Assembly: GCA_965243025.1 (NCBI GenBank)
Contig: CBDETY010000003.1
Location: 4,256,001-4,320,000, forward strand
From: Candidatus Latescibacterota bacterium
GTDB taxonomy: Bacteria; Latescibacterota; UBA2968; UBA8231
Reading direction: 5' to 3'
DNA: 64,000 nucleotides
Part shown: positions 1 to 64,000 of the stretch, in pieces
How the letters are laid out: each line of letters starts with the position of its first letter
Numbering within the stretch: position 1 is the stretch's first letter
The notes under the pieces: model-generated
Told to the model about the DNA's origin: nothing
Seen by the model: only the letters and a program-made list of their open reading frames with translations
Database searches by the model: none
Translations under genes and position numbers: made by a program

Positions 1-1
1 A

Positions 2-61
2 CGGCAAGCCGACCATGCGGTGTCGGCCGGGACCCGAACAGGCCGCCTCGAGGTGCGCTGA
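2..61 (+). CDS. cas3: C-terminal tail of type I-G Cas3 (partial, runs off the window)
   Basis: Frame reads RQADHAVSAGTRTGRLEVR*. R-x-AD-H-x-x-S resembles the end of the C-terminal HD domain of I-G Cas3. Lies directly upstream of the cas8g-like gene. Confidence 0.6.
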   Translation, partial: RQADHAVSAGTRTGRLEVR

Positions 62-65
62 CCCC

Positions 66-968
66 ATGCAGAAAGCCCGTGAGAGGTGTCCGGGGTTGCC
101 CGGCTTTTGGATCAACGGCTGGCTGGCGGCGGTGGGAACCACGGTGCTGAACCCGCGAATCCGGCTGGGCTGGACCGAAGAAGGCGCGCCCCGGGCGCTG
201 CTGTCCTGCCCGCCGCGCCTCGACCCAGTCGAGGCCCTCGCCGCCGCCTGGCCCGACGCCGAACAGATAGCCGGGCTGCCGATCGCCGAACAGTGGCAGC
301 ACACCCCCCCCTTGCAGCGCAAGGTTTCCCTGGAAACCTTTGCCCAGCGTGCCCGCGCCGCCCGAGGCCACCCCCAGGCGTGGGCCCTGTCGTCGACCCT
401 GACCGATCTCTGCGTCGACGAGAACGGCCAGGTCGCCCATGCCCCCTTCGATCCGGCCGGGCCCGGATCCGTCAAGTGGCTGCATCACCGACTGAAGAAA
501 GTGCACGCCCTGGGGGACCCCGACCGCATCGCAGACTCCTTGGCCGGCAGGGGAAACCGGGTCAAAAACCACGGCCTGGGATTCGATCTGACCCGGCTGG
601 GCTCCCTGTCGGATTCGACCTCGGCATGGGTCGATCCGGTAATCGAGGTGCTGGCCTTCTTCGGCCTCGCCCTCCTGCCGGTGCGCGGAGCCGGGACCGA
701 CCGGCGCAGGGCTTTTCCGGCTCCGGCCCGCGAAATCCAGAAAGGATGGGTTGCGGAAAACCGGTGGGAGCGCCGCTTCACCTGGCCGGCATGGCGCCAG
801 CCCCTGGACAGCACCGGCATCGATGCGCTGCTGGACGCCTGGATGACCGTCCGCAACGACAAAAACCAGTGGCCGACCATGGGAGTGCATGCCGCATGGC
901 AGACCGTACAGTTCAAGCCCAGAGGCACCGCCGACATTACCCGGGCCTTTGGCGCCGAGCGAGTGTGA
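66..968 (+). CDS. Type I-G CRISPR-associated Cas8g/Csb3-like protein (Cas3-extension family)
   Basis: Motifs GLPGFWINGWLAAVG, LxW, GLGFD, DPVIEVLAFFGLALLPV and FTWPAWRQPL. ATG at 66 after GAGG. Followed by I-G-like repeats. Confidence 0.7.
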   Translation: MQKARERCPGLPGFWINGWLAAVGTTVLNPRIRLGWTEEGAPRALLSCPPRLDPVEALAAAWPDAEQIAGLPIAEQWQHTPPLQRKVSLETFAQRARAARGHPQAWALSSTLTDLCVDENGQVAHAPFDPAGPGSVKWLHHRLKKVHALGDPDRIADSLAGRGNRVKNHGLGFDLTRLGSLSDSTSAWVDPVIEVLAFFGLALLPVRGAGTDRRRAFPAPAREIQKGWVAENRWERRFTWPAWRQPLDSTGIDALLDAWMTVRNDKNQWPTMGVHAAWQTVQFKPRGTADITRAFGAERV

Positions 969-995
969 AGAAATTCCAGGGGCAGGCAAAGCCCC

Positions 996-1186
996 GTGTC
1001 GCCGGAAGAGGAAAACCCCCGGTCTTTGTTGAGCGGATTGTCAAGCCCTTTTTTCACCCCAGCCCACCGGGGTCGTCGCCGGGGTCGATCCCCCGGCCTT
1101 CGTTGAGCGGGTGTCAAGCCTTTTTTTAGCTGAGGCCCTCACCGGGTCCCGTCGCCGGGGAGGATCCCCCCCGGCCTTCGTTGAGC
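996..1186 (+). CRISPR. Degenerate CRISPR mini-array (3 repeats, 2 spacers), type I-G-like
   Basis: Repeats at ~996-1035, ~1072-1109 and ~1150-1186, consensus GTCGCCGGGG-N5-8-CCCCCGGCCTTCGTTGAGC with a hairpin and 3' TTGAGC handle. Spacers ~36-40 nt. Starts ~27 nt after the cas8g stop. Confidence 0.75.
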
Positions 1187-1213
1187 CGCTCGAAGAACAC
1201 CCCCCCTTTGGAG

Positions 1214-1549
1214 ATGGGAAGAATTGCCGCCGGTCCCCCGGATCGGACCGGGCCATCGAGGTGCGCGACCCTTCGGTGGTCCCCTTTGAGGAGATCGAGG
1301 AGGTGGTTTCGATTCGAGTCGGTCCGGGACGTGGTGCAGGAACTCTGCAAGGTGCACCAAGAGTTCTCCCTGGCCGAGTTTCGCTCCCGGTTCCTGCATT
1401 ATTTCAAGGACGCCAGCCTGGAAGCCCAAACCCGGCACCGTATCAGCGACAAAGCCTACGAGGTGGGCCTGCTGGGCCTGCGCAAGATCGGGGACCTGAA
1501 GTTCATGGGCGACGAGGACCCGCCCAAGTGGGGAGATTCCGCAGACTGA
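1214..1549 (+). pseudogene. Probable frameshifted 3' fragment of an unknown gene
   Basis: Coding-like IEVRDPSVVPFEEIEEVVS in one frame continues as FESVRDVVQELCKVHQEFSLAEFRSRF... in another. Confidence 0.35.
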
Positions 1550-1576
1550 AGTGATTGAACGTGAGGTGGGGATGGA

Positions 1577-1723
1577 TCATGGCGGATGGATAAAGTTGGC
1601 CACCCGACTAACAATCCGAACCCGAGAAGGGCAAAGTGCAGCCCCGATATGACAATCATCGAAGCTTCTCGTTTGGCGGAAATCAGGCGGATCCTTACCA
1701 GCTAAAGGATAGGCGCAACGCAT
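1577..1723 (-). CDS. Small hypothetical protein (48 aa, Cys-containing)
   Basis: ATG at 1723 after a GGTAGG-like RBS; last ORF of a minus-strand run. Confidence 0.3.
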   Translation of the reverse strand: MRCAYPLAGKDPPDFRQTRSFDDCHIGAALCPSRVRIVSRVANFIHPP

Positions 1724-1746
1724 TGCACCTACCCCCTGGTCGGCAT

Positions 1747-1830
1747 CTACCGGCTGCGCCAGTGGTTCAGGACGATCTGAATCACCTCCAGCGCGACTTC
1801 CAGCAGAATCGCCAACCATCGTGGCATCAT
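1747..1830 (-). CDS. 27-aa amphipathic/hydrophobic peptide MMPRWLAILLEVALEVIQIVLNHWRSR
   Basis: ATGA overlap with the stop of 1827-2216; GGAAGGGG upstream. Confidence 0.45.
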   Translation of the reverse strand: MMPRWLAILLEVALEVIQIVLNHWRSR

Positions 1831-2216
1831 GAGCTATCACCCCCTTCCCGTGGTGGGTCTTTCCGGACGAACTTCCCGGTCTCGTCCCGCACTCTGCGCT
1901 GGGCAGCCCGCTGGGCCGCCCGACTTCTCGGGCTCGGTCCTTCCGGGTCTACACCGTTCTGGATGTCGTTGTCAGGGATACCGGTGGTGTCCCGTGGATC
2001 GGGCTCCGGTTTCATCCCGAAGTCGCGACGGACAACCGACAGCTTGTCCTTCACCTTGGCCTTGATCCATTCGGTGTGGACCTTGTTGAGGGCCAGCTTG
2101 TAGAGGTACACCCCCGCTTCCCTGGCCGCGACCACGGCGACGATTTTGACCACGGGTTTCAGGGAGTTCAGCAGTTTCCGCTGTTCCCCGTTGCCTTTCA
2201 TGGGATTGGGAATCAT
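1827..2216 (-). CDS. Hypothetical protein (phage/MGE-like)
   Basis: RBS AAGGAG; contains an RDETGKFV motif seen in phage proteins. Confidence 0.6.
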   Translation of the reverse strand: MIPNPMKGNGEQRKLLNSLKPVVKIVAVVAAREAGVYLYKLALNKVHTEWIKAKVKDKLSVVRRDFGMKPEPDPRDTTGIPDNDIQNGVDPEGPSPRSRAAQRAAQRRVRDETGKFVRKDPPREGGDSS

Positions 2217-2234
2217 GATGCTGCTCCTTTCGGG

Positions 2235-2444
2235 TCAAATGTCCTTCGGACGCCCGGGGGTCTTTCCTCCGGCCTCCCGGGACAGCAGTTCGATGAGTTG
2301 CCTTGCCCGGCCTACGGGCAGGATGATTTCGTAGGTGCCGCCTCCCTGGCGGTCGCCTTGAACGGAGATTCCCGGTATCTGAAGTCCCGAAAGGAAGGTG
2401 CATTCCTCTACGGTCTGGATCTCCACCGTGCGATGTTCGACCAT
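2235..2444 (-). CDS. Hypothetical protein (69 aa)
   Basis: RBS AAAGGA before ATG at 2444. Confidence 0.55.
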   Translation of the reverse strand: MVEHRTVEIQTVEECTFLSGLQIPGISVQGDRQGGGTYEIILPVGRARQLIELLSREAGGKTPGRPKDI

Positions 2445-2487
2445 GCGGTTTCCTTTGTTTGAGCGATTTGATGTTGGGGAGAGCAAC

Positions 2488-2520
2488 AAAAAAGCCCCCG
2501 GCCTTCGAAGAGGCGGGGGG
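2488..2520 (-). terminator. Intrinsic terminator downstream of the IS1595 transposase
   Basis: GC hairpin CCCCCGCC...GGCCGGGGG followed by a U-tract on the minus strand. Confidence 0.55.
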
Positions 2521-2543
2521 AGCGGCGAAGGGCCTGGCTGTTT

Positions 2544-3536
2544 CTATTTGACCAGATCCCGATACAACAGCCGTTTCCCCACCATCCGCGCCACCAGGTC
2601 CTCCATCTGCTCGAGGGTGTCCTTGTCGCGGATGTTGTGCCGGCCGACGAATTCGTCGATGTACCGCTGCAGGTGCTTGGGGGACATGGAGTGATAGGTT
2701 CCCTTGTAGGCTCGCTTGATCATCGACCAGAAGCTTTCGATGCCGTTGGTGTGGGACCCATCGGTTGAGAACTGGCCTTTCGAGTGAATGACGAACTCGG
2801 ATTTTCCCGGCCACTTGAAATCCTTCAAGGCACTGGCCCCGTCGCTGTAGAGGGTGCCGTTTGCTCTCAGGTGCTTCCGGGCGAACGCCCTCAGAATGTC
2901 GGCAGTCTCTCCAGGAACCACGCTCGCGGCGACCTTGCCGGTTTTTCGGTCCTTCATGCCCACCACGATGGTTTTTCCCTCCATCCACCGTTCCCGCAGC
3001 CTCTTGTCGGCGTGCTTGTTGGCCTCCTTTCCGCCAAAATAGGCCTGGTCGATCTCGCCTCTCCTGCTTGAGAGCTTCTCCTGGTCCGACCAGGCCTCGC
3101 GGATGCGGTGGCCCATGAACCAGGCCGTTGCATGCGTTACCTGGAGGTCCCGGTGCAGCTTCATGCTGGACACGCCCTTGAGGCTGGACAGGTGCAGGTA
3201 GATGGCGATGACCCATTTCTGCAGGGGGACCTTGGAGTGGGACAGCACCGTTCCGGTGCGAACGCTGAAGCGCTTTCGGCAGTCCCCGCACCAGTAGGGC
3301 ATGGATTGTCGGTCGGGACATTCCGATATCATGCCGTAACAGCCGCAGTGCGGGCAGTGGATCTGCTTGCTCCACCGGGTTTCTTCGAACCAGCGTTCGG
3401 CCGCGATGTCGTCGGGGAACCTGGCGAACAGCTCGATCAGGGACAGGCCGTTCCGGTCGTTCCTTCCCGGCCCTTCGGGGACGAGCCCCCTGCCGGCCTT
3501 CGACCAGCGGCCCAGGAATCGTTTCAGTCTTTTCAT
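2544..3536 (-). mobile_element. IS1595-family transposase (copy A)
   Basis: CPHCG...CGDC zinc ribbon; FSVRTGT, EIDQAYFGG, LYSD, HTNGIESFW, SPKHLQRY and GRHN motifs; RBS AAAGGA. Confidence 0.92.
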
Positions 3537-4055
3537 GGTTTCCTTTCTGGTGAGAAGGGGAGGAGCGGGTTGTCGGGACCGATCCCCCCGCGCAGGCCGT
3601 TCCGTGACCCCATGGCAGGTTGAAAACGGCTGCAACGGGTACCCCCGCTGCCTCCCCACTGCCTTATTCAATTATATATATAGAGTCTCAAGCCCTTTCA
3701 TGGATCGAACCGCCCCGAGGCCCATGCACTGTCCGGCCTGCCGAGGTAAACCGTATGCAAGGTCGATGTCGTCTGTGGAAAGGCGCCGCCCGCGGCTTGG
3801 CCTGATCCCCAAAAACCTCTGGGAGGCCGGATTTCGGTGTCCACCTCTGTCCGTCCGTACCCGGTTCGATTCTGCCTGGCTGGATGCCCTCGCTTCCGAG
3901 CGCACGGCACGGGTGAGCCGCGATTCGACGCCTCCTGCGCGTCGGCAGTTCCTACGGGATCGACATGGACCGGGTTCTTCGGCAAGGGCAGACGATACGG
4001 CCTGACCGACCCCGGCCACGACCCTTCCGGTACCCGGACGGGAGAGGACTCAGAA

Positions 4056-4493
4056 TCAGAGAATCCCGAGCTCCTTCATGGACACGCTTTCGCCAGCAGG
4101 AGCGACGACGACATGATCGAGCACCTGAATCCCCATAAGGCCACCTGCCTCGACAAGACGGTGGGTGAGATCGATGTCTTCCTTGGATGGGGCCGGATCT
4201 CCGGAGGGGTGGTTATGGGCCAGTATGATGCTGGTGGCTCCCTTCAGGATCGCTGCCTTGAACACCTCTCGGGGATGGACCAGAGAAGCGTTCTGGCTGC
4301 CGATGGAGGTCGTCTCATGCGCGACTACGCGATTGCGCGTGTCGAGGTGGAGGACGACGAACACCTCCCGGTCGGCTGAGACTATGTCGAGGGTATCCAG
4401 GTAGGCGAGCACCTCGTTGGGACTGGTGAGCGGCTCGGAGCATACGTCCTGCCAGATTTGCCGCACCTTGCGTTCTACGACTTCGAGTTTCAT
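4056..4493 (-). CDS. radC: RadC-family JAB domain protein (stand-alone, MGE type)
   Basis: VHPREVFK, AHNHPSGD...S..D and VLDH motifs; RBS AAAGGA. Confidence 0.9.
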   Translation of the reverse strand: MKLEVVERKVRQIWQDVCSEPLTSPNEVLAYLDTLDIVSADREVFVVLHLDTRNRVVAHETTSIGSQNASLVHPREVFKAAILKGATSIILAHNHPSGDPAPSKEDIDLTHRLVEAGGLMGIQVLDHVVVAPAGESVSMKELGIL

Positions 4494-4832
4494 CGGGTTC
4501 CTTTCATTATATAGAAGGCTACTCTGACTGATTGAGGGGGTGTGGGGCGCTTCGGCAGCCAGTGTGACGAGCCGGCTGCACTCGTTTCGACCCTCCTTCC
4601 CCCAGCCCGGGAGTCGAAGCCGGGTGGGGGGGGACATCGGAGAACGGTTTTCAGGACGGAGGAACCGGCGAAGGATTCAGGCCGAGGACTGTTTCGGAAG
4701 CATCCTCAGCCGGCAAGGATCAGATGATTTCGAGTTGATCAGGCGGGGTCCAACCACCCGGCTGGAGGCAAACTCTCCGAATTATCCAGGCAGGTGCCCC
4801 CTGACCGCTTCGATCAGACAGGGAGCCCCGGA

Positions 4833-5144
4833 CTACCGCACCGGAACCAGCGAGGATACCAGATCGTTATACACCTGAAGGAGGGCCTCTTTCGCCCTGG
4901 CCTGTGCCTCGTCGGAGCTGATTTCGGGGGCATCATGGTACACCAGCATCGTCAGCTTTTCCTGGCGCGGATAGATTTCGAAGTCGAAAGAGGGTCCCGG
5001 CTGAAGCGGCGGCTGGTAGAGGACCAGGACCACCTCCACCTCGGTAACGTACTTCCCTGCCGGCGGGGCGAAGATGCCGTCTGCGAATCGGTTGGGGTTC
5101 ACCCTCTCCGTCTGGCCCGGGAGGGCACGGATTCGTTCGGTCAT
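4833..5144 (-). CDS. Hypothetical protein (103 aa)
   Basis: RBS AAAGGA; plausible composition. Confidence 0.5.
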   Translation of the reverse strand: MTERIRALPGQTERVNPNRFADGIFAPPAGKYVTEVEVVLVLYQPPLQPGPSFDFEIYPRQEKLTMLVYHDAPEISSDEAQARAKEALLQVYNDLVSSLVPVR

Positions 5145-5174
5145 GGCAAGTCCTTTTCTTTGAAGGGGGAGATT

Positions 5175-5771
5175 TTGGAGCGGCTGCTGCAGCCGTCTGA
5201 AGAACTGGCTGCCTTGGTCGGGCACGAGCCGATGTCACAGGCTCAGGTCGTCCAAGAACTGTGGGGTTACATCCGGGAGAACGGGTTGCAGGACCCGGGG
5301 AATCCGCGAAGGATCAAGGCCGACGACCATCTCGGGAGGATCTTCGCGGGCAAGGATCGGGCGACCCTTGTGGAGTTGGCCAAGCGGGTCAGCAGACACC
5401 TGATGGCCGGCGCTCAAGGCGAACAGGCAGAGGAGGAAGTGCTCTGGAGGGAGTTCGAAAAGGAGATGCTGGCGTCGTGTTTCGAGACGCTGGGATGCTC
5501 GCCGGAAAGGTCCGACGAGGACCTGAAACGGGAATTCAGGGAGCTATGCCAGGAATATCATCCGGACAGGCTGGCCGGCGAGGAGATTCCCGCGGGTATC
5601 ATCAGGCTGGCGGAGGAAAGGTTTCAGGAGATTCAGAGCGCGTACGAAGTCGTGGTGAAATCCCGGACCCAATCCTCGTCCGCCCCTACCCGTCTCTGGA
5701 CCCTGGGAGAGCTTTTGAAACTAGCGGATCCCCCGGCATCTTGCGAACCTGAAGGAGGGATGGCCCGATGA
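5175..5771 (+). CDS. SWIB/MDM2 domain fused to a DnaJ (DjlA-type) J domain
   Basis: SWIB: PSEELAALVG...VVQELWGYIRENGLQDP...IKADDHL. J domain: LG...DLKREFRELCQEYHPDRL...AEERFQEIQSAYE. TTG start after AGGGGGAG; start uncertain. Confidence 0.8.
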   Translation: MERLLQPSEELAALVGHEPMSQAQVVQELWGYIRENGLQDPGNPRRIKADDHLGRIFAGKDRATLVELAKRVSRHLMAGAQGEQAEEEVLWREFEKEMLASCFETLGCSPERSDEDLKREFRELCQEYHPDRLAGEEIPAGIIRLAEERFQEIQSAYEVVVKSRTQSSSAPTRLWTLGELLKLADPPASCEPEGGMAR

Positions 5772-5845
5772 GAAGGTTCCTTTTGGCCGCTCTGGTTGCC
5801 GTGGTGGTGGCCTTTGCTCTTACGATGCTGCGAGTGATTCCATAA
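5768..5845 (+). CDS. 25-aa single-TM peptide MRRFLLAALVAVVVAFALTMLRVIP
   Basis: ATGA overlap with the SWIB-J stop; RBS GGAGGGA. Confidence 0.5.
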   Translation: MRRFLLAALVAVVVAFALTMLRVIP

Positions 5846-5860
5846 GGGTGTTCCATGTGG

Positions 5861-6133
5861 TCATCCTTTCTTCACCGCCATTTTCCTGATCTCCTCCAGG
5901 GCGGTGTCCAGATACGGATCCATGATACCCTCGGATTCTCCGAACAACTCCAGCAGTGCGAAGGTGAGGCATATAGCCTGCACTGCCGACACCGGGAGGG
6001 CGATCCCCCCCATCTCGGGGTGCCGGAAGAAGATGGCAATACAGGCTGGATCTACGTCCGCCATCAGGTGAACCTTCTCGAAGGCCACGTCCTGATATAC
6101 GGATTCGATTTTGCTTCTCGTTTTCTGGTTCAT
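5861..6133 (-). CDS. Hypothetical protein (90 aa)
   Basis: ATGA-coupled to the upstream ORF. Confidence 0.55.
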   Translation of the reverse strand: MNQKTRSKIESVYQDVAFEKVHLMADVDPACIAIFFRHPEMGGIALPVSAVQAICLTFALLELFGESEGIMDPYLDTALEEIRKMAVKKG

Positions 6134-6327
6134 GGACTGTTCCTTTCCCGGAAAAGGGTCTTGACCTCGGACAGACGGAACACGAGCTCGCGAACTTCCC
6201 CTCCGTGCTTCTGGCGGTGTGCGGTTGCTTCGGGAAGGGTTTCGAACCGGTCAACCTTCTTGTCCTTGATCACGGCATATCGGCGGATGACCCACCGTGG
6301 TAGATCACTTCGTCGGACATGGGGCAT
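6130..6327 (-). CDS. Hypothetical protein (65 aa)
   Basis: RBS AAGGAG, preceded by a TGTCGGT/ACCGACA hairpin. Confidence 0.5.
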   Translation of the reverse strand: MPHVRRSDLPRWVIRRYAVIKDKKVDRFETLPEATAHRQKHGGEVRELVFRLSEVKTLFRERNSP

Positions 6328-6556
6328 TCTCCTTTGTCGGTGGGTCACCGACAGTTCATTTGAAGGGGTCGTTTTGTCGATGGGAGCATGGAGCCAGGCT
6401 GAAAAGCTGATCCGGGAGGGTGCCGGGATGATGGGGCGGCTGGCTCAATTCATAAGGGTTTTCTCGCCCGTCCGCTTCTCTCCAACCCTGCATGTGCTTT
6501 GAAGTCGAGCCGGAAAAACCGATGGGCTGTCTGCAGCCGCAATCGCGATTACCTTT

Positions 6557-6697
6557 CCTCGATCTGTGTGGGAGGAGAAACGGGAATGGGGGAATTCGGG
6601 TGCCGAAGCCCGAAGGAACGGAATCGACCCGGTGCCCCGCGATCACCCCGGGTACGTCTACATGCGGGACGCGGGCGACGGATGGGTCGGTGAGTGA
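6557..6697 (+). pseudogene. Decayed excalibur-like Ca-binding domain, copy 1
   Basis: Reads NGNG..(fs)AEARRNGIDPVPRDHPGYVYMRDAGDGWVGE*, matching the DxNGNGRITCAEARxHGIAPV..HPAYxYMxDxDGDGxVCE type. Confidence 0.55.
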
Positions 6698-6929
6698 TCG
6701 AAAGCAGAAGTCAGTTCGGCGGGGGGGATGGAGGGGAGTTGGAAACCGTGATTCGAAACCGCTGAAGCGCGCAGGGGCAGATCCTGCAGGGAATGGGGAT
6801 AAATCCATTCCACTATCAGGTATACCAGATTTTCGGCGAAATCGAGCCTTTTGGTCCGGCATCCCCCCGTCGCAGCAGCAAGAAGGGACTTTTTAGCCGG
6901 TCGTTCTCACCCCAGTTCGGCTGTCCTAC

Positions 6930-6978
6930 GGAGGTAAATAACCCAATTTGGGTTAAATCATACCTCCTTGAGATCCAG
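6930..6978. repeat. Palindrome-containing direct repeat, copy 1 (TAACCCAA-T-TTGGGTTA)
   Basis: Homologous to 10164-10214. Confidence 0.75.
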
Positions 6979-7000
6979 AGATCCTCTACCGGAGGAACCT

Positions 7001-7144
7001 CCTCGATCTTGTGGGACGACAGCGGAAACGAGTGGATTGCGTGTGCTCAGGCCAGAAGGCACGGAATCGCCCCGGTATACCCCGCGATCATCCGTCTACG
7101 TCTGCATGCACAACGGAGACGGGGGCGGTTGGGTCTGGGAGTGA
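7001..7144 (+). pseudogene. Decayed excalibur-like Ca-binding domain, copy 2
   Basis: Reads WDDSGNEWIACAQARRHGIAPV(fs)PRDHP..YVCMHNGDGGGWVWE*; DNA similar to 6557-6697. Confidence 0.55.
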
Positions 7145-7336
7145 ACAGGAACAGCCTGTAGTAGAACGGTGAGAAGATCAGCGGCAGAGGGAACCGAAGC
7201 CGGGTCTTGACGAATCGGCAAAATGCGGGAGTGCTTTTTCCGGCTCAAGAGGACTACGCTCGGGGCATAGCTCAATAGACGGACAAGAGGCTCCAGCCCA
7301 TTGCCTCCCAGCCTGCTCGATTCCCCCTGCCACGAA

Positions 7337-7492
7337 CTATCCGTCATCATCGTCGGCAGATCTCTTTTCCTCTCCGGGGTCTTCCTTCTCGCTGCAGGGG
7401 ATGCAGATGTGCTCGCCGGGGGTGGGCATCCAGAACAGGTGCCAGGGCCTGATTTCCTGGCCGCATACGCAGCAGACCGGCTTGAAAACCAT
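7337..7492 (-). CDS. Small zinc-ribbon protein (51 aa, CCVC...CIPC)
   Basis: ATG abuts the upstream stop, RBS GGGAG; MVFKPVCCVCGQEIRPWHLFWMPTPGEHICIPCSEKED... Confidence 0.55.
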   Translation of the reverse strand: MVFKPVCCVCGQEIRPWHLFWMPTPGEHICIPCSEKEDPGEEKRSADDDDG

Positions 7493-7723
7493 TTACTCCC
7501 TCGTGTCCCGGATTCGGCCCTCCTCGTCCACGAAGATCCGGAAGGGGGAAGCCACCATTTTTCGGGAGGACTTGGTAAGGCCGTGCACGCACTCGATGCA
7601 GATATCCAACTTCCTCCCCTCGGCCATCATGCTGGCCGTTCCGACCTTGAGTTGGCCGCGTAAATCGTCTTCGGATACGACCCCGTTGCAGATATCACAG
7701 ATTGTGGTGGCCATTTCGAGCAT
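7493..7723 (-). CDS. Small zinc-ribbon protein (CDIC...CIEC)
   Basis: RBS AAGGAG; two CxxC pairs. Confidence 0.6.
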   Translation of the reverse strand: MLEMATTICDICNGVVSEDDLRGQLKVGTASMMAEGRKLDICIECVHGLTKSSRKMVASPFRIFVDEEGRIRDTRE

Positions 7724-7943
7724 TCTCCTTTCCGGGTGGATTGAATGCCTTGTAGGACAGGATCAAGCCCCGTTCCTGGTGGTGGATGATGGCTCCCATG
7801 AGCCGGAGATACCTTTCCGGCATGGTTCGCTTTCCCTTCTCCCACAGGCACACCTCGGCCTCACTGACGCCCAGGGCGAGGCCCAGCTCCCATTGCTTCA
7901 TGCCCAGGGCGTCTCTGGCCCTTTTCAGCTGATCCTGCTTCAT
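7695..7943 (-). CDS. Cro/XRE-family HTH transcriptional regulator
   Basis: LKRARDALGMKQWELGLALGVSEAEVCLWEKGKR HTH pattern; RBS GGAGAG. Confidence 0.8.
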   Translation of the reverse strand: MKQDQLKRARDALGMKQWELGLALGVSEAEVCLWEKGKRTMPERYLRLMGAIIHHQERGLILSYKAFNPPGKENARNGHHNL

Positions 7944-8340
7944 CTTTATTCTCTCCATTTGGGGGGGTTGACTGTCGGTGGTCACCGGCAGAAAGGCACA
8001 GACTGGCCCTGAACCGGGCTTGAAACGGAAAGCCGGCAGCAGGGTGTTGAGAGGGTATTCGGGTTCCCGGTGAAGCCGGGATTGGAGGGAGAAACCCGCG
8101 ACGGAATTCAGCGAGCCGGTAGCCGGAGCTACCTCCGCTCTCACTACCTTCCCGTTATCTGCAAAAAGGGATCAGAAGGGACTCAGCGTGGTACGAATTC
8201 GGCAACCTTCGCGGCGTCGGTGTATAACTGAACTGAGTGATGAAAACCTGGAATCGCAACTGATTCGGTTGCAGTCCCTCGGGTCGTTGAAGCGGGCAGT
8301 CGCAGGTCCTCCAGGGCAGGAGTAAATCTTCCTCTATAAG

Positions 8341-8349
8341 GTTATACCA
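8341..8349 (-). promoter_or_regulatory. Extended -10 promoter element (TGGTATAAC) ~400 nt upstream of the Cro-like gene
   Basis: TGn-TATAAC in an AT-rich patch; same motif as at the IS1595 ends. Confidence 0.45.
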
Positions 8350-8650
8350 GTTTTTTTCGAAAATCGCGCTTTTGGTCAGGCATTCTACCGTAATGTTCCT
8401 CACCGCGGTCCTTCTCGGAATGCTGGCCATCGGCTACCTTGTAGTCGCCATTGTGATGATGTATGTCTGCACCGTCGTATTCCCGGAGAATCCGGCATCA
8501 CTCATCCTAAATCGTATTTTGCGTAGATAGGGGCGGGAAGAGCCATGTATGGCTTTGCTGCCACGATGGGTTTCCCTTTCCCAAATGGTCCGCGAGGCCG
8601 TCAGCCTGCCACAAACCGGGCAACGTAACAACCGCAACGGATGCGTAACG

Positions 8651-8974
8651 ATGGAAAAGCCGAAAGGCCGGCTGGCCAAACACACCCTCTTCACGACCCT
8701 TTTTTCGTTCTGGATCACCGGTTTCCTCGCCGGACTCATCTTCCAGACCACCCCGGGCGACATGGCGGTCCTTCTGATCCTTGGGAGCTTCGCTATCCCG
8801 ACCATCGTATCGCTTCCGATCTACGGGATCCTGGTGCGCAAGACACCGAACAGGGTCTTGGTCGTGGAGAACAAGTGGGATCTGCGAAATGTTGGGGCCG
8901 TGGCCTCCCTGAGCAATATCCTGATCACCTTCGGGCTGACGGTGTTCATCTACTGGAAGCTGTTTGGAGGGTGA
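8651..8974 (+). CDS. Hypothetical membrane protein (3 TM)
   Basis: Three hydrophobic helices. Confidence 0.6.
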   Translation: MEKPKGRLAKHTLFTTLFSFWITGFLAGLIFQTTPGDMAVLLILGSFAIPTIVSLPIYGILVRKTPNRVLVVENKWDLRNVGAVASLSNILITFGLTVFIYWKLFGG

Positions 8975-9059
8975 TCCCCAGATGAGGTTAAACCAGGTCC
9001 GCCTTCCCTTGTCGGCTACTTCTCAACCGCTGGGGATCAGACACCGGATGGCTTCGATG

Positions 9060-10095
9060 GGCCTCCCATCTCGACCCGAGGGGGGCTTTTTTCCCGATCC
9101 ACGGGGCCGATTCCAGGGAGGTGTTTTCCTGCTTCGGTGTCCGGATAGCCTGTGCTGCTTCGCCTGAGATCGGGGACGGTGCCAGACCGGGAAGAAAGCA
9201 TGAAGGATCGCTTCGTCCCCAAAGCCCTTTCCGTCGAGAAACAGCGCCATCAGGTCGATGCTTGCAGAAATTTCGGCCAGCTTGCGGGATACCCTCGCAA
9301 AAGACCTCGCATTTCGCGTAGCGGCCTCCTCGACGCGCGGTTCCTGAAATCTCCCGGATAACCCGGCGATTGCATCTTCGCCGACTTGACCTCGCAGCGC
9401 GACCCCGTTTTCGCCGATTGCCGGGAACAGACCTTTCCGGGGGATAGCCTTCTCCCCTGCCACGAATGGGGGGGACCCCTGACGTACCGGCGGGATCCGG
9501 TGGCGTGACGAGGTCAGGCTCGCTCTCCGCCTCCACCTCCTCTGTGGAGGGGTGGACATCCCGCTGCCCGCTGCCTCCATTCAGTATTCTCCGCAGGAGA
9601 ATACCCCCTTTTTTCGCAGCGTAGTCCTGCAAGGACCGTGCCAGGGGGCACTCACGGCCTGCCGGTTCGCCAGGCTTTCAGGGAAGGGATACCCCTCGCC
9701 TCGTAGTTCCGGGCAGCCAGCACCCTCGACACCCTGTTCCCTGAATCCCCCAGGAACACCGATCCCGGACTGAGACCCCCTCCTCGTTCAGAAGCCGGGG
9801 GGCTCCGATCCACCGTGCCGATTTCCCAAGGGGGTGTGCAAAGGCAACGAGAGGATCCCTCCCGAATCGTCGGCTTCTGTATTCACTACGCTACGGGAAA
9901 ATACCCTCTTCCCAGCGTCGACCCTCAGGGGAGCTCACGGCCTGCCGGTTCGCCAGCTTGCGGGATACCCTCGCCTCGTAGTTCCGCAGTTGCACCTCGC
10001 CGCTCAGTTTCTGAATCTCCCAGGCACCCCGATCCGGACTGAGATCCCTCCTCGATCAGAAGCCGGGGGCCTACGATCCACGGTGGCTCTTCGGT
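9060..10095. repeat. Cluster of degenerate ~290-nt repeats
   Basis: CTCACGGCCTGCCGGTTCGCCAG at ~9651 and ~9934; CGATCCACNGTGCCG-type core at ~9095, ~9806 and ~10074. Confidence 0.75.
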
Positions 10096-10163
10096 CTACT
10101 TATTTGCGGCCCCTTGCGGCTTCGAAGGGGGCTGGACCAGACCCTCTTCATACCCTGATTCAA

Positions 10164-10214
10164 GGAGGTTAAATTACCCAATTTGGGTAAAATCAGAGCT
10201 CTTTGAGGTCCAGA
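10164..10214. repeat. Palindrome-containing direct repeat, copy 2 (TTACCCAA-T-TTGGGTAA)
   Basis: Homologous to 6930-6978. Confidence 0.75.
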
Positions 10215-10621
10215 TCCATCGATGAGACGTGCTTCTGGCGATGCCGGCAGACTCCAGCCGTTTCGCAGGCCGTGTCCCCGGAAGATACGTCTGCCCTCTC
10301 TCTGATCGTCTTCGCGCCGAAATTACACCGCTGAGTATCTGCTGGAGGGACTGCCCCTGCGGTATTGGAGTTCGTCAGGTCCGGGCTCGGCCTGTGCAGC
10401 CCCACTCGTTCACCGTCCTTACCCTCCAACTCCGCCTGACCTGAGGGCATCCTTCAGCGTAATCGCATCCCCCCGGTAGCTGTCCTTCTTCACCGGCAGA
10501 CCCTGGAGCCCGGGTCGGGTCCTGAAGCCCCCGATTTCCACTACCGGGTGACTGTAAATCACGGATTCTCCCATCCTACTCAAGTACGGCGTCGGCCTCG
10601 TCGGCCGGCGCCTGATCAAAC

Positions 10622-11672
10622 TCATTCGACACCGAAATGCACGCTAGCTCGTCCGGGAACCGGAATCCGTTCTCGCTTTGCCATGGATAGGACAATCCTA
10701 CCACAGAGCGTCAATGCCTCTTGACCCAAGGCGTGAAGCTCGGATTCCTCCAAATGTTCGCCCCGCTGCTCGCCGCCGTCCTTCCTTCCACCGTGGAACA
10801 AGCGGCTCCGCTTCCCGTACAGGGCGTCCCAATCCGGCCACAAGTCCGACAGGTCATTTGAATCAAGCATCTTCCGTATCCGCTGACGGATGCTCTCGCG
10901 TTGTATTCCGCGAATCGCCTTGGCGACCTGGCCGACCTCTTCGCCGTCGCGATGCGTGCGCTCAAGCCAAGCGGCGGCACTTTCGATCAGTCCCTTCTGT
11001 GCGTCCGTCCACGGCGGATCGGTCGCCAACCCTTCGACGGTGGAAACCGCTATCACGATCTTCATGATCGGGTCGGTATTCATCTCGGCCAAATTCAGCA
11101 CCCTCACCGCCCGCCGAATCGAGGGGGAAATCGCCCGCGGGCTCATCGCTCTTCGGCAACGCGTCCTGAAGAGCCTGCACGAAATCACCGGCATTCGAGC
11201 ATACCGACCCCGTCGCCCGCCCCAGGCGAACGAACACCGTCTTCTCGTCGTCCGGCAGGACCTGGAGGCCATGGATGTCGGATCCGAGTCGTGTATCGGG
11301 ATCCAGGGCACCGGTTTCTCGCAAGAACTCCGGATTGACCCATGAGACCGTGCGGTCTTCGCCCGGGTCGCCCGCGTCGACACCCACTCGGGCGCACAAC
11401 CCGGCCATATGGGCGGCTCGCCGGAGCTTCTCGCCGAAATCCCGTGCCTCGTCTTCGGCCTCGAATCCGCGACATCCGATCAACAACCATGACGCCTCTT
11501 TGAGCGGTTGCGACCTACTTTCGGACTCGATCACGACTTCCCTGCCGGCCACCGATGCCGTCAGGGCAGCTTCTTCCGTTCCCAGCGTCGTACCCACCCG
11601 AAGCTTCAACCAGAGGCGATAGCCCGTACTACTCTCCACTGAATCAGCCTCCTCTTCATTCTGTTGGCCCAC
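10622..11672 (-). pseudogene. Frameshifted HEPN (ApeA/MAE_28990-like) domain gene
   Basis: N-terminal part in ORF 10962-11672. C-terminal part in another frame with LYGKRSRLFHG (RxxxxH). Frame switch near 11125. Confidence 0.65.
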
Positions 11673-11702
11673 CGTTGACGGGTTAAGCCTAACGCGAAGC
11701 CG

Positions 11703-11760
11703 CTACAGAATGTAGTCGTTCCATGCCTGTAGCACTTGCTTGCGGCGCGCCATCAGGTCG
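11703..11760 (-). pseudogene. C-terminal tail of a tyrosine (phage) integrase
   Basis: Reads DLMARRKQVLQAWNDYIL*, typical of the DLxxRRxxMxxWxDY terminus. Confidence 0.55.
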
Positions 11761-11949
11761 ATTGTTGCAGAAGTTCGGCCATGCTTGCGGATTCTCGGCG
11801 CAGGCCCTTCGCAGTTCCGCTCCTCCTTCTTCAGCACCCGCAGCGGGTTTTCGGACATCGGCACCCCGACCCAGCCGTTCCTGAAATCTCCTGGAAACCC
11901 GATCCGAACTGAGATCGCTCCTCGATCAGCCCGGCAACCTCCTCGCCCT

Positions 11950-12278
11950 CCCCCAGTCCTGCCGCCCCTCTCCCCCTTGCAGAAGGCGGATAAAGTTTTA
12001 CGCCGTCATTACGAGATTTTTAAAATTTACCCGGACGCCGATTTGCTTTTTTAGTCTATCCAGGTACAATAGAGGCACATGCAACGGGAATCCGGCAGGA
12101 CCCACTGCCGCTTCCCCAGTCCCTTCTGCCGGTGCCACACCGACAGAGTCACATCCCACTGAAACCCGAAAGGACTGCCATGGGAGCGTGAATCACATCG
12201 TTTTGTAAGGGCCGTCTGGTTTCAACACGGTACTCCACGGCCCGAAGATCAGTAAGGATGAGTAATGGTAAAAGCATC
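11950..12278 (+). mobile_element. Truncated IS1595 leader, promoter and first 7 transposase codons (MSNGKSI)
   Basis: Homologous to 13615-13960 (rc) and 25150-25485; promoter TTGCTT-N16-TACAAT at 12043-12070; cut by the end of copy B. Confidence 0.8.
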
Positions 12279-12300
12279 GGGAATTATATACATAACTCAG
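12279..12300. mobile_element. IS1595-type terminal inverted repeat (GGGAATTATATACATAAC), downstream end of copy B
   Basis: Reverse complement of the 27162-27180 end; homology extends ~120 nt inward. Confidence 0.7.
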
Positions 12301-12699
12301 CAGGTAATTTAAGTAATCTCCTCCGCGAATTTAAAGAAATTCTGGTATAACCATATGGAAAGAAAATGCAGAGAACCGGACTTCCCCTGTCCCACTGCTT
12401 TAGCCCTGAGACACGGAAGAATGCCAGATTGACCCCGTGGGATCGAAAAGGCCGGGCTCTGATGGAGAGAAACCGGGACTCCTGCCCTGATCTGATGTCG
12501 GCGACTGGCAACGGTTTCTGCATCGGGCATTTCCCCATCTCGGTTGACGGCTCACCTCGCTGACTGGATACGAGAATCCCCCCGGCACGTTTCACGTCAG
12601 ATCTCCCTGGAGGCCGGCACTGTGGATCGGAGAGCCTCCGCCTGCATCGAGCAACGGGAAGGTCCTTCAGGGACCAGGAGAGCATCCCTGCATCCGGGA

Positions 12700-13623
12700 T
12701 CAGGCGAGCAGGGTTGCCGTCGTTGATTTCACCTGGGGGTTCGTCATCCTGCTGACCTTTCGGAAGGGTTCGCCCTCTCTCCACCGATGATGAGTGTAGG
12801 GGGTCGGAGGGATCTCCGTCGCCTGCAGATTCCGATAGGTCAGCCGTTTCCTCATCATCCCTGCGGTCAGATACCTCATCTTCTCCTCGGGGTCCAGGCG
12901 ACGGATATTGAACCTCCCTGTTATTTCGTTGAGGTACCGGGGGAAATACTTGGGAGACAGGTGACGAAAGAGCTCGCGGATCGTTCGCTTCGCCTTAGCC
13001 CAGAACGATTCAATGCCGTTCGTATGCGCGTCTCCCCGGACGTATTCGCCGGAACTGTGATTTACGATTTCGTGCCTCCCCTGCCATCCGAAACCACGAT
13101 AGACCGTGACATAGCCATACCACCATTCGTGACCAAATTTCTTCTTGCGGTGCCTCTTCTTGTCGTCTCCGCCGAAATAGGCTTCGTCTATCTCGGCTAT
13201 CCTGCTGCGTAGCGGTTCGGGATCCGACCACCCTTCCCGGATGCGGTGCAGCAGAAACCAGGCCGTTTTCTGCGTCATGCCGAGGTCGCGGGAAAGCTGC
13301 ATGCTGCTGATTCCCTGCGGACGGGACAGGTCCAGGTGGATTGCGATGGCCCATTTCTGCAAAGGGACCTTGGAGTGGGACATCACCGTTCCGGTGCGGA
13401 CGCTGAAGTGGTTTCGACAGTCGCCGCACCAGAAGGGCCTGTGCGCGCGGTTGCGACACGGGGTTATCATGCCGAAGCATCCGCAGTGCGGGCAATACAT
13501 GGATTCGGGAAGGCCATCTACCGTCTTCCCCCATCTGAGTTCTTCGAACCATTTTTCTGCTGCTGCATCATCTGGAAGCATTCTGAACAAATCGATTAAC
13601 GAGATACTTTTGCCATTTTTCAC
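12700..13623 (-). pseudogene. IS1595-family transposase (copy B) with an in-frame internal deletion
   Basis: Close paralogue of copy C, but lacks ~45 aa including the second catalytic Asp (LFSD) segment. Confidence 0.85.
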
Positions 13624-13800
13624 TTCCGATACCTTCGGGCCGTGGAATACCGAACTGGAGACCTGCGGCCCTTACCAAAACGATGTGATTCACGCTCCCA
13701 TGGCGGTCCTTTCGGGATGGTGACTCTGTCGGTACTCCCCGACAGAAGGAACTGGGGAAGCGGCAGCGGATGCTACCGGGTTTCCCCTCGATTTACCGTT

Positions 13801-13828
13801 ATTATACCTGGATACACTAAAAAAGCAA
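13801..13828 (-). promoter_or_regulatory. Sigma70 promoter of IS1595 copy B (TTGCTT-N16-TATAAT)
   Basis: Near-consensus; conserved at 12043-12070. Confidence 0.65.
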
Positions 13829-14299
13829 ATCGGCTTTCCGGGCAATTCGGTAAATGCTCGTAAGGAAGGAGGGAAACTTTGGTTTCTGGGAGTGGAGGAG
13901 GCTTGCAGGAGTGGGGGAGCGAAGAGGTCGGCGGGGGGTGCAGGAAGGGGAGCCCGGTGAGCAGCGGTTCCCGGCAGTCGGCGGAAACGGAGGCGCGCTG
14001 GGAGGTCGAGACGGGAAGACGGGGGTCTCGGATATCGGGAGGAGGCTGAGGCTACGCGTTTGGGAGACGGCAATCCCGGGTGTTTACCCGGGAGGCTCAC
14101 GAAACTGGGCGTCTGTGATGGCGGTTACGGATGGGCTCTGGTGGCGATGTGCCTCGGCGCAAGGCCTTCGCCGATGATCAGGAGATCCTTGATCCCTAGG
14201 GGGTTCCATGCAGGCAGCATCGGAAAACGAGCGAGCCGCCGATTACCCTGGTTTTTGCCCCGTCCCATCGGGGTCAGCGGGAGGGGGATGTTGTGCTCG

Positions 14300-14398
14300 C
14301 TATCTATTCTTTCGCTTGCGTCTGCGTCGCCACAACCAAGAAAAAAACAGGGTATCCAAAACAACGAAAGCTATCAGGATGAGAATCCAATAATCCAT
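14300..14398 (-). CDS. 32-aa TM peptide with polybasic tail (MDYWILILIAFVVLDTLFFSWLWRRRRKRKNR)
   Basis: Clean ORF after AGGA; hydrophobic core plus basic C-terminus; immediately downstream of an IS1595 remnant. Confidence 0.55.
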   Translation of the reverse strand: MDYWILILIAFVVLDTLFFSWLWRRRRKRKNR

Positions 14399-14432
14399 CT
14401 TTTTCCTGCTTCCCCAACGGATGGTACTTCAT

Positions 14433-14620
14433 GGCCGACGAGATCGCGGTTATCGGAGCCCTCCGCCCAGGCCCCGGGCAAACAGGCACATCTGCTCGAC
14501 GGTGTCGCAGTCCCGGATGTTGTGCCGTCCTTGGAACTCGTTCACGTATCGCTGCAGGTGCTTGAAACTCATGCGATGGAAGGTGCCGTGATAGCCCCGT
14601 TATTATAGCATTGCCCAGAA
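14433..14620 (-). pseudogene. IS1595 transposase C-terminal remnant
   Basis: FWAML**RGYHGTFHRMSFKHLQRYVNEFQGRHNIRDCDTVEQM. Confidence 0.8.
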
Positions 14621-14742
14621 AATCCGCAAAAAAAGATAAAGGTCCTGGACAAACGGACAGAGGTTGTCCTCTTGGCGGTTATCTTGTGGTATGGAAGTAC
14701 AGCCATCCGCATGGGCAGTGATGCCCAGAGGCGTGGAGGGGG

Positions 14743-17385
14743 ATGAAAGCAGCCGTCATCTGTATCATCGGATCGCTGGTATCAGCAGGCCATGCAGGGG
14801 CCAAGCCCCTGATCGAGGGCTGGGTGCGGCTGCCCTCGGGGGCCCCCGCGGCCGGGGCGCAGGTGGGGCTGTTCGACCTGGGCGATCTGCGCGCAGCTCC
14901 GATTGGGGCGACTACGGATCAGTCAGGCAACTTCACCCTTTCCGTGGGGGCCTTGCCGGGCACCGCCCTGCAGGAGCGCTTCGAGCTGGGGTCGAACTAT
15001 CCCAATCCGTTCAACCCTTCTACCTTCATTCCGTACCAGTTGCCCTCATCGATGCATGTGCGCCTGGAGGTGTTCAACCTCCTGGGACAGCGCATTGCCA
15101 CGCTGGTCGACGGGGAGCAGCCGGCCGGTTTTCACACGGCGGAGTGGGACGCCACGGATGCGGCGGGTCAGGCGGTGTGGGCGGGGGTGTATCTGTATCG
15201 CCTGAGCGGGGACGCGGGGATGATCACGGGGCGTATGCTGCTGGTCCACGGGCAGGCGGGGTCCGCTTCGGCAGGTTGGGCGGCCTCCGCGAGGGACGAG
15301 GCCGGACCCGCCGGGGAGACAGCCCTCGCCTACGGTTTGACCGTCTCAGGTCCGGGGGTGGTTCCCTACGTGGACCCGGCCTTCCAGGTGACGGCGGGCA
15401 TGTCGCCGCTGGATGTCGTGGCGGAGACGCCGTCCAGTGCCCCTCGCGCAAAAGTGGCTTCCGACAGGATCCTGGGCGACGTGGACAACACCGGCCGGGT
15501 GGATTTCCTCGACGCCCTGCTGGTGGCCCTGTACAGCCGGGACTCCAGCATCGTCATGCCCAACAGCGGCGACATCTCTCTGGGGGACGTCAACGCCGAC
15601 GGCCGGGTCGACCTGTCCGATGTCTGGGTCATTGCGGCGTACCTCAACGATCCCACCGATCCGACGCTTCCGGCAGGGATCGCCCAATCGGTGGGTCCGG
15701 CCGCATCGTTGTCCCCGGACCCTGCGACCGTGACGTTTGCCGACAACGGGGCTTGGCACCGGTTTTCAGTGGAGGCTCGGGAGCCGGTCTCGGTGGTTGT
15801 CAACCCGGCGGAGACCACCCCAAGGTTGCAGATTACCACGCGCGGCCACCAGGGCAACTCCTGCCCCGCCGAAGCAGACGCCGACGCTTCTCGCGAGGAC
15901 GGCCAAACGATCTATCTATCCGGGTGTGCCGCGGGCCAAGCCACGGTGGAGCTGCGGCGGGAGGCGGACGGCACCGTCCTGCGGCGCTACACCTTCGAGG
16001 TGACCGGCAGCCCGGCGGACCTGGTGGTGCAGTCGGTTTCTGTCAGCGACAGCAGTCTGAGGCCCCGGCAATCCTTCACGCTCAGAGCCACGGTGCGCAA
16101 CCAGGGCACGGGTCAGTCGGCGGCGACCACCCTGCGCTACTACCGCTCGACGGACCGGACGATTTCCACACAGGATACACAGGTCGGCACCGGCCCGGTG
16201 AGTGCTCTTGCCGCTTCTCGTACCAGTCCCGACTCGATCCGCCTGACGGCCCCGTCGAGCGAAGGCACCTACTACTACGGCGCTTGTGTGGCCGGCGTCA
16301 GCGGCGAGAGCGATACACGCAACAACTGCTCTCCGGAAGTAAACGTGATGGTGGAGGATACGTCCGTGGATCTTTTTTCGATCCCCACGAACGGAGGAGT
16401 CACGTTCGTCGTCGGCCCGCAGGACACCACTGGCAAGGCGACGCTTACGGCGCACCCGAACTACGGCTACGATTTCGAAAAGTGGACGGAGGACGGGGTC
16501 ACCTTGTCCACCGATCGTGTGTACGTCATGGACGTCACGGGCACACACGAGGTCTCCGCCCACTTCTCTGTCAACCAGGACCGCAGTGGGATCTGGAACG
16601 GGGGCCAAACGTATACCGACTACTACTTCCCGGAAGGACCCTACGAGAGCTTGGCATGGACCTTCGTGTCGGTTGCCGATCCGCCGGAGAGTCTTGCGGA
16701 GGAAGGTCTTCTCCACTACTACGCCTACAACTTCTCCCTTGAGAACCATACCGCAAATCAGGGGGGAGGGTACGCCGGATTTCAGTCCAACGGCCTCATT
16801 CACGGCCAGCAACAGGGGAAGGTCATCAATTTTTCCATATGGGGCTCGAACGGGGCCCGAACCGACGGGCTGCTCGAATCCGCCAACACGGAATGCAACT
16901 GCTATCAGATCATGTATCCGTTCGAGTGGGTGGAAGGACGGGCTTATCGCTTCGTCTTGGGCCAAGGGCCGGGGGGAGTCGACAGCCGAGGAAAATGGTG
17001 GGGGCTATGGGTGACGGACCAGCAAACCGGAGAGACGACCTTTATCGGGGAGTCGCGGCTACCCACCTCCCTCTCCGGGCGAAGATCGACGATGTTGAGT
17101 GCGAAGACCTACCTCTTCGGGGAGGACCTGCACTGGTGGAGATCCTCCCGCATCGGTTATGTCTGCAGCGACTTTCAGCCCTCTTCGCTCGCCGTTCTGG
17201 ATGTGACCGCTGGGCAAGGGGTCCGGCCCCGGAAAGTTCGCAGCTTCGTCAACAGCGGCCAGATCGAAAAGGCAGGGGGAAGAAAAAGAACCAACTGTCA
17301 TGTGACCCTGTTCGAGAACGACCAAGGGGACGTGCAGCACAACTTGGGCTTCTGGCCCGAGCCGCCGCCGAATATCCTCGACTGA
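14743..17385 (+). CDS. Secreted multidomain protein: FlgD/T9SS-like Ig, dockerin, CARDB, InlB-B-like repeat, DUF3472-like C-terminus
   Basis: Signal peptide; NYPNPFNPST; GDVDNTGRVDFLD and GDVNADGRVDLSD; DLVV...VRNQG...YYYGACV; YAGFQ...NFSIWG. RBS GGAGG. Confidence 0.75.
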   Translation: MKAAVICIIGSLVSAGHAGAKPLIEGWVRLPSGAPAAGAQVGLFDLGDLRAAPIGATTDQSGNFTLSVGALPGTALQERFELGSNYPNPFNPSTFIPYQLPSSMHVRLEVFNLLGQRIATLVDGEQPAGFHTAEWDATDAAGQAVWAGVYLYRLSGDAGMITGRMLLVHGQAGSASAGWAASARDEAGPAGETALAYGLTVSGPGVVPYVDPAFQVTAGMSPLDVVAETPSSAPRAKVASDRILGDVDNTGRVDFLDALLVALYSRDSSIVMPNSGDISLGDVNADGRVDLSDVWVIAAYLNDPTDPTLPAGIAQSVGPAASLSPDPATVTFADNGAWHRFSVEAREPVSVVVNPAETTPRLQITTRGHQGNSCPAEADADASREDGQTIYLSGCAAGQATVELRREADGTVLRRYTFEVTGSPADLVVQSVSVSDSSLRPRQSFTLRATVRNQGTGQSAATTLRYYRSTDRTISTQDTQVGTGPVSALAASRTSPDSIRLTAPSSEGTYYYGACVAGVSGESDTRNNCSPEVNVMVEDTSVDLFSIPTNGGVTFVVGPQDTTGKATLTAHPNYGYDFEKWTEDGVTLSTDRVYVMDVTGTHEVSAHFSVNQDRSGIWNGGQTYTDYYFPEGPYESLAWTFVSVADPPESLAEEGLLHYYAYNFSLENHTANQGGGYAGFQSNGLIHGQQQGKVINFSIWGSNGARTDGLLESANTECNCYQIMYPFEWVEGRAYRFVLGQGPGGVDSRGKWWGLWVTDQQTGETTFIGESRLPTSLSGRRSTMLSAKTYLFGEDLHWWRSSRIGYVCSDFQPSSLAVLDVTAGQGVRPRKVRSFVNSGQIEKAGGRKRTNCHVTLFENDQGDVQHNLGFWPEPPPNILD

Positions 17386-17677
17386 AAAAGGGGAAAGCTG
17401 TTCCGCCATCAAAGAAGAAAGGCTCTCTTCTGCCAACAAGGTGGGAAATCACATGAGGAAAGGAGTCGAGCGTCAGGAAGGCAATCCTTTGCAGTGTTCT
17501 TTGCCTACCGTTCGAGGCGGCAGGAGAGGATTGGAGCGAGCCAGGACCGCGTCCGGTTTTCCTGGGCTGTCATTTTCTTGAAAAATCGATTAGGCACCGT
17601 TGCGAAATAGAGGCTGTACTTTCTGAGGGAGGGTGTTATCCTTGAAGCGCGGACGTCGAGACTACCCTGCGGGCCAC

Positions 17678-19342
17678 ATGCGGCGAAGCCTTGGTGCCCG
17701 TGTTGAACGAGCGGACCCAGCGCCTGTGGGCCGCCGCCGAGGCGCACGGTTTGCATTAATCGCAGTTACGCTCTCGGTAATTCTTGGCACACAAGTCACG
17801 GGTCATGCCGATACTACCCCTGTAAGCGAGCGTACGCCGCAGGTGCGTGATGCAATTGTAGCTGCGGTACCAGAGGCAAACAATGCTGCAGATGTGACCG
17901 CAGCACACCTCGCCGCAATTACCGGACTTTCCTTATACAGGAAGGGAATACAAGCCCTGAAAGCAAGTGACTTTGACGGACTCACCGCACTGACAACGTT
18001 GTACTTGGGCGATAACCAGTTGCGCTCATTGCCGGCGGGCTTATTTGATAATCTCACCGCACTGACATGGTTGAGCCTGACCCACAACCAATTGAGTTCG
18101 CTGCCGGCGGGGATATTTGACGATCTCACCGCACTGACAGGGTTGAGCCTGACCCACAACCAATTGAGTTCGTTGTCGTTGCCGGCGAACCTATTTGACG
18201 ATCTCACCGCACTGACAGGTTTGGGCCTGGGCGATAATCAGTTGAGTTCGTTGCCGGCGGGGATATTTGACAATCTCACCGCACTGACAGGGTTGGACCT
18301 GGGCGCCAACCAGTTGAGTTCGTTGCCGGCGGGCTTATTTGATAATCTCACCGCACTGACATGGTTGGGTCTGGGCGGTAACCAGTTGAGTTCGTTGCCG
18401 GCGGGGATATTCGACGGACTCACCGCACTGACATGGTTGAGTTTGTCCGGCAACCAGTTGAGTTCGTTTCCGGCGGGGGTATTCGACGGACTCACCGCAC
18501 TGACATGGTTGAGCTTGTCCGGCAACTCAGTAAGTCCCCTACTCCTTACCGTTTCTTTGGAGAAAGTTGGAACGGAGCAATTCAAGGCAGCGGCACCTGC
18601 AGGTGCACCGTTCAGTATGGTATTGCCGATCAGCGTTTCGAACGGTAGCATTGCTGGGGGTGCAACATCGGTCACAATACCCGCGGGTGGTGTGGAAAGC
18701 GAACCTCTCACCGTGAGCCGAACTTCCGGCACGACACTTGCCGTCACCGTGGATATCGGTGCTTTGCCGGAGTCGCCCAATAGCCATAGCGGCTATACCC
18801 TCGTCAAGTCCGCCGACCTTCCTCTAAAGGTTCTCGGTGACACCGCTGCGGAGCAAACCACGACGGATTTCAACGGGGATGGCAGGACCGATTTCGCCGA
18901 CTTCTTCCAGTTCGTCGACGCCTACGGGGGCACCGACGCACGCTTTGATCTCGACGGCAGCGGCACCGTCGATTTCGTCGACTTCTTCCAGTTCGTCGAT
19001 GCCTTCGACCAGCCGGGGCAGGCCAAGCTGGTGGCTCTTGCCCGGGAGATGTTCGGGCTGCCGGCGGGGCCGGAGTTGCACCAGAACCAGCCCAATCCCT
19101 TCAACAGCGAAACCGTGATTTCCTGGTTCCTGCTGGAACCGGGTCCGGCGCGAGTGGAGGTGTTCGCCCTTACCGGGCAGCGGGTGGCGGTGCTGCACCA
19201 GGGTCCGAAGAAGGCGGGCGTCCACCGTGTTCACTGGGACGGCCGCCACAGCGAAGGGCGCCCCTTGGCCAGCGGAGTGTACCTGTACCGGCTGGTTACT
19301 TCGGAAAGCGCTCAGACTCGCAAGCTTACTCTATTGCGATAG
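17678..19342 (+). CDS. Leucine-rich repeat protein with EF-hand pair and FlgD/T9SS-like C-terminal domain
   Basis: ~8 tandem 24-aa LxLxxNQLSSLPAGIFDxLTALT repeats; DFNGDGRTDFADFF; NQPNPFNS. Start uncertain. Confidence 0.85.
   Translation: MRRSLGARVERADPAPVGRRRGARFALIAVTLSVILGTQVTGHADTTPVSERTPQVRDAIVAAVPEANNAADVTAAHLAAITGLSLYRKGIQALKASDFDGLTALTTLYLGDNQLRSLPAGLFDNLTALTWLSLTHNQLSSLPAGIFDDLTALTGLSLTHNQLSSLSLPANLFDDLTALTGLGLGDNQLSSLPAGIFDNLTALTGLDLGANQLSSLPAGLFDNLTALTWLGLGGNQLSSLPAGIFDGLTALTWLSLSGNQLSSFPAGVFDGLTALTWLSLSGNSVSPLLLTVSLEKVGTEQFKAAAPAGAPFSMVLPISVSNGSIAGGATSVTIPAGGVESEPLTVSRTSGTTLAVTVDIGALPESPNSHSGYTLVKSADLPLKVLGDTAAEQTTTDFNGDGRTDFADFFQFVDAYGGTDARFDLDGSGTVDFVDFFQFVDAFDQPGQAKLVALAREMFGLPAGPELHQNQPNPFNSETVISWFLLEPGPARVEVFALTGQRVAVLHQGPKKAGVHRVHWDGRHSEGRPLASGVYLYRLVTSESAQTRKLTLLR
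17691..17753 (+). pseudogene. ISAzo13-family transposase N-terminal remnant
   Basis: LVPVLNERTQRLWAAAEAHGL motif, out of frame with the LRR gene. Confidence 0.65.
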
Positions 19343-19356
19343 TCCCCATTAAGGAC

Positions 19357-19376
19357 GGGGAATTATGTACTTGACC
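19357..19376. mobile_element. IS1595-type terminal inverted repeat (GGGGAATTATGTACTTGACC)
   Basis: Similar to the ends at 12279 and 27180 (rc). Confidence 0.5.
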
Positions 19377-19483
19377 GCACAAGCCTGGGGCCGGCACGGC
19401 TTGCAATGCCTCGCCAAAAACCGGGAAAGACTCGGAAACATCGGTCCCCGGCCTACTCAGGGTAGGAAAAACGGAGGTAAAGC

Positions 19484-19721
19484 TATGGGCTTGGCATTGG
19501 ACTACTACAGCAAGAGGAAATCTGGACCGCATACTGCAGGAGGTCCACCCGGCAGGTCGCCCAAGGTGTCCGCCTGCGTTTCACTGATCCAAACGTTCGT
19601 GCTGGTCGGTGTGTCGGTTCTCTCACAGGGTTGCTTGCCCGTCTTCCAGCAATACCAAGGCGCTAGGACGCAGGAGCCGGGTACGCTTGAATTCACGCCG
19701 AACGTCGCGACCGTGTCCTTC
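19484..19721 (+). pseudogene. Truncated 5' fragment of a putative lipoprotein
   Basis: RBS GGAGG; hydrophobic stretch then LSQGC lipobox-like; runs into the IS630 remnant. Confidence 0.4.
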
Positions 19722-20382
19722 AAGCGCCGCTCGCATTGTCTTAGCACCGACCCGGAATTCGCCGCCAAAGCGGCCGACATCGTCGGCCTGTATCTCGACC
19801 CGCCGGACAACGCGGTGGTGGTGTGTGTCGACGAGAAACCGTCCACCCAGGCGCTGGAGCGCGCCCAGGGCTATTTGCGTCTGGCCCCGGGGTGCGGCGC
19901 TGAGCGGCTTCAGCCATCGCTACCAACGCCACGGCACCACGACCCTGTTTGCCGCCCTCGAGGTGGCCACCGGCCACATCAAGGCCGGGCATGCCAAGAG
20001 ACGCCGGCGCCGGGAGTTCCTCGAATTCATGAACGACGTGGTGGCCGCCTATCCGGCCGACCAGGCCCTCCATGTGATCCTGGACAACCTCAACACCCAC
20101 AAGCCCAAGCGCGACCGCTGGTTGGCGCGCCATCCCAACGTCCACTTCCACTTTACGCCCACCAATGCGTGCTGGCTCAACCTGATCGAAATCTGGTTCA
20201 GCATCCTCAGCCGTCGTGCCTTGCACGGAGCCAGCTTTACTTCGCCCCGACAGCTGGGCAACGCCATCGACGCCTTCATCGCCGCTTACAATTCCAAGGC
20301 ACACCCCTTCGAGTGGAAAAAAGAGAAGGTCTATCAGGGCCGGCTCCATGATACATGCGCGGAATTGTGCAATTAATCACTA
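19722..20382 (+). mobile_element. IS630-family transposase remnant (5'-truncated, frameshifted)
   Basis: DPEFAAK..DIVGLYLDPP, CVDEKP, RHGTTTLFAAL, ILDNLNTH and WLNLIEIWF motifs; ends ...CACTA. Confidence 0.88.
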
Positions 20383-20418
20383 GAAGAACGGAAGAAAAGA
20401 AAGAATCCAAATATCTCC

Positions 20419-23400
20419 ATGAAAAAGCTTATTCTTCACACCGCTTTCTTGGTCCTCCCTCTCTCACCACCAACCGCCGTCGATGCTTCGCTCACGGGGG
20501 CCGACAGCTTGCACTTCTGCGCGCCGTTCGATTACGAGCAGTGGCGGCGCGATCACCCCCGCCCCGGGGGAAAGCGGCTGGCGGATCTGAACGTCGGTGA
20601 ACCGCGCACCGTGCGGATGATCTACTTTCTGCCCAACGACCGTCCGTTTCGCCAGGAAGTGGTCGATTCGATAAAGGTCACGATTCGAGAGGTGCAGAAC
20701 TTCTTTGTCGACCAGATGGAGGTGCACGGTTACGGCAAGCGAACGTTTCGCATCGAAACCGACGCCCAGGGAGAACCGCTAGTTCATCGCGTCGACGGGC
20801 GTGAACCCGACAGCAGCTACCTTGACGACACCTTGGGTAATGTGCTCGACGAGATAGAACAGGTATTTGATCTGAAAGCGAACATTTACCTCGTTGTCAT
20901 TGACAACAGTGCCAATCGGATTGTAGACAAAGCAACAGAAATAACCGGTGTAGGTGTAGCAACCCGAATCCAAAAAACCGGCGGATTCGCATTGATAACC
21001 GCCGGGTTCAGCTTTTTCACGGCAGCCCATGAACTGGGACATACTTTCGGATTGGAGCACGATTTCCAAAATCGAAAGTTCATCATGTCGTACGGTGATC
21101 CGAACCAACCTATACTATCGCCGTGTCATGCAGAGTTTCTAACGGTTCATCCCTACTTCAATCTTTCTGTTTTTATTGAAGCGGGGGAGTCGCCAGTTAT
21201 CGAACTCCTTTCGTCCCCCGAATATCCGGCAGGATCAAAGAGTGTCGCCGTCCGACTCAAACTCCAGGACGCGGAGGGACTGCATCAGGTCTTTCTCCTG
21301 GCGGAAGCACGTGGCCCGGGCTACGAAGTGTTGGCGTGCCGCAACCTGGCGGGTAAACGAGATGGCGAAGTGGTATTCGAATACGACGGGTACAGCCCCT
21401 CGCACGCTGATTGGGGAAAGGTCACAAGCCTGTCCGATAAGAAGGTGCATCCAATGCGTGTCGAGGCCGTTGATTTGTCCGGGAATGTTGGGGAAACGTT
21501 GTTTCAGCTATCGGCGGAGGCTTCCCCTGATGAACCACGTGCGTCCACGATTGAGATTATCGCTGGAGACCACCAGCAGGGCGCACCGGGACGCACACTG
21601 GAGAACGCCCTCGTCGTCGAGGTGAAGGATCAGAACGGGGATCTGTTATCGGACGAGACAATCCAGTTTGGAGTCACCGAGGGCGGGGCGAGGCTCAGCG
21701 GGCGGTACCTGGTCGAGAATGCGACGACCGATGCGAACGGACGGGCCGAGCTGACCCTCACCCTCGGCTCCAATCCGGAAACCATCGTCGTCCGTGTGTC
21801 TGCGCCTGAAGTCCCGGAGTGCCAGCCCGTTTTCTTCAGAGCGACGGCCGTCGGCGTGCACGTGGCCTCTTTGCCGGGTGATGCCGAGACGTGGCACCTT
21901 CCAGATCACGCCATCGCGCGCCTAGGTAGAGGTCACATTGGCGAGGGCGACCGAGCGGTATCGTTTTCGCCCAACGGTCAACACGTCGCCGTGGCCAGTG
22001 GCATCGGCGTGTGGCTGTACGATCTGGCGGCGTCTCGTGCCATCGCGCTGTTTCCCACTAGAAGCCCGGTCCATTCTGTAGCGTTTTCCCCAGAGGGAAA
22101 CCGGCTCGCCTCGAGCAGGGAAGGGGGGATCGACCTGTGGGATGTGGCGACCGGGACAAGGAGCGCGGAACTCATCGGGCACAATACCCTCGGCTTCTAT
22201 GTAGATGTCACCGCCGTGGCGTTCTCGCCGGACGGGACACGGCTCGCATCCGGGTCAATAGACCAGGTCGTCAAGTTGTGGGACGTGGCAACCGGAGGCG
22301 ACATCTACACTTGGGAGTTCGAACCAAGCGTCTCGGATTTCATCACGGTGGCGTTTTCGCCAGATGACGCCATGCTCGCCGTGGGACTTCAGGATGGGTC
22401 GGTGCGGCTGTTGGATGTCGCAACTCACGAAGTCAGCGCCACGCTTTTCGGGCATCGACTGGGTGTCCGTTCCGTAGCGTTTTCAAGGGATGGGAGGACG
22501 CTCGCGACCAGCTCGGACGATGGCGTGGTCAGACTATGGGACATGGCGCGGCGGGAGACCGTAATGGACCTTACGGGGCACGGGGGTCCGGTCACTTCGG
22601 TTTCGTTTTCGAGGGATGGCAATACCCTCGCATCCGCATCAAACGATAGCGATGTCAAGCTGTGGGATGTCGGGACGGGCACATCCGTCGCCACGCTTGC
22701 CGGAGGGCATACGTCCTGGGCTACATCGGTGTCGTTTTCTCCGGAGGGGACAACCGTTGCGTCCGGATCGACGGAGGATGGTTCTATCCTATTGTGGGAT
22801 GTAGCCACGAGAAACGCCGCTGCCATCCCCGGGCTTCACGTGGATGTCGGCAGTTCCGTGTCGTTCTCTCCGGATGGCAAGATACTGGCTTCCAGTTCGG
22901 AGGATGGCACCCCCAAGATTTGGGATGCCGAGACAGGACGGCTTATAAGGAGTTTCGGGCTTCGTCCCTGGGGAATACAAGCCGTGGCGTTCTCGCCCGA
23001 CAGCACCACGCTCGCCGCAGGATCGTTAGATAACACAATCGACCTATGGAATGTCGTGACGGGCGCCAGGATCGCTTCCTTCAAGAGAGGCCAGGGTCAG
23101 ATCCTGTCCCTGGCGTTCTCGCCGGACGGGAAAAGGCTCGCCGCAGGAGATCCTCAAGGGATCGCCCTTTGGGACGTTGCAACTGTTTCCGCTGCAAGCG
23201 CAACCCTTCGTGATGTAGTCTTTGGTGACATGGCAACGGACCATTATATCAGCACACCGTTGGGGTATGCGTGGGTGTGGTCTTTAGCGTTTTCAGTGGA
23301 TGGGAAGACGCTCGCGTCCTGCTCAAGCGATGGCACGGTCACGCTGTGGGACGCGTCAACGCTGACCCATCTCGCCACACTCGGGGGAGACCGTAGCTTC

Positions 23401-24831
23401 GGGGGAGACCGTATATCGTTTTCGCCCGACGGTACAACGCTTGCTGCCACGACGTGGGACGGGGTCGAGCTGTTGGAAGTGGCAACACGCGAACGAACCG
23501 CCATCTTGCCGGTGGGTTCTGTCACTTCGGTGAAGTTCTCACCCGATAGGACCACACTGGCCTCAGGCCTCGGGGATGGCACGGTCACCCTGTGGGACAT
23601 CGCGACCCTGGGCAAGATTGCTACCCTGGAGGGTCATGCGGGGGCAGTTCGATCCCTGTCGTTTTCTCGCGACGGGAAAATCCTCGCCTCAGGTTCGGGT
23701 TTTAATTTTGGAGATGGCACGGTTTTGTTGTGGGATCTGCAGCTTCTGGAACCTCGGCCCCATACCCTGATCAAGGTCGCCGGCGACGAACAGGAAGGAC
23801 CGGCAGGTGGGGACCTGGCCGAACCGTTTGTGGTTTCGGTGCTCGATCAAAACGGCGACCCTCTTGCCGGTACGACGGTCACCTTCGCGGTCACGGCCGG
23901 TGAGGGAACCCTCTCGGCAACCGCCGACACCACCGATGAAAACGGCTTGGCTGCCGCCACTCTGACCCTGGGTAGCGGTCCCGGGGGAAACACCGTGGAT
24001 GTAACGGTGGCCGGGCTGAATCGGACGACCTTTACCGCTCTCGGGATTGCCATTCCCCGGACCCTGAGCAGGATTTCCGGCGACCAGCAGCAGGGAGCTC
24101 CCGGCACTACGCTGCCGGGCCCGTTCGTGGTTTCGGTGCTGGATCAAAACGGGACGGCACTTGCCGGGGTCGCCGTCACCTTCGCGGTCACAGCCGGGGA
24201 CGGGACCCTTTCCACAACTACCGCTACCACCGATGCCAACGGTAGCGCCTCAAGCATCCTGACCCTGGGCAACCTGCCGGGGGCAAGCACTGTCACCGTA
24301 TCGGTAGCCGGCCTCGAGCCGGTGACCTTCACTGCCACCGCCGAGGCCAGCCCCGACTTCGACGGAGACGGCGAAACCGGTTTCTCCGACTTCTTCCTGT
24401 TCGCCGACGCCTTCGGCAGCAGCGACCCCCGCTTCGACCTGGACGGCAGCGGCACCGTCGATTTCGGCGACTTCTTCCTTCTGGCCGACCATTTCGCGAA
24501 TCCGGCCCGGGGCAAGCTGCTGGCCCTAGCCCGGGAAATTATCGGCCTGCCCGAGGGATCCAAGCTGCAGCAGAACGTCCCCAACCCCTTCAACAGCCAG
24601 ACCGTCATCTCCTGGTTTCAGATTAAGCCCGGGCAGTCGCGCGTGGAGGTGTTCGCCCTGACCGGGCAGCGGGTGGCGGTGCTGTACCAGGGGCCGACGA
24701 AGGCGGGAGTCCATCAGGTGCACTGGAACGGCCGCGATGACAAGGGCCGTACCTTGGCCAGCGGCGTCTATCTGTACCGGCTGTCGACGAACGAGAGCCT
24801 ACAGACGCGCAAACTCACCTTGCTCCAGTGA
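20419..24831 (+). CDS. Large secreted protein: zinc metalloprotease, Ig-like (Big_1), WD40 repeats, Ig-like, EF-hand pair, FlgD/T9SS-like CTD
   Basis: HELGHTFGLEH metzincin motif; ~14 VAFSPDG...LWD repeats; TTDANG Ig motifs; DFDGDGETGFSDFF; NVPNPFNS. Confidence 0.9.
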   Translation: MKKLILHTAFLVLPLSPPTAVDASLTGADSLHFCAPFDYEQWRRDHPRPGGKRLADLNVGEPRTVRMIYFLPNDRPFRQEVVDSIKVTIREVQNFFVDQMEVHGYGKRTFRIETDAQGEPLVHRVDGREPDSSYLDDTLGNVLDEIEQVFDLKANIYLVVIDNSANRIVDKATEITGVGVATRIQKTGGFALITAGFSFFTAAHELGHTFGLEHDFQNRKFIMSYGDPNQPILSPCHAEFLTVHPYFNLSVFIEAGESPVIELLSSPEYPAGSKSVAVRLKLQDAEGLHQVFLLAEARGPGYEVLACRNLAGKRDGEVVFEYDGYSPSHADWGKVTSLSDKKVHPMRVEAVDLSGNVGETLFQLSAEASPDEPRASTIEIIAGDHQQGAPGRTLENALVVEVKDQNGDLLSDETIQFGVTEGGARLSGRYLVENATTDANGRAELTLTLGSNPETIVVRVSAPEVPECQPVFFRATAVGVHVASLPGDAETWHLPDHAIARLGRGHIGEGDRAVSFSPNGQHVAVASGIGVWLYDLAASRAIALFPTRSPVHSVAFSPEGNRLASSREGGIDLWDVATGTRSAELIGHNTLGFYVDVTAVAFSPDGTRLASGSIDQVVKLWDVATGGDIYTWEFEPSVSDFITVAFSPDDAMLAVGLQDGSVRLLDVATHEVSATLFGHRLGVRSVAFSRDGRTLATSSDDGVVRLWDMARRETVMDLTGHGGPVTSVSFSRDGNTLASASNDSDVKLWDVGTGTSVATLAGGHTSWATSVSFSPEGTTVASGSTEDGSILLWDVATRNAAAIPGLHVDVGSSVSFSPDGKILASSSEDGTPKIWDAETGRLIRSFGLRPWGIQAVAFSPDSTTLAAGSLDNTIDLWNVVTGARIASFKRGQGQILSLAFSPDGKRLAAGDPQGIALWDVATVSAASATLRDVVFGDMATDHYISTPLGYAWVWSLAFSVDGKTLASCSSDGTVTLWDASTLTHLATLGGDRSFGGDRISFSPDGTTLAATTWDGVELLEVATRERTAILPVGSVTSVKFSPDRTTLASGLGDGTVTLWDIATLGKIATLEGHAGAVRSLSFSRDGKILASGSGFNFGDGTVLLWDLQLLEPRPHTLIKVAGDEQEGPAGGDLAEPFVVSVLDQNGDPLAGTTVTFAVTAGEGTLSATADTTDENGLAAATLTLGSGPGGNTVDVTVAGLNRTTFTALGIAIPRTLSRISGDQQQGAPGTTLPGPFVVSVLDQNGTALAGVAVTFAVTAGDGTLSTTTATTDANGSASSILTLGNLPGASTVTVSVAGLEPVTFTATAEASPDFDGDGETGFSDFFLFADAFGSSDPRFDLDGSGTVDFGDFFLLADHFANPARGKLLALAREIIGLPEGSKLQQNVPNPFNSQTVISWFQIKPGQSRVEVFALTGQRVAVLYQGPTKAGVHQVHWNGRDDKGRTLASGVYLYRLSTNESLQTRKLTLLQ

Positions 24832-24859
24832 CCCTTGCCTACGTCCTGAACTGAAATAT

Positions 24860-25040
24860 CCTCCCCTTCCCCAAGGGGGTGTGCAAGGCACCGAGAGGAT
24901 CCCTCGTAGCGTAATCCGGCAAAGACCACGCCAGGGCCCACTCACGGCCTGCCGATTTCGCCAGCTTTCGGGATACCCTCCCCTCGTAGTACCGTAGCGC
25001 CACCTCGACCGTTCCCGAATCGCCCGTATCCCCGACGTAG
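24860..25040. repeat. Further copy of the ~290-nt repeat family
   Basis: CCCAAGGGGGTGTGCAA..GAGAGGATCCCTC and CTCACGGCCTGCCG shared with 9825-9990. Confidence 0.75.
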
Positions 25041-25464
25041 CCGGGGCCTCCGAAGCGCCTCCTTCCCGATATCCGAATCCCGCTTCTTCTCCCCCTCGGT
25101 CTCGTAGCACCGACTCCGTTCCCCCGATTGCCGGGGACCGCTGCTCACCGGCTCCCCTTCCTGCACCCCCCTTCCCCCTCTCCACCCCCTCCCCCGCTCC
25201 CAGAAAACCAAAGTTTCCCGCCGCCCTTACGGGTGTTTTCGAACGCACTTGGAAGCCCGCTTTACTTTTTTATTTTCCCGATACATTAATCAATAGAGCG
25301 GGGACGCCGGCAGCATCCGCTGCCACCTCCCCCAGTTCCCTTCTGTCGGTGAGTACCGACAGATCACATCCCACCGAAAGGAATCCCATGGGAGCGTGAA
25401 TCACACTATTTGTTGAGGGCCGCTGGTCTCAAGTACGGTATTCCGCGGTCCGAAGGTAATCGGA

Positions 25465-26481
25465 GTGAAAAATGGTAAAAGCATCTCGTTAATCGATTTA
25501 TTCAGGATGTTTCCAGATGATGCAGCAGCAGAAAAATGGTTCGAAGAAGAAAGATGGGGGAAGATGGTAGACGGCCGGCCCGAATCCATATACTGCCCGC
25601 ACTGCGGATGCTGCGACAGGATAACCCCGTGTCGCAACCGCGCCCACATGCCCTTCTGGTGCGGCGACTGTCGAAACCACTTCAGCGTCCGCACCGGAAC
25701 GGTGATGTCCCACTCCAAGGTCCCCTTGCAGAAATGGGCCATCGGCGTCCACCTGTACGAATCCAGACCGAAGGGAATCAGCGCCAGGCAGCTTGCGAGC
25801 GACCTCGACCTGGCGTATTCGTCGGCCTTGTTCATGCTGCACCGCCTCCGGGAAGCCTGGCCGGTTCCCGAACCGCTGCGCAGCGGGATGGCCGAGATAG
25901 ACCAAGCCTATTTCGCCGGAGACGATAAGAACAGGCACGGCAACAGGAAGTTTCGCCGGAAATGGAGGTATGGCACTACCACCGTGAACGGAGTGCGCTG
26001 CCGCGAAACCGGCGACGTGGGCACCAAGGTGGTCCCTGACGTGACCCGCGAGACCGTGTTCGCCTGCGCAGAGGAACACGTAGGCCAGGGGGGCGCCCTT
26101 TTCAGCGACAATGCCCCGACCTTTCGCGATGGTTTCGGATGGCCGGGAAGACACGAAACCGTCAACCACAAGGATGAATACGTCAGAGGGGAGGTCCATA
26201 CGAACGGCATTGAATCGTTCTGGGCCAAGGCGAAGCGAACGATATACGGGACCCACCACCACGTGTCTCCCAAGTATCTGCCCCGATACCTCAAGGAGAT
26301 CACAGGCAAGCACAACATCCGCAACCTGGACCCCGAGGAGCGGATAAGGTATCTGACGGCGCGGATGATGAGGAAACGGCTGACCTACCGGGATCTGCTG
26401 GCGACGGAGGTTCCTCCGAAACCCTACACTCATCACCGGTCGAAGGAAAGGGCGAAGCTGTTCGGATGGCCAGGAAGATGA
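25465..26481 (+). mobile_element. IS1595-family transposase (copy C, full length)
   Basis: Zinc ribbon; EIDQAYF, LFSD and HTNGIESFW motifs. Confidence 0.92.
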
Positions 26482-26559
26482 AAACCGCTGCCCGTTGCCT
26501 CCGGTCCGAACTGAGTCTGTGGATGGTAAGCGGGAACTCTTCTCGTATGGTCAGCAAGG

Positions 26560-26995
26560 CGACATCCCGCTGCTTGCCATCTTGTCGACCAAACGGGATG
26601 ACTTCCTCCTCACCTCGGCGACGACGGCTTTGCAGACCCGGGGCATTCGCGCATCCTCTCCTCCATCAGAAAGCGGCCTTTCGATCCACGGTGCCGACTT
26701 CAGGGGGAGGTACCTGCGAGTCCGGATAGATCGCAGGATGCAGACTGCCTGACTTTGAGAACGCCATGATATGCCGCTGCCAGTCCCCGACTCAGATCAG
26801 GCAAGAGTCCCGGTTCCCTCCTCGATCCGAGTGGCCTTCCCGATCCGGAATCAGATCCAGCTTGCCCCTTGCCATCTTGTCGACCAAACGGAATGATCCT
26901 TCTCACCTCAACGACGGCTTTGTAGACCCAGGGGGCTCGCGCATCCACTCCTCGATCAGAGTGGGGGTCGATCCATGGTGCCAATCTGGCAGGCT
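26560..26995. repeat. Two tandem degenerate repeats inside the IS1595 3' region
   Basis: TTGCCATCTTGTCGACCAAACGG at ~26574 and ~26869; CGATCCAYGGTGCC at ~26682 and ~26969. Confidence 0.8.
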
Positions 26996-27161
26996 TCTCC
27001 GGTCAGCATGCAATCATGTGGAATTGCCAGCCAGTCGACATCCCCCATCTCCCGGCTATTACAGTGGGACGAAGGATGTCCGTTTCTCTGCAATTTCTCT
27101 ACTATATTATACCAGATTTTCTTTAATTTCGCGGGTGAGATCACTAAAATTCCCTTGCGCA

Positions 27162-27180
27162 GTTATCTAGATAATTCCCC
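27162..27180. mobile_element. IS1595-type terminal inverted repeat (GTTATCTAGATAATTCCCC), downstream end of copy C
   Basis: Inverted relative to 12279 and 19357; abuts the truncated cusA. Confidence 0.7.
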
Positions 27181-28775
27181 GACGCGAAGGCTGGCTGATG
27201 CGACGCCTGGTGCCGGCGTACCGGCCCATGGTCGCCGGTTTCGTCGCCCACCGCTTCCGGGCCCTGGGTTCGGCCGGCATCCTTCTGCTCATCGGGCTGG
27301 CGGTCTTCCCGCGCCTCGGGTCGGAGTTCACCCCGGCCCTGCAGGAGGGGACCATGGTCCTGAGACTGACCATGGCTCCGTCGATCTCCCTCGAGGAGAG
27401 CACCCGCATCACCATGCTGGTGGAGCGCCGTCTGCTGAAAATCCCGGAAATCGCCGGGGCTGTCTCGCGAATCGGCCGCGGCGAGGTCGGCGCCCATACC
27501 GATCCGATCAACAGCGCCGAGATGTTCCTCCTGCTCGAGCCGAAGGACCAGTGGCGCCAGGCCGACGACCAGGAAGAGCTTCAGGAGACCATTCGCGCCG
27601 AGCTGGGGGAGATACCCGGTGTGCTGACCAACTTCACGCAGCCGATCGCCATGACGGTGGACGAGCTGCTCGAAGGGGTGCGGGCGGAGCTGGCCATCAA
27701 GCTCTTCGGGGACGACCTCGACCTGCTGAAACAGAAGGCGGACGAAATCGCCCGGGTGGTCGACACGGTTTCCGGGGCCGCCGACGTCCAGGTGGACCAG
27801 GTAGGCGGGGCCCCCCAGCTGCTGATCAGGGTCGACCGCCGGGCCATCGCCCGTTACGGCGTCAACGTAGCCGATGTTCAGGAAGTGGTTGAGGCGGCCG
27901 TCGGCGGTGAGATGGTCGGGCAGGTGTTCGAGGGGATTCGCCGCTTCGACATCCTGGTGCGTTTCGCCCCCCGATTCCGCAGCAGTCCGGAGGCCATCGC
28001 CCGGATCCTGGTCCAGTCCCCCATGGGCGTCCAGATTCCCCTGGTTCAGCTGGCCCGGATCGAAGAGGTGGTCGGACCGCGCCAGATCACCCGGGAAAAG
28101 AGCCAGCGCTTCATCACCGTCCAGTGCAACGTCACCGACCGGGATATCGGCTCCTTCGTCGAGGAGGCCCGGGAGGCGATAGATGGCCGGGTGGCGCTGC
28201 CGCCGGGCTACCTCGTGACGTGGGGGGGCCAGTTCCGACTGCAGCAGGAAGCCAACAAGCGGCTGGCGATAGTCGTGCCGATCACCCTCTTCGCCATCTT
28301 CCTGCTCCTGTTCTCCAGCTTCAACTCGCTGAAAAACGCGATTCTCGTCCTGCTCAACATTCCCCTCGCCCTCGTCGGCGGGGTGGTCGCCCTGTGGATT
28401 ACCGGACAGAACCTGTCCGTGCCCGCCTCGGTCGGCTTCATCGCCCTGTTCGGGATCGCCCTGGGAAACAGCATGGTGATGGTGACCTGCTTCAACCAGC
28501 TCGTCCGCGAGGGAGTCGACCTGGACGAAGCCTCGGTTCAGGGCGCATGCCTGCGGGTGCGGCCGGTGCTGATGACCGCCCTGACGACCGCCCTGGGGCT
28601 GCTTCCGCTGCTGTTTTCAAGCGGGACGGGCAGCGAAGTACAACGGCCGCTTGCCACGGTAGTCGTCGGCGGCCTCGTCAGCTCGACCGTGCTGACCCTG
28701 CTGGTTCTGCCGGCGCTCTACAAGTGGTTCGCCGTGCAGTTCAACCACGGAGAAGAGGAAAGTTCATTTGGCTGA
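27181..28775 (+). pseudogene. cusA: C-terminal half of a CusA/CzcA heavy-metal RND permease, truncated by IS1595
   Basis: LGSEFTPALQEG, FTQPIAM, VGFIALFGIA, RPVLMTA and SEVQRPLATVVVGG motifs. ~525 aa versus ~1030 aa normally. Frame begins at the IS end. Confidence 0.88.
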
Positions 28776-28999
28776 TACGGAAAAAACGCTCCAAAAAGCG
28801 CCAGAAGGCTCAGTCGAGGAGGATGCAGGGGAGTATCGGCAAATTAACCAGGCTTCCTTTTCAGGCCCGGCCCCGGGGGCTGTTTCAAGCCGGTCGCAGT
28901 TGTGCCCATTTTCTTGACTTGCCTGTGACCCTTGGCTTAGGATTGCCGCATCCTGCCACGAGTTTCCCCGCATCGTCCCAATGCCCGGGAGGCTGTTGA

Positions 29000-31324
29000 G
29001 TGATATTTGAACCCCTGACAATGGTGACCGGGTTTTTCGATTTCCTGTGGTCATCCTTCCTGCTGCTGGCCCCCATGCTGTTGCTCGGGCTTTTCCTTTC
29101 CGGCCTGATTCACGTTTTCATCTCCCGCCAGGCCATTCTGCGGTGGCTCCGTGACGACAGCCTGAAATCCGTTGCCACGAGCTCGGCCATAGGCGTACCG
29201 GTTCCCCTTTGCAGCTGTTCGGTCGTTCCAGTGGTAGCCGAAATGCGCAGGAAGGGCGCCTCCCGCTCCTCCTGCATGTCCTTCCTGATAACCGCGCCTG
29301 AAACCGGCGCGGACTCGATCCTGGTCACCAACGCTTTCTTCGGCTTCATCGCCGCCGTCGTCCGGCCCGTCATCAGCTTCATCACGGCTGTCGTCGCCGG
29401 CATCTTCTGTATCGGCCTCATCAGAAACGGCGACGATGCGGCGGCGAGCCACCATGATCACGATCACGACCACGACCATGGGCACGACCACGATCACGAC
29501 CACGACCATGGACACGACCACGATCACGACCACGACCATGGACACGAGCCGCTGATTTCCGAAAGCGACGACTGCTACGTCAGCCCCACGCACCTGAAGG
29601 CGATGTTCTCCCACTGGGTACGGGAGACCGCGGCGGCGGCCGGCCGATGGAGATTCGGTTCGTGGGTAAAACCGGACTTTTACCGCCAATCACTCCGCGA
29701 GAAGCAATCGCCGGATGAGGCTCCTTCAGGCCGGCCGGCGGGGTACCAGGAGCTCGACTTCAAGAAGCTGGTCAAGCACATATTCAGCTACGGCTTCGTC
29801 GAGATCGCCGACGACATCCTTTTTGCCTTGCTGGTGGGGGTCGCCCTTGGAGGAGTGCTCTTCCTTGCCATCCCGACCGACCTGATGTCCCACGAGTATG
29901 CCCGCTGGTTGTCCTACCCGGTCATGGTACTGGTCGGGATTCCCCTTTATATCTGCGCCTCCGCGAGCACCCCGATAGCGGCGGCCCTGGTCGCAAGGGG
30001 ATTCAGCCCCGGTGCGGCGCTGATCTTCCTGATGACCGGACCGGCGACCAACACCGGCACCATCGCCATCATCGTCAGCCAGTTCGGGGCCCGTTTCGCC
30101 TCGATCTACGTCGCCTCGGTCATCGTGGTCACCGCCATCCTCGGCATAGCCATCGACGCCCTGCTTCTCGCCACCGGCCTGACGATCTCGGTAAACCTCG
30201 GTGCCTCGGAATCGCCGACCCTCCAGTTCCTCCAGTGGGGGGGCGCTTTCCTCCTGATCGCCCTGATCGTCTGGCGCTTCCGGGCGGGGGCCTTGAAGAG
30301 CGGCTGGGAGGACCTGATGCTCAATATCCGTCCCCTCTCGAGTCGCTGGTGGCAGGTGTGGGGGGGGATGACCCGCAGCCGCTCCTTCCGGGGTCTCATC
30401 TCTCCGGCGGCCCCGATGGGCCTGATTCTCTGGGCCCTGCTCTTCGTCATGTTCATCGGCAGCGGGTTCACGATGGTTCCTCCCGGCCACGTCGGCTACG
30501 GCCGCCTGTTGGGCGAAGTCTACTGGCGCGACCTGCAGCCCGGGCTGCACTACCTCGCCCCCCGGCCTTTCGTCCAGGTCGACAAGTGGCCGGTGCGGGA
30601 GGTGAAGTCCATCATGGGCGACACACCCGGCGATTATGTGTCAGGGGATCTCAACCTTCTTTCCCTGACCGTAAACGTGCAGTACAGCGTCAAGGATCCC
30701 TACCGCTACCACTACCGGACAACGGACCCGCAAAAGATCATCTCGGACGTCGTCAAGGGTCACATCCGTGCCTTCGTGTCGGCCCGGGATCTCGAGCAAC
30801 TGCTCAACGTCCACCGCGTCACCCTGGAAGAGCATATCACCGAGTCGTTCGACCACGACGTCCACCTGTCGAACCAGGTGCTCAAAACCGTCGACCTGAT
30901 CAAGGTCAACCTGTTGGACATCAGTCCCGTGGCCGAAACCCTCAGCGCCTTCAGGGACGTGTCGAGCGCCCAGGAGGACCGGGAGCGGATCATCGTCAAC
31001 GCCCAGCGTTTCCTGGTGGAGCTCACCCCCCAGGCGCACGGCAACGCCGCCTGGGAAGTGGAGCAGGCCGACGGGGAAGCCTACCGGAAGGTGGCGACGG
31101 CAGCGGCCGAATCCGAGGCGATCTCGATGGTCTCGGCGGCCGTGCGCCAGGCCCCAGGCGTCCTGCGCAACATGCTGTGGCGGGAAAAGCTCGAGACGGC
31201 GTTGTCGGGCAATCCCAAAATCATCGTACCCAACAGAAAGAGCCTGGACAAGGTTGCGCTGTGGAAGCGGAATCAGACCGCGGCCGGCAACGGGGCGGAA
31301 CATCACCAGGGGAAAAAGCAATGA
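29000..31324 (+). CDS. DUF318/SO_0444-type metal permease with a His-Asp repeat loop, fused to a C-terminal SPFH (HflK-like) domain
   Basis: PLCSCSVVP, PLYICASASTP and GPATN motifs; (HD)n loop; then TMVPPGHVG...PGLHY..P, SGDLNLL and AFRDVSSAQEDRER. Start may be 29021. Confidence 0.85.
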   Translation: MIFEPLTMVTGFFDFLWSSFLLLAPMLLLGLFLSGLIHVFISRQAILRWLRDDSLKSVATSSAIGVPVPLCSCSVVPVVAEMRRKGASRSSCMSFLITAPETGADSILVTNAFFGFIAAVVRPVISFITAVVAGIFCIGLIRNGDDAAASHHDHDHDHDHGHDHDHDHDHGHDHDHDHDHGHEPLISESDDCYVSPTHLKAMFSHWVRETAAAAGRWRFGSWVKPDFYRQSLREKQSPDEAPSGRPAGYQELDFKKLVKHIFSYGFVEIADDILFALLVGVALGGVLFLAIPTDLMSHEYARWLSYPVMVLVGIPLYICASASTPIAAALVARGFSPGAALIFLMTGPATNTGTIAIIVSQFGARFASIYVASVIVVTAILGIAIDALLLATGLTISVNLGASESPTLQFLQWGGAFLLIALIVWRFRAGALKSGWEDLMLNIRPLSSRWWQVWGGMTRSRSFRGLISPAAPMGLILWALLFVMFIGSGFTMVPPGHVGYGRLLGEVYWRDLQPGLHYLAPRPFVQVDKWPVREVKSIMGDTPGDYVSGDLNLLSLTVNVQYSVKDPYRYHYRTTDPQKIISDVVKGHIRAFVSARDLEQLLNVHRVTLEEHITESFDHDVHLSNQVLKTVDLIKVNLLDISPVAETLSAFRDVSSAQEDRERIIVNAQRFLVELTPQAHGNAAWEVEQADGEAYRKVATAAAESEAISMVSAAVRQAPGVLRNMLWREKLETALSGNPKIIVPNRKSLDKVALWKRNQTAAGNGAEHHQGKKQ
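29450..29545 (+). repeat. 30-nt tandem repeat (x3) encoding HDHDHDHDHG
   Basis: 17 His in 32 residues. Confidence 0.9.
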
Positions 31325-32208
31325 AGTTGAAGGGAACCACGATCAAGGCAGTCATTGCCGTAGTCCTCGGCGCTGTCGTCTACGACAGCTTCTACATCAT
31401 CAACGAAACCCAACAGGGGGTGCTGACCCACTTCGGGAAGATATCGCCGCCCGTCAGGCAGCCCGGATTCCACCTGAAGTGGCCCCGCCCCATATCGAAA
31501 ATCTACAAGGTCGACCGCCGCATTCACACGCTCACCGGGATACCCCATGAGCTGATAACCGAAGACCAGAAGAGCATCCTCGTCGACGGCTACCTGCTGT
31601 GGCGCACGGAAGACCCGATTCTCTTCGTCGAGGCGATCCGCACCGGTCAGAACGCGGTCGAGCGGCTGCAGGATCTGTACCTGTCGAGCAGCGGCATCAT
31701 CATCAGCAACAAGTCTTTGGACGCATTCATCGGCCTGGGGCTGGAACACGAGGACCTCAACGAGGCCTCCCGTGAGATTCTCGCCAGAATCGCGCCGATT
31801 GCAGAGGAGAGCTACGGAATCGAGGTGATCGAGGCGGGAATCGTCGAGTACACCCTCCCTGTGGAGAACCGGCCGAGCGTCATTCAGCGCATGATCGCCG
31901 AGCGCGCCCGCATCGCCGCCCGCTACCGCAGCGAAGGGGAAGAGCGGGCCCTGCGCATCGAGGCCCTGGCAATCAACGAACACGAGAAGCTGATCGCCGA
32001 CGCGCACGCCGAGGCGACGACCATTCTCGGCGAGGCCGAGGCCGAGGCCCTGGCCCTGTTGGGCAAGGCATACCGGAAGGATCCCGAGTTCTACAAGTTC
32101 GTGCGCGCCCTCGACAGCTACGATCTGATCATCGACCGCAACACGACGCTCATGCTGCCCGCCGACAACGAGTTGTTCAAGTACCTCGACAGCAGAGCAC
32201 GACCATAG
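31321..32208 (+). CDS. hflC: HflC-like SPFH protein
   Basis: ITEDQKSILVD, RMIAERARIAARYRSEG and AYRKDPEFYKFVRALDSY motifs; ATGA-coupled. Confidence 0.88.
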   Translation: MKLKGTTIKAVIAVVLGAVVYDSFYIINETQQGVLTHFGKISPPVRQPGFHLKWPRPISKIYKVDRRIHTLTGIPHELITEDQKSILVDGYLLWRTEDPILFVEAIRTGQNAVERLQDLYLSSSGIIISNKSLDAFIGLGLEHEDLNEASREILARIAPIAEESYGIEVIEAGIVEYTLPVENRPSVIQRMIAERARIAARYRSEGEERALRIEALAINEHEKLIADAHAEATTILGEAEAEALALLGKAYRKDPEFYKFVRALDSYDLIIDRNTTLMLPADNELFKYLDSRARP

Positions 32209-32221
32209 AAGAGCCCGCCAG

Positions 32222-33631
32222 ATGAGTGAACGACAGACGTTACCGCCAAGTACGCGCGCAATCTACGCCGTATTCGATTTCTACCAAGAACACAAGCGGG
32301 GACTTCTGACAGCCGCGGCGATCGCCGTTGTCGGGGGGGTGCTGCTGAGCGGGTTGCATATCGTCAAGAAGGAGGAGCAGGGCGTGCTCACCCGCTTCGG
32401 CAGGGTGGTGAACGCGAACGTCGGCCCCGGGGTGCATTACCACATTCCCGTCATCGAAAAGGTCTACATCCGCAAGGTCAAGCGGATCACCCGCCATCTG
32501 GTATCCAGCAAGGAAGGGAACACGGTCAACTTCACGATTCTGTCGGGAGACGTGAACCTGCTCGAAGTCGATGTCGCCCTCCAGTACAAGATCGACAACC
32601 TGAGGAGTTTCCTTTTCGTCGCCTCCGACCCCCTGACGATGGTTACCATGTACGCCAGGGAGGAGCTGATAAACATCCTGGGGCAGAACTTCATCGACCT
32701 GATTCTCACCTCGAACCGGAACATCATTCAAAGCGACCTGTTGGACAGCATTACCGAGCGCCTCGAGGCACGCGACATCGGCATCGAACTGGTCTCCCTC
32801 GACATCGTCGACGTGCGCCCGATCGAGGAAACCCGCGCTGCCTTCCGGGACGTAAGCGATGCCTACACCGAGCGGGTGAAGGCGGTCAGCGACGCCAACC
32901 GCAAGAGGGAGCAGCTGATCGCACACAGCCGGGGGCAGGCGGAAGCGCTGGTGATAAACGCCAAGGCCAAGGCCAGGGAGCGGCTGATCCAGGCGCAAAG
33001 CAGCGCCGGGGTGTTCACCGCGCTGTTGGTCGAGTACAAGAGACACCCCGCGCACGTGAGCTTCACCCGCTACTGGGACCGGATGCGCCAGATCTTCTCG
33101 GAGGCCAGCCTGGCCGCGGTCAATCCGGGCAAGAACTCGACAATCGACATCAACATGATCGACGGCGGAGCGGGATTCACCCCTGCGGACATGGCGCTTG
33201 GAGCTCCTCCCTCGGCTGAAGAAGAGGCCGTCGACAGGCCCCTGCTGTCGTCGGCGCTGCTCCAGAACGTGCATTCTATCGAGAGCGTCGATGCCGACAA
33301 ACTCCTGAGGGACGGCCAATTCCACAGAACGGGGGCCGAACGGGATCACATGGGCATCGCCAACCCCCGATCCCTCATTTTCGACACCCCGTCGATATTC
33401 TCCCATCGCCACGTCGCGCGCATCGGCAAGCCCATCGGGCAGCAGGAGGACGCGAAGCCGATGATCGAGAAGCTCGCTACCGGGGGCAAAGCAGACGGCA
33501 AGTCGGAAAAGAAAGAACAGGCCGCCGGCAAGCCCGGGAAGAAGGGAAAGCCTGGCGGCAAGCCCGAGAAGAAGGGAAAGCCTGGTGGCAAGTCCGAAAA
33601 GAAAGAACAGGCCGGCAGCGGGAATCCCTGA
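32222..33631 (+). CDS. hflK: HflK-like SPFH protein with C-terminal extension and Lys-rich repeats
   Basis: EQGVLTRFGR, SGDVNLLEVD..LQYKI and AAFRDVSDA motifs; C-terminal GKPEKKGKPG repeats. Confidence 0.85.
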   Translation: MSERQTLPPSTRAIYAVFDFYQEHKRGLLTAAAIAVVGGVLLSGLHIVKKEEQGVLTRFGRVVNANVGPGVHYHIPVIEKVYIRKVKRITRHLVSSKEGNTVNFTILSGDVNLLEVDVALQYKIDNLRSFLFVASDPLTMVTMYAREELINILGQNFIDLILTSNRNIIQSDLLDSITERLEARDIGIELVSLDIVDVRPIEETRAAFRDVSDAYTERVKAVSDANRKREQLIAHSRGQAEALVINAKAKARERLIQAQSSAGVFTALLVEYKRHPAHVSFTRYWDRMRQIFSEASLAAVNPGKNSTIDINMIDGGAGFTPADMALGAPPSAEEEAVDRPLLSSALLQNVHSIESVDADKLLRDGQFHRTGAERDHMGIANPRSLIFDTPSIFSHRHVARIGKPIGQQEDAKPMIEKLATGGKADGKSEKKEQAAGKPGKKGKPGGKPEKKGKPGGKSEKKEQAGSGNP

Positions 33632-33663
33632 GACTGCTGGACAGGAGATGGAGCACCGCTGAT

Positions 33664-34824
33664 ATGCTTTTGGTATCCTGCCTCATCCTGCTGTCGACGG
33701 CGGTCTCCACGGCCGGAGAAACTGTCCTGTTCGGGCAGAGCGCCTGTTTCTCAGGCCCGAACCAACGCCTGGGGTTCAACTACCGGGCAGGTATCGACGC
33801 GGCTTTTCACGAGCGCAACGATCGCGGGGGAGTCAACGGCAGGTCTCTGGAACTGGCATCCCTCGACGACGCCTACGAGCCTGACCTGGCAGCCGCCAAC
33901 GCGGAACGGTTCGCCGCCGAGAACGAGGTGCTGGCCGTAATCGGCGGCGTGGGAACCCCGACGGCCAAACGCATCGCCCCGATCCTGAGGACGGCGGAGA
34001 TCCCCTTCGTGGGTCCCTTCACGGGTGCGGATTTCCTGCGCAACGCCGAGCGCTTTCCCAATGTCGTCAACCTGAGGGCGGGTTACTTCGACGAGACCCG
34101 GATGCTCGTCGACCACATCCTCAAGGAGCGCGGCAAGAACCGCTTCGGGATCATATACCAGGACGACGCCTTCGGCCGGTCGGTCCTGAAGAACTTCAAG
34201 GCCGTCCTCGACGAGCACTTCATTCCCATCCTGGGGAAAACCGCTTTCTCGCGGAACACCCACGCCGTCCAGGCGACTCTCTTCGCCCTGGCCAAGGCCG
34301 ACCTCGACGCCATTCTCCTCGTCGGGGCCTATCCCTCCAACGCAGAAATAATCAACCTGTCGCAGTCCCTGGGGCACGAATACATAATGGCGAATCTTTC
34401 CTTCGTCCTTTCCTACGAGCTGAAAAAGAACATCGACGCCCCGAACGACAGGATCCTGGTCACCGAGGTGATGCCCGCGGCCGACGACACGAGCATGCAG
34501 GTTGTCCGGAGCTTCCGCCGGGCTATGGCAGCAGGTGAAAATGCGCAGTCAGAGGTGGTGAACTACTCGATCAACGAGGTGTCCCTTGAAGGATATATCC
34601 TCGGCCGCTTCGTCATCGCCGTGCTCGAGCGCATGGGGGACGAATTGACCAGGGAAAACTTCATGAAGCAGGCATTGTCGTCCGGACCGGTGGCGATCGA
34701 CGATTGGACTCTTGAATTCGGACCCGGCACGAATTCGGGTTCGAGCTACCTCAGGCTGATCGATCTGGGCGGCCATGATTCCGCTTCACTAGGGGGAGAA
34801 ACTGCAATTGAAAAAGGTGGATGA
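33664..34824 (+). CDS. Periplasmic substrate-binding protein (type I, Leu/Ile/Val-like)
   Basis: GQSACFSGP, GGVNGR, LDDAYEP, VGTPT and YQDDAFG motifs. Confidence 0.85.
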   Translation: MLLVSCLILLSTAVSTAGETVLFGQSACFSGPNQRLGFNYRAGIDAAFHERNDRGGVNGRSLELASLDDAYEPDLAAANAERFAAENEVLAVIGGVGTPTAKRIAPILRTAEIPFVGPFTGADFLRNAERFPNVVNLRAGYFDETRMLVDHILKERGKNRFGIIYQDDAFGRSVLKNFKAVLDEHFIPILGKTAFSRNTHAVQATLFALAKADLDAILLVGAYPSNAEIINLSQSLGHEYIMANLSFVLSYELKKNIDAPNDRILVTEVMPAADDTSMQVVRSFRRAMAAGENAQSEVVNYSINEVSLEGYILGRFVIAVLERMGDELTRENFMKQALSSGPVAIDDWTLEFGPGTNSGSSYLRLIDLGGHDSASLGGETAIEKGG

Positions 34825-35296
34825 ATTTTCCGTCGAAGAGGTCGGAGAAGAATGGCTGCGCGAGCTCTACAAGGTCGTCGCCATGCGGCGCGGTACCATG
34901 TTCAGGCTGATAACCGAGGCGGCCCGCCTGCTGCTGCTCGGCAACGCCGGCGGGGCTGCGCTGATCATCGGATTCATGAGCGCCTCCACGGGAAACGAAG
35001 ATGCCTCCTACCACTGGCTCGCCCTGGGGACGCTGCTCGTCTTTGCGATCGGAACCCTGGCGTCGGCCCTGACGATGATCCTGGTGGCCCTGGTTTCGGT
35101 GAAGGAAGCCCACAGCGCCGAGGAGGCCCTGAAAGAGTTCGTTGAGGGAGGGATCGACCGCAGCCAGGTGATGTTCACGGTCGGAGAGCAGACCTTCCGT
35201 ATCGCCGACTTCTCAATGGTGACGGGCCTCGTCAGCACCGTGGGGTTCATGCTGGGAGGCCTGAGCAGTATCCTCCTGCTGACCCTGTTCTTCTGA
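34808..35296 (+). CDS. Hypothetical membrane protein
   Basis: Three hydrophobic segments; LLLGNAGGAALI; TTG start after GGGGAG. Confidence 0.65.
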   Translation: MKKVDEFSVEEVGEEWLRELYKVVAMRRGTMFRLITEAARLLLLGNAGGAALIIGFMSASTGNEDASYHWLALGTLLVFAIGTLASALTMILVALVSVKEAHSAEEALKEFVEGGIDRSQVMFTVGEQTFRIADFSMVTGLVSTVGFMLGGLSSILLLTLFF

Positions 35297-35397
35297 CCGG
35301 AGCCGCTTCCCGGCGTCTCTTCGAGGTTTCACGGTGCCCTGCCGCCGTCCGGGCGCCGCCGCCGTGATCCACTGATCCCTGGATTCGAGGCACGTTC

Positions 35398-36258
35398 ATG
35401 GTAGATGCAGATACCCTGCTGGTCCTGGCGGGGTACTCAGCCGTCATTTTCGCCGCTTCCTTTGTAGGCGGGAGGCTGGCTTTCCTCGGTACCATGACCC
35501 ACACGAAGACTCAGGTCCTGATGAGTCTCGTTGCCGGCTTCATCCTCGGCATCGCCATGTACCATCTGTTCCCCCACAGCCTCGAGCGCATTTCCGGACC
35601 CGGACCCGAGGTTGTCGAAAAAGCCGTGGCGTGGGTGGTGTTCGGGATGATCCTGATGATCTTCCTGCTGCGCATCTTCCACTTTCATCAGCACGACTTC
35701 AGCAGTGAAGCGAGCGATCTGTACGAACATCACGAACACGGCGACTCCGCAATACACTCGCAGAGTCTGATCGGGGTCGCCCTCGGCCTCGGGGTGCACA
35801 CCGTGACCGAAGGGGTTGCGCTGGGAACCAGCATGCAGGTCAGCTCGCCGCATGAAGAGGAAGGGGTGCTGCCTGCCCTGGGTGTATTCCTCGCCATTGT
35901 GCTGCACAAGCCGCTCGACGCGTACTCCATAATCGGCATGATGAAATCCGCGGGTCACGGCGCGCGCGCGCGAACCGCGGCCAATCTCGGGTTCGCCCTG
36001 CTCTGCCCCCTGGTGGGCCTGGCGAGCTTCCTGGGCGTGGGGTTTCTCGGTTCCTATGCCGGAGCATTCGTCGGCTATGCACTGGCATTCGCGACCGGTG
36101 CCTTCCTCTGCATTGCCCTGAGCGACCTGCTTCCGGAGATCCAATTCCACAGCCACGACCGCGGCAAGCTCATCCTCGCTCTCCTCCTGGGAATCGGCCT
36201 CGCCTACGCACTGTTCTTCATAGAATCCAGTGCCGTCCACGGAGAAGAAGGACACTGA
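35398..36258 (+). CDS. ZIP-family metal transporter
   Basis: HLFPH, HFHQH, HTVTEGVALG, HKPLDA and DLLPEIQFHSHDR motifs. Confidence 0.9.
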   Translation: MVDADTLLVLAGYSAVIFAASFVGGRLAFLGTMTHTKTQVLMSLVAGFILGIAMYHLFPHSLERISGPGPEVVEKAVAWVVFGMILMIFLLRIFHFHQHDFSSEASDLYEHHEHGDSAIHSQSLIGVALGLGVHTVTEGVALGTSMQVSSPHEEEGVLPALGVFLAIVLHKPLDAYSIIGMMKSAGHGARARTAANLGFALLCPLVGLASFLGVGFLGSYAGAFVGYALAFATGAFLCIALSDLLPEIQFHSHDRGKLILALLLGIGLAYALFFIESSAVHGEEGH

Positions 36259-36961
36259 CCCCTGGTTCCTGCGGGCGCATTTCCGCGGGAATTCGGCCGC
36301 CGCTGCGTCTTGAGGGAATCGCGTTCAAGCCAAGTCCTTCATCTGTGCGGTTCCCTCGATCCCGGTCCTCCGCGTTTCCTTCGCTCGCCCGTACATCTTC
36401 GGTACAACTCGCTTTGCGCCTTGCGAGCCGGGGCGTCCCGGCACCCTCGTTTGTACCCTGACTTTACGCGCGCCGACTGCTAGCACCCGCACAGACAGCT
36501 AGCACCGCCTCGTCCGCCTGGGCGCGGTCCCCCCAAAGCTCATCAGCTCAGTCCAGGAGGCAGCTTTTTCCCGGCAGGATCTTCAACTGCGCGGAAAAAA
36601 GTTCCACCCCTCCGGGCGCTTCCACGGCTCTTCAAACCTCCTCGATCAGTCCATCAATTCCCTGTAAAAACAGGGAGTTACAAGAATTCCCCCCGCAGGA
36701 GTCCTCCAGGCAAACGCGGCCAGGCACGGCAATTGCAAGACCGGGCCGGGGCCATCGCTGCCACCGGTGAAACCATCCGCCGGTCGAACGCGGGACCCCC
36801 AACGTGAACATGGAAGCGAATCCTCAAGCCTGTGCGAATGCCTGCCCGTGCCGCCCCCCGGGGACCCGTGAAACGCGGACCCCCGGACTGCCGGCTCGCA
36901 CCTCGCCCGAAGGCGTCGAACCCGCCGGGTCCGGCAAGGGAAGGCAGCGCCGCAACACAGG

Positions 36962-37153
36962 ATGAGCCGGTGCCGAAAAGCAGAGGGAATCCCCGGGACG
37001 CGACCCCGGATCTGGCGCCGGCTCGAGGAGCTCGATCGCGAGATTCGCGATTGCCTCGAGGATATTCGCCAAACCCTTCGCGAGCTCGAGGAGTCGGGAA
37101 AGGAAACCCCCGGCAATCCGTTGCAGCCCTCGAGCCGTGAAGCCGGGAGATAA
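36962..37153 (+). CDS. Possible small coiled-coil protein
   Basis: LEELDREIRDCLEDIRQTLRELEE heptads; overlaps the slt start. Confidence 0.35.
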   Translation: MSRCRKAEGIPGTRPRIWRRLEELDREIRDCLEDIRQTLRELEESGKETPGNPLQPSSREAGR

Positions 37154-39368
37154 CGATATGTCGAGGGCACGACCGACCAACCGGGAGAAACGGCACGGAC
37201 GCCGAGCCCTGATCGCCATCGCCATCGCCGGCGTTGCATCGGCGGCAACGGTGGCGTTGTTGCTGTTCTTCCCCCGAGAGGTGCTGAACCAGAAGGAGGG
37301 AGAGCCCCAGGATCTGGCCGCTGTTTCCGCCAAGGTGCGCGATTTCATCGCCGCCGGCGACTTCGACGCAGCCTACCAGTTGCTGCAGGAGATCGACACG
37401 AAGTCGCTCGCCGACGGGGAGCCCTCCTTGCTCGCCTACCAGCGCGCCGTGTGCGAGCGGCGCCTCGGGGAACCTCGCAAGGCCCACGACCGCCTGAAGC
37501 TGCTGGTCGATGGAATTCCCGAGCTCGATTCGTACCGCCGCCTCTGGATGGCGCGAGCCATGGAGGAGATGGGAGAGCTGCAATGCGCGCGGCTCGGCTA
37601 CCTGGATCTTCTGTCGACTTTCGAGGGGGTTGTGGCGGATTCCGCGCGGCTCTACCTGGCGGCGATGCTCACGGAAGCAGGCGAGTTCGACGAGGCGGTC
37701 AGGCTGTACGGCCAGCAACTGCTGCGGGCGCCCCCGCCCGAGGCCGCCGAACTGCTCTACGACATGGCGGCCATCCAGCAGCGTGCGGGCAACGAACGGG
37801 GCGCCGGCGAAACCCGGGTGCGCCTGATGACCGAGCACCCCGGCCACCGCAAGGCGCTGGACATTGCCCTCGCCCTGCGCCCGGGCACATCCGAAGAATC
37901 ATTCGCCCGCGCTTTCGTTCTCTACCGGCACGGCCGGGGCGCCGATGCCTTCGACGAGTTCATCGCGAAACATCCGGAACACGACCGCGTCGACGAGGCC
38001 CAGTACCTGCTCGGCCGTTCCTATCTGCGCAACGGCGAGCTCGACCTCGCCAGCATGACCTTCGAGGAGCTGTACAGGAAACACCTGCGCCCCGATGCCC
38101 TGTACCACATGGGCAGAATCCAGGTGCGCCGCAACCGCGACGAGGACGCCATCGCCACCTACGAGCGGCTCGCCTCCGAACACCCCAACCACAGCCTCGC
38201 CGACGATGCTCTTTGGCAGGCCGCCAAGGCGGCCGAGCGCGGCAGCGACTTCATGCGGGCCCGCAGTCTGTTCTCCCGCCTGGCGGACCGCTATCCCAAC
38301 AGCCCGAAGAGCGACGAGTCGAGGTGGAGCGCCGCTTTCATGCTGTACTGCGCCGAGCGCTACCGGGAGTCGCTGCAATCATTCCAGGCCGCAGGGGCCG
38401 AGGCATCCGAACCTCACATCATCGACCAGAGCTTCTTCTGGGCCGGAAAGAGCGCCGAAAACCTCGGGCTCAAGCAGAAGGCGGGGGCGATGTTTCAGCG
38501 CGCCGCCGCCAAATTCCCACGCTCATACTACTCGGCACGCGCCGTCAGCATGGGGTACGAGGGAGACCGGAAGCAGCTGCCGAAGCGCAAGCAGCGCGAT
38601 CGGCGCTCCGCCCTGAACGCGGTGGCCGCCAGGGCAGTCGAGGAAGCGTACGGAGTGGCGTTCGAAGAGCTGGAGACCCTGCAGCGGGCGCACCTGCTCG
38701 ACCGGATCGGACTGGTGGCGCTCGCCGAGAAGGAGCTCTCCGAGGCGGAGCGGGAAAACCTCAACGACGCCGAGGCTCTCAAGTTGATCCGCGACTGTTT
38801 CGAGGACCTCGGCAGCCTCGACCGCGCCCTGCTTGTGTCCACGAAGATCTTCGCCGGGTCCGGAGAGAAGGAGATCCCCTACCTCTACCCGAGCTACTAC
38901 TGGGAACAGGTGAAAACGGCTGCCCGGGAAGCCGGGCTGGATCCGTTCCTCGTGCTGGCGGTCATCAGGCAGGAGAGCTACTTCGACGACAACGCGGTTT
39001 CGCGCGCCGGAGCCGTCGGCCTGATGCAGATCATGCCGAAAACCGGCCGCACCCTTGCCCGCTCCGCGGGAGTGGGGCGGTTCGAGAAACGCATGCTGTA
39101 CGACCCGGCGGTTTCGATTCGAATGGGCTCCCAGTACCTCGGGGAACAGATGCGCACCTTTGCGTCCGGGCGGACCAGGGAAGTAGGTTTCGAGCTCGGG
39201 CTGGCCGCCTACAACGCCGGGCCCAGCGCCGCCCACAAGTGGGTGCGCCGCTTTCCGCTGGACGACCCCGACGCCTTCGTCGAGCGCATCCCGTACAAGG
39301 AGACGCGGCTGTACGTGAAGAAGGTGCTCAAGAGCTACAACATCTACAAAGCCCTTTCGAGCGCGTAA
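37137..39368 (+). CDS. slt: TPR-containing soluble lytic transglycosylase (Slt70-like)
   Basis: IRQES, AVGLMQIMP, AAYNAG and IPYKETRLYV motifs; N-terminal TM and TPRs. Confidence 0.92.
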   Translation: MKPGDNDMSRARPTNREKRHGRRALIAIAIAGVASAATVALLLFFPREVLNQKEGEPQDLAAVSAKVRDFIAAGDFDAAYQLLQEIDTKSLADGEPSLLAYQRAVCERRLGEPRKAHDRLKLLVDGIPELDSYRRLWMARAMEEMGELQCARLGYLDLLSTFEGVVADSARLYLAAMLTEAGEFDEAVRLYGQQLLRAPPPEAAELLYDMAAIQQRAGNERGAGETRVRLMTEHPGHRKALDIALALRPGTSEESFARAFVLYRHGRGADAFDEFIAKHPEHDRVDEAQYLLGRSYLRNGELDLASMTFEELYRKHLRPDALYHMGRIQVRRNRDEDAIATYERLASEHPNHSLADDALWQAAKAAERGSDFMRARSLFSRLADRYPNSPKSDESRWSAAFMLYCAERYRESLQSFQAAGAEASEPHIIDQSFFWAGKSAENLGLKQKAGAMFQRAAAKFPRSYYSARAVSMGYEGDRKQLPKRKQRDRRSALNAVAARAVEEAYGVAFEELETLQRAHLLDRIGLVALAEKELSEAERENLNDAEALKLIRDCFEDLGSLDRALLVSTKIFAGSGEKEIPYLYPSYYWEQVKTAAREAGLDPFLVLAVIRQESYFDDNAVSRAGAVGLMQIMPKTGRTLARSAGVGRFEKRMLYDPAVSIRMGSQYLGEQMRTFASGRTREVGFELGLAAYNAGPSAAHKWVRRFPLDDPDAFVERIPYKETRLYVKKVLKSYNIYKALSSA

Positions 39369-39374
39369 ACCGGC

Positions 39375-39617
39375 ATGGATTCACCTCCCCGGGAAGACGA
39401 GCGCGCGCGCCGGTCGAGAAGGACCCGCCTGCTCGAGGACCTGTTCATCCTCCTCTGCATCCTCACCCTGTGGCCGGTGGTTCTGGGGTGGCAGGGCGCG
39501 ATCTACCAGTACGTCCTCTACGCCGCTCTCGCCGGACTGGTGTTCATCTTCGTGCGCCGGATCAACCGCTTTCGCGCCGCCGAGCGGGAGCTTGACCAGG
39601 ACGATTCGGCGAAGTAG
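39375..39617 (+). CDS. Small 2-TM membrane protein
   Basis: Two hydrophobic helices; operonic with slt. Confidence 0.7.
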   Translation: MDSPPREDERARRSRRTRLLEDLFILLCILTLWPVVLGWQGAIYQYVLYAALAGLVFIFVRRINRFRAAERELDQDDSAK

Positions 39618-39620
39618 CGG

Positions 39621-40538
39621 TCACCCCCGCGGCCTCCGACCAATCGCCTCTACGGCCGCCACGAGAAGGGCTCCCGCAGCAATCAGCGCCAGCGCCGCCG
39701 CGGTCTCGGCGCCGAGCTCCGACGGCAGCACGCAGGTGTAACGCTCTCCCTCCCCCCCGGTGCCGGCAGCCGGTTCGCGGAACGGCCAGACCCGGCGGAG
39801 CGACCCGGCCATCAGTCCCACCAGGAAGGCCATGGTCGGCCCGTGCACGCGGGCGAGGAGGCGTTTGAGAATCTTTGCGAACAGCAGAATGCCGAAGGCG
39901 AAGCCGGCCCCGAAGAGGACGAGGATCTCGAGGTCGAAGTCGGCGACCGCCTGAAAGACCTGCCGGTACTTGCCGAGCAGAAGAAGGATGAAGCTGCCGC
40001 TGATGCCGGGGAGGATCATCGCCACGCTCGCCACGGCCCCGGACAGCAGAAACTCGACGGGCCCCTCTCCCGTCTGCACCGGAACGGCGATGCTGATGCC
40101 GTAGCCCGCCCCCACCCCGACCACCGCAGCGACCAGCAGTCCGAAGCGCCAGCTGCCGGCGCGCCGGCCGACCACGAGGGCGCTGGCGGCGATCAGCCCG
40201 GTGAGAAACCCCCAGACCGGCACCGGGTGGTTGGAAAGCAGGTAGGTGATGAGCCGCGCCAGACTGAGGATGGCAACGGCGATGCCGGCGACCAGAGGCA
40301 GCAGGAAGCCGCCGTTGATCAGCCTCCAGGCCTCCCCGAAGCGGCAGCGGAACAGACTGCCGAGGAAGCGCCCGTCGACCGCCGCCAGGGAGGCGACGAG
40401 ATCGTCGTAAACGCCGGTTATCAGGGCGACCGTCCCTCCTGAAACACCGGGAATGACGTCGGCGACGCCCATGCAGATCCCCCGCAGCACGAGGCCGGGC
40501 GCCCGGCGTACCCCCTGCCCCGGCGAATGCTCAGCCAC
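39621..40538 (-). CDS. DUF368 membrane protein (undecaprenyl-phosphate translocase family)
   Basis: GICMGVADVIPGVSGGT and AMILPGISGS motifs. Confidence 0.92.
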   Translation of the reverse strand: MAEHSPGQGVRRAPGLVLRGICMGVADVIPGVSGGTVALITGVYDDLVASLAAVDGRFLGSLFRCRFGEAWRLINGGFLLPLVAGIAVAILSLARLITYLLSNHPVPVWGFLTGLIAASALVVGRRAGSWRFGLLVAAVVGVGAGYGISIAVPVQTGEGPVEFLLSGAVASVAMILPGISGSFILLLLGKYRQVFQAVADFDLEILVLFGAGFAFGILLFAKILKRLLARVHGPTMAFLVGLMAGSLRRVWPFREPAAGTGGEGERYTCVLPSELGAETAAALALIAAGALLVAAVEAIGRRPRG

Positions 40539-41682
40539 CGCGGATCCTCTCCTCCGTCAGCGACGGAAACAGGCGCCCCTGCTCCGGACTGCCCGCCAGC
40601 CGTTCGAGCACGCGGCGGTCCGCACGCGGCATCGCGTAGTCGCCCAGCTGCTCCGGACCGACCCACCTCCAGTCGTCGCAGCCGACGGCGCGCGGCTCCC
40701 CCCCTGCCCAGCGCGCCTCGAAGGCATGCAGGGTGATGGTGAAGTGGCTGTACCCGTGGTCGACGCTGACCAGGTGATCCCCCACCTCGATGTCGAAATC
40801 GAGCTCCTCCCTTATCTCGCGCCGCAGACAGTCGGCGCAGGATTCCCCCTTCTCTCTCTTGCCCCCGGGAAACTCCCAGAGGCCGCCGAGCATGCCGCCG
40901 GCCGGGCGCCGCGCAATCAGCACGCGCCCTTCCTTCCATATCAGGCCGGCGGTCACCTCGTAGTGAGGGCGTTTCTTTCTGCGCCCCTTCACCGGCAGAC
41001 AGGCCGGGTCGTCGAGCTCCCTGCGGGCGGCGCAGAACTCCTCGACGGGACAGTCGCCGCAACGGGGCCGCGACGGCGTGCAGACGCGGGCGCCGAGCTC
41101 CATCAGCGCCTGGTTGAAATCCCCGGCCCTGCCGCGGGCCAGCAGGCGCTCCCCCGCGGCGATCAGCCGCGTCTTCACCGCTGCCCTGGCGGGATCTTCC
41201 TCGACGAGAAGCAGCCGGCAGAGGACGCGGGTGACGTTGCCGTCGAGCACCGGGTGGTCGCCGTCGAAGGCGATGCTGCTGACCGCGGCGGCGGTGTAGG
41301 GGCCGATCCCAGGCAACTCGCCGAGCTGGTCGGGAGTCCGGGGCAGCTGCCCGTCGAGCTCGGCCACCACCTTTTTCGCCGCGGCCCGAAGGTTGCGGGC
41401 GCGGGCGTAATAGCCGAGGCCCTCCCAGGCCTTGAGCACCGCCTCCTCGGGAGCCCCGGCCAGGGCCTCGAGCGTCGGAAACGCCGCGACGAAACGCTCG
41501 AAGTACCCCCGCATCTGCTCGACCCGGGTCTGCTGCAGCATGATCTCCGAAACCCAGACCTGGTAGGGATCGCCGACGTCGCGCCAGGGCAGCTGGCGTT
41601 TGTTGAGGCCGTACCACGCCAGCAGCCGCTCCCGCAGGCGTTCGATCCGGGCGGCGTCGGCCAGCAGCTCAGATCCGGCCAT
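40531..41682 (-). CDS. mutY: A/G-specific adenine glycosylase with C-terminal Nudix domain
   Basis: WVSEIMLQQT, GLGYYARARNL, HhH LPGIGPYT, DGNV, 4Fe-4S Cys cluster and LWEFPGGK. Confidence 0.95.
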   Translation of the reverse strand: MAGSELLADAARIERLRERLLAWYGLNKRQLPWRDVGDPYQVWVSEIMLQQTRVEQMRGYFERFVAAFPTLEALAGAPEEAVLKAWEGLGYYARARNLRAAAKKVVAELDGQLPRTPDQLGELPGIGPYTAAAVSSIAFDGDHPVLDGNVTRVLCRLLLVEEDPARAAVKTRLIAAGERLLARGRAGDFNQALMELGARVCTPSRPRCGDCPVEEFCAARRELDDPACLPVKGRRKKRPHYEVTAGLIWKEGRVLIARRPAGGMLGGLWEFPGGKREKGESCADCLRREIREELDFDIEVGDHLVSVDHGYSHFTITLHAFEARWAGGEPRAVGCDDWRWVGPEQLGDYAMPRADRRVLERLAGSPEQGRLFPSLTEERIRGG

Positions 41683-42748
41683 GCCGTTGCTGTCCCCGGC
41701 GCACCTCGTCCGGCCACCCTTCGGCCGGCAGCGCCGCCAGCCCCTGCTGACGCAGCGGGGCGACGCCGGGGCTGTGGTCCGGCGGGAGCGGGTCGGCCTG
41801 AAGCAGCCCGTTGAGGACCGCCTCCTCGCAGGCTTCGGCGGCGGCGGCGAACAGGGGTGGCAGCCCGGTGTCGGCAAGCGAGCGCATCCCGACGGTGCCG
41901 CCGGGGCCGGGCTCCGCATCGACGAGCCCTGTCGTCGACAGCGCCAGCACCAGGCCTTCCCGGGTCCGCTCCTCCAGCAGCCCCACCCGCACCAGGCCGA
42001 AGGCGGCGCGCCCGGCGAGGTGATCGAGCTGGCGCGGCTCCAGCGGCGCGTCGGTGGCGAGCACCGCGGCGAAGCTCCCGCTGTTCCGGGGCAATGATTC
42101 CCCGCCGCTTCCTGGCAGAATCACGGGCCAGCCGTCCACGGACAGCCTGGACCGGGAGCCGCCGTTGGCGGCGACGAGGGCGCCGACCACGTACTCGCCC
42201 CGGAGGCGGGAAGAGGTTCCCAGGCCGCCGCGAAACCCGAAGGCCGCCAGGCCGGCCCCGACGCCGACCGACCCCTCCCAGGAGGCCGCCCTCCCACCGG
42301 CCGCATCCACAGCCTGGCCGAGGTGCTCCTCGCCCACGGCGGCGCGCGTGGCGGCCGGCGGGTTCACCTCGCTGTCGTTGATCCCGATAACGACCGGCGG
42401 CCAGCCGGCGTCTTCCGAAAGGCCGGGGTCGACGCCGAGACCGCGCTGGATCATGGCGTCGTAGATCCTGCCTGCCACAGGGGCCGGAACGAGGGCGACC
42501 GGGGAGGAGATGGCGCCGAAGTCCTCGGCGACGCCGAGACCGGTCAGGCCGTCCCCCCCATCGAGGCTGTAGCGGCCGACGAAAAGCCGGCGCGCGGCGC
42601 TGCCGGCGACCACGACGGTCACCCCGGTCGCCACTGCCGGGGTCGTTACCGTCGCGTGGCCGACCCGCACTCCGGGGACGTCGGCGATGCTGTTGCCGGG
42701 ACCTGTGGCCGCCGCGCCGATGGCCAGCCCGAGATCGCGCAGTCTCAT
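41669..42748 (-). CDS. DmpA/P1 (S58) peptidase-family protein, divergent
   Basis: RLRDLG..NSIADVPGVRVGH, EGSVGVG, GSFAAVLATDAPL and EEAVLN motifs. Confidence 0.85.
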   Translation of the reverse strand: MRLRDLGLAIGAAATGPGNSIADVPGVRVGHATVTTPAVATGVTVVVAGSAARRLFVGRYSLDGGDGLTGLGVAEDFGAISSPVALVPAPVAGRIYDAMIQRGLGVDPGLSEDAGWPPVVIGINDSEVNPPAATRAAVGEEHLGQAVDAAGGRAASWEGSVGVGAGLAAFGFRGGLGTSSRLRGEYVVGALVAANGGSRSRLSVDGWPVILPGSGGESLPRNSGSFAAVLATDAPLEPRQLDHLAGRAAFGLVRVGLLEERTREGLVLALSTTGLVDAEPGPGGTVGMRSLADTGLPPLFAAAAEACEEAVLNGLLQADPLPPDHSPGVAPLRQQGLAALPAEGWPDEVRRGQQRHGRI

Positions 42749-43926
42749 TTCAGGCGGCCGTGCCTGCGCATGACCGCGGCGAGCCGGTCGAGCGGCAGGG
42801 CGTGGATCGTATTGCCGTCGCGGCCCACGGTGGTCGCCGCCGCGGTCAACGAGTTGAGGATCGCCTCCTCCGTCGCCTCGACGACCCCCTGGTAAAGCCC
42901 CGACAGGTGGGAGAAATGAAGCACCCGGCCCCTCTCCGCCGCAGTCGAGAAGGCGATGATGAGATCGCCGCTTCCATGGGTGGAGATCCCGCCGGTGCGC
43001 GCCATGCCGAGGGCCGCCCGCTTGCACAGCCGGCGCAGCTGCAAAGGCAGGAGCGGGGCGTCGGTGGCGACGGCGATCAGCAGCGAGTTCCCCGGGGCCG
43101 CGGGGGGGCCGGGGCCGCGCTCGGGAAGCAGGTCGGGGATCTCGCGCCCCACCGGAACCCCGTCGACACGCAGCTGCGGCCGGCGTCCGTGGTTCGCCTG
43201 CAGGAGCACCCCGACGGTATAGCCGGTCCCGGCCACCGGCACCAGCCGCGAGGCGGTGCCGATCCCGGCCTTGAAGGAGTAGGCCCTCATGCCGGTACCC
43301 CCGCCGACGCACCCTTCCGCCACCGGGCCGGTACGAGCCGACTCGATGGCGGCGACGGCGTGCCCGGGAAGCACGTGGCGGCCCGCGGTGTCGTGCAGGA
43401 AGTCGGCCCAGGTCTCCCCGACCACCGGCTCGGGCCGCCCCGGGTAGCCGAACAGCCCGGGGTCGCCCTGCAGCATCCAGTCGAGGCAGCCTTCGTACAC
43501 CGGGCCGATGCTGCCGGTGTCGGTGAACAGAACCGGCGCCCCCAGGCGGCCGCTGCGGCGCACCGCGCCGACCCCGGTCAGCTCGCCGTTGCCGTTGAGG
43601 GTCAGGTCCGCGGCCGCCACCGGGGTGCGCGCGAGGTCTCCCTGGCGGGCGAGCACCGCGGTGACCCCGGTGCGCACCGGACCGCGGCCGACCACCAGGG
43701 GGCCCTCCCCCGAGATCAGGGTGGCGTGGCCGACGGCGACGCCGGCGACATCGGTTATGGCGTTGTGGGTTCCAGGAGACAGGGAGCCGATGGCGATCCC
43801 GAGGTCGCGCAGGCGGACGCGGCCCGGAGCCAGCAGCGGTTTCCCGCCCGGGAGCGAGCCCGCCGCGGCCAGCGGCAGGGTTGCCAGCGCCGCCCCGGCC
43901 CTGACGAGGAACCTGCGCCGATCCAT
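42745..43926 (-). CDS. DmpA/P1 (S58) peptidase with Tat signal
   Basis: MDRRRFL Tat motif; NAITDVAGV, NGNGELTG, EGCVGGGTGM and GSGD. Confidence 0.9.
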   Translation of the reverse strand: MDRRRFLVRAGAALATLPLAAAGSLPGGKPLLAPGRVRLRDLGIAIGSLSPGTHNAITDVAGVAVGHATLISGEGPLVVGRGPVRTGVTAVLARQGDLARTPVAAADLTLNGNGELTGVGAVRRSGRLGAPVLFTDTGSIGPVYEGCLDWMLQGDPGLFGYPGRPEPVVGETWADFLHDTAGRHVLPGHAVAAIESARTGPVAEGCVGGGTGMRAYSFKAGIGTASRLVPVAGTGYTVGVLLQANHGRRPQLRVDGVPVGREIPDLLPERGPGPPAAPGNSLLIAVATDAPLLPLQLRRLCKRAALGMARTGGISTHGSGDLIIAFSTAAERGRVLHFSHLSGLYQGVVEATEEAILNSLTAAATTVGRDGNTIHALPLDRLAAVMRRHGRLK

Positions 43927-43935
43927 GGCGGGAGG

Positions 43936-44802
43936 CTAGCCCCTGGCGCGCAGCTCTTCGGCTGCCTTGCAGGCGCGGATGCTGACGCGGCTGCGGTCCT
44001 CCGTCCCCTTCCAGGCGTAGGGGTCGCTGCCGTGCACCATGACGATGTCGCGGTAGTCGGCGCTCGCCGGGCGTTCTCCCTCGCGCACCTGCCAGGGCAG
44101 CAGGGAACGGGCGCTCATGTAGTGGTTGACGAGCACCCTGCGGAAGGAACTGCTGCGGTTGCGCCTGGAGCGGTGCAGCAGGTAACCGTCGAAGAAGACG
44201 ACGTCCCCGGTCTTCGCCTCGACCGGGATCTCGCCGCTGTCGTCGAAGCCGTGCGACTCGCCGGTGCGGTCGAACTCCTCGTCGTCGCCGTGGGCACGCT
44301 GCTCGTAGAGGACCCCCCTGTGCGAGCCGGGCAGCACCCGGATGCAGCCGTTGTCGACGGTGGCGTCGTCGAGGGCGATCCAGCCTCCGGTCAGGCTGTG
44401 GTCCCGCGTCGGAATGAAGAACTCGTCCTGGTGCCAGGCCTGCCCCTGGAATCCGGGGGGCTTGATGAACAGCATCGACTGCATGCACTTGACGTCCGGT
44501 CCGATCAGCCGCGCCAGCACCTTGGCCATGCCGGGGTGCTTGACGCCGGTCTCGAGCAGGACCGGGCTGATCTTGTGGGGATGGTGGATGCACAGGTAAC
44601 GCCCCAGGGCCTCGTCATCGCTGCAGCCGTTGCCGACGGGGGGCAGGTTCTCGTGCCCGTACTCCCCCCGGCAGAGGCGGAGGGCGTCGGCCCGGAGCGC
44701 CTCGACCTCGCCGGCGGCGAGACCGGGAACCACGAGATACCCGTTCTCGCGGTAGGATTCGACGTCGCTGTCCGCTATCCCGGCAACCATGCGTTTACCC
44801 AT
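43936..44802 (-). CDS. Phytanoyl-CoA dioxygenase (PhyH) family protein
   Basis: WHQD, WIALDDA..NGC..PGSH and LLHRS motifs; RBS GGAGGGA. Confidence 0.9.
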   Translation of the reverse strand: MGKRMVAGIADSDVESYRENGYLVVPGLAAGEVEALRADALRLCRGEYGHENLPPVGNGCSDDEALGRYLCIHHPHKISPVLLETGVKHPGMAKVLARLIGPDVKCMQSMLFIKPPGFQGQAWHQDEFFIPTRDHSLTGGWIALDDATVDNGCIRVLPGSHRGVLYEQRAHGDDEEFDRTGESHGFDDSGEIPVEAKTGDVVFFDGYLLHRSRRNRSSSFRRVLVNHYMSARSLLPWQVREGERPASADYRDIVMVHGSDPYAWKGTEDRSRVSIRACKAAEELRARG

Positions 44803-44996
44803 TCCCTCCCGGTTTCTTTGAGCTGCGGCTTGCTCGTCAGTGTCTGCGCGCGCCATTCCGTGCGGATTGGGCCGCCTGTGAATACCGGTCCGCGGCCCTG
44901 CCTTCGCTCGCCGTTCACTTCCCGCTGCGACCCCGGTACGACTCGTTCAGGGGTGCCTTGGGAACGGGTGCGCCATCGGCACCTTCGTCCGTGCGC

Positions 44997-46106
44997 TTAC
45001 CCGCCCGAGCCGGCACCGGCTGCGGCGCCGGCGATCTCCCGTCCCATGTCCCCGGTCGTCATCACGCCCCCTATGTCGGGAGTCCCGGCTTTCGGATCGG
45101 CCAGCACCTCCTCCACGGCGCCGTCGACTCGTTCTGCCGCGGCAAGCGCCTGCCCGTCCCGGTGCCGGTGGCCGAGCCAGCGCAGCATCATGGCCGCCGA
45201 CAGGATCGTCGCAACCGGGTTGGCCACCCCCTGTCCGGCGATGTCGGGAGCGGTTCCGTGGGAAGGCTGAAAAACCGCGGCCTCCTCGCCGATGTCCCCC
45301 GAGGGGGCCATGCCCATGCCGCCGACGAGCCCCGCGGCGAGGTCGGAGAGAATGTCTCCATACATGTTCTCCATCACCAGCACGTCGAAATCCCGGGGCC
45401 GCTGCAGCAGGTGCAGCGCCATGGCGTCGACGTAGGCGTGGCCGCTGTCGACGTCGGAGTAGCGGGCGGCCACCTCGTCGAAGACGCGGCGGAAGAACGC
45501 CATCGACCTCAGGATGTTGGCCTTGTCGACGCAGGTCACGCAGGCGGCCCGCTGACGCAAAGCCCCGTTGCCGCGCTCCCGCCGGCGCTCCCGGGCCAGC
45601 TCGAAGGCGTAGCGCGCCACCCGTTCCGTGCCGGTGCGGGTGATAACCATGCTGTCGACGGCGGTTTCTCCGCGCAGGTCGATCCCGGCGTCCATCGAAG
45701 CGAACAGCCCCTCGACGTTCTCGCGCAGGAGGACGAAATCGATCTCCCCGGCAGCGAGGCCGCGCAGCGGCGTGTGGTGGGCGGCGTACAGGTAGATCGG
45801 CCGCACCCCGGCGTAGAGATCGAGCTTGAAGCGCAGGTCGACCTGCGGACGCATCTCGGTCCCGTCCGGCCAGCGTATCCGCGGGTCGCCCATGGCGCCG
45901 AGCAGGGTGGCGTCGGCGCCGCGGCACCCCTCCAGGGTCTCGTCCGGAAGCGGGGTCCCGCGTTCGAGGTAGCAGCCCGCCCCGCAGGGGTACTCGCGCA
46001 GCTCGAGATCGAGGCCGAGTCCTTCGAGCACTCCCAGCGCCGCACCGACAACCTCGGGGCCGATGCCGTCCCCGGGCAGAACGGCGATTTGGTAGGAGCG
46101 GCCCAT
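44997..46106 (-). CDS. Isocitrate/isopropylmalate/tartrate dehydrogenase family protein
   Basis: PGDGIGPEV, RENVEG, VDKAN, ENMYGDILSD and HGTAPDIAG motifs. Confidence 0.92.
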   Translation of the reverse strand: MGRSYQIAVLPGDGIGPEVVGAALGVLEGLGLDLELREYPCGAGCYLERGTPLPDETLEGCRGADATLLGAMGDPRIRWPDGTEMRPQVDLRFKLDLYAGVRPIYLYAAHHTPLRGLAAGEIDFVLLRENVEGLFASMDAGIDLRGETAVDSMVITRTGTERVARYAFELARERRRERGNGALRQRAACVTCVDKANILRSMAFFRRVFDEVAARYSDVDSGHAYVDAMALHLLQRPRDFDVLVMENMYGDILSDLAAGLVGGMGMAPSGDIGEEAAVFQPSHGTAPDIAGQGVANPVATILSAAMMLRWLGHRHRDGQALAAAERVDGAVEEVLADPKAGTPDIGGVMTTGDMGREIAGAAAGAGSGG

Positions 46107-47365
46107 CAACTCCACAGGCGGTCGCTGGCCCGTTCGCTGTCCCACTCGTCCGTGGGCTCGAAGATCCCGGGGGACCCGGGGTCGGCGAACTCCCGCAGGA
46201 CCTCTCGGTTCAGGTCCGCGAACCCCAGGCCCGGCCCTTCCGGCACCGCGATGTGCCCGTCCTCGATCAGCGGACTCGGCAGCCCCTCGACGAGACTGCT
46301 CCAGCGCTCGAGGTCGTCGACCGAGTGGTTCTCGAGGGCGAGGAAGTTCTCCGTTGCCGCGGCGCAGTGGACGGCGGCCAGGGCGGCCACCGGAGACATC
46401 GCCATGTGCAGTGCCATTGCGATGCCGTTTTCCTGGGCGGCATCGCCGATCCTCTTGGTCTCCAGGATGCCGCCGGAGGTGGCCGGGTCGGGGTGGGCGA
46501 CGGCGATCGCCCGCTCCCGGAACAGGTCGGCGAACCCCTCCTTCAGGTAGATGTCCTCGCCGGTGCAGACCGGCGTCCCGACCGCCTCCGACAGGCGCGC
46601 GTACTGGTCGGTGAACTGCCAGGGTATCATGTCCTCGTACCAGGCCAGGGAGAACTGGTCGAGCGCCTTTCCGAGGCGGATGCAGGACTCCAGGCCGAGG
46701 TGGCCGAAGTGGTCGGCGGCGAGAGGAACCTCGTAGCCGGTCTCCTCGCGCACCTCGGCGACGTACTCGCAGAGCAGGCCGATCCCCCTGTCGCTCAGCT
46801 GGATGCCGGTGAAGGGGTGCATCACGGCGCCGCTGTCCAGCATTCCCGGGGGTGCGATGACGCAGTCCGGCCGGCCGCGGAGCAGGCCGATCCCGACGTC
46901 CATCTTCAGGAAGCGGAACCCCATCTCCATGCGCTGCTTCAGCCGTTTCCCCATCTCGCGGCCGCTGGCGGTGGTCGGGGTGTCGCAGTAGCAGAGCACG
47001 CGGTCGCGGAACCTGCCCCCGGCCAGGGCGTACGCCGGCGCTCCGTACGCCTTGCCGGCGAGGTCCATCAGCGCCATCTCCACGGCGCTGACCCCGCCTC
47101 CCTGCCTGCCGTGATGGCCGAACTGCCTGATGCGGCGGAACAGCCGGTCGACGTCGCAGGGATTCTCACCGAGCAGGCGGGACTTGAGCATCAGGGCGTA
47201 GGTAGCGCTGGCGCCGTCGCGCACCTCGCCGTAGCCGCTCACCTCCTGGTTCGTGTCGATGCGGATCAGGCAGCTGTGGAACGGGGCCCCGAGCAGACGC
47301 GCGACCCGCAGGTCGGTTATCGCCAGGGCCGACGGACGGGAGTGCTGCCGGAGATTCTCCTGCAT
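46106..47365 (-). CDS. Mandelate racemase/muconate lactonizing (enolase superfamily) protein
   Basis: SAVEMALMDLAGK, LKMD, DHFGH, WYED and TGED motifs. Confidence 0.9.
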   Translation of the reverse strand: MQENLRQHSRPSALAITDLRVARLLGAPFHSCLIRIDTNQEVSGYGEVRDGASATYALMLKSRLLGENPCDVDRLFRRIRQFGHHGRQGGGVSAVEMALMDLAGKAYGAPAYALAGGRFRDRVLCYCDTPTTASGREMGKRLKQRMEMGFRFLKMDVGIGLLRGRPDCVIAPPGMLDSGAVMHPFTGIQLSDRGIGLLCEYVAEVREETGYEVPLAADHFGHLGLESCIRLGKALDQFSLAWYEDMIPWQFTDQYARLSEAVGTPVCTGEDIYLKEGFADLFRERAIAVAHPDPATSGGILETKRIGDAAQENGIAMALHMAMSPVAALAAVHCAAATENFLALENHSVDDLERWSSLVEGLPSPLIEDGHIAVPEGPGLGFADLNREVLREFADPGSPGIFEPTDEWDSERASDRLWS

Positions 47366-47545
47366 GGGTGCTTTTCTTTCGATGACCGGAAGCCGTTCAG
47401 GGTAAACCGGACCCGGCAGGGCGTCAACAAGGTTCCGCTCCCAAGGCCGGTAGAGTCATAGGCTTTCTGAACTGTTGAAATCCGATCCCCGATCGGCCGG
47501 AAGGGTCAGCCAGGCAGGGTCGCCTGCGGTCCGGCCGGGTGCCGA

Positions 47546-48694
47546 TCAGCCGGGATCGATCTGCCTGTGGAACTGCCCGACCCCGTCCCTGATGGTCATG
47601 ATGACCACGCTTTTTGCCGGGTGCCGGTTCTGGTCGTAACCAGCAATGCGGGTTGCGCCGGCATAGTTCACTGTCGCCGCGAGCTGATCCCGGACAGCCC
47701 CGGGCTCGAGGCTGCCGGCGCGCTCGATCGCTTCGAGAAGCAACCTTGCCGCATCGTAGCTCACCGCATCCCCGCCGCTGGGCGCGGCGTCATACAGCGA
47801 TCGATACTTGTCGATGAACCGGCGCGCACCCGGCTCATCGGTGTCCGGCGAAAAGTGGGTGGTGAAATAGCTGCCTTCCAGCTCGGCGGTCTCGTCGCCC
47901 AGCAGGTTCGGGTTGTCCCACGAGTCGGCCCCGAGGAAGAGCGCCGGTTCGCCCGCGGCGTTCTGCAGCGGCAGCGACCTCGCCTGCCGGGTCACCAGTG
48001 CGATCTCCAGGGCGAACCCGGAAATGAAGAGCGCCTCGGGCCGCGCCTCCGCGATGCGGTCCAGCGGCCCGGAGAAATCCGTCTCGTCGCTGTCGTAGAA
48101 CTCGTCGGCGACGACCTCGCCGCCCGAGGCGGTGAAGACGGACCGGAAGAACCCCGATATCCCCTCGGTGTAGACCTCGCCGCTTCGGGTCAGCACCGCA
48201 ACCCTGGCCAGGCCCAGCTCTTCCCTGGCGAACTGCGCCATCACCTGCCCCTGGAACATGTCGGTGAAAGCCGCCATGAAGACGAAATCCCCCGCTTTCG
48301 TCACCTCGGGGTTGGTCGCCGACGTGGTCACCATCGGCAGGCCGTGCCGCTGCGCGAGCTCTGCAACGGCAATGGCATGGGAGGAGCGGTTGGGGCCGAC
48401 GAGAGCGACGACTTCGTCCTCGACAATCATCCTCTCGGCAGTCTCGACCGACACTGAGGCTTCCTCAATTTCGCTGCGGGAAACCAGCTCGACCGGCATA
48501 CCGAGAACGCCCCCGCGCTCGTTTGCCTCGGCTACCGCTATCCCCGCGGCGTCCACGTAGGTCACGCGGTCCCCGGCGGCGAGAAAACCGATCCTGACGG
48601 TTTCCGCCAGCCCCGGCGCAGCCGGGTCCTCGCCGCCACAGCCTGCGAGGGTCAGTGCGAGGAGAGGAAACAGTATCAACAGGGATTTGGACAT
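47546..48694 (-). CDS. Branched-chain-amino-acid-type ABC substrate-binding lipoprotein
   Basis: LAGC lipobox; NERGGVLG, SATNP..T, FTDMFQG and GADSWD. Confidence 0.88.
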   Translation of the reverse strand: MSKSLLILFPLLALTLAGCGGEDPAAPGLAETVRIGFLAAGDRVTYVDAAGIAVAEANERGGVLGMPVELVSRSEIEEASVSVETAERMIVEDEVVALVGPNRSSHAIAVAELAQRHGLPMVTTSATNPEVTKAGDFVFMAAFTDMFQGQVMAQFAREELGLARVAVLTRSGEVYTEGISGFFRSVFTASGGEVVADEFYDSDETDFSGPLDRIAEARPEALFISGFALEIALVTRQARSLPLQNAAGEPALFLGADSWDNPNLLGDETAELEGSYFTTHFSPDTDEPGARRFIDKYRSLYDAAPSGGDAVSYDAARLLLEAIERAGSLEPGAVRDQLAATVNYAGATRIAGYDQNRHPAKSVVIMTIRDGVGQFHRQIDPG

Positions 48695-48833
48695 CCTGGT
48701 GGGTCGCGGAACCGACCGCCAGTGGAACCATTTTCCCTTGTCGCCCCTGCTGCAGTTAGGGAAAACTTTGGAAAACCCTTCGTTGAAGGACGAGGGATTT
48801 CCCGGACCGCCCAGGGAAACCAAATCCTCAGGA

Positions 48834-49166
48834 TCATTTTTCACGGGAACACACCTTCAGCCGTCGGTCACCGAAGAACCACCGATTCCCGGCCAGCGAC
48901 GCAATCGCGTCGATCTGAGTCCAGTCTCCGACTAAATAGTCAGGACCTCCAATAAGCTGTTTTTCGCCGAGCCATCCGAACACCATTCGGAGGTCGGTTT
49001 TTTGCAGAGTCCGTTCCAGCCAATCCTCCCGAACGAGCAAGGCTTTATTTACATCTTCTTCAAAGTAGCGAGCCACTGACTCGAATTCCTCGGGGCATTT
49101 TTCTCCAACTTCCGGAAAACGAACCAACTCAATCACTATAGCCGTCCTGAGCTTGACGCTCCCCAA
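48834..49166 (-). CDS. Hypothetical protein or fragment
   Basis: Low-GC ORF downstream of the HEPN gene. Confidence 0.35.
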   Translation of the reverse strand: MGSVKLRTAIVIELVRFPEVGEKCPEEFESVARYFEEDVNKALLVREDWLERTLQKTDLRMVFGWLGEKQLIGGPDYLVGDWTQIDAIASLAGNRWFFGDRRLKVCSREK

Positions 49167-49566
49167 GGTCTGGGGAAAACCGGTCCGTCGCCCATTGGAT
49201 TACAGCTTCAGCAATTTCTATCGCATCTCGATAGTCCTGTTCGGTCACAGGCTGTTCAACGCTTGGATAGCGTATGTCCACAGCATATAGGGTGAGCCTC
49301 GACGCGCGGCGAACTTCATCCGGGACATTCTCTCCATTTTCTTCGAGTATCGACAGCAAAAGGGCCAAGTTGTGCACATAGGGGAAGTCGATATTGCGCG
49401 AGATCATCACGGCTTTGATCGCTTTCTCGGCCGCCTGCTGCGCTCCGAAGCACAGGTCTTCCAAGTAGGCATCAGGAACGCGATTCCTCGCCATCGCGAA
49501 ACTGCTTCTGGCGCGGTTCAGCCATTCGCGTGGATCATCCGGCGGAAAACGTTCAGGCGGATTCAT
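49129..49566 (-). CDS. HEPN domain protein (MNT-HEPN pair)
   Basis: EWLNRARS, CFGAQQAAEKAIKA, HNL and RYP motifs. Confidence 0.88.
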   Translation of the reverse strand: MNPPERFPPDDPREWLNRARSSFAMARNRVPDAYLEDLCFGAQQAAEKAIKAVMISRNIDFPYVHNLALLLSILEENGENVPDEVRRASRLTLYAVDIRYPSVEQPVTEQDYRDAIEIAEAVIQWATDRFSPDLGERQAQDGYSD

Positions 49567-49876
49567 ACACCACTCTTCCTTCTTGCAGTGCCGGCTTTAT
49601 GACCAACGCATGGCTATCCTTGTAGCGTTCTACATCCGTCGGCGAGACCAGAATCGCATCAACCGCGACGCGCACACCGTACATGCTCTCGTAAATCCTG
49701 GCCCTGAGGTTCGCGTCGCCCCCCTCCTTGATGATGAGAAGATCTACGTCGCTGTTATTCGTCATGTCCCCTCGGGCGGCGGATCCGAAAAGGACAATTT
49801 GCTCTGGCTGCGCCACCTCCACGATGCGCCGGATGATTTCATCCAGGGTCTTCTGATCAAGAGCTTCTCTTTTCAC
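49553..49876 (-). CDS. Minimal nucleotidyltransferase (MNT)
   Basis: LFGSAARG...SDVDLLII; GTG start. Confidence 0.88.
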   Translation of the reverse strand: MKREALDQKTLDEIIRRIVEVAQPEQIVLFGSAARGDMTNNSDVDLLIIKEGGDANLRARIYESMYGVRVAVDAILVSPTDVERYKDSHALVIKPALQEGRVVYESA

Positions 49877-50108
49877 TGATTTCTCCCGGCTCGAATGGAG
49901 TTGCCTCTGCCTCGGGGCTTTCCTAAAAGTACTATTGGAGAGTTCGCGACCAACTCGACCCAGGAGGTCAAGCCGAGATCCAGACAAAGGGACCCCCCTT
50001 GTCGGAAATAGCCGGAATCTCACCCCCACGCCGTGCCAGCGGCCAAGCGGTCAGAAGGTTGGGGAATCTCGAGCCTTACGACGTGTGAACGACTTGCAGA
50101 TAAGATAA

Positions 50109-50137
50109 AGCCCCCGAGGGGCATCCCCTCGGGGGCT
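50109..50137 (-). terminator. Hairpin downstream of the tRNA
   Basis: AGCCCCCGAGGGG/CCCCTCGGGGGCT perfect stem, followed by TTATCTTA on the minus strand. Confidence 0.6.
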
Positions 50138-50175
50138 GGTTGGCGGACAGACCGCCTGGCCGGCGGCTGGGATAT

Positions 50176-50251
50176 TGGTGCGCCCACAGGGACTCGAACC
50201 CCGGACCCGCTGATTAAGAGTCAGCCGCTCTACCAACTGAGCTATAGGCGC
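50176..50251 (-). tRNA. tRNA-Lys (CTT)
   Basis: GCGCCTATAGCTCAGTTGGTAGAGC...CTGACTCTTAATCAG...GGTTCGAGTCC...GGGCGCACCA; 76 nt. Confidence 0.97.
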
Positions 50252-50641
50252 TGCCCCCAATGTGAGTCTGGGAGACTTGCGTTCGCACTCGCCTTCCGCA
50301 CGATCAGAACAGTTTGCGGACCGGCAATCGGGAAGCGCCGAAGATAGAACCCGCCCTGTGCACTGTCAACGAATCCAGGTCCCCTTCACGCGCCCCGGAT
50401 CCGCCTCCGGCAACCTCCTTGACAGCCCTCAGCGCGCCGTCTAGTGTCCTGTCGCTGAAACAGATGGGCGTAATCCAGCCGGCCGGTGCCGTTGGGATTT
50501 CTCATCCGGGGGCCTCGGTTCAAGATGGTGCGGGAAGGCGGGAGGCACCGGCTTGGAAGGCCGGGCATATGGAGGCAGGAGACGGGTGGCGGCGGCGGTC
50601 CCTGGGCGGCCGCTTCAAACGCGCTGAAATGAAGGCTCACC

Positions 50642-52066
50642 GTGCTGTTCCGGATTTCGAAACTCGAAAAGGCCCTGCGCGAAAACCCCGGGATTCCACT
50701 TTTCGCCCGGCTCGCCGACGAATACCTGCGGCGAGGGCGGGTCGCCCGGGCGCTTGCTCTCTGCCAGGAGGGTTGCGAGCGCTTTCCCGACTACCCTACC
50801 GGATTCCTCCTGCTCGCCCGCTGCTACGAGGCCCGGGGGAACTTCGAAGAGGTGCGCAACGCACTCGACCGGGCGCTGCGGCTCGACCCGGAGAACCCGG
50901 CCGCTTTCGCCGCCCTGTCCGCTGCCTGGGAACGGCTCGGTGAGATACCCCTGGCCCTGCAATGCATGCGGCAGGCCGCTTTTCTCGAACCGTACAGCGG
51001 GAATCTCAAACGCGAGGCGGAGCGGCTGCGCAGGCGATCCGCTGCGGCGCCGCTGGTCCTCCCCCCCGCGGCGAGGGCGGTTGCGGGCAGTGTGGTGCGG
51101 GACGAGTTGAATGAAGAGGATGGCCATCTGGAGGGGGAAACCTCTGAACGGGAGCCGTCTCCGGCAGCCGCTGGGGTAGCGCCCCCTGACGGCGAAGCGG
51201 CCGGCGGCCTCTCCCCAAATCCGGAAGTTGACCGCCAGACCTCCTCTTGCCCGCCGCCCCGGGAGGCTTCCGGGATCCCGCCGGACCGGGTGCCTGCATC
51301 CACCGACGGGGCCGCGGTTGCCGCGGCGGCCCCGGAATCCCGGCCCGGGCAGGATTCCCCCGCCGGACCGGTTTATCCCGGTGCCGGGTCGGGTGCCGAG
51401 GGAAACGATCGCCGAACTGGAAGCGAGGGCGCGGCTGATGAAGCCGTAGCGCTGCCTGTTCCGGGACGCGGCGGAGGCGAAGTCGCTGCCGAGGGTCGGT
51501 TGTCTCCGGCGGAAGATCCCCCCGGAAAGGCTCCTTCCGGCGACTCCGGCCCCGATGCTTCCTCCTCGGACAAGGCTGAACCCGGCCTCGGCGACTACGG
51601 GCAAACAGGGGTGTTTTATCTGGTGTCGGAGCCGGAGGAGGAAGCCGGCGCCGGGGCCGGGGAAGCGCCGGAGACATCGTCGGGAGCCGGGTTGGAGCCG
51701 GAGGGGGTTCAGGTCTCACTCCCGGGAGAGGAGACCGCTGGCCGGGGAAGCGAAATCGCTCCACCCCACCAAACCGGGCCGGGACGCCCTGTCGCCAGGT
51801 TGTCCAGCCGCGAAGACCACGAGCTGATCGGCCTGCTGTCCGAGATCGGGACGGCGGGAGACCGCGCCGCGGAGTCAACAGTGGCGGATGCCGGCGGAGA
51901 GGAGCGCAGCGCCCCGGTACCGACGGCAACCCTCGCCGAGTTGTACATTCAACAGGGAATCGCCAGCAAGGGGATCGACATTTACCGGGATCTCCTGCGG
52001 CGGCACCCCGGCGACGACGCCATCAGGGGGCGGCTCGCGGTCCTGGAAGGGGGCGGCGAGACCTGA
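50642..52066 (+). CDS. TPR protein with a long low-complexity linker
   Basis: FARLADEY..G TPRs at the N-terminus; TATLAELYIQQG at the C-terminus. Confidence 0.8.
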   Translation: MLFRISKLEKALRENPGIPLFARLADEYLRRGRVARALALCQEGCERFPDYPTGFLLLARCYEARGNFEEVRNALDRALRLDPENPAAFAALSAAWERLGEIPLALQCMRQAAFLEPYSGNLKREAERLRRRSAAAPLVLPPAARAVAGSVVRDELNEEDGHLEGETSEREPSPAAAGVAPPDGEAAGGLSPNPEVDRQTSSCPPPREASGIPPDRVPASTDGAAVAAAAPESRPGQDSPAGPVYPGAGSGAEGNDRRTGSEGAADEAVALPVPGRGGGEVAAEGRLSPAEDPPGKAPSGDSGPDASSSDKAEPGLGDYGQTGVFYLVSEPEEEAGAGAGEAPETSSGAGLEPEGVQVSLPGEETAGRGSEIAPPHQTGPGRPVARLSSREDHELIGLLSEIGTAGDRAAESTVADAGGEERSAPVPTATLAELYIQQGIASKGIDIYRDLLRRHPGDDAIRGRLAVLEGGGET

Positions 52067-52098
52067 GCGGCCGCCCGATCACATCACCAGAGGAAAGA

Positions 52099-52656
52099 AT
52101 GGCTGACACCACCAACTTCCGCAACGGATTCACGATGACCCTGGAGGACGCGATCTACAGCATCGTCGAGTTCCAGCACGTCAAGCCCGGAAAGGGAGGG
52201 GCTTTCGTGCGCACCAAGCTCAAGAACGTGCGCACCGGGGCGGTGATCGACCGTACATTTCGCTCCGGAGACAAGGTAGACGAAATCCGCGTCGAGAAAC
52301 GCGAGATGCAGTTCCTTTACTCCGAAAGCGAGTTTTTTCATTTCATGGACTCGGAGACCTACGAGCAGACGCAGCTGCGGCGCGAAACCGTCGGGGACAC
52401 CGCCCGGTTTCTCGTCGAGAACGAAACCACCTACGTCTCCGTGGCAGAGGGGGTCCCCCTCGCGGTGGAGCTGCCGAACTTCGTCGAGCTCACCGTGGAG
52501 CACACCGAACCGGGCGTCCGGGGGGATACCGCGCAGGGAGCGACCAAACCGGCGACGCTCGAGACCGGGGCGGTCGTCTCCGTTCCCCTGTTCGTCAATC
52601 GGGGGGAGAAACTGAAAATCGACACGCGTACCGGCGAATACGTCGAACGGGTGTGA
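52099..52656 (+). CDS. efp: Elongation factor P
   Basis: HVKPGKGGAF, PGVRGDT and KPATLETG motifs. Confidence 0.97.
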   Translation: MADTTNFRNGFTMTLEDAIYSIVEFQHVKPGKGGAFVRTKLKNVRTGAVIDRTFRSGDKVDEIRVEKREMQFLYSESEFFHFMDSETYEQTQLRRETVGDTARFLVENETTYVSVAEGVPLAVELPNFVELTVEHTEPGVRGDTAQGATKPATLETGAVVSVPLFVNRGEKLKIDTRTGEYVERV

Positions 52657-52666
52657 GGACTGCGCC

Positions 52667-53158
52667 GTGAACGAAAAGAAGCTGCGAAAGCTGATCGAGA
52701 TCTTCAAGGAGAGCGAAGTCGAGGAGCTGGAGTACCACGAGAGCTTCTGGCGCGGCATCCGCGTGCGTCTCGGAAAACGCCGCGAGTCCGGGGAAAGAAT
52801 CGTCGAGACCGTGCACCTGCAGGCGCCCCCCGCTCCGCAACCGGCCCCCCCACCCGTTGCCGAGGCTGCCCCCGCACCCGAGGAGGAGGCGCCGCGGGAA
52901 CCTGAAACCGCCGAAGACCTCCACGTCATCCGCTCCCCCATGGTGGGCACCTTCTACCGCGCCTCGTCGCCGGAGTCCGCCCCGTTCACCGAGACCGGCG
53001 AGCAGGTCGCGGTCGGACAGACCCTCTGCATCATCGAGGCGATGAAGATCATGAACGAGATCGAGGCGGACGCCGCGGGTGAGGTCGTCGAAATCCTCGC
53101 GGCCAACGGCGACCCGGTCGAGTACAACCAGCCGCTGATGACTCTGCGGACCGCCTAG
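52667..53158 (+). CDS. accB: Biotin carboxyl carrier protein
   Basis: SPMVGTFY and EAMKIMN motifs. Confidence 0.95.
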   Translation: MNEKKLRKLIEIFKESEVEELEYHESFWRGIRVRLGKRRESGERIVETVHLQAPPAPQPAPPPVAEAAPAPEEEAPREPETAEDLHVIRSPMVGTFYRASSPESAPFTETGEQVAVGQTLCIIEAMKIMNEIEADAAGEVVEILAANGDPVEYNQPLMTLRTA

Positions 53159-53161
53159 CCC

Positions 53162-54517
53162 GTGTTCGAAAAGATCCTCGTCGCCGACCGCGGGGAAATC
53201 GCGCTGCGGGTCATCCGCACCTGCCGGGAGCTGGGCATCCCCACGGTTGCCGTCTACTCCGAGGCGGACGCGCGCTCGCTCCACGTCCACATGGCGGACG
53301 AGGACGTCTGCATCGGCCCGCCGCCCGGGGAGGCCAGCTACCGCCACTTCGCCAACATACTCAGCGCCGCGGGACTGACCAACGCCGACGCCGTTCACCC
53401 CGGGTACGGACCGCTCGCCGAGAACGCGGATTTCGCCGAGCTGTGCGAATCTTGCGGCATCACCTTCATCGGCCCGCCGGTAGCGGCATTCCACCGCATG
53501 GGAGACAAAGCCACGGCCAGGCGCTGCATGGAGGAAGCCGGAGTCCCGGTGATTCCCGGAAGCCGCGAGGAGGTCGGCTCCCTCGAGCAAGCCCGCCTCC
53601 TGGCCGGGGAGATCGGCTTCCCGCTGCGCCTGAAGGCGGCCGCAGGGGGGGGCGGACGCGGCATGCGGGTCGTCAACGGCGAGGAGGAGCTCGAGGAGGC
53701 TTGGCGGATGGCCCGCCTCGAAGCGCGCGGCGCCTTCACCAGCGACGCGCTCTACATGGAGCGTTCGATCGGCAACGCCCGCCACATCGAAATCCAGGTC
53801 CTCGGAGACCACCACGGTACGGTCGTCCATCTCGGGGAACGGGAGTGCTCCATTCAGCGGCGCCACCAGAAACTGCTCGAGGAGAGTCCCTCACCCGCCG
53901 TCGACGAAAAGCTGCGGAAGCGGCTGGGCGATGCGGCGGTGAGAGGCGCCGCCAGCGTCGGCTACGCAAGCGCCGGAACGGTCGAGTTCCTGGTCGACGG
54001 CGACGGGGAGTTCTACTTCCTGGAGATGAACAAGCGCATCCAGGTGGAGCACCCGGTGACCGAGATGGTGTCGGGAGTCGACCTCATCGGCGAGATGATC
54101 CGCGTGGCCGGCGGCGAGAGGTTGGGGTACGGGCAGGACGACCTCGCCCTCACCGGGCATGCAATCGAATGCCGCATCAACGCCGAGGACCCGGACCGGA
54201 ACTTCATGCCCTCTGCGGGCACCATCACCGCCCTGCACCTGCCGGGCGGACCGGGGCTGCGCATCGACAGCCACATCTACCAGGGGTACGAGGTGCCGCC
54301 CTACTACGATTCCCTGCTCGCCAAGGTCGTCACCTGGGGCCGCGACCGCGCCCAGGCGATCGCCCGCATGCGGCGGGTGCTGGCCGAGGTAACCATTGAA
54401 GGGGTGGCGACGACGTTGCCGTTCCACCGCGGTCTCCTCGACAGTCCGGAGTTCGTCGAGGGGCGGTTCGACACCGAGTTCGTCACCCGCAGCCGCGACG
54501 GGGAGGCCGGAGGCTGA
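53162..54517 (+). CDS. accC: Biotin carboxylase
   Basis: RGEIALR, HPGYG, GGGGRGM, ERECSIQRRHQK and QVEHPVTE motifs. Confidence 0.96.
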   Translation: MFEKILVADRGEIALRVIRTCRELGIPTVAVYSEADARSLHVHMADEDVCIGPPPGEASYRHFANILSAAGLTNADAVHPGYGPLAENADFAELCESCGITFIGPPVAAFHRMGDKATARRCMEEAGVPVIPGSREEVGSLEQARLLAGEIGFPLRLKAAAGGGGRGMRVVNGEEELEEAWRMARLEARGAFTSDALYMERSIGNARHIEIQVLGDHHGTVVHLGERECSIQRRHQKLLEESPSPAVDEKLRKRLGDAAVRGAASVGYASAGTVEFLVDGDGEFYFLEMNKRIQVEHPVTEMVSGVDLIGEMIRVAGGERLGYGQDDLALTGHAIECRINAEDPDRNFMPSAGTITALHLPGGPGLRIDSHIYQGYEVPPYYDSLLAKVVTWGRDRAQAIARMRRVLAEVTIEGVATTLPFHRGLLDSPEFVEGRFDTEFVTRSRDGEAGG

Positions 54518-54540
54518 ACCGGGACAACCAGAGGATCTCC

Positions 54541-54933
54541 ATGTCTGATACGAGAGTGCCGGAAGAGCTCAGCTATACCGAGGATCACGAGTGGGTGTCG
54601 ATGGACAGCGACGTCGGCACGGTCGGGATCACGGACTACGCCCAGTCCGAGCTTGGCGACATCGTGTTCGTCGAGCTTCCCGAGGTCGGACAGGCCCTGA
54701 GCAAAGGGGAGCGCTTCGGGACCGTCGAAGCGGTCAAGACCGTCGAGGAGATATACGCCCCCCTGAGCGGCGAGGTCGTGGAAGTCAACGAATCGCTCGA
54801 GGCAGACGCGGAGCAGGTCAACAAGGAACCCTACGGGGCCGGCTGGATGATCCGCATCCGCTGCTCCGACCAGGAGGAGCTGTCCGAGCTCCTGAGCTCC
54901 GGTGACTACGCCGACCTGATTTCCGGAGCCTGA
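54541..54933 (+). CDS. gcvH: Glycine cleavage system H protein
   Basis: HEW, GITDYAQ..LGD, EAVK and PYGAGW motifs. Confidence 0.96.
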   Translation: MSDTRVPEELSYTEDHEWVSMDSDVGTVGITDYAQSELGDIVFVELPEVGQALSKGERFGTVEAVKTVEEIYAPLSGEVVEVNESLEADAEQVNKEPYGAGWMIRIRCSDQEELSELLSSGDYADLISGA

Positions 54934-55236
54934 CCTCCCCGGAAGACTCTTTCACCGGTTTCCTGGTGCCGGCCCGGCCCCGCCTTCGGGCCTCAGGCTT
55001 CACAACCGGCTCCTTCCTTCAAAATTGCCTCCGTCCAGTATCATTATTTAGCTTTCAGCGATACTTTGTATCGTTTTTGCACCCCTGGAAGCGGCTCTGG
55101 AAGGGGGTTTGCGCAGAAGAATTCAACCGCTGAAGGGGGTTGAGCGGGCTCGAGTTGTTCACGTCTCCGCGGTCCATCCCCCAACGCCGACGCAAGGCGA
55201 TCGTCGCCTTCGGGGAAGTCCGCGATCTACTCAGCC

Positions 55237-55743
55237 GTGTTGCTCGAGAATACCGTCCTGGTTCTCAACCAGAACTACGAACCGCTCAACGTCTGCAGTG
55301 TCAGGCGCGCGCTCGTGCTGCTTTTCAGGGGGAAGGCCGAAAACGTCGAGATCTCCGAATCCGTCGTGCGCTCGGTGTCCCGGGAATTCCCGGTCCCGAG
55401 CGTGGTCAGGCTGGAGCGCTACGTGCGCGCTCCCAGGCGGCGCGTCGTGCTGTCGAAGCGGAACGTGATGCGGCGCGACAACCACCAGTGCCAGTATTGC
55501 GGCAAAAGCGATCGCAAGATGACGATCGACCACATCATCCCCAAGAGGCACGGCGGCGCCGAGTCGTGGGAAAACCTGGTGACCGCCTGTGCCGGCTGCA
55601 ACGCCAGGAAAGGGGACCGGCGTCCCGAGCAGGCCGGTCTCGCCCTCAAACGGCGGCCCAAGCGCCCCAACAACGTCAGCTTCATCCGCGACTTCGTCGG
55701 GGTGGCGGACAATCGCTGGAAACCCTACCTGTTCATCGACTAG
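55237..55743 (+). CDS. HNH endonuclease (McrA-like)
   Basis: VLVLNQNYEP, RD..CQYCG, TIDHIIP and WENLVTAC..CN..K motifs. Confidence 0.92.
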   Translation: MLLENTVLVLNQNYEPLNVCSVRRALVLLFRGKAENVEISESVVRSVSREFPVPSVVRLERYVRAPRRRVVLSKRNVMRRDNHQCQYCGKSDRKMTIDHIIPKRHGGAESWENLVTACAGCNARKGDRRPEQAGLALKRRPKRPNNVSFIRDFVGVADNRWKPYLFID

Positions 55744-55769
55744 CAGCGTAGGCCCCGACCGTCAGCAGA

Positions 55770-56615
55770 TTGGAAACGACCTTCGAACAGAGGCAGCGGG
55801 GAACCGCATTGGGCGGCCAGTACGGAGTCAAACTCGATGTGTTCGAGGGCCCGCTCGACCTGCTGCTGTTTCTGATCCGCAAGAACGAAGTCGACATCTA
55901 CGACATTCCCATCGCCGCCATTACCAACGAGTACCTCGGCATTCTCGGGGAGGTCCACCTCCTCGACCTCGAACCGGCCTGCGAATTCATGCTGATGGCG
56001 GCGACCCTGATGAAGATCAAGTCGCAGTTGCTGCTTCCTCGGGAAGTACAGGAGGACGGGCAGGAGGAGGAAGATCCCCGGGAAGATCTCGTGCGCCGGC
56101 TCCTCGAGTACCAGCAGTTCAAGGAGGTCGCCGACTGGCTGGGGGACCAGGCCCTCGCGCGGCGCGACATCTTCAGGAACCGCCCGTCCGCCTGCCGCGA
56201 CAGCGAAGGTGCCGCGCTTCACCCGGTTTCGCTGTTCGACCTCTTCAAGGCGTACAAGGAGGTTGTGGAGCGCGTTTCGCCAGACCTCGTACACCGCATC
56301 GTCGAAGAGCAGGTCTCGGTCGAGGAGACGATCGACAGGCTTGTGCAGGAACTGGACCGCAGCGGGCGGCTGCGCTTTTTCGATCTGACCGCGGGCCAGT
56401 CCCGCCAGGTTCTCGTGGCGACTTTCATCGGCGTCCTCGAGCTGCTCAAGACCCAGCGCATCCGCGTGCAGCAGGCACGCCCATTCGACGAAATCTGGAT
56501 CGAACCCCTCGGAGGCGGGAAGGCCGTGATCCCCGCCGTGGAAACGGCATCTCCAGCTTCTCCCCCCGGGATCCCCGGCAACGGATCTTCCCCGCAAGGA
56601 CCTGAGGTCACGTGA
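55770..56615 (+). CDS. scpA: Segregation and condensation protein A
   Basis: FEGPLDLLLFLI and EEDPREDLVRRLLEY motifs. Confidence 0.94.
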   Translation: METTFEQRQRGTALGGQYGVKLDVFEGPLDLLLFLIRKNEVDIYDIPIAAITNEYLGILGEVHLLDLEPACEFMLMAATLMKIKSQLLLPREVQEDGQEEEDPREDLVRRLLEYQQFKEVADWLGDQALARRDIFRNRPSACRDSEGAALHPVSLFDLFKAYKEVVERVSPDLVHRIVEEQVSVEETIDRLVQELDRSGRLRFFDLTAGQSRQVLVATFIGVLELLKTQRIRVQQARPFDEIWIEPLGGGKAVIPAVETASPASPPGIPGNGSSPQGPEVT

Positions 56616-57307
56616 GTCCTCAGATCGCCCCCGGTCAGGCGCGGGCCGTTATCGAAGCCATTCTTCTCACCTCGTCGGAACCGGTGTCCCCCGGCAGGCT
56701 TCTGGGCGGACTGGGGCTCACCGGCAGGGACGTGCGCGAGGCTGTCGAAGGCCTCAACAGGCAGTACGAGGAGGGAGGCCACGCCATTCGCGTGGCCGAG
56801 GCAGCCGGGGGGTTTCAACTCGTAACCGCAGAAGCGTTCGCCCCCTGGGTTCGCCGCTTTCAGGACCGCGGCCCGGTGCGGCTCACACAGGCCGGCCTCG
56901 AGACCCTGGCCCTGGTGGCCTTCAAGCAGCCGGTCACGCGGGCGGAGATCGACAGCGTTCGCGGCGTCGACTCCGCCGGTGTGCTGCGCACCCTGCTCGA
57001 GGTCGACATGGTGCGCATCGTCGGCCGTTCCGAAGGCATCGGACGGCCGATGCTGTTCGGAACAACCAGGGAATTCCTGGTGCACTTCGGTCTCAAGGGA
57101 CTCTCCGATCTGCCGAAGCCCAAAGAGCTCGAAGAGCTGCTGGCCGAGGGCGCGCGCAGGCAGGCGGCCGCCGGGGGCGATGGCGGGGCGCCCGGTAGCG
57201 GCGGCGAGGAGAGCGGAGGACCGGCCTTCGGAGGCAAGACCGAACAGGTTGCCGAAACAGACGGACAGGCCCCCGGAGAATCCGGAGAGGGCGAAGAAGC
57301 CCGGTAA
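56612..57307 (+). CDS. scpB: Segregation and condensation protein B
   Basis: LETLALVAFKQPVTR, RGVDS and GRPMLFGTT motifs. Confidence 0.94.
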   Translation: MSPQIAPGQARAVIEAILLTSSEPVSPGRLLGGLGLTGRDVREAVEGLNRQYEEGGHAIRVAEAAGGFQLVTAEAFAPWVRRFQDRGPVRLTQAGLETLALVAFKQPVTRAEIDSVRGVDSAGVLRTLLEVDMVRIVGRSEGIGRPMLFGTTREFLVHFGLKGLSDLPKPKELEELLAEGARRQAAAGGDGGAPGSGGEESGGPAFGGKTEQVAETDGQAPGESGEGEEAR

Positions 57308-57325
57308 CCGCCCTCGGCGTACCAC

Positions 57326-58087
57326 ATGCGTCTGAACCGGTTCATGGCCCGCGCCGGCGTCGCTTCCCGGCGCAAGAGCGACAATCTCATCCGCCGCGGC
57401 GCCGTGCGGGTCAACGGAGAGGTGGTGGCGGCTCCGGGCCGCCCGGTAGGCGGAGAGGACCGGGTGGAGGTCGACGGCATCCCGGTCCGGCTGCCGGAGG
57501 ATTCGCAGTACCTGCTGCTCAACAAGGCTGCCGGCACCCTGGTGACGCGTCGCGAAAGGAGCGGCAGGCCTACCGTTTTCGAAGGCATCGAAGAGGTGCG
57601 CGCCGCTACTGTCGCCGTCGGCCGCCTCGACAGGGATACCACCGGGGTGCTGCTGCTCACCGACGACGGCGAGCTCGCCCATCGCCTGATGCACCCGCGT
57701 TTCGAGGTCGACAAGCGCTACCGCGCCCTCGTCGAGGGGGTGCCGTCCGCGGCGGCGCTGCGGCAGCTGCGGGACGGGGTGCTTCTCGAGGACGGGATGA
57801 CCGCCCCGGCCCGGGTGCGGATCGTGTCGCGCCCTTCCGCGGGGCGCCCTTTCTGCGAGCTCGAGCTCTGCATCCACGAAGGGCGCAAACACCAGGTCAA
57901 GCGGATGTGCGCCGCTGTCGGCCACCGCGTCAGGAGGTTGCACCGCGAGGCGTTTGCCGGCATGACCGCCGCCGACCTGCAGCCCGGGCAGTACCGCAGG
58001 TTGCGGGAAGCCGAAACACGGGATCTGAGATCCCTTGCGGGGTTGCCGGTCAGGGAAGTACTTCAGCCGTGGCCCCCAGGAGATTGA
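57326..58087 (+). CDS. rluB: 23S rRNA pseudouridine synthase (RluB/RsuA family)
   Basis: S4 domain; VGRLDRDTTG and EGRKHQVKRM motifs. Confidence 0.88.
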   Translation: MRLNRFMARAGVASRRKSDNLIRRGAVRVNGEVVAAPGRPVGGEDRVEVDGIPVRLPEDSQYLLLNKAAGTLVTRRERSGRPTVFEGIEEVRAATVAVGRLDRDTTGVLLLTDDGELAHRLMHPRFEVDKRYRALVEGVPSAAALRQLRDGVLLEDGMTAPARVRIVSRPSAGRPFCELELCIHEGRKHQVKRMCAAVGHRVRRLHREAFAGMTAADLQPGQYRRLREAETRDLRSLAGLPVREVLQPWPPGD

Positions 58088-58740
58088 CCATCGCCGTCGA
58101 CGGGGTCATCGGTGCCGGCAAGACGACGACCGCCCGCGCCGTGGCGCAGGAGTTGGGCTACCGCCACATCGACACCGGGGCCTTTTACCGCACCGTGGCC
58201 CTGGCGGCGATGCGCGCGGGAATCCGTCCCCGCGAGGAGGCCGTCGAGCGTTTTCTCGCCGAGCTCGACATTTCCTGGGTAGATGCGGGCGGGAAAGTGC
58301 GCATGGTGCTCGACGGCGAGGACGTCAGCGACGAGATACGCCGGCCGGAGGTGACCCGGGCGGTGGGAGCTTTCGCCGACTTGCCCCGGGTGCGCCGGGC
58401 GCTCATCGAACACCAGCGGCGGCTGGGCCGCAAAGGCGGCGTGGTCGCCGATGGACGGGATGCCGGCACGGTGGTTTTTCCCGATGCCGACCTCAAGATC
58501 GTCATGACTGCCGATCTCGAGGAGCGGGCCCGGCGGCGCTTCCGGGAATTGACAAAAAAGGGGGTGAATACAACGCTGCGGCAGGTGACTGCCGACATTC
58601 GCACCCGCGATCGCGAGGATTCGCAGCGGGATTACGGCGCCGCTCACGGCGGCGACACCGTCGTACTGGATACGACGGGAATGACTATCGAACAGCAGGT
58701 CGACCGCATCGTGGCCCTGGCGCACGAGCGCGGCGCCTAG
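58069..58740 (+). CDS. cmk: Cytidylate kinase
   Basis: IAVDG..GAGKTT, DTGAFYR and DGRDAGTVVFP motifs. Confidence 0.93.
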   Translation: MAPRRLTIAVDGVIGAGKTTTARAVAQELGYRHIDTGAFYRTVALAAMRAGIRPREEAVERFLAELDISWVDAGGKVRMVLDGEDVSDEIRRPEVTRAVGAFADLPRVRRALIEHQRRLGRKGGVVADGRDAGTVVFPDADLKIVMTADLEERARRRFRELTKKGVNTTLRQVTADIRTRDREDSQRDYGAAHGGDTVVLDTTGMTIEQQVDRIVALAHERGA

Positions 58741-58775
58741 CTGAATTCAGGAAACCGAAAGGAAACAGACACATC

Positions 58776-60632
58776 ATGTCCGACGAAACACCGGCGGTTG
58801 CCGTGGAAGAAGATCCCGGCAGCCCCGAAAAACCGCAGTACGGAAACATCAGGATCGAGGATCTCGATACGCCGGAGTACTCCGACGAGCAGATGCAGGA
58901 GTTCACGGCGATGTACGAAGAGAGCTTTTCCGGCAAGAACGAAGGTGAAATCGTCCAGGGCCGCGTCGTCGGCATCCACCCGCAGGAGGTGCTGGTCGAT
59001 ATCGGCTTCAAGTCGGAAGGCGCCATTCCGATCAGGGAGTTCTCCGATCCGGAGGCGATCGCCATAGGCAACGAAGTCGAGGTTTTCCTCGAGAATGTCG
59101 AAGACCTCGAGGGCCGGGTCGTGCTCTCGAAGCAGAAAGCCGACTTCATGCGCGTGTGGGACGAAATCAAGGACTCCCACGATGCCGGCACGACGGTGAA
59201 GGGAAAGCTGACGCGACGGATCAAGGGCGGTATCGTCGTCGACCTGTTCGGGGTCGAGGCCTTCCTGCCCGGCTCGCAGATCGACATCCGGCAGGTGAAG
59301 AACTTCGATCAGTTCCTGGGGCAGCAGTTCGATTTCAAGATCATCAAGCTCAACAAGACGCGGCGCAACATCGTCGTCTCCAGGCGCGCCGTGCTCGAGG
59401 AGGAACGCGAGCGTTTGCGCCGGGAAATCATCAAGGAGCTCGAAGAGGGACAGGTGCGGGAAGGGGTGGTCAAGAACATCACCGATTTCGGCGCCTTCAT
59501 CGACCTGGGGGGCATCGACGGTCTGCTGCACATCACCGACATGTCCTGGGGCCGCGTCAGCCATCCTTCCGAGATGGTGTCCATCGGCGACCGCATCAAG
59601 GTCAAGGTCCTCAACTACGACCGCGAGCGCGAGCGCATTTCCCTCGGACTCAAGCAGCTGACCACGCATCCATGGGAGATGATCGACGAGCGTTTCTCCG
59701 AAGGCACGCAGACCCAGGGGAAAGTGGTCAGCATCACCGACTACGGCGCCTTCGTCGAACTGGAGGAGGGGGTCGAAGGTCTCGTTCACATCTCGGAGAT
59801 GTCGTGGACCCAGCACGTGCGCCATCCCTCGAAGCTGGTTTCCATCGGCGACCTCGTCGAGGTCGTCGTCCTCAAGCTCGACAAGGAAGCGCAGAAGATC
59901 TCCCTCGGGATGAAGCAGACCGATCCGGACCCGTGGGAGGTGCTCGACACCAACTACCCCCCGGGCAGGCGCCTCGAGGGCATGGTCAAGAGCCTCACCA
60001 ACTTCGGCGCCTTCGTCGAGATCGAAGAGGGCATCGACGGCCTCGTCCACATCTCCGACATGTCCTGGACCCGGCGAATCCGCCAGGCCAGCGAGATGTT
60101 CAAGAAAGGAGACGTCATACCGGTGGTCGTCACCGAGGTCGACAAGAAGAGGAGGCGGATCTCTCTCAGCCACAAGCTCGGCCTGGAGAACCCATGGCCG
60201 AAGCTGGCGGAGCTGTACGCGGTGGGGACTTCGACCAGCGGCAGGATCTCGCGGGTTCTCGAGCGCGGCGTGGTTGTCGGCCTCGATCACGACGTCGACG
60301 GCTTCGTGCCGCTGTCGCAGCTCGGCATCGAGAATCTGCAGACCCCCAGGCAGTGCTTCGAGGTCGACCAGGAGTTGCCGCTGAAGATCATCGAGTTCGA
60401 CGAGGAGCAGAAGAAGATCGTGCTCAGCGTGCTCGCCTACCTCAAGGACAAGGACCAGGAGGAAGTCGACGCCTACCTGACCCGTCATCCGGTGAAAGAG
60501 GTGGCGATCGACGACGTGGCGGACGACCAGGACGAGGAGATGGAAAGCTGGGGCGACGACGGAGAACCTGCCGGAGAAGCCCCCGAACCCGCTGCCGACG
60601 AGGGCCGGGCGAAGAGCTCTCCTGAGTCGTAA
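58776..60632 (+). CDS. rpsA: 30S ribosomal protein S1
   Basis: Six S1 repeats (DIGFKSEG, ITDFGAFIDLGG, etc.). Confidence 0.97.
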   Translation: MSDETPAVAVEEDPGSPEKPQYGNIRIEDLDTPEYSDEQMQEFTAMYEESFSGKNEGEIVQGRVVGIHPQEVLVDIGFKSEGAIPIREFSDPEAIAIGNEVEVFLENVEDLEGRVVLSKQKADFMRVWDEIKDSHDAGTTVKGKLTRRIKGGIVVDLFGVEAFLPGSQIDIRQVKNFDQFLGQQFDFKIIKLNKTRRNIVVSRRAVLEEERERLRREIIKELEEGQVREGVVKNITDFGAFIDLGGIDGLLHITDMSWGRVSHPSEMVSIGDRIKVKVLNYDRERERISLGLKQLTTHPWEMIDERFSEGTQTQGKVVSITDYGAFVELEEGVEGLVHISEMSWTQHVRHPSKLVSIGDLVEVVVLKLDKEAQKISLGMKQTDPDPWEVLDTNYPPGRRLEGMVKSLTNFGAFVEIEEGIDGLVHISDMSWTRRIRQASEMFKKGDVIPVVVTEVDKKRRRISLSHKLGLENPWPKLAELYAVGTSTSGRISRVLERGVVVGLDHDVDGFVPLSQLGIENLQTPRQCFEVDQELPLKIIEFDEEQKKIVLSVLAYLKDKDQEEVDAYLTRHPVKEVAIDDVADDQDEEMESWGDDGEPAGEAPEPAADEGRAKSSPES

Positions 60633-60678
60633 CCACCCGGCGGCAGCCCGCCTGCCGCCCCGGGAGGCCGCTTTCCGT

Positions 60679-60709
60679 GGAAAGGCCGGGGGATTCCCCC
60701 GGCCTTTCC
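60679..60709 (+). terminator. Hairpin after rpsA
   Basis: GGAAAGGCCGGGGG/CCCCCGGCCTTTCC 14-bp stem. Confidence 0.55.
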
Positions 60710-60815
60710 CGTTTGGTTGCCGCAACTCCTCGTTTCCGCGGCCGTTGTATGGACCGCGCCCCCCGTTATTTTCATATCAATCGATCCCCACACCGCCCGT
60801 TTCCCACGCGACCCG

Positions 60816-63614
60816 ATGGCAGCGCAAGCCAAACTCACGCCAGCGATGCAGCAGTTCATGCGTTTCAAACGCCGGCACGCGGATGCCATCCTGTTTTTCC
60901 GCATGGGGGATTTCTACGAGATGTTCTACGACGACGCCAGGGAGGCGGCGTCGCTGCTGGGTCTGACCCTGACGACGCGGAACCACGGCCACGGCAGCGG
61001 CGAGGTTCCGCTGGCGGGAGTACCCCACCACGCTGCCGACCGCTATGTCGCCAGACTCGTGCAGATGGGGAAGAAGGTGGCCATCTGCGAGCAGGTCGAA
61101 GATCCAAAGGAAGCCAGGGGCATCGTAAAGCGGGACGTCGTGCAGGTGGTGTCGCCCGGCACCGCCCTCCTGGATTCGATGCTCGACGAGCACAGCAACA
61201 ACTACACGATAGCCCTGGTCCCCGGCGGGGAGGCGACGGACGAAGAGACCTGCGTCGGCCTCGCCGCGGTCGATCTGTCGACCGGCGACTTTTCGCTCGA
61301 CGAGCTGCCCGCTGCAGCAGTGGGAGACGAGTTGCAACGGATGGGCCCGGCGGAACTGGTCCTCGCCCAGTCCCTCGGCCAGGACTGGATGGGCATCGTC
61401 GAGGACAGCTCCCCCGGAGTGCCTGTCAGCCGCCTCGAGGACTGGCAGTTCGAGCACCGGCACGCCTACGAGTCCCTGACCGAGCAACTCGGAGTGCGCT
61501 CCCTGCGCAGCTTCGACTGCGACGACTGCGACCTGGCGGTCAGGGCGGCCGGCGGAGTGCTGGAGTACCTGCGGGAGAACCAGCGCGGCGCCGTCGCCCA
61601 CATCAACCGCATTCGCCGCCGGCGCCGCAACGACCACCTGTTCCTCGACGCGGCTGCGCAGCGCCATCTCGAGCTTTTCGCCACCAACCAGGAAAACAGC
61701 CGCGCCGGCTCCCTCATCGAGGTTCTCGACTGCACGCGCACCGCCATGGGGGCGCGCCTCCTGCGCCAATGGCTCGGCGCACCGCTGCTCGACGTCGCCG
61801 CGATCGGGCGCCGGCTCGACGACGTGGCTGCCCTGCTCGAATCGGCGTCGATCCGGGCCGGCCTCCGCCTGCAGCTCGGCGACGTCGGAGACCTCGAGCG
61901 CCTGATAGCTCGCATCTGTTGCGGGCGGGCGAACGCCCGGGACCTCACCGGGCTGGCCGGTTCGCTGGCCCGGGTACCGGAGGTCGCCAGGCTGGCGCGG
62001 GAACTGCCGCGGCCTGCCGGCCGGGAGCCGACCGGACTGGAACGGGCACTGTCCGCTCTTCCCGACACGACCGGGCTCGTCGACCTGATCGGCGCCGCCC
62101 TCGTCGACGATCCGCCCGCCTCGACAGGAGACGGCGGTCTCTTCCGCGACGGTTACGACGAGGAGCTCGACGAGCTCCGGGAGATTCAGTCAGGGGGAAG
62201 AGACTGGATCGCGCGCCTTCAGGCCGGCGAGCGGGAGCGCACCGGAATCGCCTCGCTGAAAGTCGGTTTCAACCAGGTGTTCGGCTACTACATCGAGGTC
62301 AGCAAGGCGAACCTCGCACGCGTTCCCGACGACTACGAGCGCAAGCAGACCCTGGCCAATGCCGAGCGCTACATCACCCCCGGCCTCAAGGAGCGCGAAG
62401 CGCAGATTCTCAACGCGACCGAGCGCATCGCCGAGCGCGAGAGCCGGCTGTTCGCCGAGCTCCGCGAACGCGTTTCCAGAAGGGCTCCCGAGGTGCAGGA
62501 GTGCGCCCGCGCCATAAGCGCCATCGACGTGCTGGCGGCCCTGGCTGAAACAGCGGAGGAAGGGGGGTACGCGCGCCCGGTGATCGACGACGGCCCCGCA
62601 ATCGAGATTTCCGGGGGGCGGCACCCCGTCGTCGAGCGCCAGCTCCGGGAGGGACGGTTCGTCCCCAACGACCTGCGCGTCGGCAGCGACGAGCAGATCC
62701 TCCTGATCACCGGTCCGAACATGGCGGGAAAAAGCACCGCGATACGCCAGCTCGGGATAACCGTCATCCTGGCGCAGATGGGAAGCTTCGTGCCGGCGCG
62801 GCAGGCGCGTATCGGGGTGGTCGACCGCATTTTCACCCGGGTCGGGGCCTCTGACAGCCTGGCGCGCGGGGAGAGCACTTTCATGGTGGAGATGATCGAG
62901 GCGGCGACGATCCTCAACAACGTCGCCGACCGCAGCCTGATCCTGATGGACGAGCTGGGCCGCGGCACGAGCACCTTCGACGGCTTGAGCCTCGCCTGGG
63001 CGATCGTCGAGCACCTCCACCAACGGGACGGGATCCGGCCCCGCATGTTGTTCGCGACCCACTATCACGAGCTCACCGAGCTGGAACAGAAGCTCGAGCG
63101 CGTGGTCAACTACAACGTCGCGGTTCGCGAAGAAGAGGACCGGGTGGTTTTCCTGCACCGGCTGGTGCCCGGTCCCGCCGACCGCAGCTACGGCATTCAC
63201 GTGGCCCAGATGGCGGGGATGCCGGGATCGGTTATCGAGCGCGCCCGCGAGATCCTGACGCGCCTGGAAAGCGAGCAGATCGACGCCGGGCAGATCCGCC
63301 CGGGCCCTGGAGCGGCCGCGGGCGAGCCGCCCTCCACCCCGTCACCGGAGAACGGAGACCCCCCCGAGGATGAGCGCCGTCTCCTGCGCGACCAGATGGA
63401 CCTTTTCGACCAACCGGGGGAGTGGCCGGCCGCCCTGCGGCTGCTGCGCGAGCTCGGGGAGCTGTCCCTCGACGACACCACGCCGATGCAGGCCCTGCAA
63501 CTGCTCCACCGCTGGCGGTCGGAATGCGACGGCAGCGGCTCCGGCGGCAGCGGGCCGGAAGGCGACTGTGGGACGGACAGCGCCGCGGCGGGAAGACCCA
63601 ACGGCCGCGGCTGA
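60816..63614 (+). CDS. mutS: DNA mismatch repair protein MutS
   Basis: FRMGDFYEMF, GPNMAGKST, DELGRGTST and FATHYHEL motifs. Confidence 0.97.
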   Translation: MAAQAKLTPAMQQFMRFKRRHADAILFFRMGDFYEMFYDDAREAASLLGLTLTTRNHGHGSGEVPLAGVPHHAADRYVARLVQMGKKVAICEQVEDPKEARGIVKRDVVQVVSPGTALLDSMLDEHSNNYTIALVPGGEATDEETCVGLAAVDLSTGDFSLDELPAAAVGDELQRMGPAELVLAQSLGQDWMGIVEDSSPGVPVSRLEDWQFEHRHAYESLTEQLGVRSLRSFDCDDCDLAVRAAGGVLEYLRENQRGAVAHINRIRRRRRNDHLFLDAAAQRHLELFATNQENSRAGSLIEVLDCTRTAMGARLLRQWLGAPLLDVAAIGRRLDDVAALLESASIRAGLRLQLGDVGDLERLIARICCGRANARDLTGLAGSLARVPEVARLARELPRPAGREPTGLERALSALPDTTGLVDLIGAALVDDPPASTGDGGLFRDGYDEELDELREIQSGGRDWIARLQAGERERTGIASLKVGFNQVFGYYIEVSKANLARVPDDYERKQTLANAERYITPGLKEREAQILNATERIAERESRLFAELRERVSRRAPEVQECARAISAIDVLAALAETAEEGGYARPVIDDGPAIEISGGRHPVVERQLREGRFVPNDLRVGSDEQILLITGPNMAGKSTAIRQLGITVILAQMGSFVPARQARIGVVDRIFTRVGASDSLARGESTFMVEMIEAATILNNVADRSLILMDELGRGTSTFDGLSLAWAIVEHLHQRDGIRPRMLFATHYHELTELEQKLERVVNYNVAVREEEDRVVFLHRLVPGPADRSYGIHVAQMAGMPGSVIERAREILTRLESEQIDAGQIRPGPGAAAGEPPSTPSPENGDPPEDERRLLRDQMDLFDQPGEWPAALRLLRELGELSLDDTTPMQALQLLHRWRSECDGSGSGGSGPEGDCGTDSAAAGRPNGRG

Positions 63615-63755
63615 CCCGGCGGCCGCGACCACGTGGCGGCCTCCTGATTGCCGAGAGCCCGGGGCCGGCGCCCCCCGGCGAGGACATTCTCTTCCCCGGG
63701 ATCGGTTGGCACTGTCCCTTCCATACCCTGCACCCAACCCGGCGGCAGCCCTGCC

Positions 63756-64000
63756 GTGAACTCCCGCGGAACCGGCGCCAGACCGGTAGAGGACGATCTC
63801 CTGTTCGGACGGAACGCCGTGCGCGCCGCTCTCCAGGGCGGGCGCCCGCTTCGCCGGGTCGTCGTCAGCCGCCAGGCTTCCGGGGCGACGGTCGAGGAGA
63901 TCGTCGCCCTCGCCCGGAACACCGGTATCCCCGTCCTGTTTCGCCCGCGCGCCGAGCTCGACCGCCTTGCCGGGCGCCGCCACCAGGGAGTGGTCGCCCT
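63756..64000 (+). CDS. rlmB: 23S rRNA (Gm2251) methyltransferase, N-terminal part (runs off the window)
   Basis: LFGRNAVRAAL...ELDRLAG..HQGVVA. Confidence 0.85.
   Translation, partial: MNSRGTGARPVEDDLLFGRNAVRAALQGGRPLRRVVVSRQASGATVEEIVALARNTGIPVLFRPRAELDRLAGRRHQGVVA

Follow-up and report, generated by a model that had tools for sequence, protein, structure and literature searches.

A two-spacer mini-array as the sole array of a type I-G locus without adaptation genes: a possible binding-only guide module in a Latescibacterota bacterium

Anatomy of the mini-array and its repeats

The window, a stretch of 64,000 nucleotides from a Candidatus Latescibacterota bacterium, opens with the 3′ part of the last gene of a type I-G cas operon, which lies upstream in the order cas7g-csb2-cas3g-cas8g-like. 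The stop codon of this gene (TGA, 966-968) is followed after a 27-nt gap by three repeats that enclose two spacers (Table 1). Repeat borders were placed by comparison with a genome of the same genus (G001), whose canonical repeat is 37 nt long, and a repeat search recovered the three repeat cores independently, at 74-81% identity to R1, together with a 16-nt stretch common to both spacers (94% identity). An earlier, sequence-only reading of this DNA had described three mutually diverged repeats about 27 nt past the last cas gene, with no leader and with no cas4, cas1 or cas2 behind them. The present analysis agrees on each point, the sequence 3′ of R3 having no homology to the adaptation genes of relatives. 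The gap holds a small hairpin that is unlike a terminator because no T-run follows it, and a scan of positions 800-1700 found no terminator-like sites on the + strand. The open reading frame (ORF) after R3 (1181-1549) had no match in Pfam, NCBIfam, PADLOC or PHROG, and an Rfam search returned nothing relevant. DNA contigs of four studies contain the locus, and no RNA run was listed for it; among the differences listed between the contigs are two low-depth variants (2-2.6) in which the T-runs of both spacers differ by a single T, possibly through error.

Table 1. Features of the window from the last cas gene to the end of the mini-array (window coordinates).
Feature	Position	Length	Strand	Basis or remarks
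Last cas gene, 3′ part	1..968		+	Full ORF: L002, 15892-16968
Small hairpin GGGGC-N7-GCCCC	979..995		+	Between stop codon and R1; sequence, fold
Repeat R1	996..1035	40 nt	+	Alignment to canonical repeats
Spacer 1	1036..1072	37 nt	+	Begins GATTGTCAAGCCCTTTTTT
Repeat R2	1073..1109	37 nt	+	Fold, alignment
Spacer 2	1110..1148	39 nt	+	Begins GGTGTCAAGCCTTTTTTT
Repeat R3	1149..1187	39 nt	+	Fold, alignments; no spacer after R3

The first 19 nt of spacer 1 are the reverse complement of AAAAAAGGGCTTGACAATC, and the first 18 nt of spacer 2 that of AAAAAAAGGCTTGACACC. The 5′ part shared by the spacers is, as had been noticed from the letters, the reverse complement of an A-tract followed by TTGACA. The heptamer CACCGGG is also shared, as had been stated, but it lies 1-2 nt short of the 3′ end of both spacers and not at the very end. 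Overall, identity between the two repeat-spacer units is only about 70%. Two other roles for the spacer sequences were considered and rejected. As terminators, their T-runs lie 23 nt past the repeat hairpin, and the + strand terminator scan is empty; as minus-strand promoters, they have CGGGGG or GGGGGA 17 nt past the −35-like word and therefore no −10 box, and the promoter scan is empty as well.

In the relatives G001 and L008, the same operon is accompanied by cas4-cas1-cas2 and by arrays of 24-25 and 109 repeats. Comparison with these canonical arrays identifies the elements of the mini-array as genuine type I-G repeats, since the stem and the 12-nt tail of the relatives' repeats are identical to its own. 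In type I-G systems, Csb2 cuts 4 nt 3′ of the repeat hairpin and leaves an 8-nt handle (PMC9638904, in excerpt), and the hairpin with 12-nt tail in R2 and R3 fits such cleavage 4 nt past the stem. R1 is intact in its 5′ part (GTGTCGCCGG) and in its last 8 nt (GTTGAGCG), the latter being the predicted 5′ handle of guide 1. Its hairpin is degenerate, with a 5-bp stem, a 13-nt loop and two C>T changes between stem and handle; the fold (−7.1 kcal/mol) is not better than those of shuffles, the tail alone being kept, and the hairpin may be too weak for cutting by Csb2. R2 has the canonical 7-bp hairpin and 12-nt tail (−15.7 kcal/mol), with the architecture of the G001 repeat and with differences from the canonical repeat confined to the loop and the first two bases; guide 1 would take its 3′ hairpin from R2, and guide 2 its 5′ handle. 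R3, which would form the 3′ hairpin of guide 2, keeps an intact 7-bp stem (−17.5 kcal/mol), with a loop 2 nt longer and C rather than G as its last base. The handles in use (R1, R2) are intact at 8 of 8 positions and the 7-bp stem is retained in both hairpins in use (R2, R3), while the changes sit in the loops, which vary freely among species, in the unused hairpin of R1 and in the unused last base of R3. Judged from these alignments and folds, the guide-making parts of the repeats are intact, and decay appears selective for dispensable parts.

The source genome is 96% complete in 3 contigs. A whole-genome search with the Pfam Cas1 and Cas2 families gave no match, and neither another array of the mini-array repeat nor another guide source was found in the genome; further "arrays" proposed by a k-mer scan turned out to be protein-coding or plain tandem repeats. 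One explanation, less likely than the reading preferred below but a serious rival to it, is that the locus is a decaying remnant in which one deletion, perhaps after self-targeting autoimmunity, took cas4-cas1-cas2, the leader and most of the array. What is left would be the old trailer end with a duplicated spacer, its RNAs would be inert, and the locus would be heading to loss. The missing adaptation genes and leader, the degenerate R1 hairpin and R3 last base, and IS1595-family elements close to the locus all agree with a remnant, as does the neutral duplication of repeat-spacer units in a related array (L011), where they follow each other as A-B-A-B. Weighing against it, the repeat changes spare exactly the parts required for two guides, and the roughly 70% identity of the units would, if neutral, mean that the cas genes have remained open over a long period.

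Uneven conservation of the Cas proteins

The last gene of the operon had been called cas8g in the sequence-only reading. Its position is that of a large subunit, but its family identity is near-threshold and the family short, at about 300 aa. With NCBIfam NF049934 ("type I-G, Cas3-extension family"; cut-off 65) it reaches 64.5-64.7 bits; it has a weak PADLOC Cas8g match over its last ~90 residues (E 2.4e-6) and no Pfam match. Its 247 homologs at E<=0.001 are typically 280-310 aa long, and this family length suggests that the true start lies about 60 codons into the ORF. A protein of about 300 aa is about half the size of Csx17. The other three members are clear. Cas3g, with a C-terminal HD domain, matches TIGR02621 at 546.5 bits (cut-off 400) and PADLOC Cas3g at E 3e-174, and a search recovered 3,517 homologs of it; Cas7g (Csb1) matches TIGR02570 at 60.4 bits (cut-off 38) and the PADLOC Cas7g model; and Csb2, a Cas5-Cas6 fusion, matches TIGR02165 at 166 bits (cut-off 45) and PADLOC Cas56g.

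Conservation was measured as the deviations of the source genome at positions conserved in at least 95% of homologs. By this measure, Cas3g deviates at 35 of 317 conserved positions (other sequences: median 3, maximum 16). Of these deviations, 33 fall among the 238 positions of the helicase half and 2 among the 79 of the HD/C-terminal part. They include DEAH>DETP and ATQT>ATPV, where 118-119 of 119 homologs agree, so that helicase motifs II and V are altered. Csb2 deviates at 3 of 168 positions (median 2), Cas7g at 12 of 205 (maximum 7), and the Cas8g-like protein at none of the 15 family positions that are conserved at this level. The four cas ORFs together span 6.3 kb without internal stops, with pairwise dN/dS values of 0.14-0.37 that are uninformative on the source-genome branch because dS is saturated.

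From these counts, Csb2, the Cas8g-like protein and the Cas3 HD domain appear normally conserved and the Cas3g helicase does not, and the DNA-degrading motor of Cas3 has probably been lost. In type I-G, Cas3 is an integral subunit, and Walker A/B mutants bind and nick DNA without degrading it (PMC9638904, in excerpt). The degenerate helicase motifs and the mildly deviant Cas7g would also be expected of a remnant. General decay, however, should hit all subunits alike, and here the reading frames are open throughout and Csb2, the Cas8g-like protein and the HD domain have been conserved at a normal rate.

Self-matches of the spacers and candidate targets

Spacer 2 matches a site at C3:6035410 in 16 of its first 17 positions, the mismatch being at position 12. 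With 15 specified positions anchored, this site stands apart from the next best genomic site (10), and none of 1000 shuffles of the spacer reaches 15. Past position 17, agreement falls from 16/17 to 4/22 (manual count), and this abrupt end is unlike a decayed copy of a full protospacer, a further point against a remnant. The best match of spacer 1 in its own genome is 25 of 30 positions at C3:5933653, with mismatches at seed positions 1 and 3; none of 400 shuffles reaches 25 (maximum 24). Shuffling breaks both the T-run and the promoter-like word, and the significance drawn from shuffles is therefore overstated; when the shared motif is taken as given, the extra agreement of spacer 2 with the 6035410 site has an estimated p of 0.01-0.05. 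Among 76 family genomes, the match pattern of each spacer is confined to the source genome and absent from the 75 others. The composite motif TGTCAAGC.{0,2}TTTTT has five genomic copies, of which two are the spacers themselves and one lies 250 nt upstream of cas7g.

The C3:6035410 site sits in a block at C3:6035328-6035435, upstream of a giant fn3 surface-protein gene, and a diverged copy of this block, at 4250258-4250340, lies between the giant gene's paralog and cas7g, one giant fn3/T9SS-tail gene being placed back-to-back with the cas operon. The C3:5933653 site is found 550 nt upstream of a tyrosine recombinase gene, around which no mobile-element genes were recognised. Both sites are AT-rich, intergenic and −35-box-like. 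A scan with the sigma-70 consensus scored none of the sites as a promoter, and no convincing −10 boxes were seen. The idea that the guides are directed at promoters stands insofar as the partial matches are 5′-weighted, genome-specific and placed at AT-rich promoter-like sites, but it does not extend to a sigma-70 promoter score. The promoter block was not found in a search of 12 relatives. That the motif could be an insertion sequence end was rejected, as the nearest ends of the IS1595-family copies are some 500-670 nt away from the motif sites and the flanks are non-homologous.

The reading preferred here, tentatively and with slightly less than even confidence, is that the mini-array is a hard-wired, binding-only guide module, a variant of CreR-like mini-arrays. 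It would be the sole guide source of a reduced type I-G system that lost cas4-cas1-cas2 and its main array. Probably transcribed by read-through from the cas operon, the array RNA would be cut by Csb2 4 nt past the hairpin in each repeat to give two guides, each with GUUGAGCG as its 8-nt handle, followed by a spacer of 37 or 39 nt and, at the 3′ end, an intact hairpin. Through their 5′ parts, these guides would then pair with A-tract/TTGACA-like sequences in the bacterium's own chromosome, the best candidate sites being C3:6035410 and C3:5933653. Given only partial pairing and a Cas3 whose helicase motifs have degenerated, the complex would be expected to stay on the DNA and block transcription in the manner of CRISPRi rather than degrade its target. 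In this proposal, the anatomy of the array, the loss of the adaptation genes, the specific self-matches and the uneven Cas conservation are observed, while transcription, processing, binding, repression and the identity of the sites as promoters are inferred. The silencing module suggested by the sequence-only reading survives in this form, with a target elsewhere in the chromosome more likely than the cas promoter.

The main weakness of the preferred reading is the protospacer-adjacent motif (PAM), together with the seed mismatches of spacer 1. A TTN PAM has been reported for type I-G (PMC9638904, in excerpt), given elsewhere as GAA on the other strand (PMC10504553). The self-matches are flanked by CAT, CGT and CGG, and by TTN at none. 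The TTN-flanked seed match at a promoter that had been anticipated was searched for genome-wide and did not appear; the single TTN-flanked 11-nt seed match in the genome lies at the start of a methyltransferase gene, and one such match against an estimated 0.24 expected is about chance level. Self-matches without a TTN PAM and with seed mismatches in spacer 1 are also the pattern expected after escape from autoimmunity, and in this respect they agree with a remnant. The PAM was also approached through the relatives' arrays. The 132 spacers of the G001 and L008 arrays gave only chance-level BLAST matches to the source genome. With G097 added, anchored runs of 15-17 positions in the source genome were found for 13 of 181 spacers, from which it follows that GC-rich spacers readily match a GC-rich genome. 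The L008 array had no match in phage and plasmid collections, three natural spacers gave 0 matches in IMG/VR, and family genomes probed with the whole array (best 3 candidates per genome) yielded arrays and no protospacers.

CreR-type autoregulation, the first option of the sequence-only reading, was also considered. In this case the guides would direct Cascade to the DNA that separates the giant gene from cas7g, and the cas operon itself would be repressed. Two of the few genomic motif copies lie in the 476 nt upstream of cas7g: site A (C3:4250455), which matches 13 of 15 specified positions of spacer 1, and site B (about 4250325), a GTCAAGC-TTTT copy. Of 14,235 windows of that size, 11 are equally good for spacer 1, yet among low-GC windows 4 of 203 equal site A, which makes it only marginally unusual. 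CreR/CreA-like elements have been reported for I-U (=I-G) systems (10.1101/2023.03.10.532045, in excerpt), and a mini-array is listed for 4% of 235 I-G loci (PMC10120712, Table 1). Sites A and B are nevertheless weaker matches, each with a mismatch at seed position 3. Moreover, their motif reads as a −35 box on the strand opposite to cas7g and is therefore directed towards the giant gene, a promoter scan upstream of cas7g found none on the + strand, and the flanks are CGG and CAT rather than TTN. The CreR elements described in the available part of 10.1101/2024.10.29.618823 lie upstream of the cas genes and beside a normal array, whereas the mini-array here is downstream and alone. Of the cas promoter proposed earlier as a target, the two weaker motif copies upstream of cas7g are what holds, the seed mismatches and the absence of a promoter call speaking against the rest, and autoregulation is considered quite improbable. 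A toxin promoter, the other target that had been proposed, receives no support, as no toxin-like gene was recognised beside the array in Pfam, PADLOC and PHROG searches.

Ordinary immune memory was also weighed, in which one or both spacers come from a mobile element with a strong consensus promoter related to the chromosomal sites, and still guide interference or nicking against that element. At 37 and 39 nt, the spacers are within the length range of the first spacers listed from related arrays (35-42 nt). The likeness of spacer 1 to the 5933653 site extends over about 28 nt, past the promoter-like word, in a way that looks like common descent, and this site is next to a tyrosine recombinase gene. 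On the other hand, the recombinase has no recognisable mobile-element genes around it, the Cas3 helicase is degenerate, and the spacers share both ends, which points to duplication rather than two acquisitions. Full-length phage protospacers, which the sequence-only reading had named as evidence against silencing, were sought in IMG/VR and none was found. The first 20 nt matched 17 viral contigs for spacer 1 and 9 for spacer 2 (28-56% GC), and over the whole spacer 20-25 of 37 and 20-23 of 39 positions agree in the IMG/VR contigs; these matches were rejected as protospacers, their number being close to a chance estimate and none extending further. An immune memory of this kind is thought very improbable.

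A more far-reaching version of the regulatory interpretation, regarded as unlikely, is that a type I-G effector has been domesticated as a transcription regulator, having given up adaptation and helicase activity but retained two hard-wired guides, with which it represses chromosomal promoters of a lineage-specific system. The targets would be the promoter block of the two giant fn3/T9SS-tail surface-protein genes, which is possibly invertible over a ~230-nt segment at 6035329-6035561, and the region upstream of the recombinase, which is solitary. Such a regulator would be a natural class 1 "CRISPRi" that controls surface-protein expression.

Relation to known systems and distribution

Regulatory mini-arrays such as CreR and CreA, which encode crRNA-like RNAs in type I and V-A systems, have been described as accessories to immune systems that still work. 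The mini-array here resembles CreR/CreA elements in its degenerate repeats, in a spacer 5′ part that is partially complementary to the bacterium's own DNA, in its place inside the cas locus and in the expected outcome of binding without cleavage. In contrast to CreR/CreA, it encodes two guides rather than one, lies downstream of the last cas gene rather than upstream of the cas genes, and is the sole array of a genome without cas1, cas2 and cas4. Its partner Cas3 has degenerate helicase motifs, and its best matches lie elsewhere in the chromosome, with no canonical PAM and no adjacent toxin gene. The stand-alone mini-array combines the lack of spacer acquisition and a Cas3 that has lost invariant helicase residues with conserved RNA-processing and large subunits.

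In Francisella, Cas9 guided by scaRNA and tracrRNA represses an endogenous surface-protein gene outside the CRISPR locus. The likeness is that of an effector guided by a short non-canonical RNA to a chromosomal gene, as is proposed here. The Francisella system, however, is a class 2 single effector within an otherwise complete immune system, whereas the present one is class 1 and without adaptation genes. The "autoimmunity" view concerns arrays that are orphaned or degenerate and carry self-targeting spacers. Like them, the present locus has a degenerate array whose spacers match its own genome, has lost cas genes and has IS elements nearby; it differs in that its effector genes are intact and unevenly conserved and the guide-making parts of its repeats are spared.

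Cas3 has been lost in transposon-associated and type IV systems. If the preferred reading is true, a type I system would be moving from immunity to gene control without losing Cas3. Such a locus would also offer a natural partially matched guide-target pair for comparing what I-G Cascade needs for binding and for cleavage, and it would inform what the short Cas8g-like subunit reads as a PAM. Should the locus be only a remnant, it would be a clean example of uneven subunit conservation by which repurposing can be separated from decay.

The type I-G system of Thioalkalivibrio sulfidiphilus (PMC9638904, in excerpt) shares with this locus the clear Cas3g, Cas7g/Csb1 and Csb2 members and the hairpin with 12 nt. 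Compared with canonical I-G (I-U) systems, the operon here reads cas7g-csb2-cas3g-cas8g-like, with a ~300-aa "Cas3-extension" protein as large subunit and with DETP in place of DEAH; the relatives have Cas4 and Cas1 as separate proteins, and here there is no adaptation module. Mini-arrays of I-G/I-U like this one may already be included in Figure S7 of 10.1101/2023.03.10.532045 or in the supplementary tables of PMC10120712.

A Cas8g-like gene was present in 2 of the 61 genomes of the search of relatives, the source genome (counted in) and G001, and a protein-based genome scan returned one relative, with a normal locus. Six metagenome contigs retrieved by a scan for the mini-array pattern were set aside as promoter-like sequences of 36-48% GC unrelated to CRISPR. 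The mini-array was found in one species only, a soil-type bacterium.

Architecture of the operon and its mini-array

The mini-array and the type I-G effector genes preceding it in the studied genome (G000) may form a functional binding-type guide module, a reading suggested by the sequence to which we give slightly less than an even chance. The window (G000:C3:4256001-4320000) starts within the last gene of the operon, which was read from L002, the G000 stretch overlapping the window start. This gene encodes a short Cas8g-like protein scoring just below the 65-bit cut-off of NF049934, with a weak PADLOC Cas8g match (E 2.4e-6); its large-subunit family, of ~300 aa, differs from characterised Cas8g. 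The same four-gene order is present in two relatives, G001 (locus L007), from the same genus, and a MAG of the Vicinamibacterales (locus L008), with cas4, cas1, cas2, a leader, and arrays of 24-25 and 109 repeats, respectively, directly 3′. In G000, as the sequence-only reading had described, three repeats start 27 nt after the last cas stop, without cas4, cas1, or cas2, and no homology to the relatives' adaptation genes was found 3′ of R3. The whole G000 genome (3 contigs, 96% complete) yielded no Cas1 or Cas2, no extra copies of the mini-array repeat, and, in a k-mer scan, no other CRISPR-like array. Candidates from that scan were rejected as protein-coding or plain tandem repeats, among them window 17950-18520, where ~72-nt tandem units encode leucine-rich repeats.

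Features of the type I-G locus and of the giant genes beside matching sites
Feature	Position	Strand	Remarks
cas7g/csb1	L002 10710-11918	+	TIGR02570, 60.4 bits
csb2	L002 11923-13344	+	TIGR02165, 166 bits
cas3g	about L002 13341-16061	+	TIGR02621, 546.5 bits
Short Cas8g-like protein	stop at window 968	+	NF049934 'type I-G, Cas3-extension family', 64.5-64.7 bits
R1	window 996-1035	+	boundary from G001 canonical repeat
Spacer 1	window 1036-1072	+	boundary from G001 canonical repeat
R2	window 1073-1109	+	boundary from G001 canonical repeat
Spacer 2	window 1110-1148	+	boundary from G001 canonical repeat
R3	window 1149-1187	+	boundary from G001 canonical repeat
Giant ORF beside cas7g	L002 1024-10233	minus	many fn3 domains; Por_Secre_tail (T9SS sorting) in C-terminal part
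Giant paralog, 6035 locus	L023 ~5585-14863	plus	many fn3 domains
Site B	C3:4250258-4250340 (L002 10258-10340)		diverged copy of the 6035 block
Segment at 6035 locus	G000:C3:6035329-6035561 (L023 5329-5561)		~230 nt, bounded by inverted core ATATGATGGGTTA

Since the canonical repeat of G001 is known (GTGTCGCCGGGGTAAGCACCCCGGCCTTCGTTGAGCG), the mini-array boundaries could be set in the window. Csb2 of type I-G is reported to cleave 4 nt 3′ of the hairpin, leaving an 8-nt 5′ handle (PMC9638904), and the family repeat, a 7-bp stem plus 12 nt, agrees with this cut position. Two guides from the mini-array require the R1 handle, the R2 hairpin and handle, and the R3 hairpin, and precisely these remain intact: R1 and R2 both preserve the handle GTTGAGCG 8/8, and R2 and R3 fold with the canonical architecture (-15.7 and -17.5 kcal/mol). 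The R1 hairpin is degraded to a 5-bp stem that folds no better than shuffles, the final base of R3 is altered, and further repeat changes lie in loops, which also vary freely across species. The repeats appear maintained rather than randomly decayed, which could reflect selection or luck.

The spacer starts and the CACCGGG near both 3′ ends had been given correctly in the sequence-only reading. The spacers agree at about 17 of their 19 leading nt and over the last ~7, and diverge in the middle; the two are clearly related to each other. In a related array, L011 (G098:C388:1-1789), two spacers alternate A-B-A-B, evidence that duplication of entire repeat-spacer units does happen in this family of repeats. 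This lends some credit to the view that the locus is a remnant, a serious rival that we consider less likely than the guide module. The sparing of the guide-making repeat parts speaks against it. No second lineage carrying the mini-array, against which covariation could be gauged, was found among the relatives and metagenomes searched. Low-depth contigs from two other studies show one extra T in the spacer 1 T-run (window 1048; L002 17048; one run) and one T fewer in that of spacer 2 (window 1121; L002 17121; two runs), differences that could be genuine length variation in the homopolymers or faults of assembly.

Uneven conservation of the Cas proteins

Each G000 protein was aligned with up to 119-120 homologs. 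A position counted as a deviation if the test sequence departed from a residue shared by at least 95% of the others, with every other sequence as a control. Cas3g deviates at 35 of 317 positions (others: median 3, 90th percentile 8, maximum 16) and Cas7g at 12 of 205 (median 2, maximum 7). Csb2 deviates at 3/168 (others: median 2, maximum 7) and the Cas8g-like protein at 0/15 (1/33 at 90% agreement and 2/54 at 80%, where the median of the others is 4). By part, the Cas3g deviations number 33/238 in the helicase half and 2/79 in the HD/C-terminal part. DEAH has become DETP (A and H in 119/119 homologs), ATQT has become ATPV (Q in 119/119, T in 118/119), and VVNRRLLVD has become VGDRPLLAE; we take DEAH and ATQT to be SF2 helicase motifs II and V. 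After motif VI (around 'YVHL...'), a run of ~13 residues found in G001 and L008 is likewise missing from G000 Cas3g, as is one residue of the conserved RLRGG stretch. None of the four cas ORFs is interrupted. Pairwise dN/dS lies between 0.14 and 0.37, values from which the G000 branch cannot be isolated because dS is saturated.

In characterised type I-G, Cas3 is described as an integral effector subunit, and its Walker A/B mutants are reported to keep target binding and nicking and to lose degradation (PMC9638904). A motor-less guide complex would fit the G000 proteins, since the helicase is degenerate while the RNA-processing and large subunits (Csb2 and the Cas8g-like protein) and the C-terminal part of Cas3 are preserved. 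Such a complex would still make and hold guides, with Cas3 retained as a structural part whose motor is no longer needed. This unevenness tells against simple decay and, with it, against a remnant. Regulatory mini-arrays are established, and surveys mention I-G/I-U examples (PMC10120712; 10.1101/2023.03.10.532045; 10.1101/2024.10.29.618823). The G000 mini-array differs in standing alone beside an I-G effector that lacks adaptation genes and whose Cas3 helicase is degenerate, a combination not found in the literature searched.

Spacer matches in the chromosome

The 6.8-Mb genome contains five copies of the composite motif TGTCAAGC.{0,2}TTTTT, always on the + strand: in both spacers, at C3:4250458, 250 nt upstream of cas7g (site A; C3 is contig CBDETY010000003.1), at C3:5933656, and at C3:6035412. 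In a genome scan that counted matches from spacer position 1 and skipped every sixth base, spacer 2 matched C3:6035410 at positions 1-17 save position 12, or 15 specified positions; the runner-up site in G000 reached 10, and none of 1000 composition-preserving shuffles attained 15 (maximum 14). Spacer 1 reaches 25/30 in its best ungapped match, at C3:5933653, where positions 1, 3, 12, 25, and 27 disagree (0/400 shuffles attain 25; maximum 24). Because shuffles break the T-run and the -35-like word, a biological control was added, in which the patterns GGTGTNAAGCCNTTTTT and TGTCAAGCNCTTTTTTCACCC were sought in all 76 family genomes. Each was found in G000 only (1/76; 0/75 others), with one copy in the spacer and one at the site. 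The spacers thus resemble G000's own DNA, not merely a generic promoter consensus.

The spacer 2 match stops sharply (16/17, then 4/22), unlike what decay of a complete protospacer copy would leave; this argues further against a remnant. The spacer 1 match spans about 28 nt, and spacer 1 and the 5933653 site look as though they share descent. That the spacers are ordinary immune memory is, in our estimate, highly improbable.

Candidate target sites and their flanks

All matching sites lie in AT-rich intergenic DNA, with A-tract-GCTTGAC(A/T) on the minus strand. Site 6035410 falls within a ~110-nt block whose diverged copy, site B, is located in the interval separating cas7g from the divergent 3069-aa ORF, one of the giant ORFs of about 3,070-3,160 aa (paralogs 84-97% identical). 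The promoter-like block faces the giant gene beside cas7g at site B and faces away from its paralog at the 6035 locus (stretch L023), where the segment enclosing it could be an invertible (phase-variable) promoter. Neither the 6035 block nor the start of the giant gene turned up in the 12 relatives searched. The gene with site 5933653 in its upstream region, at a distance of 550 nt, encodes a tyrosine recombinase (Phage_integrase, E 2.7e-13); no recognisable mobile-element genes or tRNA are nearby. A simple scan called no sigma-70 promoter at the matching sites, which have no convincing -10 boxes, so 'promoter' here derives from the -35/UP-like word and site position.

The I-G PAM is reported as TTN (PMC9638904) and, on the complementary strand, as GAA (PMC10504553). 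The 5′-flanking triplets are CAT (6035410 and site B), CGT (5933653), and CGG (site A), and the sole TTN-flanked match in G000 to the opening 11 nt of a spacer (1 seen; an estimated 0.24 expected by chance) lies at C3:51624, the start of a methyltransferase gene. The expectation of a TTN-flanked seed match at a promoter was therefore not borne out. The PAM of the Cas8g-like variant may differ from TTN, its large subunit being unlike that of characterised systems.

The suggestion that the guides are aimed at the cas promoter rests on the position of site A, which ranks among the 11 best sites genome-wide. The CGG flank and a spacer 1 seed mismatch at position 3 count against it, and 4 of 203 windows with similarly low GC equal site A, which leaves the case for this target weak. 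The same mismatch and window count bear on CreR-style autoregulation of the cas operon, a narrower and distinct claim on the target that we regard as improbable. The broader proposal of a silencing module, with candidate promoter sites, is plausible: genome-specific self-matches, spared guide-making repeat parts, and uneven Cas conservation support it, and the lack of a canonical PAM and the spacer 1 mismatches within the seed (at 5933653, positions 1 and 3) count against it.

Further along the window, a multi-copy element at ~1692-4500 codes for an IS1595-family transposase (ORF 2544-3671, minus strand), with a RadC-like gene adjoining. The RadC-like gene in turn adjoins an ORF with SWIB/MDM2 and DnaJ domains (window 4794-5771). 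At least seven further copies of the element (83-93% identity) lie elsewhere in G000; about 600 nt separate one of these from the 6035 block.
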